The notes: generated from the sequence alone by a model not told the origin. 64,000 nucleotides of DNA from Ascidiella aspersa (GCA_963924565.1 OZ004615.1:7750001-7814000); one strand, 5' to 3'; positions 1-64,000 are shown, counted from the stretch's first letter. A program made the numbers and translations.

Positions 1-11000: not shown

Positions 11001-14000
11001 AATTCCTAAAAGTATTGTACGTAACATTGCCTAGCAGGCAAACTCGAGAACTTACATAAGGCATTATACGAAATGATGTTTTATAATATTTAGCCTTGTG
11101 GAGAAGTTGTGCAAAAAAACTTTTGATATAAATCGCACTAAAATTTTTTGGGGGATTCTTATAGTTAAAACTCAATCAGGAATTTAGTAGTTAAAATACA
11201 TCCAATTAATATTTGTATATAACCAATACCACCTTCCGCCACAAAAAGGTTAAGAGTGATCGTTACCTAAAGTTAACCTACAGAAATTGACTAGTGCGAT
11301 TAAAGAATATATAGAAAAGCCAAACCTATCAAAATAATTGGATTATTAATTTAATCACTAGATACGTACAAGCGTACATATTGTTTGTTTATACGTGTTT
11401 CTTTTAATGTGACGTGAGACCCCTGCTGAAAGGCAGTGAACTAAGCAACGCACTGGAATTGAGGCAAACGAAGTGATCTGATTAATGTAAACGAAGTTTG
11501 CTAATATTTGTACATAACCAATTACCGCCTTTCCGTAAATAAATTAGAGTGATTAAACCCCTTGTCCTAAAGGAATTGACTTAATATACCTAAAACACGG
11601 AGTAACATATATTGCATCGCTTACTGTGAACTTTGGTGGAGATACAAACTCCACGTCGTCGTCACTTGACATTTCAGCTACTGGAGTTTCATCGCCACTG
11701 TCGATACTTTCGTCATGGTACGCCTGCAAAACGACCAACCGGTAATCGTAATATTCAATGTCAGTTTGAACTTACTACAGTTGTCTCTCTGGTCCGATAC
11801 ACTAACATTTTCCTTGTTACACCTTTAAATTGTTGGCCTTTAAATTTGTTCGACACGCCCAGCGATAGAAATTTTACTAATTTTTATTTATTTGTTTGTT
11901 GGTAACAGAAAGTCAAATTCAGTCGCTGAAGTTTGTTAGTAATCTTGTGACGCCTTTAAACTGTTAAACTTGCGACACACCCAGGAATATAAACTTTGAA
12001 AACTTTCATTTATTAGTTTGATTGTAACAGGATCGTTAAAGTGTTTTAGTAGCAACAAGTTCGAGCTAGGCTGCATGTCAGAGTATATAATTTCTGAAAG
12101 CATTCTATTACTGCAATTGAGTTTAATACGAAACGGAACCTGTTGCGACGCCCTTGGAAGATAAAAGGAAGCCCAGTTTGAGAATCTCTAACTTAAGCAA
12201 TCCGCTTTAAGACGATGGTAAACGTACATAGTTCTACTACATCGCGAATGATTTTTAACATAAAACACTAAAAACTTTGACACTGATTTGCGTTTCTATC
12301 TTGTCTTCGTTATGACTTGATGAAGGTCAGAAACATCGTTTAGGTATGAAAATTATTCTATATTCACCCCCGCTCCTAATGCCAACAAAGATTTGGTATT
12401 GAAAGTTTAAAGTGGTAAATACGATATAACTTGTTCGTATCGCTTTTTGTATCAACGATTTTATCAAATATTGTACTATAAAGCCAACTACGTCAAAAAT
12501 AACCAGAATATTAATGTTTTGTTTATAATTTTATTTTTCAATGTCACGCGGAAACCACGCAGAAAGACACTGTGTCGCAAATTTCATTTTTGTAGACCTT
12601 ATGTGCCGACTAAAGCGTTTGGTTGCTGTTCGCACCGGTTATCCGCCGACTTGGTTTTCTTTATCAGTCTCCGTTTTCTCAAGGCTGCATTTCCTTTGTG
12701 CATGATTTTGTTTGTATTGCGTTACATTACGTTGCCATTCGTCGGACAGAGTCCGAGCGGATCGGACTCATTTTAAGCACAGTTTGCAATCTAGTGGTTA
12801 GGACGAGCTGTAGCCTAATGCGAGCACTTGGTGTGCACGTGTGTTTGCCTTATAGTGATTGTTGTACTGTTACAAACGTCTTGCCGGAGAACGTTAAGTC
12901 AATCCTTATCCTTATCAACTACTTTTGGGGACAGTGTCCCGAACTAGTCTGCGACACACTGGAACAACTCACCGGAATTGAGGTAAACGAAGTGATCTGG
13001 AAGTTGGTTTCTTCTCCTTCTTCTGTTTTCTCCTCCCTGGGAGGTTCGGGAGTGAGAGGACGCGGGAGGAAGAGCAGTTCGTCGTCCTTAAGGACGGAGC
13101 GAAGACGCCGGTTGAGAAAGTAAGGAGGGAGGATATTGGAATCACTAAGGCGATAATACAAAAAAATAGTTAATAAGATGCAATCTAACATGAATTGTTT
13201 TTTACGTGGTAATCTTTTGTAATTTAGTTATCTATGCGTGACGTGGTTTCGTGTTACAGCACAAATTAACAATTACGTATGCTAGATAGAAATCGCATTT
13301 CTGGTGTAAACGAAGTTATAAACTGACGTTTCGGAAGCAGATACCAGCTGTTCTCATCAGGTTTAATAATTACCTATGGTGTTCATAACAGCAGTGAATA
13401 AATAAAATACGTATGTTTTTGAAGTGTATATATTACAATTGGATTTCATTGTATCACGTTAAGATTCGGGGTAACAATTTCCTTGTGAAATTTAAGAGAC
13501 GAGGAAAGTATTAACAGTTCACTGATGTCAGATTGAGCTGTTTGTATTTTACCAAGATCAGAAATTGAGAGCGAATTGTAGTTTATTTTACATAAATATT
13601 TCTTGCTAGGTACACTAAATTCAAGCACACGTAACATATTTAGTGTTGCTCATTGTACGTTTTCTATGTTTGTATATATTATCCACTGAGTCTATCTTGT
13701 TTGTTGTTTTAATGGTTGTTGTTTGTACCTTGATGGATTTAAGTCTGAGTCGTGTCCGAATCGCTCGCAGTTTTGGAGGAAATCGCCTTCTTCTGGTGAG
13801 TAGTAGTCTAAGGTGGCTGTGGGATTTTAATAAGACTTATTAGAAAACAAAATAATTTGTAAACTGATACGAATAATAGGATCTATTGGGTTAGATTCGT
13901 TAACAAAGTTTTAGCGATGAATATTTTATGTCTTACCTTCCGAATCCATTCCGTCACCGTCCTCTGCACTAAAGTATGTTGTAGACGCAACGCTGCTAAA

Positions 14001-17000
14001 CGACAGGATGGAGCCACGGCGAAAGTCGGCAGACGATGAGACGTCGTCACTGTGTTTGAATGTAAGCAATTTTGAAAAAAATATTGCAAAATACACACCA
14101 GGAGATTCTTGTTTGGGTTGTGCTGTTATTCAGAATTAAAAATAACGGATTTAAATTAATTGTTTTAAGATGTCGTAAAAACTAATATTTAAAAACAAAT
14201 AAACAGGTTGACAGACTGTTTCATATATTTTCTATACCTTTTTCGGCAAGAAGAATATGCGTTAATTAGCACACCTTTCGGACAATGTTAACAGGTAGGC
14301 TACAAAAAAAAACTTGTGCCTAAAACTTACTTAGGCTATTCTAAGAGAAAAATAATAAAGATAATAATCGGTAAAGTTATTGTTTTCCGTTTTCGAGAAA
14401 GAGGCAGTTCGTCCACCATATGGCCATTTTTGCTCATGTGAAAAACACTGTTTGTGCTACACCTGACAAAGATACAAAATGGTGATAGACACAGGTTTTT
14501 CACTGGTTGGCTTTTTGTTTTCGTTGCTTTTCGTTAACCTCCCGAATATAAGACTAAAAAAAAACTATTCAAAGAGCTACTGTACATTTAAAATGCGAAA
14601 AAGTAAATTTTTAAGAGATTTTAAAACTAGATCAACTTTTACTATTGAGCTTCAGGGTGCCACATTTAATAAGACCTGTTCTCGTGCGAAGTTATTTCAT
14701 TTTTTTGTTTGTGGAATTTTCTATTCTTACAGGAATCGTTTAGAATAGGCTACTTTCCTAACTTCCATGTTGGATATAATTTTACCTAATGGTGCAAGCA
14801 ATTATAGGATTAAACACAAAATCCAAACTAGTTAAGAGTAAAATATTAGGCCTACTCTTGATCAGGAGTCGCTGGTCTAGGCGCTGAGTCTGCAACTTCG
14901 CTAGCTGTTGGCGATAAAACTTCCAGTGATTCCTGAGCAACCTTTAATAAAAATAGAAACATTAGTAAGTTTTGTAGTCTTGGGAGAATCCTGGGTTTAA
15001 ACATTAATGAGAATTTTGTTGTTTAACTTTGCAAAGTGGGCACATTTACATATAATTAAAAGCCAATGCGATAACGTACAAATTTTACTTTTACTCAGGT
15101 GCTTATGATTTTTCTGCGTGATGTAGTTTTTGGCTAGTGTAATTTGTGAGTAAAAATATCGAATTGCATTTTTTTCCGATATTGTACAATCCTTCATAAG
15201 ATTTTTTAAGTTTATTTGGTATAAACTTGATTTTATTTGTTTCAATAAATGTAACTTGTTCTCGATGTTAAATAAAATATTGAACTGATAATATCAGATT
15301 TAAAATTAATTTTGAAAGTACGACTTTAAAATCGTGAAAATAATGATTCAGTTATATTTAATTTTACTAACCTGGACATATTCGCCATCTTGGTTTAGCG
15401 AATCCTTGACGTTGCTCAAGTCACTTTTAGGTTCAAGTGGCTGAGGCAGGTTGGCTAAATAGAATTAAATTGTTAGTTGGTAAAAGGCTAAACTAGTTTC
15501 ATTATATTATGGATTGATGGTATGGGGCCTTCTACAGAATTTAGGCTTAAAATGTGCGTCATGTAACTTTTGATTTTGTCAATCACTTTTAAAATCTGAT
15601 GCTTAGATAAACAACACTGAGGCTTATTTACCTTTTGAGTGGTTCAATGTTAGAAATCAACACGAGGCAACACAACCCACGATAATATTCTACAGTGAGT
15701 TTGTAGGAGTAGCAATGCTTTTTTACAATATTTTCACTAAATTTGTCACTACACACCCGACGCACAGTCTGCTTAGCCACAAGTAAAGCATACCATCTCA
15801 GAGTAAACCAAAACTACGTTTAGTTAAAATCACAGTGCTCCAACGCTAGAAAACACCCCTGATGGCTGTAGTTGGCATTATACATGATTCGACAACAAGG
15901 AATTTTTGGTTTGTTTTTGAGGCAAATTCGAAACGCATTGCGAGAAGCGCACTTGCGATTTCAATTTCGCCGTCTTTTTTAATCTATTTCAAACCGAACA
16001 AAAGTGTAATAGTTTTAATGTCGCGTACAAAGTTGAGACCAAACTGGAGGCGAGACGAAATAGAGGCGATAATGTCCATGCGCAAAATAAATCAACGATA
16101 AACTTCAAAATAATTAGAAAAAACACAAAAAATAAGAAACTTTGAATACACAACGGAGTTGTACAAGATTCAAAATCAAAGTTAAAAAGGACATTCAGTT
16201 AATTTGACTTGCACAACTTTGCGGCAAGAGTATAAACGTATTTTACAGGGAAGCGTTTATCATGGAGCGGACATACATCTTGTCAAAACACCAACCACAA
16301 CATCAAACGCTTCGCATTCGTCACAGAACAAACACATTGAAAGCACCACTTGAGATATACTTGACACTATATAATACCGCATGAGCGGGGTACCTCTATA
16401 AAATGAGGAGTCGTCATAGATGAATCAACGAGAAAAATGTACAAAAACCTAAAAAAAAATCGACAAAGTAAAGGTGAAACTATACGAGGATGGGCAATAG
16501 GCGTAAAGTTGTTTATGGAGGCAATGCAACATAACAAATTGGGCAACGAAAATTGAGCAACGAGGCTTTAGGTTTACGCAAAATAGTCCCGTTATAACTT
16601 GTAAAATGCTACTTAACACCTTCAGTTGCAAAATGCAATTACTGCATTTCACAGTTAATTGTTAGCAAAGCCGCGATTTAAACGTGACGCAATAGCATAA
16701 AGCATTCAAATAATAGGCAAACAAAAGTTATATTACAGTGCTAAAATCTTTTAATTTCCTTCATTTACAATCTTTGGACTTGATCACGGTGTGCATCCGA
16801 TCGCAAAACTTGGAATTCTTGCTTTGCCAATCCACCACCAATCTGGGTTAATTTATGTGGTGAGTTTCTTCAAACCCCCTGTCAACCCAGAGACCGATGA
16901 CGATGTTTGGGGGGCTGGATTGCTGTGGCAAGCTCCTTTACGCAAACCCATCTGAAGTTTGGTTATGGCACGAACCGCGTTGATGGAACGCTGTAACAAT

Positions 17001-20000
17001 ATAAGTAACAAGACATATTCATTATCGAAATCGATTAGCTTTACGTGTGTACAAGTGCTTAGAACTGTACATTTAATAAACTTAATTATTGGTCTGCATT
17101 AAACACCCTGTATGTGAGATAGTAAGTGGGTAGCTGTTAGATGCGTAGGTTTACTACAGGTCACACACACGCTGTGGTGAACTGAAGTATATTACAGGGT
17201 AAATCGGTTAGGTACAACCCGGAGATGGTGAACCTTTTATTGTATGAGTCACAAACGAGACCTTTATCCTTTTATAAAAGACACAAGTGGGTCGTACATT
17301 ATCCAGTGATAATAATATTTCGAAATTCGCCGATTTCACCTTTCTACAAATAACTTTGTCCTTTGTTGGTAATCCATAAGTTTATTACGACGACTCATTG
17401 CAATTGATAGTAGGCCCACGAATCAGTTACATAAATTAGGCTTCGTACCAATATGAAAAACAAATAAAGTTAACAAACCATATTATGGTAGCAAAATTAA
17501 TTTATCAAGGAGCTCCGCGCTCTAAGAATTGTACTTCCCAGACTGGTTTAAACAGCAGTGCCTAATTGTTAAACATATTTGTTTTTTAAAACATTTTGTA
17601 AACAAACTTTTTAGAGTTACAAGTGGGTTGCAGAACATCTGTAATAGTTTCCTAAGGTTCACGCGGTTTAGTGATTCGTCATCCGTTTTATGGGCTAAAT
17701 GGGTCAAGTCAGGCCGGCCCTATTGTTAACATTAACTATAAATGTGCCGTAAAAAAGTATGAATCGCAAAATGTACTTCGATTCAACACTCCAGTTTTTA
17801 TTTCTTAGCAATGGTATATGCTTGAGTATTATATGTCCCCACGTCTAAGCAAAATAGTTTATTTGAGTGGGCATCCGAACTGCAGCAAATTGTCAGGGGA
17901 ATCAGATAACGGCTGTTACGCGTCTAATTATAATAATCGCAGTGCCGAAATGTATAGTGGCTAGCGGTCTGGCAAGAGTCCTTACAGTATGTAATGATTG
18001 TAATGTCTTAACTTGGCAGAAGAACATAGGTGGGTATTCAATCGGTGACCGACAAGCAAATCGCAAAAATACCAAACAAACCTAAATATATCACAACACC
18101 ATTTTACTGATCGAATTTGTAAACAAAAACAACTTAAAAAGAATAACACAGTATCTAAATGGACGGCTATAAAAAAAAATATTTTCCACTCGAGTGTTCC
18201 AGCTAAAACGAGACAAAACCAGACTTCATCACTCACCACCCATTTTCTCCGGGCCACGAACTTCTTAAGGTTAAGCACAGCCGCGCATAAGCTCTTGCGA
18301 TGCGAAGCGCCGTCCATGGCTGCTTTCTGAAGCCAATCGTGCTTCAAGCAATCTGCACAACTCGGTCTGATCCTGCGAAAAAGCAGTACGGTTAATCTCA
18401 GACAAAGCACATAAAACGAGTCGCAAAAGTAGAGGTTTGTTGGAACTTGAAAACATTTCGACGTTTTGCTTTGTCTTATAGCTCATATAAACGCTCGGTT
18501 TGCCACGAAAAAATTTATGAACTAAATTGACATTCTGAACCGATTCGCATCGGCAAGACTCTAAGCCTTACTTAATTTTTAAGCGAGCGTAAAACCCGTT
18601 TTAATTTAAGATCCGTTGAGTTAGCATTTCTTTCTCTTCTAATTGGAATTTATAAGTTATCGCACGTTTTAAAGAACGAATTCGTTTTGTCTTTCGTTGA
18701 ACTTCAAACACCAGTTTCATTATTAAATGTTGAAAGACCCTGTCTCAAGTTTAAAGTTAAATTATTCTAAAACTGTAATAAGTAACCAGCACGCTACCGG
18801 TACACAGCTGTTCGGGGTAGTTTTATTTGAGTGTAAACCAACATATATAGATTAAATATATTAAGATCCGTCGGGTAATCTGGTAAGAAACGATAGCGAA
18901 TGGGGGAACACATATGATTATAGGATGTGACAACATTTCTTTCATGAAGTTAAACTTAAACGACTAAGAGGGCTTGAACATGTAATGCGAAGGGACACTT
19001 GTCGTTTCCCGAAAATCACACTAAGATTGACTCCAATTGGTAAAAAAAACCTAAAGCGATATAGCAATGTATCCGACCTGACCATTACGGGTCCATGAAG
19101 AACATCGCAACATGCTGCTTAAGACCATGAACAAATGGGAAGTCTGGTTTGTAGCTTATGCCGCAATCGGGGTCAAACGTAATTTATTGACTAAAAAAAT
19201 ACACACTTTAGAAGGTCTGTTAGTTTCTATTAGGACTAACATACACAAATAAACGTGTCGCAGGAAATATCAATATCTAATTTCAGGGCGTTACTGGTAC
19301 GTAAATTTACTTCTGGCATACCTTATGTTTATCAATAAGATTGCCTCTATTTATCTGAAAACTTAAGCAGGAGAATCGCAATTGGATAAGACTTTTTACC
19401 TTTCATTGTGTTTGAGCAGCGTGGTGATAAAGTTCTTGGCCTCTTCGCTGATTTCGTCGAAACTTTCGTCATCGAAATCGACTTCTCCGCTTGTGACGTT
19501 CGACAGGGTTTCTTGTTCAGTGTCGCCCATGAAGGGGGAAAGTCCCGATAACCTGAAAACGCAGTTGCTTCGATTTGATTACACGGCTTCATCGATTCCA
19601 ACAAAATCACAATTTTTTAGGACTATACGCAAGCTTTTCGAAGAAATGGGAATGAAAGTTATTTTAAAACATGTCGATTTAGGCGACTCAAGTTTCAAGA
19701 AAGAGTTCAAGAAGTTAAGGACAGGTATTATAGCGGCTTGTTCTTTGGAGTCAGAAACCTACAAGGAACGTATAAAAGACTTAAGCAGCCATCGACTCTC
19801 GCCTTTAAAGCCAGCACCTACTTAGCCATACTATACAATTACTTAATCGCTAAATTAACTAGTATTAAAATTGCAAGTCCGTATCGCGTTGGTTACTAGG
19901 TTGACTTTACTTTATTTTTCACCTTTACGTTGTTGTGCGTGAACCAGCGTTTTCTCGGATGTTACGAGGACGAAACCAAACAGGCAACCGAAAACACTCA

Positions 20001-23000
20001 AAGGCACGTGTGATATATCGATTGAACATACAAATCGGAGGTGGATTTTACATATCTATATGTCAAACACAATACGAAATGTGAAATATTTTCAAAATTG
20101 GAGGAATTCGGCGAAAGTGATATGAATGACCGTTTTACATGTATTGACGCCACCAGCTGTCAACAATTAAAAAAAAATAATTTGATTTAAAAAAATGCTA
20201 GGACAGTGCTGCATTCTGATATGTTTATTTTAAAATAGTAACAGTTTTATGGTTTGGGATACGTTATCCTTATGGTAATCTGGGTTGGCTTATTTAAGTT
20301 CGACAATCTTAGTTTACTCGCAACATCTGAACCTATTGCGATTATCAAGACCTTTGCGGTAAACCACAATTGCTGAGTTAGCATTTCTTTAACTTTTCGA
20401 AACAGTAATTTATAAGACAATCTTAATTTGCTCACAACTCATGTTCGAATGTCTTTTTAACAAAAAATTTAAAGATCTTCCATTAATATTGCGATTCTTG
20501 GGTGGCGTATTGATAGTCCAACAATCTTCATATCCTTGCGTCTATTGTAAATGATTTGTTGTTTTCTTAAAACGAGTAACAAATATGCAAAGCGTTACCT
20601 CCGCAAACAACGAGGTAAAATCGCAAATTAAATAGTTAAATGTACAACTTACAGCACGTAGGTTATGACGCCGATGCTCCACACGTCCGTGCCCTTTCCC
20701 AAGGGGTCAAAGTTGACGACCTCGGGCGCCACAAACTCTGGAGTGCCGAACATTATTTTCAGCGGCTTGTTGGGAACGTAGCGACGCGCGAAGCCGAAGT
20801 CGATTATCTTGATCAGGTCGAGTCGAGTCGGACTCACGCAGAGAATGTTCTCAGGCTGGAACGAGTACATTTGTCGAGTTGAAAAATCGCGATGTAATGT
20901 TAGGACGAATATGTTAAAATCGTTTGGCTAGTTTAAAAACGATTATCTTTTGTTTTTAATTTTTTTTAACATTGAACGAATTTTTTTTAATTATGTTAAA
21001 TATATGGTTGCTACTGCGTATATGAAAACCTGTTAATATCATTTTTGTGAATGTGAATCGAACTATTGTGCAAAAGGAATTTTGCACTGCCCGGGAATCG
21101 AACCCGGGGCGCAAGAATGGGAATCTTGCATGTTACCACTAGACCAGCAGTGCCGATGGTTCAATAAGGAACCGGTGAGATTTTAACTAACAGTAATGAT
21201 TATGTCTGCGATAGTTCGAATAAATGGACTCAAGTGTAAGTTATATGCTTTTTTTTATTTCACCACGTCCTTTTTGGCTATTGACTTTATAACAACCAAT
21301 TACAAAAAAAAAACAGTAAGAACAAGATGTTTCTAAACTTCCTAATTATTTTTTTTGATAGTCAACATGGCTTTAAGATTGGTATTGCACAATTACTCGC
21401 ACACTATACTTGGTTAAACAGTACAGCATAATTTTACAGAATGTCATAAACAATTGACTTTAGAGAAGCCACTTTCTATAAATACTAGTGTATATTTATT
21501 TACAATGTGACGAGCTGTACATTGTGAGTAACTATAACAGACCATTGTGTTTTTTAACATAACGAGCACTCTTGTGATAAGCCAACATTGCGAATCACTA
21601 TAATGATGATTTCGTCGAAACCTATTATTTATTACCAGAATCATAAGAATTTCAACGTAACTTGTAATTTAGATAATTACTGCTTAATTTCTGAAACAAC
21701 CTATTACACAACTTTGGCGATGTAAACGTATTATACCAACGGTATAAATTATTTAGAAAACTATTAATAATTCTAGCTGTTTAATGTTGAGAAGGAGATT
21801 ATGTGGTTCTTTATTCTGAAACGTATTTAGATCCGAAACTTAACCTCATATCGCTTGTTTATAATTTAGTTGCCACTTCGTATAGTGAACAATATTAACA
21901 CGACGTTATGGAATACCATGTGATTAATGTTTATTATTCTATTGCGGTTAGCTTACACGATACAGTATATATAGCTGAACATGAGTTCCAATATATTTTA
22001 GTATAGATTGGTTATATTTTAAGAATATTACCCGCTCGTGTGTATTGATTTCATTCTACAGTTTGTAGATTGTTATTACAGTTTGTTCATTATTACATTG
22101 GATCTCATGTAATTTTTTTAAAAGGAAACTATTTTTTTTAGATATCGTTGTGACTACGTAAAATTTGTATATAGCTTAATGTTGATTGGTGTGATGAATA
22201 GGGATATTGGACAATATCGGATAGGAGCCGATATATCGATGTCAAGTGGTAGTGTCGGCACTCGTCCGATACTTGGGTGGTATCGGTGGCGATCCGATAA
22301 CAAATTAAAAAGGAAGTTTAGGCCAGATTTTCGATCTGGTGCAACAATTTCTACTTTCGACGTTAAATTTATTAAACAATGTTTAACAAATGTAGATAAT
22401 TAAACTTTTGATCACTGAAGTATAAATGTGACGGGCAAATACGTTGGGACCAGTGCTCTGTAAGGTTTTACTATAGTCTTGAATATGACAATTGAACTTA
22501 AATTGTGTGTTAACAAACTGTATTAAGTTTTTAGCAGTTGCCATCGGTAAAATACGAAGGAATGATTGACCTAATGAAATATACTAGCTATAATCTATTT
22601 GTTAGTGCAAAACTGCTGATATTTTGCGAAACTGCTGAACTAATTCAAACGTGAGAAAATCATATGCATATACCTTTAGATCAAGATGGAGTATGTTGAC
22701 ACTGTGCATGTAGCTGATGGCCTCGCATATCTGACCGATGTACTTCACTGCCAGTTGTTCGGTCAAATCGAAGGTTTCGTCGCAAACGCGATCGAACAAT
22801 TCGCCACCCGTTACACTGCACAAAGTGTCGTTGTTTAGAAAACGTTTAAAGGTAGAACTTCACAATATATAATAGTACGCATCTGACTTTAATAGTTACG
22901 TAGGGGGCAGGGAAAAGTACAAAAACAAACGACTTTCTTTTAAATCGCCGGGCTTCCGATAAAAAGTCCTATATATATGAAATATTATGTTAAGTTGCCG

Positions 23001-26000
23001 TTCCACACAATTTTTCAGCCTACTATTAGTTTGTCTGTAATTGCTCAAATAGCAATTTAAAATTCGATGGCAATAATAAAACAACCGCGCAAAACATCCA
23101 AGAAATTAATGCAATCTTTGAAGCATCAAGACCAATGACTGACAGTGCTATTAAAATGAACAGCATTATACCGTGATAATATTATCTTTAAACTAATAAA
23201 CAAGAAAACAGTAGATGTTCTTTGTGAAAACGGAAGACAATTGCTGAAAATTCGTGAAAGGATATGTAAACATAACAATTTTAGTTACTGTTATAAAGCT
23301 ATTGCAAGGTTTGATGCCAGGTGATGATTGGCATTACGGACCCTGGAGGTCTTAGTCGTTTAGTGAAACGAGGCCGATTATGGAAAAGCCAATAAAATGC
23401 GCAATCTTTGAAGTTTGCTTTCGTCAGGTGCGTATTACTCCCATGAATGGAATTCCCAATAAATTGAAACAACAAAGCGCTTATCGCGCTGGCATAATCT
23501 CCCTTTAGACGACATTTCAGCAAGGGAGTCGGCAACCATTATAAGGTCGCAAACGTCGCGGCGAAATAAACAACAGTTAACTATAAAGGTAGGTCGGTTG
23601 GTCGTGTGTCATTTTGCGGTCGAAGCAACATTGATATTTAACGCGCTATAGGGCTGTTTCGTTTTAAAAGACACTTTCTGTTTCGCTTCTTAAGCCACTT
23701 CAAAATGATTAGACGAAGCAGACCGTGAAACGTCTCCAATATTGACTCAGTGCTGTTGTCTTCTTAAAAGTTCTAACAATTGAATTGAAATTGTTTTGCT
23801 ACAATTTTGTTAAACCCATTTAAATAAATGTGCCGATTGGAATTACGTTGTTTAGTGATACTGCAATGTAGTCCTTGATTGTGTTTCCTTTTTTTTAGCG
23901 TAGATTAAATAGTAACCAAAAATTATATCAAAAAATAAAGCATCACCCGACTATAGATCGGAAATTATTCCTTTCTTCATAATCTGTTGCATTTTTCACA
24001 ACGAAAATGTATGCAGATATTGCGGATTTTGTTTGCGTTTAACTAGTAAGTCTAAGCTTTGAACACATATTTAAAAGATAAACAATATTAGTGAAATCCT
24101 TGGGGGGTGGTTGTAGTTTGTTGTAAAACCGGTTACCGGGCATTTTCGCCAAAAAAAAAACGGCGAAAACACGCGCGAAATAATCACCCGACTATAGATC
24201 GGAACCGAACCGAGCAACTCACAGTTCCAGAATGAAGGTGACGTCGTTCTTGCCGTAAAGAACGTCGTACAGCTGCAGCAGCTTGGGGTGGGCGAGGTCG
24301 TTCATGAGCTCGATCTCGAGATCGAACTCCTTCCTCTGGCTGGGACGGCGACAGGCGCACTGCTTGGCCGCGAACTTGCCACCCCCTTGCTTCTCGAGCA
24401 CCAGCGAAACCTTGCCGAAACGGCCACTGGAATGCACCAAGGGAAAGGAGTTTACGTTTTGTTTTCGCGTTTGCGAAGTCTTTGCACCCTCGGTCCTTTT
24501 TCTCGCAGGTGTTTTGCAGCGCTTCTCCTGATTTAACGGCCTGTGCTTTACACCAATACTAACACCTACGCCACACCAATAGAACTGCTAGCAATTTAAA
24601 TCGGCGACTCCAAGGCACGGGTCTACCTTTTGAACTTGCATGAGTTCATTAAGCTACCACACCACCAGTTTAGTAGTAGTTATTTGATGTAATATTGGTT
24701 CAATTCTGCTCCTAACTGTAGTCGGTGTATACCACTGACAGAAAAAAAGAAAAAATGGCATTGTAATTGCCAGATGCCACTGTACTTCACGGTAATGTCA
24801 TTTATTGAGTGGTCTTTCGTTAATAAAAGTAATTGTTAGCGAAATATAATATTTTTGACGCCATGATTTGAACTACCCCTCTGAACTATTGCAAGGAATG
24901 CGTATCGTTTAGTGAGGGAATAGAACGTCAGAATATTTTCAATTGAAATCGAATGTTTCACATTGTTAAATGCTTTAACGGTTGTCAGCAAATATTTTTT
25001 TATAAAATAGCTTCATGTTTTTGAGGTTTCGAAGAAAAAGGGAAAGCAGCTGATATATTGTTACGTTAAAGCTGTCGTGTTCGATGAAAACATTCGTTTG
25101 GAATAGAAATGTAAAACAATTATTTTAGATGTGGTGTGTATCTGAGCAAACACATTGATGAAAGAGTGCAATCGTTGCGGCGTGATTAGAACCTTGTGGT
25201 CTTATGACTCTTTATTAGTATGGTAACCAATCGAAAAACTGATTTTGACCTATGTTAAACCGCAAATATAAACTAGTACGTAGCAATCGCATCAAATCCC
25301 TACTTCCTCTGTCAATCTAATTCTAACGTCACTAATGAAGTTGCAGTTTATTTTTGTCTAGCGACACAGGCCATTGTTTTACAATATGAGTACATTGTCC
25401 CTTTGGCCCATATATAGTTGCTCTACAGCGGTCGTTAAAGTCAAATTTGTTACGCGTAATTGAATGCATTCGTATTTGAGAGGTTTGCGCAAGTTGGGTA
25501 ATGTGGCGTAATAAGAATTAAGACTTTTTTTTTACGTGAAAACCCATTACACAGCAGCTTACTGTTTTTTTCACTTACGCAGGTTGAAAAAACCCAAACA
25601 AATTGGAACATTGCCACTGTGATGCACTTATATATAAAGCAGGATATCCCAGGCTGTTCAGTCTGCGACCCTTTTTAAGTTTTTTCAAGTTCTTCGCGAC
25701 CGTTTTGGTTGAATCGTGTTGATCAAGCAAAATATTGCCTTTCTAAATTTATGTAGCCTTACTAGCGACCCCTGAAAGTTATTGCATCTGCAGGGTCGCT
25801 TTTGTTGGGAGGATGGCGGGCTACTATAAAAGACTATTGTTTGATGTACGCAAAATAAATGAAGGCACCAAAAAAAAACTGATTACCTGCCAAGCACATC
25901 CTTGACTTGATAGAGGTCGGCCAGAGCTTTGTCGGTCTTCGCCTTGACGACTTTGTGCTGAAAGTATGCCGGATCTCCCAAGTTCTCTGGGACACCAAGA

Positions 26001-29000
26001 ATCACCATTGTGAGTTCGTGTTTGTTGGCGCACGACAAACAGCAAAGCAATAACAGTGGGTGGGAGAACGTTATGGCTATGCGAGATTACGAACGTGGGT
26101 CGCTATTGACATACAATAAATTTTATGGACGATATGTTGCCAACCAGCAAAGGCAAAACTTGTTTAAACAAATTTGGAAAAATACAAAGTAGGATTATTT
26201 ATTAATTGACATAGTTCGGACTGCAATGATATACTGCAACTTTTTTAAGTTTGTTAATGAAGTACCTATAGGAAGAACTGCCTTACAAAGCTTTTCCTGT
26301 TAAACTTAGGCTACGTTAAGTCCTTGACCTGGCTAGGACCTGAATACACTGACGAAGGTACAGTCTGCCTATGTTAAAATACTGCCCCTTCTTACCGAAT
26401 CGAGACGGTATTTCTGAAGGGCGTCTGTTTACTTTCGTCTTACACCTTTGTTTTGGCCCACACGTTTGTCTAATCAATCACGGCTGCGATGCATTATTAA
26501 CAAGAAAAATTCACTGAGCTCCTTAAGTCTCTGCCTCTAATAAGATTTTAGCGCTACCGCCTGTAAGTAATATATCAGTGTAAAAATATTAAACTTGGCT
26601 GGCGTCTTATTTTCAAAGCTAACATTTTAGTATCGAGTAAAGGTATGATTTATATAATAAAAAAACGCCTTTAGCTTTACTAGAAGGACACACTCAGAAA
26701 ATGAAAAACTTTCGAGCATAAAAAGTGTTGAAAGTTTTTTTGATTCGTAACACACAACTTAGCATTCTGTATTGAGGTTGTTAGGAAAGCGGCCTTCAGT
26801 AAAACAAAACGTGATTTTAAAATCTAAACGTTGTTCAAATGACCAAATGTGTGTCTTCCAGTCTAACCCAATGCGCAATTTTCTCTTAACCTTTGACCGT
26901 TGTTTCCGTTGCGATCAATTAGCTAGTTTCGTTGCGAGCTTTCAAACAGCAAGGCAAAGACCAGGAAGCCAAAGGCAGCGGTTAGTGCACTTATGGCATT
27001 GGTATCTTCATTAGAGACCTATAGTTGATTTCGGCAGCGCCGTTATCTTGTCCGTGAAATATTATAAAACAAATCAGCTAAAAAAAGAAAATACCGCACA
27101 TCTGGCCATTTAAAGGTGGCCATGAACACTTCTTAATTTTTAAATGTTTGCAAACTAGATCTTAACAAATTATTGTTTTTTTGGGCAAAATGTTACTAAA
27201 TGCAAACATCTCTCGAATATGCTTTATATCGATATACATGTGTTTATACCCACGTCTCGAAACCGGCCGCTTACAAACTGTCGAACATTTTAAAAGATAA
27301 ACAAAATGTTTAACATAAGTTAAATGAACCGACTTGGCGACAAACACCTTGCATTACCACCAGTGAAAATACTGCCTCAATCCTCTCTTAACATAATTAT
27401 ACCATACAACAAACAAACAAACAGCATCATGAGCGACGGAGCGCATTCGTTGCAGCGAGTAGAGCTGACGATTCCAGTCAACAGCAGGCTAACTGCATTC
27501 CCGACCCGAGCGACAACCGCCCCATAACGACATACAACCGCGTATTGGCGCTCACCCGAACCAATACCCTTGTTGTATTCCAAAGAAGGCTGACAACTGC
27601 AGTGGGAGAAATATACACATTAGCGTCGCTGCCGTACAGTCAGTTGTGCACGAAATAAATGTTTACAAGCCTGCCACTGTCGCTCCTATCTTTTTAGTCG
27701 TGTTTTCGGTGGCTCGTCGTGCCAATTCGCATTGGACCGGATAGCGCGTGATGGTATGAAAATGAAAATTGCCATTACTCTTTGGATTTTGATGCGATCA
27801 CCGCTTAAATCATTATCTTAGCTTTCAAAAATAGTACGAGATATTTTATTTTGAACAACAAAATGCAGAATCGTCTCCAGTATGTGTTGCGATATCTTTT
27901 TGCGAAATTGATGCAGATTTTAAAATGACAAGGTGAACAAGGCGTAACAACTAAGCGACGAAGTGGGGGGAATCCCGTAATCCATGCCAATGGACGCTAA
28001 ATTTTCCGTCGGATTTAAGGCCATTGATGTAAAATAAGATTAAACAAACTGGCCGTGGATAAAAGTGCCCAGAGGAGCTTGGTCAAGTAAGACGTCTCAT
28101 GAAGGAAATATTTGTCACAAAAATACACATTTTATCCCACATTGGCGAAGTTGGAATTTTTTGCAAATGGCTGTTAAATCGAAAATACACGCTTTCTCAG
28201 ATGCAGAAGGACAACAAAAAACAAACTTTGGTCTTCCAGAGTTAGTCAGCAAACAGGCCGACACGCTTTGTGTCAACAAGCGATAATGTTAACAACCTTT
28301 CGAGAATTTCCAAACGTGCGGCAGATATGGGAGCCGTGTACAAAGTTTAAATGTGTTGCCTAGCATGACATGCCTGCTACACTATAACTACGATTGAACT
28401 CGCAGTGCTCATGCTTGTCGCGTATGTTAAACAAATATCAGAGATGTTCAACTAAATAAAAAGATCGATATTTGTTGATAGCGGGCTTGAATTTAGCTAC
28501 CGCTGGCAACTTTAGTTTTCCCGTAAAAACCGTAAGACTAAAATTGTTGCATTTCCGCCATAGAAGTATGATACATTTCTCTAAAAACTTGATGTGATTA
28601 ACTATCTACTGATTTTGTCCTGCGACGTTCAAGGAGAACGACTACGCCAATATTACGTATCAGCAAAATTAAAATAAGCTAAATTTAGGAAACCTATTTA
28701 TTTATTTATTTTTTATCACTTTACGTCCAAAACGTATCGTCATTGCGCCTGTATTGCATTAGCAGATGACAACATGCCTTAAATAACGGATGAACTCCGT
28801 TGCGTCATAACGTTCTGATTCAATTACCTAATTAAATTTAACCAAGAGAAAGAGGCTAGCTCAACGCTATATCGTTCTGACTCATAGCATATTAACTGAC
28901 AATCTATACTTTTTACCAAGTCTGCATTTCTTCTGAACCTAAAAATGAACAATCCCCTGCAAAAATTCAAGACGAATGCTAAAGGTAAAGGCAGATGTCA

Positions 29001-32000
29001 CGCTTTCGTCTGCGGCCAGCAGCGTCAACCATTTTCCTTCCATTGTGGGTCTCGGGCCAGGTCAGATGTGGGGCGTAACTTGGCAAATAAACGCAGGGCA
29101 ACGCGATCACACGGACTGGGCGCCCATTGCCCACTTGAGGAACGCGACACTGTGAAGATAAGGGCGACGAAAGGTTGCCGGCGATGTCCAGCATTGAACA
29201 AACAGAAGTACGGGTGATATATTACGGTTCCGATAACGAGCTTGTATAGAGCCACCGTGGACATCGTCCCATCAATGGTAATCCCAAGCCAAAAATGTAG
29301 TTAGGCAGAAGACTGTAAGTGGGGACAGGATGGGTAGGTAAAATTAAACCAAGACCTACATTCTTTTCATGGATATTTTGATTTGTCAGAAAATTCCTTA
29401 ATCTTTGGTTCAGAAATTCCTTAATCGAGTCTGTTCTTTATCCAAGGGCTTCATGTCGCCTCCTACGCATTTCTCGCTTTCTATAGCAAGAAAATATTAT
29501 TGAAACGGCTATTCTACCCAAATCGTACGATTTTGGCCTCCTATTCCACTTTGCAAAAAATGCGCTTTAAAATTGTGAGTACTTTGTAATAAGAGTGGGT
29601 CAACAGCCTGTGTCAACACAACCAACAAGTTGTTGTTCGCGTTCATAAGTTATAAGCATGGGTTTGGCAACTCGTTATTACAGTCTCGGTGATGAGTGAT
29701 GCCGAGGATTAGAATACAATACATAAGGGGACATATGCCGCGCGTCATCTATTTAATCCTTAAAAACGTCGTAAAGACAGTGAAATTTAGGTTTTCTTTT
29801 GCAGTAAACATGAATTTTGGGTATGAATGTTTAGCGTTAATTGTGGCCAGGTTTAAGTAAAGTAGTTTCAACTTATCACAAACACTGTATGGTGGACGTC
29901 TTATTATTCGCGCTAAAATGAAGTTAAACTGTTTCTGTCGAGGAATAGAATAGGACTGTCAACATCTCTGTGGGATCTGTAATTTGACATTTTTGATTAT
30001 TTTCCATTAGCACTCCGCTTTGATTAAAAACATAATGTACGATTAAACGCAGTCAAAAGAAAAATAAACGCCAGCCAGGGCAATCACCTATTTTAGTGAC
30101 AGATACGGCAAAACCAAATTAAAAAGTTTTGAAGCGGTTTCAAAATTTGTTGCCATTTGAGCATAATTGACAAGCGCACAAAGGAGGCGACGACAGAAGT
30201 GAAATCAAAACTATCGTATTTTGCGTGTTGTGGACACGGACCAGTTATGGCGTTCGTTTAACGTTTTAAAAAACGTGTCATTCAACAGGCAGGTCTTAAC
30301 CACGGCTATTGACGAATTGTATCGTATTACCGGACCTGGGTTAGCCACTGTTGTGTTACCTTTCAAGGTTTCGGACAGGAAATTACTCTTGAATTCCACG
30401 CTAAATATTCGACGGCAAAATTTTGCCGCATGTTATTTTTCTGCCAAATGCCGTATTTTGACTAACAATAACTTCACAAGGTACCCTTAATTAGGTAGTT
30501 GGGTACACTATGCACGGATCTGTAATGTAGCTTGATAATAAATTGCAAAGCCAAAAAGGTCGAGTAGATCGACAGCATCTTGATTAAGACGTTTCGATAC
30601 GAGCTTGTATTAACTATTGCGTCCCATCTCTTATAAGTGATGCTTAATGTGCTTCTCAGTCACATCAACTGAAGATGATACGAGCTCGTATCGAAACGTC
30701 TTAATCAAGATGCTGTCGATCTACTCGACCTTTTTGACTTTGCAATTTATTATCAAGCAACTCTTAATTAGTTTTCGAAAAAATGTGTTGTTTTTTGGAC
30801 GAGAGTAATTTGACTTGAAAATACTTTGCACATATTTAAGCTTGACAAATTTGCTGCAAGCATAACAACAATAGAAGCCCAAGAACTTTTAACAGCATAA
30901 TCAAATTAGTCCGAATTACCATTTGCGCATGACATTTTGCGGTGTTGGAAATAAATATCGCTAAGTTGACAAGAAGTGGGTTGTTGGCGATTCGAATGCA
31001 ACTTCTTACGCTTTTAAAAAAACAAAGTATCTCGCGATCATGTTACAAAACAAAAATGCCGCCAATTGGTAAACAGGACGGTCGCTTTGTGCAGCGAAGC
31101 GTAAAGGACGCGCCAAGTTCAAATACTAAGTTGTCACAAGGTGAGGCTAAACAGCTCGTTGAATTTAGCTCCAAAATGTTAATGTGTGATGTGGTTCTGT
31201 GGTATGTAAGCGAAACCTTTCAAGAGCAAAAGTAACTCACGCGTTTAAACCTCGCGCCCGATGCGCAAGCCACACAAGGGATCGTACTGTTGAAAGGAGA
31301 AACAATTTTAAATGCGCTTTTATTACTTGCAAAAATATGACGTTTTGCATAAAATCAGCAACATTTTGAAAAGTTTTTACAAAATTTGGCGCTCGTAGTA
31401 AATTCCCCCCAAAAACAACATGTCGACGATAAAATTATTGGTATATGACCATGCGTTTTATTGAATAACTAAAATACCTTTTAAAACAATCAAAAAAAAA
31501 ACAAAAACATTTTGATAAAACGTATAACTTTCCTTACAAAATACGCTTCTCGTGTTTTTGCTGAAAAACTGCTAATGGTAATGATACTTTTGCACGTCGG
31601 CAAACACTTTGTTATTGTTTTACCACAACGCCAACGCCACTGTGGCCTCCAATAAATCACCTTTTCTCTTCCTACTTTTCTCAGCTGAAATACGACCACG
31701 CGTATATGGAGACCGGTGTATATATGAACTGTTATTTATGCTTTCTTAAATACTGCATTTTATTAACTGATCCTTTGGTATGCTGGTATGGATGGTAAAC
31801 AGTTTTGATATGTGGTCTGCCTAACTGAGATAGTTGCAAACTTGTTTTCCTATATAAACTTAAATTTAATAGACAAATTCCTGTGACTTAACATATTAAA
31901 ACAGTTAAACGTATTTAGATTTTAAGCAACAATCAAGCTGATTGTGGGCTACAAACTAACATAGGCCTACCAGCATTCACAAAAATAACTATAAACAACA

Positions 32001-35000
32001 CTTAACTTACCGGTTTCCGTCATTTTAAAATATCCTCAATCCAAGACTGGGCGACTTGTTTAGATGACTCCGTTGGCGACACTCCGTCAAATGTAGAACT
32101 TTATTGTTTGTTTGGACAGCAAAAGTACGCAGTAGAAATAGATCTAACGATATGACTCTAGAAGTTTGTAAACATCTTAAAGGGTGTGGTAAAAACGCGC
32201 AAAATGTCTCTGTTACAGGTTTGATGCAGCACAAAAATTTCTATTTGCCTCCGGTACCGCAAACTTTAGGCTGTATATGCGACGAAACATGTATTTATGT
32301 ATAAATTTTTGCCGATAAAATTGTTCAACAGCAACATAGCTAATACTTCCGAGTGCATATCTATAAGCTTAGTCTTTAAGTCCTACCCCAATCAACAATT
32401 GCTAAATAGGGTTTACGTAAGTGAGCGACTGTTGTATATCGTCACAGAAATACTTACGTTTTCATTAACCTTATTTTTCTCAGAATCACAGCGACATTTG
32501 ATATAAAGATGTTACGCGCCCTTTTAACCCTTTTGACTGTAGCAGACCATACACAAAACGCCTCTTTACCGGACGTTAAACTAAAGGTCATGTAAGACGT
32601 TTGCCAGTTTTATCCTGCTTAAAATTCGTGACATTTACAGTTGGCCAAATTTAGTGTTGTAAACTCTATTACTCAGGAACTTAACAGGTAAAAGTGTAAT
32701 GCCTTAAGCTTAGCTGTTATTCACTCATATTAAACTGAAATTGTCTCCAAATATTGAATGCTACTGATGAAACCTGAGTTCTCATGTATATCTTAACTAA
32801 ACACTTTACGTACTAGTTTTAATGTAAAGCAGCAAACTCCCTACTAATAACAAGGGTAATACTTGTACACTGATGAATATACAGGCATGTGCACCCGAGC
32901 ACACCTGATCGCTTTGAGGTTACGAGTTAAGCTATGCTCAGTTAGCTGCACTTGCGCACCGACCCGTTGCGTTTAGCCTCCGAGTAACATTGGCGTGAAC
33001 TCCATAATGTTGCTCACAACGTCTGAGCTAAACTTCTTCGCCATCAAAACCCTTAGCTGTGCGTAGTTTTTCGGGCGATCTGAAACTCAGGCGTCCGCAC
33101 CGATGTTAATATGTGTTACGCGAGCTAAGGACCTGAGAGCGAGAGGCGTCGTGTAATCCATTGCAGGTGATTAGCACACTGACCCTGGATATGGGCCCTG
33201 GGAAAGTCGCTAAAGTGCTTATCACCCGAACGGCGGACGACAATTACCGGGCAAAACACGAGCTCGTGTGATGCGGCATCGCTATTGTCCACCGCCTTGC
33301 AAACTGACTCAACTTTTTCACATCGTGACGCCGCCTACGCAACTATCTGGTCGAATTTTAATTAAACAAAACGCACTTAAGTTCAGGCCGCTTTATATCG
33401 ACCACTGCTGACAAGTTTTATAGCTAAACAATGTTCAGTTAGCTGCAGCCTCGTTTTACAACAACCGGCTAGCAAAATTTGCGCCTTTCTCGAAGAAATC
33501 CGGTTTAATCACAACAGATTAAACCGCCACCCGAGCGTAGCCTGCTTCGATTGTGCGACTGTAACTAAACATTGCTTGAAAGCGCCTAAGCCGTCTTGGT
33601 CAGTTGTTTAGCATCGTTCACCGGTCATTCAATTACGCGGCTCTTAACGAAACATTAGGCACTGCGCCTTCTTCATATAAGCCTTGAATGCAACGCTATC
33701 GCGACGCAGTGACCGTCTCGCTTATTTGTTGGGCCTGCAGGACGTTCTCGTAGTCATATGGGCGGTATGACCTCATATACACAGCGATGTTGATGCCTGT
33801 GCTTGGTTCGTCATGGGTTAACTCGACACAAAGCGCGTCCAAGCCAAGTCCCACAAGGCTCAACGATAGATTCGCTCAGTTGGTCGGAGAACAATCGAAT
33901 ACGAATAAGTCGCCGACCTTAAACCACAGTCCGTGTTCGGATCTGCTTGCATTCGGCAAGATATCGGACAAAAATCACTAACAGAACGAAGTTGTTTGAT
34001 TTGTCATTTTGGTACTATGTTATTTTAAACCATATCCTATTACACAACTTTGATGTGGCCTCACAGAACCTTACAATGAGATGTTACATCGCTGTGCATT
34101 TTGCATACTAAATCTTTGTTATTCATAACTAGTAAGACTTCCACAGATAGATGTCACGCAAGTACACATTTTTACTTTTTAGTGTAACAAAATCTGTATA
34201 ACTAAAAAATTAAATCAATCACGGGATTAGTTTTACGAAATGTGTCTTTTTGCAAATCGTGACTGTTAAGAATTCTGCCTCATAAAGGAAATACAAAACA
34301 AGCTAAGTCTGTTGCATTGTTTGACAATGTTTCGCTATGATACACAGTACTCAGTACCCGATTAAAAATACAGGCTTACAATGAATACAGGCGGTTTCAA
34401 AAGTAGAACTGACATAGGAAGTATCGAAGCGGCCAGTCGTTGAACTTAGCTAATTGAGACGTGGGTCTTTCAGTCGCCTACATACTATAGTAGGCCGCAA
34501 AAACTCTTTGTACTTTAATAATAGATACATCATGACTGATAGAAGACCGGAAGCGATACTGTGAACGGCACAGGCGATGACGGCCTATGTCTTGATGATA
34601 ATCTATATAAATTGTAAACATTAGATGTAGTTATGCGAAGTAGTCGCCTTGTCTTTCGGCTCTCAGTGTTCAGGCTTTGTGGTCAATGAAGCTTCACGCA
34701 CACACCTAATATCGAAAATGATTTAAGGTTTATGTGGAATGTGGTAGCGTAGCAATTTTATGTTATAGGTTTTTTGTGACACGGTACAAATTGAACATCA
34801 TGATATGTTACAAAATGCACATGAAAAATACAGTATATATATTTACTTCAACTCCCTGACCTAAAGTGAGCAACCTATTGTACACAATAACCTTGTTTAG
34901 TACAGGGAATCAGTTGCGAGAGATTACTATTGGAATTTCAAATACGATACATAATAATTTCATATACTACTGATAACGTTTTGGACGCCACATATGGAAT

Positions 35001-38000
35001 GTAAAAAAAAATATATGTTAAATATGTTTCCAGTACACTGTTGCAAGCGCAGCGACATCTAACGTATGGTTATGTCATTGCCTGCCTTTTTTCTAGCAAA
35101 GTTATCAAGCTACTTTCCAAAACTACACTGACTAATGCTTGTAGCAAAGCCCACACAAAAACCCTTACTGTGTTCGCCGTCGCTTTCACCCGCTTCACAA
35201 ATGGTCGACTGTGACGATGGCTTTTCATGTTCGACGTAGGATAGACCGGCACCCGTATCGGTCGGATTGTGATCTTTGTCGGTCGGAAAACTGAAGTTAT
35301 TTTCGCCTTGCTGATGACGGGGTTGCGCGGGTGAGCTACCACGCGAATCTACAAAAGGCAAAAATGTTTGGCAACCAGCAGGGACATGCCCAGGGCCGGA
35401 TTAAGGGTACAGTCGGCCTGAGGCTGTTGACTAACTTTGCAAACCAAGCTACAAAAAGTAATAAAAACATATACATAAAAATTGAAATTATTTACTGCAA
35501 AATAACATGAACATAACTCAAAAGCATGTATTAATGCAAATAACCTTACAAGAGTTTAACCTTAAATTGAGGGCTCGAATTTTTCCAGGGCCTAAGGCTA
35601 TAATCTTAGTAGCCTAATGTTTAGTCCGGCACTGGACATGTCCTATATACGTGAAACTTATAAGCATTCTCTCAACCCATACCGAAGCCAAAATTGTGGC
35701 TATTATGCTATTTTATAGAAAAGGATATATCACGCCGAATTGAAACAAAAACCGTACTTAATTAGGCATGGTTTGCATTTGCCAAAGTATGGATTATAGT
35801 ATTTTGTTTGTTATTTCTACAGCAATATTTTACTACAAAATCACATTTATTTTATTGTTAACCATATTCAACATTACATGATATCTTTGATTTCTGTTCT
35901 GCATCTCTTTTGGCCACCAACGACGTTTTATTTATGAATAGCCTGACGTTATTATGAATGTCAAACCCCGTTTCGTAATGAGATCCGTTATAAGGTAATC
36001 CCGGCACGTAGCAAGTAAAGTCCACAACAATAGAGTCGCACCCACCTCGCAAAAATGTGCGCTTACTGAAAAACCCCTATACGCTTTTACAAATATTTCT
36101 TATAAAATCTGGAAGCACCGCATGGAACTGTGTTTAAACTGAAAACGTACATGGTCAGTGATCAATTTTGGGCAAGTTAATCAACAATACACTCTAAATA
36201 GTTTTAAACTTGACGTTATCCGTACAATTTGCGTAAAATCAAACATTCGCCCGTGTGCGCATTTAATTAAACTACAATACATCTCCAAACACCTTATTAT
36301 TTTCAACCGTTATTTTGGATGTACTGAGTACTTACTCGTTTTCGCTTCCCGTGGTAAAAAAGAGTGCTGCGAGTCGCTAAACTCGAGCAGAGTGCGAATC
36401 AACTCGTTCATGGCGCGCGAGTCCTGGCGGATCAGACACAGCGATTTCTTGTCTGCAATGTTTTAAAACCTGAGTATTTTGTTATGTTTTTTACGAGTAA
36501 TTTAATATGTTAAGTGAACTGAATCTTGCGACAAAATTTTAAGAGAAATGTTAACAAAGTGTGTTTCCGACTTATGATTTTCGACATTTTTTTAGGTTTC
36601 TTGACACCGACTTAAGATAGTCCATTTGTGTCAAAAAATTACCAAAACAAATTAAGTTATACAAAGAAATATATTTACTAACTATTTGGGAACAACGTTT
36701 CTGCCGGATTTTTGTAAAATCATATCTGTATAAGGGTCAAGATTAAATTAGGTATAAAAACTAAACCGAGTGTCTTGTGATAAAATACATAGCAAATGTC
36801 TAAGTTTGTTATTTTGTTTTAAAAAAAACTCGATATCTTTCGTGTCTATATTGACTCAGATGACAGAGACAAAGATGTCAAGTTTAGCCGCGGTTTTATT
36901 TTTCTGATTTAATAAATAAAAAAATTCGAGCAAGTTTTCCATAGGGTTTTTGCAAAACCAGGGCACAAACCTGCGCGTTGCAAAATCGTCTGTTGGCAGA
37001 TCCGCTTCAACGTCAAAAGCCCAGCACTCCCGACTTCATTTTCCACCATCTTGCTTACGTCATCGGCGGAAAGCGTTTCGCGACCGTCTTCGCTCTCCAA
37101 ATTCGGCTGCTCGCGAACCAAGACCGGGCTTTCGAGATCTTCGCAAATCCGACTGAATCCGCTCAACGCCTCTTCGGGGCATTCTGGTGTTTCCGTGAAA
37201 TTTTGCGGTTGCTCGCAAAGCGGCGCGTTTGGCTGGGCGGACGAGTTTGGGTATTTTGATTCGGAAACATTGCCCTGGCTGTTGATGCGAGTTGAGCTCT
37301 CGTCCTCGTTGGCCGATTCCCGTAGCGGAGGTTGGAGAGACAGAAGCTTGCTGAAATAAGAAGGGCTGTATTATAATATTGTATTGCTTCTTATGTTTTA
37401 TCCAACCGTGTTTGGGATATGTTATGACTGGGGCCCGCAAAAGTCAATAAAGTTAAAATTTTTTAAGGACCTCGTCTGTCCACGAATCAAAGAATAAAGT
37501 AGTTTTCAGCATCTAAGGGACTGTTTCTAAGAAGTTTATAGGTCAAAATGAAGTTAAAATTTACAAAAAAGTTAAAAATTTTTAATAAAGACAAAATTTG
37601 TCAAATTATGGCTTTGACAAAGTTTTTGTGTTTCTTGAGAGTAATTTCTGTAAAAATCGTCGTGGAAGCATTGTAAATCAGGAACTGCGACTCAATTAAC
37701 CATATTAACCCATAAAAGCAGGAAATATGTCACAATGCCCACTTGAATCAGCAGTAACTTTTATCGCAAATGTTCCGAGTCCGACTCCGGTCAAATGTAC
37801 GATTTCGTCTAGTCCCGAGTCCGGCCCTGACTCTACAGTCTGTATTGCGTCGATTTACGTAACTAAAAAATAACGACGATAATCAGCAATCCACTTATAG
37901 GGGTGTCGTATAGTTCACTCACAATACATGGTTGGAAATATTCCATTATATGCTATTCAATTTCTAGCGGCCATATCAGTTTTAAAATTTGGTACTGCGC

Positions 38001-41000
38001 GTGCGCATGTCGGACACGGGACTCGGTTAGTTTTACGTGGTCCTATTGGAGTCCCGAGTCCGACTTCAGCAAAACAAACCGACTCCTTGAGTACCGAATC
38101 CGGAGTCCAACTCCGCAGCCCTGGATAAAAGGCTAAATTATGTATACGGTCTGTATCAACTACAGCTACACCCTAGTAGCGGGAGGTTACCAATTGCGCA
38201 AGAGTATCCGATGTTACCGTATACCAGGGGTGTCCGCGGGTCACATGCGGCCCTTCGTCTTCCTCCAGCTATTTTTCCCTAAATAAGGCTGTGAGTGTGC
38301 ACTATGTTGGGACTTTTGCTTTATCAGTATCCTGTTTGAAGTACGGTGTAACCCATAGGCTACACCGCCACACTAATGAAGTTGAACTCAAATGGGAAGC
38401 ATCTATTACTAAACAATCTTCATTCATAAAGTTTTACCTGTGTCACGTTGTTATGATAAAGAATTGTTTTGCAACAATTACATCTCTAGTACCGGGTTTT
38501 CAACCCTTTTTTGCTCATGGCCCACTAAATCAGTAAACATTTGCGTTGGCCCATTATTGTTGTTTAATAGAAACATCAAGTTTTAACAACACAATAAAAA
38601 GGTTGTAGGCCTACATTATTTCAACTATGTTACGTCGCCGGATATTTAATGGCGTGGCTTTGGACCGCCGAGGCGAGTAGCTCAATATATAAAGCGTGCA
38701 GCAAATGTCATGGGCAACCAATAGAAAAAGAAGCAGTTTATAATGAAACGGCGCCGACAATTTTACGTATTACATTCCTTTATTTTCTGATTTTGCGGTT
38801 TTAGAGACTTTTTGAAAATTTCTGTAGCCAGTCAAAGTCCTAAAAATTGTACACCCTTGCAATAGCTGACGGAAAACAGAGGGATTTTAACAGCTTTTCG
38901 AAAATGAAACCGGACATTGGTGCTTTGTATTTTGTAGATTCACATATTTTTCGAAACAACTCGAGACTAAACTATCACAAAATGCCAATATTATATTTAC
39001 AATGACACGTTATGGGTTTCGAGCGAGAAAAGGTTTTTGGTGAGAAATACATTTTTCGCGTTAATTCGAATGATTAAAAATGACCCTGAAACACAAGTAA
39101 CACACCTACGGAAACGTCGCGGAACACCGGTTGCGGAGCAGTAGGCAAAATTACTGCTCACAAGCAAAACAATAAACGTATCAAAGAATAATACGTAAGC
39201 AAGGCGATTGTTACGTTTCGACAACCTTCCGGCATCCGTACCACACGTTGGGTGGCGAGAAATCTAACACATTGTAAAAAGAAATGATGTTACAAACATA
39301 ACATTAGATCGAGGTGTTTGTTATTTATTTGTCGGACTTTTATGTGCTTATACCTTGACATGACTTCTGATATCGCTGTAAGCCAAGCTCTGTGACCCAC
39401 TGAAAACACCGTCATGGCCAGAGACAGTCAGCGACAGCGACTTAAACACGGTGTGCAAACTAATATGAGCTTTATACAATTGATATCAAAATAATAGACA
39501 TATGTTGAATCTGTCTTTTTAAATGATTTGTCTGATCAACTTAGTCACAAGTCGTATAATGCACTAATGATCTGAAGTTGACATTACATAAGAACCTGCA
39601 ATTTTAATGTTAATCACTCAGCAAAAATGCAAGCAAGGGTGTCGCGAAATCTTCATAATTCTATACAATAGGGTGCCACGTGATTGGAATAACACAAAGT
39701 GTGTTACACGCCTAGAAAGTAGTTAAGAAAAAATATTCGTTTTAGCAAACCTTTATAATAATAAATGAAAATAAAGTTTTTTGTCCTTCGCGCCCCCTTG
39801 TGTACCCTTCAATCACCCCTATGCCCTCCTCGTAGTTTAAGAAACCCTATTCTACAGTGTGCGTTTCCCATTGGTAGTCATACAAAGATTGCATGTAACA
39901 GTTCAACCTTGGCGTCGATGTTTAGAATTAAACAAGTATTTTTTTTAAATTCCCAAGCCCATTGGAATACATGTGACGCATGACTTGGGGGGGTTGGGCC
40001 GGATGTCGCAAATCAAGCTCCCAGTGGGGATTAGCCGAGGCATTTAACATGCATTACTGTGACGTTGACGTAGTTCAAGGGGGGGTGAGGTGAGCCAGTT
40101 AAAATGTGACGTCACAACGATAAACACAAGATAATGAAACAACAAACTTTGAAAAAAAACAAGCTCCCCTGCAAAACAAATTAAAATGGTGCTTAATTAA
40201 ACCAGTCGTTGCCCTAAACGTGTGAAACATTTCGCGCAAGAAAAGGAACGCTTATTAAGTTGAATTTTTAGACGGATCTTTTTTCAAAAAAGTGACATAT
40301 TTTGGTAGAACAATCTAGTTGAGGAATAATATTTTGTCTACACCTGTATGGTAAAACAGAGAACACGTCTTCAATTGAAAAGCTTCAGTTTTACCCATCC
40401 TATTACCTACAAAGGTATGGTCATTTCGTGAAGATGAAAAAATCAATAATAAATTACATATCATAAGTAATATTTATTATTGAAAAAGCTTCTAACCAAA
40501 TTGCGTTTTCCTCGGAATTTCCATCCCGCTTCCAATCGTCGCTTTGTTGCTTGTCGAAGAAACTATCGAAATAATCGTTTTGCGACAAAGCGCGAACAAC
40601 GCGAACAATTCGACCACTTCCAACGCCACTTGACTGACTGCTAGACGAGTACGACCTGATCAAGACAAGCCGTTTAATAATTTTGTTAGTAATGCTTTTT
40701 CAGCTAAGCAAAAAGTCAAGAATGACTGATTTCCTGGACAAAGAAATATAAAAAAAAAAACAGAATAACAGGTGTTAAAATTACGTTTCGGTAAAAGGTT
40801 TTCAAAATTTTTAACAGAAACAGAATTACGACAAACAGTATGGTTTTTAAGATTAAAGCAAAATGAAAAAAAACGATTTGTAAGAGGTTTTTACTTGCGC
40901 TTTTACCTATTTATATGAGGGACTGGTTGCCTTGCCTTACTTGCATTAGCAGCAATTTACATCTTACTTTTACACTTTTTTTACGTTAAAGTGCATTTCA

Positions 41001-44000
41001 CTTAAGTGCAATTTATTGTATCTCATTTTGGGCTACCCAACGTTTGACCGTATCGATTTAATCAATTAACTTCGATTCTGATTTTACTAACGAAGAACGA
41101 TATTACCAGCAAAAAATGCTAAAACTAACTGATATACAGTAAGACCATACAAAGTTTTCACTTGGAAATTATATTTTACTTCGCAAATTTAAAGTAACCG
41201 CCAATAATTGAGGTTTGTAAAACCGCCAAAAATGAAATAGAAATTAGATGTTCTTTAAAATGTGACTTAATATGAAACTTAAACTTTATGTTGATCAATA
41301 AAACGGGGGTTAACCAAGAACTGAAGCTCGAGACTGTAGGTCTACGGTTAACTGAATTTCCATACACATTGCCAAGTTGCAAAATATATTCAGACATTTC
41401 TATGACACATTTGAAGTCAACCGCAATAAATTTCACTAAGAATGGCATCTTCAGTCTCGAATCGATTGTCATTATTTATTTGCAATGGTCAGGCAATATC
41501 TTTCCATAAAGGTTGCTATTGCTACACCTTATTATGTCCAAAATAACAACTGACTAAAGATAGCGGTCGGCATCACCATGCTGCTTACTTTTAGGCCTTA
41601 AACGGTAAACGACGAATATTAGCATACATTTTAGATTTATTTATTTTTTAATTATTAACAAATTTTTGAGAAGGTGCAAATTTCTTTAGACGACGACCGG
41701 CGTTCAATAGTTAGAAAATTGAATTTTAAGGTTGAGTTGGCACCCCAAGGCCAACCTATATTTAAATGTGCGACACAATACCAAAATAACCACGAACATT
41801 ATAACAAGTTACTTGGCCATTTGTCAAACAGGGTTGCCACACATTTTTAAGAAGTAAAATTCAAAGAAAAATTATTGGATTTCAAAGACCTTCAATTGGA
41901 TTACTCGACGTGTTTAAAAAGAATCGAAACGGTTTAAAAATCGGAACATAACAGTATAACCGCAATGGTGAACACGATACAAAATCCTTTGTTTTACTTT
42001 GGCAATCTGAAAACACATAACTTAAGCTGCATATGAAATAATTCAAGTATTATGTAAAACAATTTTGTAAAAATAGGTTTTTCAAAGACTTTTCAAAAAT
42101 CCATTCAAAGACAATGAACGACATTCCAAGATGTAACGCCCATGTGGCGACCCTGAATTAATTCGCCACAAGCCATTTTTAACAACCTTGCTTCCAGACC
42201 TATGTATGGACTCAAGACGCAGTTAATAAAAATTAAGTCACCTTGTCAGGGGCGGTTTGGGTGAAGTTTCGAGCCCGGTCAGTTTTCGCATCTTTTCGTC
42301 CAGACTCTCCGAACTCATTCTCGAGCTTTCTCCGGAAGAATGGGAGGATGACGTCATGGACATCCTGCTTTGAGCTCCTCCGGCGTCGGTTCGAAAAGAG
42401 GAAAGGGCGGCTCCGGATCTCACTGTGGGTATTTTTTTATTGTTAGAAGTAAATCCGATTTGTCATCCTGTTTTATTTGTTTGCTGTTCAAACAAATTAT
42501 AAACGCAAAAAATCTACAATTTGTAGAGCTACGTAAATATAGCATGATTTAAAATACAATAAGATAAGCAAGAAAACATTAATAATTTTTTTTTTTTATG
42601 CACATTTATAGTTTGGTGAGTCTACTTCTTTTATGTTTAGATTTTTTTAATTATTTTAAGTTATATATAGTTGTTTTAGATGTTAAAAGTACAATTCTGC
42701 ACGAAACAAATATCTATGCAGATATTATTGTTCTTTATTAATGTATTAAGCTTTTTTGTTTTTCAAATAAACCTTCCAGATTAAAAAAGTTCAAAAAATA
42801 ATTTTATAGAAACTACAATGAACACAAAAAGGCGACACAGCTTATTTCTTTCGGTTGACGGAAAACCTCGTTTACCTGGTGAAGTGCGCAGCGGCACAAG
42901 TGACAAGGGGTAGGGGATCGAACCCCGCCGATACTCGGAGTCCGAAGTTTCGCCCCGCTCGATCCAACGAACTCGTTCGTTAAGATCCTCGGCAGAAGAA
43001 TCGCTGATCGTAGAATCTAAAAAACTAATCTATTATCAATTTCCAGAAACACTGTCAAACAATTTGTGCGTGTATGTTTAAACTAGTTGTGCGACTGTGC
43101 GTGTTTTTCACAAAGAAGGCCTGGAAAAGCAAGTTTATTTAAAAAATAGAATACGAATGTACCATTTGAGCATTTTTCTAGATTAGATTGGATTCGACTT
43201 AAAGAATTCTTAAAATTAGAATGTACTTATAATTGGAACTACAGAATTAAGAATTGATAATCAAGTTAATAAAATCACAACTTATTCTAATAAGTTGGTA
43301 AACGAAAAATATTCTTGTGTTGAGATTATTTATGCTCATGGTCTATGCTTTTCGAACGGCAAAAATCTTCTTCATGGCGGTTGGACTAAGCATTATTTAA
43401 AAAATCGAAATTAGGCTAGAACTAGAATTAATGGACGGAAAAATTTACGTAATAAATAAGGATGAGAAATATACGCATTTTGCTCCAAATCGTTGAATTA
43501 GACAACGAGAGTTTTATCTATTAACGAGTCTGAGGTATTTCAGTTATCTGAAAGGATTCGTCTACAGTAAGAAACAACCTGTGGCTATAAGCAAAGCAAA
43601 TGGTCAGAATAGTATTTTTTGCGGCTTTAAAATATGTATTTTCACCTTCATCGTTTTCTTCGTCAAACACGCTTTCACTCATGGACATCGGTGACGTAGG
43701 CAGGTTACGCTCCAGTGAACACGATGACGTGTATTCCTCACTAACTTCATTGCGATCTTGGATGACGTAATCGGTAAGAGAGCTGAAGGAAAACAAATTA
43801 TACCTCTTTTACACTTTTCCATGAGACAAACTTGCGAATAAAATGTAGTACAGTTTATGTAAATATAATTTAACCATTATAATAATACTGTCGATATCAG
43901 TCAGTTCTTAAACGATTACTGTGCGACGTAAAACTATAGCTGCAGGAAACATTCGAACTTACGCCCTCTGCCATACTATAGCTTTACTAAAATAGATGTA

Positions 44001-47000
44001 TTGAACAGTAAAATAACAATCGAAGGAGGAATCATAATACCACCGCCAATTGCATGTTTGTATAGTGTATACGTACATTCGTACAACTTCACTATAATTG
44101 ATATCGGATTTCAGTATAATTGTAATACAGTTCAGTTCTAAAAATACTAATTTAATCATTAAACAATCCTCAAGCTTAAAATTACCCTTTCATGCTTAGT
44201 TTATTGAAGATTTGGTTTTATTTAGTGCTTTTAGTTTCATGTTTGGATTGCTTTGCGGTGCTTTTTGCCAAAAATATAAAAAAAATTACAAGACACTTGA
44301 TTTAAGAATTTCGTCAAATGAAGCTTTGGACACCCCTCATACACAATACCGTTAAACGGTTGTGGCTTTTACCTGGATTCGAGGTTGGGTTTGTCGTTTG
44401 ACGAACTGAACTGCCGGGAATCAGAGTCTTTCGAGTTCCTGCTTTCTACTGCAATGTGCAACACAATAACGTATGAACAAATTATCTATAATTTAGTGAT
44501 ATCGATTACAAACACTAAACACATGCACTCGTCGCCAGCGTCGGAAGAATAACGTCACAATGCATCGTGGCCGGGCCAAGAAATTGCTGTATAAACGTTG
44601 ATAGGACTAATTGTCAGCGATGTGGCAATTTTAGACAAAAAATGTTGGTTGTCAAATGTCATTGCAATAAATGGCTTTTTTCACCAATTTTTTATTTTTT
44701 TGAAAGTGGTACTTTAGATATTGCGCTGTCTAACATATAACAGTTTGCTAAAAACACATTTATTTCAGAGCGAAACGAAAGAAATTGGATATTGTCAATC
44801 AACCTGCTTTTCTTAAAAATCTTTCAATGGTAAATACGCGTTTGGTTATCATATTTTAGTTAAAATATAGTTGTTAACATTTCTAACTGGTAAAGCAATG
44901 GTCTATAATTTGCCTGAATGGTTTGTGAGTTATTTGAAACCCTTTTCATATAGTAGTTTAATATCTTTTTTTCAAATACTTGAAACAGTTTAAAACGGAA
45001 TTACAGTTCTTTTATTTTAATATAACTAATTTAATCGTTCTCCAAGTGGTGTGTCTTCAATTATTTATAACCGATACGGCGAACACAATTGGGCTGCAAC
45101 CAAAGCGATCTATCCTAGACATATGCGTTGCACATTTCTTCAGAGAAAATTCTTTCAGTAACGTCCACTATCATACAGCAAAAGAGTAGAAAGGTAAAAA
45201 CACCACCGTACCTGACATGGTTTCAGTGAAGCTGTTCTCCGGCATCGGGAAGCTCAATGTCACGGCATTGTCCGTTGAACCCTTCCGTGTGTTTTCCGAC
45301 CGTGAATCCCGCTTCGAATCAACGAGATCCACCACGCTGCAACTGGATTCACGCAGATCGTGTGACGTTTCGACGGGGGCGTGTCGTTGGTTGGGCCAGC
45401 CCCTTCTCTCCACTATTCTGAGCGTCTCTTGTCTGCGAATGCATCGATTGGTTTTTGTAAGGGTTATGTGAGGACAAATCGATCCACTGTGTACCCATAC
45501 CGTTTAGGTGCCGTGATATCAGGCAACTTATTGCAAGCTTTCTATACAAAAAACTCCTTTACATTGTATCGTCGACGTGTTATCCCTTTTTTAAACAACC
45601 ATTGCGAGAGAAGTATAGGTTTTGTCTATATTCTCGTTGCAGAAGGCAGTCGTTAAAGGTAATTAACAAATTGAATAGGCCAAATCGTAGCAATAAAACA
45701 ATTTATAAGAACGGTGAAACGTCTTTAAATGTGATTGACAGTAATGGAAGATTGTTTTTACAGCCGAAACTTAAACACGAGTAAGTGTTTCGTGAGTCAT
45801 CCAAAAAAGGTATATTTTTCGAACAAACATCTGTAAACCAAATACTCACATTCTCATTATGGTGGTTTCAACGCTGATCTGCCTTGTATCTGTATCGAAC
45901 ATAACAATGAAACTAATCCTTAGTGTATGGGGGAATGTAAAGAAAAAAAACTTCACCAAGCAACTTGGATGAAAAAATCACTGTGCTTTGTTCCGAACAA
46001 AGATAAGAAAACAAACATGTCCACAACGCTTGGTGCAGTTCAAAAAAAAAAATGGTTAGCAGCAGTTTAGTCTGTGGATATTGTATTTAAAAAGTTTTAA
46101 TTTATTTACAACCCTACAGTTATGATAAACGGGAAACAATCCGTTTTTAAAACCGCCATCGGAAAACCTTTGACAACCACTATTTTGCGTATATATAGGT
46201 GATATTAGCCATTTGTTTTTGTTAGTGCAATCGTTTGGTTTACGAACCTTGTTTCGGGTCGAAAAATACAGCACCACTTGAACAGGCCTCGCCTAAAACA
46301 TTCCAAATCTGGAAATAAAACGAAAAACAATATGAAAGCTTTGATTCTATATGGCACATTTTTATAGTAAAAATTGTTTTGCGACTGTAATATCTGCAAA
46401 GCCTATACTACAAAAATAAATACTGATTTACTAAGGCATTACCCATATATACTGTGTTACCATCTTGCGAGAAGGTTTTAACGGTTAAAGTACCTTGAAG
46501 TTTTGTGAGAAACTTCTTAAACACTTGATGCAGTCAAGCAAGTCACCAATGTGCCACCCAATGTTTGGAAGCCGTCGGAATCGACAGTGGGTTTTAATCA
46601 AATGAATTTAGCATATATAGACAAAACCCATTGGGACCAACATTAAACTGATGATATTTTAATTAAACAATTAACAGTTTGGGGTTATAAATAGACCAAC
46701 AGGTGGTCAAATATTGCCAGCATCTGTCACAGAATTATCTACATTTTCACTATTATAAAGCTATGAACTCATGAGCGCATATAATTGTTTAATACCCGGT
46801 AAACTTGTTCACTTTTATGTACGTGTAATTGTACTTATATAAGAGAAATTATACGCAATCCGTCAACAAAATCTTCGAATCGTACGTAAAGAAATAAAGT
46901 TTGGGAATCACTTTATTATGTTGGATGACAGATAATGATGTCGCGTCCCACATGGGAAAACAACACGAAAACAAATATTAAGCTATCGGCATTTACAGTT

Positions 47001-50000
47001 AGCTCCACCAGGCAACATATCAAACGATAGAAATCGCGCTTCTGGTGTAAACGAAGTATAAACCGACGTTTCGGCAGCAGATACCAGCTGACCTCGTCAG
47101 GGTTAATAATTAAAACGAGAGTGCGTCAGTCAGCGTTAGTCAGTCAGTGCGTACTAATAAATATAAAAAGTAAGTAAAACAATATAGATTAAAATTATGA
47201 AATCTTATAGAAGTCGCTGAAGTATGATATTAGTTGTGACATAAATTAAGAACAAGAGGCCCACTTTTGACTGAACATCAACCGCCTACCTTGCAGCTGT
47301 ACCTTCCGATGTCATCGGGCCCTACGTCATACACCACCAGCGTGGCGCGCTCGCCGTTCCTTATGACGTCATACTTGCCCGCCTGGTACTCGATCGCCGT
47401 GCCCTCCTCCTCATGCGACCATTCCACCTCGGGGTCGGGAGTTCCCGTGACGTCACACACCAGACGGGCGACGTCACCGAAGGTACATGACGTGTCAGTG
47501 ACGTGGCGTTGAAAGTAGGGAGGAACTGCGAAGGCGAACAATGGCGGTAAATTTAATGAAGGTTTATTGGAGGAATTTAGTGAGGATCGAATATTACAAA
47601 AACGGCAGAGACTGAAACGTCATCGCTTGATAATTCATACATTTAAAAAGGTAAATTAATAATTTTACTTTGAACGTTGGATGTAAAGCTTCTGTATATC
47701 TATTAAGTACACTAGGAATTAAAATTTTTTTTCAGTCTGTAACCCCTTGGAATTAAAACTTTGCGCGATTCTCTAGGTTTAGCCGCGTGCAACGAAATAT
47801 GTCTCGTTGTTTGCTTCAGCACGCATTATTTGAAGGAATGTGTGTTTTAGCGGTTTTCCTTGGCACTATAGTTTTACCCTTTGTATATCGAAAGGAAGAA
47901 AATACACAATTATTTTAGATAAATACCTTGTCTAAAAATAATTTAAACTTTCTGGCAACTATTAATACTAATCACGCGACCTCCTAGTTTGAAAAGCCCT
48001 GGCACACACTGTATAAAATGCTTGAAATTGGTGCCGTTTTTAGAACAGGCTCTAGTAATATTGATGACCACATCCACATTAGGCTACCATACACAGTGAC
48101 TGATTTAAAATTTGTCTAATGGAAGACTTGGATTCATACCTCAACATTTAAAAGTGCCGACACCCTAAAATATTTTTTTGGTAAAAAAAGCATACAAAAG
48201 TTACATTAGTTGTAAAGGGGTTCTTCTGACAAATATATTACCCGTATAGGTAATCGAAACGTCGGCGCTGAATACATATTTGTCAGCAAACCCCCTTATA
48301 ATTAATACATTGCCTGGCAGCAAAGGTATATACAATGAAAAGTAACATTATAAATTGGAGCCCTTAGAATTAAAAAGGAAATACCTAATTAGCAGCATAA
48401 CATAAAATCCAGCTATCTGATAAATGTCGGTATTGGTAAAATAACAGTAGTTGAACAGTATTTATGGGACCGGAGCCATTTCAGTAGTTGAACAGTATTT
48501 ATGGGACCGGAGCCATTTTTAAGGTTTTTGTTTTTTTGCTTGTACATGTTAAGGGTTTAATCACTGCCTTTTCGTGGCCCCTTTACTAATTAAAATCGCA
48601 CACAAAATCACACCCTCACGTGGACCGCGTACACATGGGCAATTTACCGCATGGTGTCGCGCCCGATCGCGTTTTCAGCTTGATTCGATCGAGGTAAAGC
48701 ACGTGAATGACGTGACAGAGCTGCTCGCAGTCCGTGAAAAGGTTCAACGACCTGTGCTCGTCACTAGGGTAATAGCTGGACTGCATTTCAGGTCAAATGC
48801 CGATCCAGGACAGTTGTTGTTAAAGATATAGCATTATTATTATAACAGCTTAGGTCTAAACTCTAAAGGGTTGAAAATAAAATTGGTAAAAGGGAAGTCA
48901 TAAATATAAAGAGGCTTACTTTACACCTAGTTTTTGCACTAAAATTAAAAACATAAAACAACTCCAGTATAACGTTTGTTTTGCAATATACCATAAACTA
49001 TTGCTAAAGCCTGAAATGCACAAAAATATGGTATCTGATCGGCACGGATACAACACTAGAGTTCCGATAAACACTATTTTTCATCAAATATTATCGGCTC
49101 ATATGCTATCGGATATGCCTACTTGAGGTTAAGTTGTTTTGTACAGCTGGTAATTATATATATATATATATATACAGTATATGTTGTCTTGATTTGATTT
49201 TTGCTATACATGATGAAATTTAGTTTTGTTGTCCATAAAATTTTATGTTTAGGTTTGTAGAGCATTTGCAGACACCTTATAGTAGCCTCCCTGTAACGCT
49301 GTAATTTTCACGTTTTCCTTCGCAGCAACAATGGTCGTTATTATATAACTGTAATATACCGCAAAGGTAAAAGAATCATTCTTTGCATCGAGCTTCATGC
49401 GGTAATATAGCGGTACATACCCCTTAGTGACCACAAGGTTGCCAAAATTGGTTCAAACATATGCACAAGCAATTTTACGATACTAGTAAAACATAACGCC
49501 TGAAAATACACCCAATAAATGAAATAGCGTAGAATGTCTACTTTGTTCCGTTACACCATAGTTAACTAACGCACAACAAATAAGCCATTTATTTTAGATC
49601 GGTTGGGAAAAATTGACGTATAATAATTCCATAAAGAGGCAATTTTTAACAATCTTCTTACGTAGATTAACAAGTCGCAAACGATAATACTCTACGTTGC
49701 TTCATGTAATCCCAAGTTAATCGCAGAGAGTCGCTGTTTGACTATTGTTCGTAACCCATTGCTTCGCATGGCGCCTGTTCACAAAACACAGCCGGGAGCT
49801 TAAGTCTATAGGCGTACATAAAAAATCTTGAAAGATTGATGGAGTTTCATTATGTTTTGCTTCAGCGAAACAATAAAATTACTAGGAACATGGCGGTCCA
49901 AACCACACGTCATTATCTGTGGCACGCGTAACATATATTTTCCTACGGGTACATTCAAAGGTTTAGTACATAAGCGTTGCATACTCCTAAATCAGAAATC

Positions 50001-53000
50001 CTGAATATATACGAAACAGTTTACACTGGTTCCGAGTTAAAATGCTAACGAGTTGTTTACATTTTTTGGCAATCAAGCATCTTGCTGTGTGTGACCCATT
50101 AACAATATAGGATAACATAGTATTCGATCAGATGGTTGGAAACAAGGACCATCAAGATTAGGGTCTTCAATTTTTTTCGATTGACAAACTAAACAAACCT
50201 GACTGAGGTACAACTCTACGCTTAACCTCCTAAATTAAATCCTCTTCTTTTGTTTACACACTTTTTTGGATTCATAAAACCCTAAAGCTGTACCTGTGTC
50301 ACATTATTTTCAAATACATTTTACGCACTGAATCTCAAATGGAGTATCAGCAATTTTACTGAGCAATTTTACTTCAATCTAGTCTGTCGACGGTTGGACG
50401 ACAGCAGATACGCAACAAGGTACTAACTGTTGGCGACTAGCGGAAAAATAGCCAACCCTTATAAATAGAACTCCAAGCAGCACAGGGCTCAGCTGGGCCG
50501 CGAATTCCAAATACATGCTGAGCTACGTGCTGCAAGCGCTCCAATAAACGTTTCTGTATGGCAATGTGTATCGCAGAAGCCCTAATTGGCCTACAAGCAC
50601 TCCGCTTGTTGGCAAGTGACAAGATCGCATCAAGCTTGTCGACACGTCGAAGAGGTCACACCTTTTACTGCCGACACGATACAATGCTATCTATAGAAAC
50701 GACGATGTTGATTACAATTGATCATCGCAAAAAAAAAATCGTGAACCTCCTGCATCAACAAAATATGCGAAACACCAATCTAACATTGCAGCATAATATT
50801 AGGAGGTTGTAGGAAGACGTATAGTAAGAATATCAAAGCTCATACAGAAACAGGTATCATTTTACGATTTGAATCAGTGCCTTCTCACTATGTTAAAAAG
50901 AACAAATATAAATTTAAAACGTTCAAACTGGTACATACTATGTATGGGTTGTGATATTCTTACTAAATCCAACATGTCTTTGAATTCGTAATTTTTCATT
51001 ATTTGGGACATACATGCTGCCGCTGTTTGGCAATGCAGTGCAGTTAAGTATAGCAATCGCATTTACCTTGAGTGTAGCAAACAATAAATCATGCCACTGA
51101 TAGACCAAATGACATTTAAAGTGATCTGCCATTTCGACTTTTACACAGTCAGCCGACAAGCAAATGAGTTGAAGAAGACAACTCAGAGTAAATTTTAATC
51201 AATTTACTTTCGACAATGAAATTACCCTCGATTTACATAATACAAGAAATTTGAAAACGTTCGACTAAACGGATTATATGAGTCACTAAAAATAAAAGCA
51301 AGCGACAAATTCACAGAGGATTTCCTGTTTCTTATGTACCGTAATCCCTCGGCGCAAAAACACGTCTACGATTAGTTTTACCGACCCACGGAGACGAATT
51401 AGCCGCCGCAGCGTCTGCATTCCACATTGCACTGAACAAGGTAAAAATTAGATATAATGCTCGAAAGGCGTTGGCTGAAAATAAGGATTGCAATAATATC
51501 GCATATAAAAAAGTTTTTTTTCTAACTGAGAAACGTATGTAAGCGGATTTTCGATGCGTTCAGTATATATCTGAGCAAAATTATAGCCGAAATATGAGCT
51601 GCATCAGCAAGACAACCCTTCGAGTGCTTAGATGTGCTAGCTTTAACAAAATCATGATGTTAGAGAAACACCGATGACTAAATAAAATCATTGACTGCTT
51701 TCCTTTTTGGGGATATCATATTTTGTGACAACACAGCGCAAGTATGGCCCTTTCTACGTGTGACAAAGCACAACTTTTAAAATTAAAAAAATTGTGAAAT
51801 CCATATGCATGCATTACAAACTACATCGAAACGTGATTGTCCTTCAACCGGGACGTGATAAACGCAAAAACTACAACAGTTTCACATGCCTTTCGGTAAA
51901 ACCTTGCAACACACCTTCACTGACTTAAGTATCGATTTGCAATTAGCGCTTTAAAATCTACTCTTCTCCACGGCCCTCGTCTAAAAAAGGCCACCTCACC
52001 TCAAGCCAAACGCGTAAAACGCAGCCGAAGCAGCCAAAGGTATATGCGACCCTTGGGAATTGACGTGTGCATATTATCAAAGCCTATCTTGGTTAGCTGA
52101 CATGCTGCTCCGCAGGACACTTATTGCGGAATGCTGTGACGTCGCTATACAGTCCGCCATACGCAAAAGTAGAAGGGGCCAAATGAATCCAGCTAATATA
52201 TAGCCAGGCGGACTTTTCGCTGATGACAATATGATACCCGTGTGATTCAATTTGTGAAAGTAGCTTTGGGAAATAATTTCTTTAAGTCGACTGACACTTT
52301 CACTTAACAGTTTTCGTCAAGTGAATGAGTGATTCCAAATATACGTACAGTACAACTACAGATTTGTCAAGGTTACGCAAGAAATGATCCACAAGTATGT
52401 ATTCACAAATTTATTAAAGATCAAAAACGTTAGAAAAATTTGCCACGCTCAAGTCGGAAAACACTTTTTAAGGGCCTATCCTATGAAAACAATATTAATT
52501 CTACTGGTTTAAAAAAAATTCAAGGCTAAATATGAATATAAAATTTTACGTTTAAATTAAATTGATAACCTGCTTAATTTTGGGTGTCAGGGTTATCGAA
52601 CAACAACATTCAGTCTCAGATTTAATTGCAAATTAATAATAACCAAACTGAATAGGTTTGCACTCTGAAGGTAATTTGCGATTTCCTTAACGGTGAACAT
52701 GATGGGTGCCGCTGCTGCTTGAATAACAAGAACAAACATTGGCGTAGAAAAGTTAGCTCTGTATGACAAACAACTAGCTAGCAACAATCTATACATTGTA
52801 CATTGCTCATAAAAGAGAAAGGCTCAATTGGGACGAAAAGCATCTATCTGGTGATTGGTGAACATTTACACATTCTAAATGACTATTTTAAAGTAACGGG
52901 CTGGCACGTGTGTCGTGGACAATTAATAGGAGTTTGGTGAGGGTACATATTTCCCCATTTGCTAACCTACAAGCTATTGAACAAGCGTGTTTATAGTGTA

Positions 53001-56000
53001 AGTATACCTTGCTAGAAAAAAACGATCGACGTTTTGAAAGGAATACAACAATTTGAAATTTCAATGAATCACACTTCGCAATATGTTTTTGATTCAAGTC
53101 GCAAAGCACTAAATTCCACTGGCTCAAAGGAGACCGCAATGGCGATCGATAGAAAGCCGATTGACGCTATTAACAAGTGATCGATAGATGCATTACGACT
53201 AGCGGGTCACAAAGTCACGTTGTTATTTGGAATTTAGCATTTTTTGCGATTAAAATTGTTTAACAAAGCCACATGCTAAAGCAATAACACAAACGTAAAA
53301 TTTAACGGAAATGTAGGATTGAATTTGGAATTTTAACATATAAATTAAAGGATTATTATGGCGTTCAAACCTTAACAATTGTTAATGTAAAATCTTTTCA
53401 TTAAAATAATTAAGATATGTAGCTTAATCATTCAGCCTGAACTTGTTTGTTAAAAGAAAGCTTCACATTATAAATTATTGTTGATGCTGTTCAGGGGACA
53501 ATAAACTATTTTGTAAACCTGCAATTATGCGAAGAAAAATTTTGCAAACTTTAAAAACAGAACAGGGGTCTATCCGTCTCCGATATTCTTAATATTTATT
53601 ATGGATAAATTTAACTTATTTTGCGAATTGATTGCGCAAATTAAACAAATTGACCCTAATCGCCTTTTCATTTTCTATCGTTAGATTAATTTTATAATAC
53701 CTAATGTGTAATCATCAATTGCCTAACTGCAATTTAAAAGTGCTTAGGGGGTCCTGACGAGAGATTAGCTGGAATAATTATATAACTGAACGACAAACTG
53801 CAAAGCTACAAGCTAACATAATGTTATTAAGGTAAAGACAATCGAATACGTTCAAGATTAACACTGTCTAGTTAGTAAATAAGGATTGGCGAGCGGGCGA
53901 AAATTTTTCGTCGGTTTTAATGTTCGCAGATTTTTTTAAACTTAATCCAATGTTAGATATTAAATTGTCTAATTTATATTTTGCAAAACTTTAAATTACT
54001 GGGATTTAATTCAGATTGCCTATCGCTAAAGTCGAAGTATAGCAATGAACAGCCACTATTTGGTTGATTTAGTTGTTACTGCTTTGTCAGAAATACTTCC
54101 CGGATTGGCATTAAAATAAATACGTATATATTGGGGTTGAACAGAAACTGTATTATGTAGAGAGATAACTTGACATTTAATTTTCGGGGAATTAATGGAC
54201 ATTTAATTCCGTTATAATCAGAGTGTATGATACGACTTATCGTGATTGCTTTCATTCAATAAGCGCTTTTGTCAACCCATAAAGCAATATGCATCACCGC
54301 TTTCGTCCCATTCTATGCACTAAATCACATATACCAGTAAGCATACACAAGCTGACTGTTAATTAATCAAATAAATAACCCTGTTTAGCCTGCTTTACTT
54401 AGATTCGAGAAACATCATAATTGATTAAGCGCTTTATGACCTTCTCTTAATATGCTTGATGCAAGCGGACAAGCGTGGGGGTCCTCACCAATTGCCTACA
54501 TGCTTTCCTGCAATAATAAACTTTGACTTGCAGGTTTCGATCGATAAGGCAGTCGTCTGTAAGGTCGTATGGGTTGACGCAGCCGTGTGTGGATTTTGGG
54601 ATGAGAGGTTGCATCCCCATAAGCCAAGGACCGCACGCGGTTACACAGCATGATGGCGTGAAACGGGATTTTTCCCTTTTAATTTCGGAGTGCTTTTGTT
54701 AATCGGGCGATGATAGACGACATGGCGCGTCACTTGCAAAATATACCTAACCAAAACCTCATATAACCTTGTGCGTTGACACCTCCGAGATTTTTTTACT
54801 TTACTTTAAAGTTTTTAGTTGTTTAATAGAAAAACGCGCCGAAACGTGAAAAAATTAATTATAGAGGATAAATACGTATTTAGGTCTCGTGGAAGAAAAC
54901 ATATTGCACATACAGCTGTACTGCAATTTCAGCTCAAAGTAAATCATTATTTCCATGGACAATGGTAATGTTAGAAAGGTCGTTTTTAAAATCTGGCAAA
55001 ATTAATCGACAGACGCATGCGCCAAATATTTACAAACGATAGACAACATTATTTAAAACCCAAGATAAAAATATCTGCCGCTGACGACTAAATCGATCAT
55101 TGCCCCCTGGCTCATAATACATATGAAAATGGCCTGGTGACTCGGTTTTTGTTTAATATTATCGGATTGTGTCGGATTGTGTTTTTTTTTGCGTCATCGG
55201 ATTGCAGCAAAAATCGAAAATGCGCCAATGTTTAGCAAATTTTTATGTCCTCATTAAATATGCATGCGCTCATGGTCGCCCAAGCCCAAAGGTGCTTTTA
55301 ACGTAACCAGCAATGATACGATTTTTCAGTTTATAAGAGTTTGGTTAATGAACGTTTTATAAGAGATTGTTTACTAAAAACAAATTTTGCTACAACGAGT
55401 AATCTGTCGTGAGTTCTGATAAATACAATAAATATACCGATACGGTATAAGGTTTATATCTTAATTTATTTTTTGTAGAAATCTAAACCCTTGTTGTAAC
55501 TCAAACCGTTTATGCTTAAATTAAAACTTTGCAATTTCAATTTGGTCAGTATCATTAAACTATGCATAGTTGTACTTGTTGAATGCACAGTTACAAGATT
55601 GAAAACCACTGATTTGTTCTAAAGAGCGTCTCTCAAACAAAGACATGTTAATCGTTCTGAGCAACTTTACAATAAAAGAAAACACGCGCCATTGGACGCG
55701 GCTGATAATAGACAAAACTTCAAAAATAATAGACAAACTTCACTAACAGATTTGGCATTAAACCATTAACAAAAACTGCAATAGGGTTTAGGAGTTGTCA
55801 GTTTACCTATCTTTCGCTTTTGGTCTAGCATTGGTTAACGCGATCTTTGAAAGAGGTGGGTGGGGGGTGGGGGAGTGTTAGAGAGGTTAATCCTGACTAT
55901 AATTCCTCTAAAATTAGCTCGATTTAACTTACTGGACCCCAAACAAAAGTTGTATCAGGAAAATCAACATATTTATTTCGCGACCCATATGTACGCACAT

Positions 56001-58755
56001 TATGTACTGTCACCGATATATACACAAACACACGTCGCATACACGTTGTCACACCACTCTTGTCACTCACGTGCACTAACACTAAACTTTCGCCGCTTTT
56101 CACCACAGAGGTTAGAAGTCGGCGGGAACTTTATGACGAAAAGGCCTTGAATCAGATAATAACACAAAACGCATTACGATATATCAACATATTGAAGTCT
56201 GACCTTAAGTGTCACACAAAAGGGGCGCTTCCATGTTTACCCAATTTGACACACACAATATAGCTGCTATCTTATTGGCCGCATACATTCCTCATCAAAG
56301 GCATAAAGGAGCGTAGCACAATGGCTCATTAAAAGCGTACATCGAATACCTAACTTTGTAGAACCGATATATGGAATGGATGGTAAAGTGAGGGGATGGC
56401 AAAATGTTTGTCTTATTTGGGATACGTTTTCCACCTAATTTAAAAAATCGGCTTGAAATGGTAATTCGACTTGTAGCGAATTTTAACATTTCTTAAAAAG
56501 TCGTTATGCGGATTGCCATCGCATGTATTGTCTCCTCGAACATGGAGAAACGACAACCTGTCGACAAAATAATCGCTTTACTCGCCTTGCACCGTCACAG
56601 TGGCGCTGCACTCTATGACGTCAACAAATTCACTCGCGGTCATGCATCGATAAACGCCGGCGTCATCGCCTGACACGTGACACACATGCAAGGCGCAGTA
56701 GCCGTCGTCTCGCTCCGTCATTGTGACTTGGTCGCCGTGGACAATCGGTTGGTCATCTGCAATGATGTCACAGGTTTGAAAGTGTTTCGTAACAAACGTA
56801 AGCAATATAACAGTTTAAATGCTACTGAAAAAATAGGAAGCCGTTATCGACGAATAAAATCTCCTGGTGTGTATTAGCATGGTTTACGAATTACCATATT
56901 AATAATGTGGATAACAATTCCACCCATATCGTTTTTGATATGTGTCTAGTTTGTTGATGTGTATCGACATTCTAAGATGTGCACGAAAGAAAATAAATCG
57001 ACTCATGCGTTAATAAAGATAACAGTGTTTCCAGTTGTCCTGTTGCCTATGTTTAAGCGAGACGTATATGGTGAAACAAAATTCAAATGTTTTGTTGAAA
57101 ACTGTTAAAGTCTATTGTTGTATATCAAAAAATGGATTAGCCAGAAATTGATTCTTGTTTTGCATGTGGCAATGTTTGTGTTTAGAAACGTTAATAAGTT
57201 AAAGTGCTGCTTAAACTAGTCCTAATGCACGTGTTGGCCAGAATATTTAAATTTGTTTATCAATGCGATAATCGAAAATGAGTAATCTCAATTACACGCA
57301 ATGTGACGTCATACACTGACGGTATAAAACAACTAAGCTAACGAATTTGCTAATGCAATTTAAATTTATTTAAAAAGGCCACGAAAAAAAATTGCGACTA
57401 TATTTGTTTTAAAATGCAAACTTTAATTTAGATTTAGAGGGGGTCGTAAAGCATTGAGCACAGACAAAAAAAGTACACTGCTTAATATATTGGCGTTTAT
57501 CAAGTTTGTGGGCCGCGTTGACTCAAAAGTTAAGATTAAAAACATGGCAATAACTAAATTAGGTTGACAAAAGGTGAATCGGTATATTTCAGAGTTTAGA
57601 AAACGGTCGCTATTTCGTTAATATTTTAAAGACGGAATACTTTCGACGCGTAAAAATATACAAATATTAGGCTAAGTTTGTTAAACTTTCTTTGGAGAGA
57701 GTGCCACAGTGCAGAGGACGCTGTTTGTCTGTAAAGTTGCCAAAAATCGCGTGGAACATACGAGCAACACAGAAGAGGTTCGCGCAAAGCGCAAAAACAA
57801 TTTCCGTTTTAGTATTTAAAACAATCGAATTTGGCGGGGTCATGACTAGATCCTTCCCTGGAAAAAATGTTTACGATACAACCAAGCATGTAGAAACTTG
57901 CCCTTGTTTTTCGCTTAGACTATGTATTTCAAGGAAAATAAGCCGCGGGCCGGATTAAACTGCTAGGCGGGCCGTATGTGGCCCAGGTCTGGTCTACAAT
58001 GAGACTAATATTTTGAAGACAATACATTTTTAATTGAGATGCGCAAGATCTATAAATAATGATTAGCTCTGTAGTTAAACCGTGTCCAGATTTTAAGAGA
58101 ACTGACCTTTTATCCACAATACTCCGGTACTGGGTTTATTGGCAAGATAACAAAACAGCACCACGTCTTCATCGCGTTGTACTGTGACGTCACAAAGTGG
58201 CAGAGTGAAGCGTGGAAGGACTAAATATAAAAATTAAAAATTTTAGTAGATGCATTGTTTAGACAAAAACACAATATCAGCTACAAAAAGATTGTCATTG
58301 CAACACAAAACTGTAAATAGGCATTTTTTTATTTTGTATCACGATTGACGTGGTTAAATGTTACAAATGAATAAACACATGTAAAAGGGTGAAAACGGTA
58401 TAGTGACTAAACGATAAATTAAATTCGTTCAACGTAGATGATAACATGAGACATTTAATGAAAGTGGGAAGTTTAAAGAAAGCTGTGATGAGTAAAAATA
58501 CGTAGTCAGATGGACGAATACATATCAATAAGTAACCACATACAAGATTTCTAACGAATTACCGGCTAAAGGTGGTCGCATCGTAACTTGAATTGCCTTT
58601 CTGATTTCCCGAGACCACGATTTTTTCGAGGCCTCCGTCTTAGTTTTCAGGGCAACGCTCCATAGCGCCACGCCAAGGCGAGAATCGGAAGATTTTAAAA
58701 CGATGGCTTTAGTGGTAACGTTGTGCTCATCTTCCTCAATCAGCATACTGTCCGT
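1..58755 (-). CDS. OBSCN: Obscurin/UNC-89-like giant muscle protein, partial (PH - Ig - Ig - long non-modular linker - Ig - Ig - Ig - Ser/Thr kinase); continues beyond both window ends
   Basis: 33 exons chain in frame with matching intron phases (4793 nt): 58563-58755, 58107-58220, 56586-56756, 47290-47525, 46248-46308, 45850-45889, 45212-45432, 44373-44448, 43646-43782, 42876-43016, 42242-42422, 40497-40655, 36971-37350, 36336-36452, 35169-35348, 15372-15454, 14856-14941, 13937-14049, 13729-13816, 12973-13144, 11625-11723, 10806-11005, 10108-10222, 9104-9294, 8525-8653, 8190-8262, 6951-7102, 6320-6516, 4911-5067, 4172-4304, 1742-1900, 462-613, 1-87. The PH-Ig-Ig order, the DDGYCAL...VQVPP Ig pair and the kinase motif PFAGETDRATLL match obscurin/SPEG as recalled. 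Confidence 0.82.
1344..1709. mobile_element. hAT-type MITE
   Basis: TIR CAATGTTGT / ACAACACTG; TSD CTATAACT / CCATAACT; many internal AAGTCA/TGACTT motifs. Confidence 0.75.
3344..3422 (+). pseudogene. tRNA-Leu(TAA) with a damaged acceptor stem
   Basis: Intact D arm, TTGGA-CTTAAGT-TCCAA anticodon arm, long variable arm and T arm. The 5' acceptor strand ACTGGGT needs ACCCAGT, but only AGTA follows the T stem (4 nt missing). Confidence 0.75.
4413..4492. repeat. 80-bp near-perfect palindrome, member of a dispersed MITE-like family
   Basis: Symmetric around TATCA|TGATA; a related copy with a longer centre lies at about 50790-50965. Confidence 0.7.
5633..5712 (-). pseudogene. Strongly decayed tRNA-Leu(TAA)-like relic
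   Basis: Reverse complement retains GACTTAAGTT...TGTCCGCCTGGGTTCGA...ACACCCAGCA. Confidence 0.45.
6026..6097 (+). tRNA. tRNA-Ala(CGC)
   Basis: Canonical 72-nt cloverleaf GGGGATGTAGCTCAGTGGTAGAGCG...TTCGCAT...GGTTCAATCCCCGGCATCTCCA followed by a T5 Pol III terminator. Confidence 0.96.
6320..7102 (-). CDS. OBSCN: I-set Ig domain immediately before the kinase (exons 6951-7102, 6320-6516)
   Basis: APYFDEIMEDVAIVSGDDATFSVRIFGEPPPVVRWLKD...HSLLIKGATSDQSGVYACEGSNQSGEVTCKAELTV. Confidence 0.88.
7128..7608. mobile_element. Decayed MITE-like element with TACTCA/TGAGTA subterminal repeats
   Basis: Clusters of ATACTCAAGT at the left and ACTTGAGTATGAGTA at the right, in inverted orientation. Confidence 0.4.
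8190..9294 (-). CDS. OBSCN: I-set Ig domain plus linker (exons 9104-9294, 8525-8653, 8190-8262)
   Basis: APTFTLELCDVEAKEGDDVIMTCDVSGLPAPEVEF...YRLHFDAIQRNDEGVIRACAKNPVGKAESSAEIFV; phases 0-2, 2-2, 2-0. Confidence 0.82.
9486..9883. mobile_element. hAT-type MITE
   Basis: TIR TAGAGATAGGCCGATAT / ATATCCGTCGATCTCTA; TSD GTTACAAA / GTTATAAA; repeated ATCGG/CCGAT subterminal motifs; related fragments at about 22199-22300 and 49030-49115. Confidence 0.8.
10108..11723 (-). CDS. OBSCN: I-set Ig domain (exons 11625-11723, 10806-11005, 10108-10222)
   Basis: PPKFT|EFLRDVTAREGESVELACLLETNPEASVTWYKD...YSLTVSAASREYEGEYSVTATNRFGSDSCNATIVV. Confidence 0.88.
12973..15454 (-). CDS. OBSCN: Ser/Glu/Pro-rich linker exons downstream of the nested MLCK (15372-15454, 14856-14941, 13937-14049, 13729-13816, 12973-13144)
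   Basis: Five open exons with canonical sites and chained phases 1-0-2-1-2-0. The first begins in phase 1 with no in-frame ATG, so it needs an upstream exon. Confidence 0.72.
13285..13372 (-). repeat. Second copy of the hammerhead-containing repeat (paralogue of 47026-47112), stem I damaged
   Basis: About 88 bp align nearly end to end with 47026-47112; core CTGATGA...GAAACGTC is retained. Confidence 0.75.
16853..32023 (-). CDS. MYLK: Short Ca2+/calmodulin-dependent myosin light chain kinase (MYLK4-like, about 391 aa), complete, nested in an obscurin intron
   Basis: Exons 32011-32023 (MTET), 31241-31286, 27556-27596, 25887-25986 (DPAYFQHKVVKAK...VLG), 24223-24426 (SGRFGKV...AAK...HPKLLQLYD), 22674-22815 (GGELFDRV...HLDLK), 20653-20855 (PENILC...IIDFGFARR...FGTPEFVAPE...DVWSIGV), 19400-19552 (LSGLSPFMGD), 18237-18372 (LKKFVARRKWV), 16853-16990 (RSINAVRAITKL...TAA). 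The kinase exons are solid; the three 5' micro-exons are less certain. Confidence 0.9.
21083..21153 (-). tRNA. tRNA-Gly(CCC)
   Basis: Reverse complement GCACTGCTGGTCTAGTGGTAACATGCAAGATTCCCATTCTTGCGCCCCGGGTTCGATTCCCGGGCAGTGCA; 71-nt cloverleaf. Confidence 0.93.
30530..30758. repeat. Long inverted repeat (81-bp arms, 2 mismatches, 67-bp spacer) containing a hammerhead-like core
   Basis: Arms 30530-30610 and 30678-30758; plus strand CTGAAGA-T-GATACGAGCTCGTATC-GAAA-CG-TC at 30669-30700. Confidence 0.85.
35169..45889 (-). CDS. OBSCN: Non-modular Ser-rich linker exons after the post-PH Ig pair (10 exons)
   Basis: Open, GC-richer exons with canonical AG/GT ends and chained phases from 45850-45889 to 35169-35348; the last ends in phase 1 (CAC A|GTAAGG). 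Confidence 0.75.
35391..35634. mobile_element. hAT-type MITE
   Basis: TIR CAGGGCCGGATTAA / TTAGTCCGGCACTG; TSD GACATGCC / GACATGTC; lies about 40 nt from the acceptor of exon 35348. Confidence 0.8.
37770..38123. mobile_element. Decayed MITE with CCGAGTCCGACTCC repeats
   Basis: Repeated GAGTCCGACTCC motifs ending in ...CTCCGCAGCCCTG, a hAT-like terminus. Confidence 0.5.
41829..42155. mobile_element. Probable MITE
   Basis: TIR CAGGGTTGCCACA / TGTGGCGACCCTG; no clear TSD. Confidence 0.55.
46248..47525 (-). CDS. OBSCN: Second post-PH I-set Ig domain (exons 47290-47525, 46248-46308)
   Basis: VPPYFQRHVTDTSCTFGDVARLVCDVTGTPDPEVEWSHE...ATLVVYDVGPDDIGRYSCK|IWNVLGEACSSGAVF. Confidence 0.9.
47061..47104 (-). 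ncRNA. Minimal type I hammerhead ribozyme motif (Penelope-like-element type)
   Basis: Minus strand AACC-CTGACGA-GGTCAGC tggtatct GCTGCC-GAAA-CG-TC-GGTT: complete core, stem I AACC/GGTT, stem II, palindromic ACGT in place of stem III. Confidence 0.7.
48445..48518. repeat. Perfect 37-bp tandem duplication
   Basis: CAGTAGTTGAACAGTATTTATGGGACCGGAGCCATTT occurs twice. Confidence 0.9.
48648..48786 (-). CDS. Candidate alternative first coding exon of a short obscurin isoform
   Basis: ATG-initiated 46 open codons (MQSSYYPSDEHRSLNLFTDCEQLCHVIHVLYLDRIKLKTRSGATPC) ending G|GTAAAT in phase 1, matching the phase-1 acceptor at 47525. Confidence 0.45.
56586..58220 (-). CDS. OBSCN: First post-PH I-set Ig domain (exons 58107-58220, 56586-56756)
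   Basis: LPRFTLPLCDVTVQRDEDVVLFCYLANKPSTGVLWIK|DDQPIVHGDQVTMTERDDGYCALHVCHVSGDDAGVYRCMTAS...CSATVTVQ. Confidence 0.88.
58563..58755 (-). CDS. OBSCN: Exon encoding the C-terminal half of a PH domain (RhoGEF-associated)
   Basis: ...WSVALKTKTEASKKSWSREIRKAIQ: last strand plus amphipathic helix with the conserved Trp; splices in phase 1 to the Ig exon. Confidence 0.7.
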
Positions 58756-59900
58756 CTGAAATAAAATCAATTTAAAACATATTAGAACATTTTTAGAACA
58801 CGCCACTGAATAACAAATATTGTGTGAATTTGTTAAAAAAAGCCACAGTTCCTCTGAACAAATAGATAAGGCTTCAGTCACCTAATCCGCGGATTGCGGT
58901 TCCGAGTCACATTTCGGCTAATGCAAAAAAAAGATGAAATTTATTTTGTGGTGATTTGCTAGACTTTAATGAAATTGGAAGATTTGTTACAACAAATCAC
59001 CTCTTGAAGCCTATGAATGAGGCGTCAGTCTGCTAAACCAAATATTGCGGGTTCTAATCACGGTTGGGAAATGTTTTCAAAAAGCAAAAAAAAAAGAATT
59101 GCGGTGTTTTGCTAGAAATATTACAAATTCACTCCAAAAGAAACTCCTGTGGCCTAATGGATAAATCGTCGGTTTCCTAAACCGAAGATTGCGGGTTCGA
59201 GTCCCGCCAGGGGTATAATTTTAGAATAAGTAAAATACGTTTGTTGTGTTATGGTTGAATTATTCCAAATTGGAAGATTTGTTAAAAGAAACCAGCTCCT
59301 TTGGCCTAGTGGATAAGGCGTCAGTCTCCTAAACCGAAGATTGCGGGTTCGAGTCCCGCCAGGGGTATAATTTTAGAATAAGTAAAGTACTTTTGTTGTT
59401 TTATGGTTGAATTATTCCAATTTGGAAGATTTGTTAGAAGAAACCAGCTCCTGTGGCCTAATAGATAAGGCGTCGGTCTCCTAAACCGAAGATTGCGGGT
59501 TCGAGTCCCGCCATGGGTATAATTTTAGAATAAGTAAAATACTTTTGTTGTGTTATGGTTGAATTATTCCAAATTGGAAGATTTGTTAGAAGAAGCCAGC
59601 TCCTGTGGCCTAATGGATAACGGTCGGTCTCCTAAACCGAAGATTGCGGGTTCGATTCCCGCCAGGGGTAAATTTTTAAGAGAAGAAAACAACTGTGTGG
59701 TATTTGTCTAGAATTATTTTAAATTGGAAAATTTGTCAGAACTTAAGATCTCCTGTGGCCTAATGGATAAGGCGTCGGTCTCCTAAATCGAAGATTGCGG
59801 GTTCGAATGTCGCCAGGGGTATGATTTTAGAATAAGTAAAATACTTTTGTTGTGTTATGGTTGAATTATTCCAAATTGGAAGATTTGTTAAATGAAACCA

Positions 59901-59973
59901 GCTCCTGTGGCCTAATGGATAAGGCGTCGGTCTCCTAAACCGAAGATTGCGGGTTCGAGTCCCGCCAGGGGTA
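59901..59973 (+). tRNA. tRNA-Arg(CCT), consensus copy
   Basis: GCTCCTGTGGCCTAATGGATAAGGCGTCGGTCTCCTAAACCGAAGATTGCGGGTTCGAGTCCCGCCAGGGGTA; anticodon arm TCGGT-CTCCTAA-ACCGA; T run downstream. Confidence 0.93.
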
Positions 59974-60505
59974 TAATTTTAGAATAAGTAAAATACTTTT
60001 GTTGTGTTATGGTTGAATTATTCCAAATTGGAAGATTTGTTAGAAGAAACCAGTTTCTGTGGCCCAATGGATAAGGCGTCGGTCTCCTAATCCGAAGATT
60101 GTGGGTTCGATTCCCGCCAGGAGTAAATTTTTAAGTGAAGAAAACAACTTTGTGGTGTTTTGCTGCAATTATTTTAAATTGGAAGATTTGTCAGAACATA
60201 AGAGATCCTGTGGCCTAATGGATAAGTTGTCGGTCTCCTAAATCGAAGATTGCGGGTTCGAATTGCGCCGAGGGTAAATTTTTAAGTGGGTAAAATAACT
60301 TTGTGGTGTTTTTCTACTATCATTTTTAATTGGAATATTTGTTAGAAGAAACCAGCTCCTGTTGCCTAATAGATAAGGCGTCGGTCTCCTAAACCGAAGA
60401 TTTCGCGTTCGAGTCCCGCCAGGGGTAAAATTTTAAGTGAGTAAAATAACTTGGTGGTGTTTTGCTACAATTATTTTAAATTGAAAGATTTGTTAGAACA
60501 TAAGA

Positions 60506-60578
60506 GCTCCTGTGGCCTAATGGATAAGGCGTCGGTCTCCTAAACCGAAGATTGCGGGTTCGAGTCCCGCCAGGGGTA
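60506..60578 (+). tRNA. tRNA-Arg(CCT), consensus copy
   Basis: Identical to the array consensus, T5 downstream. Confidence 0.93.
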
Positions 60579-60656
60579 AATTTTTAAGTGAGTAAAATAA
60601 CTTTGTGGTGTTTTGCTACAATTATTTTAAATTGAAAGATTTGTTAGAACATAAGA

Positions 60657-60729
60657 GCTCCTGTGGCCTAATGGATAAGGCGTCGGTCTCCTAAACCGAA
60701 GATTGCGGGATCGAGTCCCGCCAGGGGTA
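60657..60729 (+). tRNA. tRNA-Arg(CCT) variant (T54>A in the T loop/B box)
   Basis: One substitution from consensus (GGGATCGA). Confidence 0.65.
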
Positions 60730-60952
60730 TAATTTCAGAATAAGTAAAATACATTTGTTGTGTTATGGCTGAATTATGTCAAATTGGAAGATTTGTTAGA
60801 AGAAACCAGCTCGTGTGGCCTAATGGATAAGGCGTCGGTCTCCTAAACCGAAGATTGCGGGTTCGAGTCCCGCCAGGTGTAAAATTTTAAGTGAGTAAAA
60901 TAACTTCGTGGTGTTTTGCTACAATTATTTTAAATTGAAAGATTTGTTAGAA

Positions 60953-62053
60953 CAGCGTGGTCCAACTGCATGCCCGCGAGTTCAGCTTTTTTGGCCCACG
61001 AACTGATAGTCAGCTTTGGTTCAATCTGGCAATATCACTTCAATTTTTGTTTTTTTAATTTTTTGGTGTTGAAATTATTTCCTAACTACCGTAATTGAAC
61101 AAAGGTATACATTCCATAAAGTTAGTATGTATGCCATAAACTAGTGGTAATTTGTTCGTGAACCCCTTTGAAAGGCTCTCGACCCTCGTGTTCCTCCTGC
61201 TTATAAAAATACCAAGCATTGTGTTCAAAGTATTTTCACTTGTTCTACTTCTTTACGTTAATAACAAATACAGCCATGCCCGACGAAGTTCGCAGCCTTC
61301 CACGACGCATCAGTAAAGAAGCGCTAATCTTGTTCAAAAGACAGCATCAAAACGCAAAATAACCGGATGTTACAAGATCATTCGAAAGTTTTTCGCACTT
61401 ACGCAGTTAAAATAGTCAAAAATATTTGTAATCGATATTTGTAAATGGTGTCTAGTTTGTCAAACCGGCGGCGGGCCGGATAGCTCTCATTGGCGGCCCG
61501 CGGGCCTTAGGTTGCCGACCCCTGGATTAGCCGAAGGGTATTGCCAAGTAAGAATTGGCCGCCCGAAATGCATGGCTACGTATAAAGCAGCACAGTAATT
61601 GTTTCGCCACAGCGACAGGTCTCTAATCAAACTCGTCACTCGCGAACGACCAATTAAACTTTTCCGCAACTTTCCGCGATAAAACGAATAAATAGGATTT
61701 AATATTCTACTTTAAACATCCCTACTGACTTGTCAAAGCAGGTGTCAGAAAAATATGTTACAAACCGTTATAAGAAAGGTTTGCAGTCATAATAAAAACA
61801 CAAAATCTAGTTAACTGGTAAATTTTCAAAATTTGGTTTTCGCAATATCTAGCTGGAGAGTTATGCCCGTGGCCCCCCAATGACCGCACCGAGTTCCCTC
61901 AGGGGGGCCGAGGGCCACGGTTGAGAAACCAGTACCATAGACTATGTATAATTTGCCAGCAATAAGCCTTAGAATCGAATTTTACAAAATTGGCCCGCAA
62001 GATAAAATAAACCTTGTTTTTGGCCCGCGATGAAAACAAGTTGGACCACATTG
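60953..62053. mobile_element. Non-autonomous hAT-like DNA element (1101 bp) in the tRNA array spacer
   Basis: TIRs CAGCGTGGTCCAACT / AGTTGGACCACATTG; 8-bp TSD TGTTAGAA / TGTTATAA; subterminal GGCCCGCG motifs; internal ends of other MITEs (about 61495-61524, about 61905-61933); no transposase. Confidence 0.85.
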
Positions 62054-62068
62054 TGTTATAACATAAGA

Positions 62069-62141
62069 GCTCCTGTGGCCTAATGGATAAGGCGTCGGTA
62101 TCCTAAACCGAAGATTGCGGGTTCGAGTCCCGCCAGGGGTA
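62069..62141 (+). tRNA. tRNA-Arg(CCT) variant (C32>A)
   Basis: One substitution in the anticodon loop (ATCCTAA). Confidence 0.7.
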
Positions 62142-62326
62142 CAATTTTAGAATAAGTAAAAGTTAGAAGAAACCAGCTCCTGTGGCCTAATGGATAAGGC
62201 GTCGGTCCCCTAAACCGAAGATTACGGGTTCGAGTCCCGCCAGGGGTAAATTTATAAGTAAAGAAAACAACTTTGTGGTATTTTGCTAGAATTATTTTAA
62301 ATTGAAAGATTTGTTAGAACATAAGA

Positions 62327-62399
62327 GCTCCTGTGGCCCAATGGATAAGGCGTCGGTCTCCTAAACCGAAGATTGCGGGTTCGAGTCCCGCCAGGGGTA
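62327..62399 (+). tRNA. tRNA-Arg(CCT) variant (T13>C)
   Basis: One substitution in the D stem. Confidence 0.8.
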
Positions 62400-62621
62400 T
62401 AATTTTAGAATATGTAAAATACTTTTGTTGTGTTATGGTTGAATTATGTCAAATTGGAATATTTGTTAGAAGGAACCAGCTCCTGTTGCCTAATGGATAA
62501 GACGTGGGTCTCCTAAACCGAAGATTGCGGGTTCGAGTCCCGCCAGGGGTAAATTTTGTGGTGAACTTTGTGGTGTTTTGCTACAATTATTTTAAATTGA
62601 AAGATTTGTTAGAACATAAGA

Positions 62622-62694
62622 GCTCCTGTGGCCTAATGGATAAGGCGTCGGTCTCCTAAACCGAAGATTGCGGGTTCGAGTCCCGCCAGGGGTG
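62622..62694 (+). tRNA. tRNA-Arg(CCT), consensus body with G discriminator
   Basis: Matches consensus except the last base. Confidence 0.9.
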
Positions 62695-62773
62695 TAATTT
62701 TATAATAAGTAAAATACTTTTATTGTGTCATGGTTGAATTATTCCAAATTGGAAGAGTTGTTAGAAGAAACCA

Positions 62774-62846
62774 GCTCCTGTGGCCTAATGGATAAGGCGT
62801 CGGTCTCCTAAACCGAAGATTGCGGGTTCGAGTCCCGCCAGGGGTA
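62774..62846 (+). tRNA. tRNA-Arg(CCT), consensus copy
   Basis: Identical to the array consensus, T5 downstream. Confidence 0.93.
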
Positions 62847-63068
62847 AATTTTTAAGTGAGTAAAATAACTTTGTGGTGTTTTGCTACAATTATTTTAAAT
62901 TGAAAGATGTGTTAGAACATAACAGCTCCTGTGGCCTAATGGATAAGGCGTTGGTCTCCTAAACCGAAGATTGTGGGTTCGAGTCCCGCCAGTGGTAAAA
63001 TTTTAAGTGAGTAAAATAACTTTGTGGTGTTTTGCTACAATTATTTTAAATTGAAAGATTTGTTAGAA

Positions 63069-64000
63069 CAGCGTGGTTCAACTGAAGGCCCGCGGGCCAA
63101 CTTTGGCCCGCGAGTTCAGCTTTTTTGGCCAGCGAACTGATAGTCAGCTTTGGTTCAATCTGGCAATATCACTTCAATTTTTGTTTTTTTAATTTTTTGG
63201 TGTTGAAATTATTTCCTAACTACCGTAATTGAACAAAGGTATACATTCCATAAAGTTAGTATATATGCCATAAACCAGTGGTTATTTGTTCGTGACCCCC
63301 TTTGAAAGGCTCTCGACCCTCGTGTTCCCCCTGCTTATAAAAATACCAAGCATTGTGTTCAAAGTATTTTCACTTGTTTTACTTCTTTAGGTTAATTACA
63401 AATACAGCCATGCCCGACGAAGTTGGCAGCCTTCCACGACGCAACAGTAAAGAAGCGCTGATGTTGTTCAAAAGAAAGCATCAAAACGCAAAATAACCGG
63501 ATGTTACAAGATCATTCGCGCGAAGCGCGAAAGTTTTTCGCACTTACGTAGTTGAAATAGTCAAAAAATATTTGTATTGGACATTTGTAAATGGTGTCTA
63601 GTTTGTCAAACCGGCGGCGGGCCGGATAGTTCTCATTGGCGGCAGGCGGGCCGTAGGTTGCCGACCCCTGGATTAGGCGAAGGGTATTGCCAAGTAAGAA
63701 TTGGCGGCCAGAAAAAACGCTGACGTCGAACTGCATGGCTACGTATAAAGCAGCACAGTAATTGTTTCGCCACTGCGACAGGTCTCTAACCAAACTCGTC
63801 ACTCGCGAACGACCAATTAAACTTTTCCGTAACTTTCCGCGATAAAACGAATAAATAGGATTTAATATTCTACTTTAAACATCCCTACTGACTTGTCAAA
63901 GCAGGTGTCAGAAAAATGTGTTACAAACCGTTACAAGAAAGGTTTGCAGTCATAATAAAAACACAAAATCAAGTTAACTGGTAAATTTTGAAAATTTGGG
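63069..64000. mobile_element. Second copy of the same hAT-like element, truncated by the window end
   Basis: Starts TGTTAGAA|CAGCGTGGTTCAACT and is colinear with 60953 onward, with substitutions and small indels. Confidence 0.85.

Follow-up and report, generated by a model that had tools for sequence, protein, structure and literature searches.

The 64,000-nucleotide stretch of DNA analysed here (the window) comes from a phlebobranch ascidian near Phallusia and carries a complete, stop-terminated MLCK (kinase A) with intact motifs, which is of the calmodulin type by sequence and lies between scaffold exons and a block in which three Ig domains precede a degenerate kinase, as a first-pass annotation of the same DNA had proposed. 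In the explanation that we favour, and which we hold to be somewhat probable, a locus of the titin/obscurin/MLCK family has multiple outputs, and its MLCK would be produced both free and as an alternative C-terminus of the upstream unit, a module ending in its own stop, with promoter use, splice junctions and 3' end predicted from the DNA.

The MLCK reading frame comprises 365 codons distributed over seven GT-AG exons of the minus strand (26008-25887, 24426-24223, 22815-22674, 20855-20653, 19552-19400, 18372-18237 and 16990-16856), and a frame check found a single stop, the terminal TAA at 16855-16853. The first-pass annotation had claimed eight to ten strong exons, against the seven coding exons that we counted; its 5' exons (32023-32011 and 31286-31240) are present as splice-motif strings and gave no homology match, and the internal promoter it had placed near 32023 disagrees with the orthologues, which put the start at ATG 26008. 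This ATG opens the first coding exon (25887..26008, minus strand), with A at -3 and G at +4, and was taken as the MLCK start because ascidian orthologues start in the equivalent place, 38-46 residues ahead of the Gly loop. About 100 nt past the stop, a pattern scan detected a candidate polyadenylation signal, ATTAAA (16750..16755, minus strand). A free MLCK of about 365 aa would have its own start at ATG 26008, its own stop and its own 3' end. This output, a free short MLCK, had been proposed before, and it is backed by ascidian orthologues, five free-standing proteins of 324-355 aa with the same end point as kinase A. Kinase A is collinear with the free-standing MLCKs of Styela, Clavelina, Ciona and Phallusia and has the same start region; compared exon by exon, it is 79-82% identical to the short MLCK of Phallusia mammillata, and the two have the C-terminus ...KKLTT in common.

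The exon translations of kinase A contain the motifs GRFGKV, AAK, HLDLKPEN, DFG and PEFVAPE, Pfam Pkinase matched three of its exons, and the top PDB match was MYLK4 (E 2.5e-22). A predicted calmodulin-binding segment, RRKW...AVRAI, lies directly C-terminal to the kinase, and the tail ARRKWV/RSINAVRAITKL aligns with RRKWQKTGHAVRAIGRL from fish MYLK and the Ciona long MLCK. Judged by its sequence, kinase A is a bona fide Ca2+/calmodulin-type MLCK of the short, MYLK2/3/4-like type. It occupies the position of K1, past DH-PH-Ig-Ig and ahead of a second kinase, as would be the case if it were obscurin's own K1/PK1 in an ordinary two-kinase obscurin/UNC-89 layout; this reading was already disfavoured and is very unlikely. 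In a tree that took in the orthologous proxies of kinase A (Phallusia, 79-82% identical) in place of the window's own joined kinase, the proxies formed a tunicate clade with 100% support inside the MLCK clade (94% SH-aLRT), and the K1 and K2 kinases of obscurin/SPEG, from both vertebrates and protostomes, fell outside a branch with 96% SH-aLRT. Summed per-exon identity was 49-54% to MYLK family members versus 37-45% to K1, a conserved stop closes the kinase A reading frame past the calmodulin site, and kinases A and B differ in where their introns fall.

Upstream of the MLCK, we found a divergent PH whose last exon lies in the window (58528..58881, minus strand) and whose DH-PH starts upstream of it, at L008:2656. 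A custom DH-PH profile gave five collinear minus-strand exon matches, from L008:2656 to window:58528 (best E 8e-6), and Pfam SOS1_NGEF_PH a weak match on L008:2-235; the domain is very divergent, and a genome scan with Pfam RhoGEF gave no match at this DH-PH. Ig exons are present both upstream and downstream of it. The first Ig (I-set) after the PH spans two exons (56581..58233, minus strand; open segments 58233-58096 and 56814-56581, Pfam E 0.004 and 4e-5), and the second (46248..47525, minus strand) consists of exon 47525-47290 (phase 1 to 0; Pfam I-set E 1e-14) and a probable G-strand exon identified by a splice/phase scan (46308-46248, minus strand, phase 0 to 1). Splice sites and phases further delineate a disordered, Ser/Glu-rich linker chain (35169..45342, minus strand) made up of E0 (45342-45212), E1 (~43782-43646), E2 (43016-42876), E3 (ending 42242), E4 (40655-40497), E5 (37350-36971) and E6 (35348-35169). 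Phases are consistent from E2 to E6 (1>1, 1>2, 2>2, 2>1, 1>1), and the agreement extends to an internal phase-1 acceptor of the first MLCK coding exon, at 25986. E0-E6 could also be the MLCK's own disordered N-terminus, unlinked to the Ig/DH-PH exons, as in vertebrate MYLK2/3.

Acceptor 25986 (AG at 25988-25987) is in frame with the phase-1 donor 35169 and scores equal to the confirmed MLCK exon acceptors, so that the 35169>25986 join put forward by the first-pass annotation does keep the frame and uses a strong acceptor. N-terminally extended MLCK forms would most likely arise by splicing of donor 35169 into this acceptor, which would add the linker exons and perhaps the entire scaffold, and the MLCK module would then be an alternative terminus of the upstream unit, comparable to the vertebrate obscurin-A tail.

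Support for the output in which upstream exons feed the MLCK comes from homology, namely from the N-terminal extension of P0164, a relative's transcript-derived MLCK, and from two amphioxus models. P0164, a member of the tunicate MLCK clade, comes from a contig of 2065 bp that encodes its 543 aa, and is therefore spliced. Its extension is homologous to window exon E2 (SW score 74, where 100 shuffles reached at most 65), is matched more weakly and in the same order by E0 and E4, lacks counterparts of E5 and E6, and matched no other sequence. The amphioxus proteins P0144 (XP_078621722) and P0279 read Ig6-DH-PH-SH3-Ig-acidic linker-MLCK-clade kinase-CaM site-stop, a domain order which is that of the chimera proposed earlier and which resembles the ascidian locus in its Ig repeats, DH-PH, Ig, acidic linker, MLCK-clade kinase, calmodulin site and stop; they differ in the SH3 past the PH and in a DH-PH nearest to Trio/Kalirin, and as automatic gene models they could be fusions of neighbouring genes. 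Among the best 150 library matches to the kinase exon there was no giant tunicate scaffold-MLCK protein.

On the minus strand, 19,714 bp (35168 to 15455) separate exon 35348-35169 (acceptor tttgtag/ATTC, donor ACA/GTAAGG; phase 1 in, 1 out) from exon 15454-15372, and the complete, stop-terminated MLCK lies within this interval on the same strand. Re-reading of the sequence upheld this description of the interval, which the first-pass annotation had given, together with the phase-1 donor 35169, the phase-1 acceptor 15454 and the lack of an ATG in the open frame of the 15454 exon. That a misassembly put the MLCK between obscurin exons is hardly credible, and no evidence supporting it was found: N runs in the whole window are limited to 2610-2791, 5164-5342 and 7857-8035, with none within 8036-64000 and no assembly gap in the 35169-15454 interval; no abrupt change in composition is seen at the MLCK flanks; and the order of scaffold then MLCK is seen also in the amphioxus models, as is that of linker then MLCK in P0164.

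Downstream of the MLCK, an 83-nt exon candidate, D1 (15372..15454, minus strand; acceptor ctatttag/CC, donor CAG/GTTAGT), has one of its three frames open, with phase 1 in and 0 out. D1 may be an exon at which the scaffold resumes, or it may open the coding sequence of a separate gene further downstream, and homology gave support to neither. It is followed, by splice and phase reading, by linker exons D4 (13144/13086-12973) and D5 (11723-11626, phase 0 to 0), both within 11626..13144 of the minus strand; D5 joined to Ig exon 11005 gives a canonical Ig start. Three Ig domains (I-set; 6120..11005, minus strand) are each spread over two exons (11005+10275, 9321+8667 and 7105+6545), and Pfam matched all six segments. 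The degenerate kinase B (461..5107, minus strand; Pfam Pkinase) has open segments at 5107-4910, 4318-4133, 1900-1676 and 643-461, and its last exon lies just beyond the window (L003:9999-9829). A single Gly is left in its Gly loop, HLDLKPEN is retained and DFG has become DFT. Its PDB matches were twitchin, titin, DAPK and Drosophila obscurin PK1, not MYLK4, and summed per-exon BLAST gave SPEG/obscurin kinase 1 as the best match, by small margins. In a genome search with a first-look filter, which sets a lower bound, kinase B was the only obscurin/SPEG-K1-like kinase found, and a K2-like kinase gave no match. The 30 kb downstream of kinase B contained no kinase, Ig or Fn3, and hence no second C-terminal kinase preceded by Ig-FnIII as in obscurin/UNC-89.

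The block could belong to one obscurin gene running from Ig/DH-PH to kinase B, with 35169 spliced to 15454 across a 19.7-kb intron holding the MLCK, which would make the latter a nested gene of the same strand, and with all three products made, a layout which is possible but which we find doubtful. Vertebrate obscurin-B likewise skips a terminal module (PMC3916441), no unrelated gene lies between, and Ser/Glu-rich linkers with an RRGS motif flank the MLCK on both sides. The phase-1 donor 35169 fits the phase-1 acceptor 15454, from which in-frame chains lead via 13086, or via 14932+13144, to 11723 and Ig exon 11005. However, phases would agree in this way by chance in one case out of three, and a second acceptor of phase 0, at 15440, is equally compatible with the phase-0 MLCK donor 18237, so that 18237>15440 is a competing in-frame join. 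Moreover, seven strong exons and a 3' end would have to be skipped to reach an exon which, as stated, has no homology match, and which contains in another frame an ATG (~15387; A at -3, G at +4) that fits an independent start.

Because the 15454 exon has this good-context ATG in another frame, three same-strand tandem genes with no common exons are a live rival, though one that we consider improbable rather than likely: an Ig/DH-PH/Ig-Ig scaffold; an MLCK with E0-E6 as its own disordered N-terminus and a short isoform from ATG 26008; and a SPEG-like gene for Ig3 and the pseudokinase starting from 15454, possibly by means of a spliced leader. Spliced-leader trans-splicing is common in ascidians, and the long disordered N-termini of vertebrate MYLK2/3 count in favour of this layout. 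The frame of the ATG at ~15387 joins the strongest downstream acceptor, 13144, the ATTAAA lies beyond the MLCK stop, P0164 starts at a Met and lacks both Ig and PH, and the annotated ascidian orthologues are all free-standing. The obscurin family has also split before, since OBSL1 adjoins SPEG in vertebrates (PMC12198301). Against it, the open frame of E0 lacks an upstream ATG and the Ig exon chain can join E0 in frame, neither a stop nor a 3'-end signal of the scaffold was identified before E0, and scaffold and MLCK are joined in the amphioxus models.

The multi-output reading has counterparts among known loci. Vertebrate MYLK yields the non-muscle long MLCK, the smooth-muscle short MLCK and telokin from nested promoters. 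The ascidian locus is like it in being a same-strand locus with long scaffold-bearing and short kinase forms, internal starts and a common RRKW...AVRAI segment, and unlike it in having DH-PH in the scaffold and in lacking a telokin Ig C-terminal to the kinase; the genuine long MYLK orthologue forms a separate same-strand unit about 70 kb upstream. Multiple promoters and 3' ends are also found in the Drosophila Stretchin-Mlck compound gene and the SPEG/APEG-1 locus, which, together with unc-89, resemble the ascidian case in giant Ig-scaffold and kinase products, separate or fused, from one same-strand locus; to our knowledge, in none of the three does an MLCK-clade kinase stand with a RhoGEF scaffold on one side and an obscurin-type kinase on the other. 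In C. elegans, unc-89 likewise has multiple promoters and 3' ends (reviewed in PMC12812942).

The first-pass annotation knew of no description of this arrangement, yet in vertebrate OBSCN a stop-terminated, non-modular C-terminal module past DH-PH-Ig-Ig is already either used (obscurin-A) or skipped to reach the Ig and kinase exons (obscurin-B), and that locus also yields small kinase-only products, the tandem and single 'MLCK' kinase isoforms (PMC3916441). Unlike in OBSCN, whose kinases form a separate clade, the stop-terminated module of the ascidian carries an MLCK-clade kinase with a calmodulin site, and it is followed by one kinase of probable obscurin type, which is degenerate, with no Ig-FnIII-K2 found. 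The view of OBSCN and MYLK as unlinked loci does not hold in invertebrate chordates either: Hanashima et al. (2025; PMC12198301) place TTN, OBSCN, MYLK and a MYLK2/3/4-type gene of the chordate connectin family on one chromosome, with two MYLK types adjacent in amphioxus, and in the genome studied here titin, kinase B, short MLCK and long MYLK all lie within about 350 kb. The sections consulted describe chromosome-level linkage and adjacency of MYLK types, and not the interleaving of MLCK and obscurin-like exons.

The ascidian MLCK arrangement is a further form of the known alternative-terminus loci OBSCN-A/B, MYLK/telokin and Strn-Mlck. As a broader and speculative proposal, which we regard as unlikely in its full extent, the striated-type MLCK of invertebrate chordates (MYLK2/3/4 lineage) may be a module of an obscurin/Trio-like RhoGEF locus rather than a free gene, and one same-strand unit would give rise, through mutually exclusive 3' ends and internal starts, to three products: a Ca2+/CaM kinase on its own, an MLCK anchored to the scaffold, and an obscurin that ends in the pseudokinase. 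If this were true, vertebrate MYLK2/3/4 would be escapees from such a host.

The first-pass annotation had described a complete MLCK gene lying on the minus strand inside an obscurin-like intron, and we confirmed the observation on which it was built; its interpretation was partly supported. Exon 35348-35169 is a real splice-bounded open segment (acceptor tttgtag, donor ACA/GTAAGG) with phase 1 at both ends. Exon 15454-15372 is likewise splice-bounded (acceptor ctatttag, donor CAG/GTTAGT) and has a single open frame, phase 1 in and phase 0 out, which contains no ATG, as described previously; in another frame an ATG occurs at about 15387. The 19,714 bp between both exons are free of N runs and contain a stop-terminated kinase ORF in seven minus-strand exons (26008-25887, 24426-24223, 22815-22674, 20855-20653, 19552-19400, 18372-18237 and 16990-16856) separated by GT-AG introns. 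Frame and length counts on the joined exons gave 365 codons with TAA at 16855-16853 as the sole, terminal stop, and an ATTAAA is located about 100 nt 3' of it. Two further 5' exons proposed at 32023 and 31286 were discarded, as they had no homology and orthologues begin at the equivalent of the ATG at 26008, which has A at −3 and G at +4.

Three exons of this seven-exon kinase, hereafter kinase A, matched Pfam Pkinase, and the best solved-structure match of its DFG exon was human MYLK4 (E 2.5e-22), compared to only 3.8e-11 for Drosophila obscurin PK1. A library-wide search with the DFG exon, and then with its best match, retrieved free-standing short MLCKs from Styela clava (353 aa), Clavelina (355), Ciona intestinalis (337), C. 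savignyi (341) and Phallusia mammillata (324), with which kinase A is collinear exon by exon. The Phallusia protein showed 79-82% identity to the window exons and ends in the same ...KKLTT, suggesting that the window derives from a phlebobranch ascidian close to Phallusia, and the ascidian proteins begin 38-46 residues ahead of the Gly loop, which corresponds to ATG 26008. The tail of kinase A, ARRKWV/RSINAVRAITKL, aligns with the MYLK calmodulin-binding segment. In a tree of 59 kinase domains, where kinase A was placed through its orthologues as proxies and the window exons were searched singly, the ascidian short MLCKs formed a clade with 100% support inside an MLCK clade that also takes in MYLK, MYLK2/3/4 and protostome MLCKs, whereas K1 and K2 of obscurin/SPEG, both vertebrate and protostome, fell outside. 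Judged by its sequence, kinase A is thus a genuine MLCK-clade kinase with a predicted calmodulin site, and its identification as the K1 of obscurin was ruled out by tree and exon BLAST.

Upstream of kinase A, a custom DH-PH profile gave five collinear exon matches (best E 8e-6) from position 2656 of L008, a stretch beyond the high end of the window, to window position 58528, bearing out the PH exon reported previously. Pfam searches with single DH/PH exons were nearly blank, and a Pfam RhoGEF scan of the genome produced no match near the locus. The intron interrupting the PH domain spans about 25 kb and is occupied by a tRNA-like array, which extends from window positions 58900-64000 on through L006 and L007 (C9:7814001-7834000), the next stretches of the contig. 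Its units translate as ...GGTRTRNLRFRRPTPYPLGH..., and its length far exceeds the roughly 4 kb previously noted within the window. After PH come two Ig domains and then the Ser/Glu-rich linker exons E0 to E6, along which phases agree (E2 1>1, E3 1>2, E4 2>2, E5 2>1, E6 1>1). A [DE][FY]RRGS motif, resembling a basophilic kinase site, is present in E2 (42930-42915) and in an exon candidate at 14122-13937 (at 14030-14010), so that linker exons on either side of the MLCK carry copies; it also appears in the N-terminal extension of P0164, the transcript-derived MLCK of a relative.

Two lines of comparative evidence indicate that the MLCK is probably wired to these upstream exons. P0164 belongs to the tunicate short-MLCK clade and has an N-terminal extension of 209 aa; since its 543-aa ORF lies on a contig of 2065 bp, it derives from a spliced transcript. 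For residues 65-94 of this extension, the Smith-Waterman score against E2 (43016-42876) was 74, compared to 45 for the next-best segment on either strand; 100 shuffles reached at most 65, with a median of 43 and a 95th percentile of 49. E0 and E4 gave weaker matches in the same order, and the similarity of P0164 runs on into the first MLCK exon beyond acceptor 25986. A search for homologues of the extension retrieved none. As second evidence, two automatic amphioxus gene models named 'obscurin-like', P0144 (XP_078621722) and P0279, have the architecture Ig6-DH-PH-SH3-Ig-acidic linker-MLCK-clade kinase-calmodulin site-stop, their GEF being closest to Trio/Kalirin. Donor 35169 and acceptor 25986 are both phase 1, and the acceptor is on a par with the confirmed MLCK acceptors in score. 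The earlier proposal of a scaffold-MLCK chimera is therefore favoured by the P0164/E2 homology, the amphioxus models and the fit of phases; however, no giant tunicate scaffold-MLCK protein was present among the 150 best library matches to the kinase exon. On balance, we give somewhat better than even chances to an alternative-terminus locus, in which the MLCK would be a stop-terminated end of the upstream unit.

Downstream of the MLCK, linker exons are followed by three Ig domains and then by kinase B, a degenerate kinase that keeps HLDLKPEN, has a Gly loop reduced to one Gly and carries DFT in place of DFG. Kinase B is closer to twitchin, titin, DAPK and obscurin PK1 than to MYLK4, and its summed exon BLAST was best, by a small margin, with SPEG/obscurin K1. 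A recent tandem duplication of kinases A and B was rejected, as the two differ in their intron positions and share about 44% identity. The final exon of kinase B lies just beyond the window edge, and no kinase- or Ig-like sequence was found in the 30 kb after it. Three N runs, each of some 180 bp (2610-2791, 5164-5342 and 7857-8035) and evenly spaced at about 2.5 kb, fall inside the Ig/kinase B block; one immediately precedes the first kinase B exon and may hide the start of the domain. A dispersed repeat of about 450 bp (about 637-1080), with at least 40 genome copies at 73-81% identity, adjoins the kinase B exon 643-461.

How this block is joined to the rest bears on the nested model proposed previously, where the scaffold pre-mRNA splices 35169>15454 across the whole MLCK. 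Phase-1 donor and phase-1 acceptor do match, but this agreement is weak evidence for nesting, because it has a one-in-three chance of arising, because acceptor 15440 (phase 0), 14 nt inside the 15454 exon, is equally compatible with MLCK donor 18237 (phase 0), and because the exon contains the second-frame ATG in good context (A at −3, G at +4); we consider full nesting doubtful. Use of either ATG 15387 or acceptor 15440 would alter the coding of this exon. By direct junction reading of the chain from 15372, the frame of ATG 15387 continues at 13144, the strongest of the downstream acceptors, and reaches the Ig exon at 11005 via 11723. Spliced-leader trans-splicing is common in ascidians and, given this, the 15454 exon could represent exon 1 of a separate downstream gene. 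An earlier split of the obscurin family into OBSL1 and SPEG is described in PMC12198301, a precedent for three tandem same-strand genes (scaffold, MLCK and Ig3-pseudokinase), which we regard as a rather unlikely arrangement here. As phase is weak evidence, the 15454 exon suits an independent start and the family has split before, all three readings were kept, the alternative-terminus locus being preferred.

We also examined the neighbourhood of the locus. A canonical long MYLK orthologue with kinase, calmodulin site and terminal telokin Ig is encoded on the minus strand at L014:1898-9063 (C9:7895898-7903063), with 71-94% identity to a 1807-aa Ciona-type MLCK, and about 5 kb separate its end from the first obscurin-like Ig exons, which lie downstream of it in L013. 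A titin/connectin-like giant gene on the plus strand (C9:7551316-7614138; open frames of 1301-5899 aa) is convergent with the locus, its kinase (7613294-7614138) being located about 135 kb past the low end of the window. The presence of titin and long MYLK agrees with the chromosome-level clustering of chordate connectin-family genes reported in the excerpted text of PMC12198301, where the linkage given is chromosome-level only, plus adjacency of the two MYLK types. Here, long MYLK, RhoGEF scaffold, short MLCK and obscurin-type kinase follow one another on a single strand over about 150 kb, and titin lies in their vicinity.

MYLK/telokin, SPEG/APEG-1 and Drosophila Strn-Mlck each use several starts and ends on one strand. 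Another such locus is unc-89 (PMC12812942). In vertebrates, the C-terminus of obscurin-A is a stop-terminated non-modular module that follows PH-Ig-Ig, obscurin-B skips this module to reach the kinase exons, and small kinase-only products exist (PMC3916441), so that the logic of a stop-terminated terminal module is already known. The alternative-terminus logic proposed for the ascidian locus is thus not new; the difference is a genuine MLCK in that place, i.e., a module that is an MLCK-clade, calmodulin-site kinase with a RhoGEF scaffold on one side and an obscurin-type pseudokinase on the other. Our literature search found no specific description of obscurin-MLCK interleaving in ascidians or amphioxus, which is limited evidence of novelty. 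Should the locus comprise three tandem genes, it would be a neat but unremarkable example of conserved clustering within a family. If the junctions prove genuine, a chordate could anchor an active Ca2+/calmodulin kinase on the obscurin-like M-band/SR scaffold, and the choice of 3' end would switch between an MLCK and a pseudokinase terminus, providing a simple genetic system for the roles of obscurin kinases and bearing on the origin of the MYLK2/3/4, MYLK, OBSCN/SPEG and TTN kinases.
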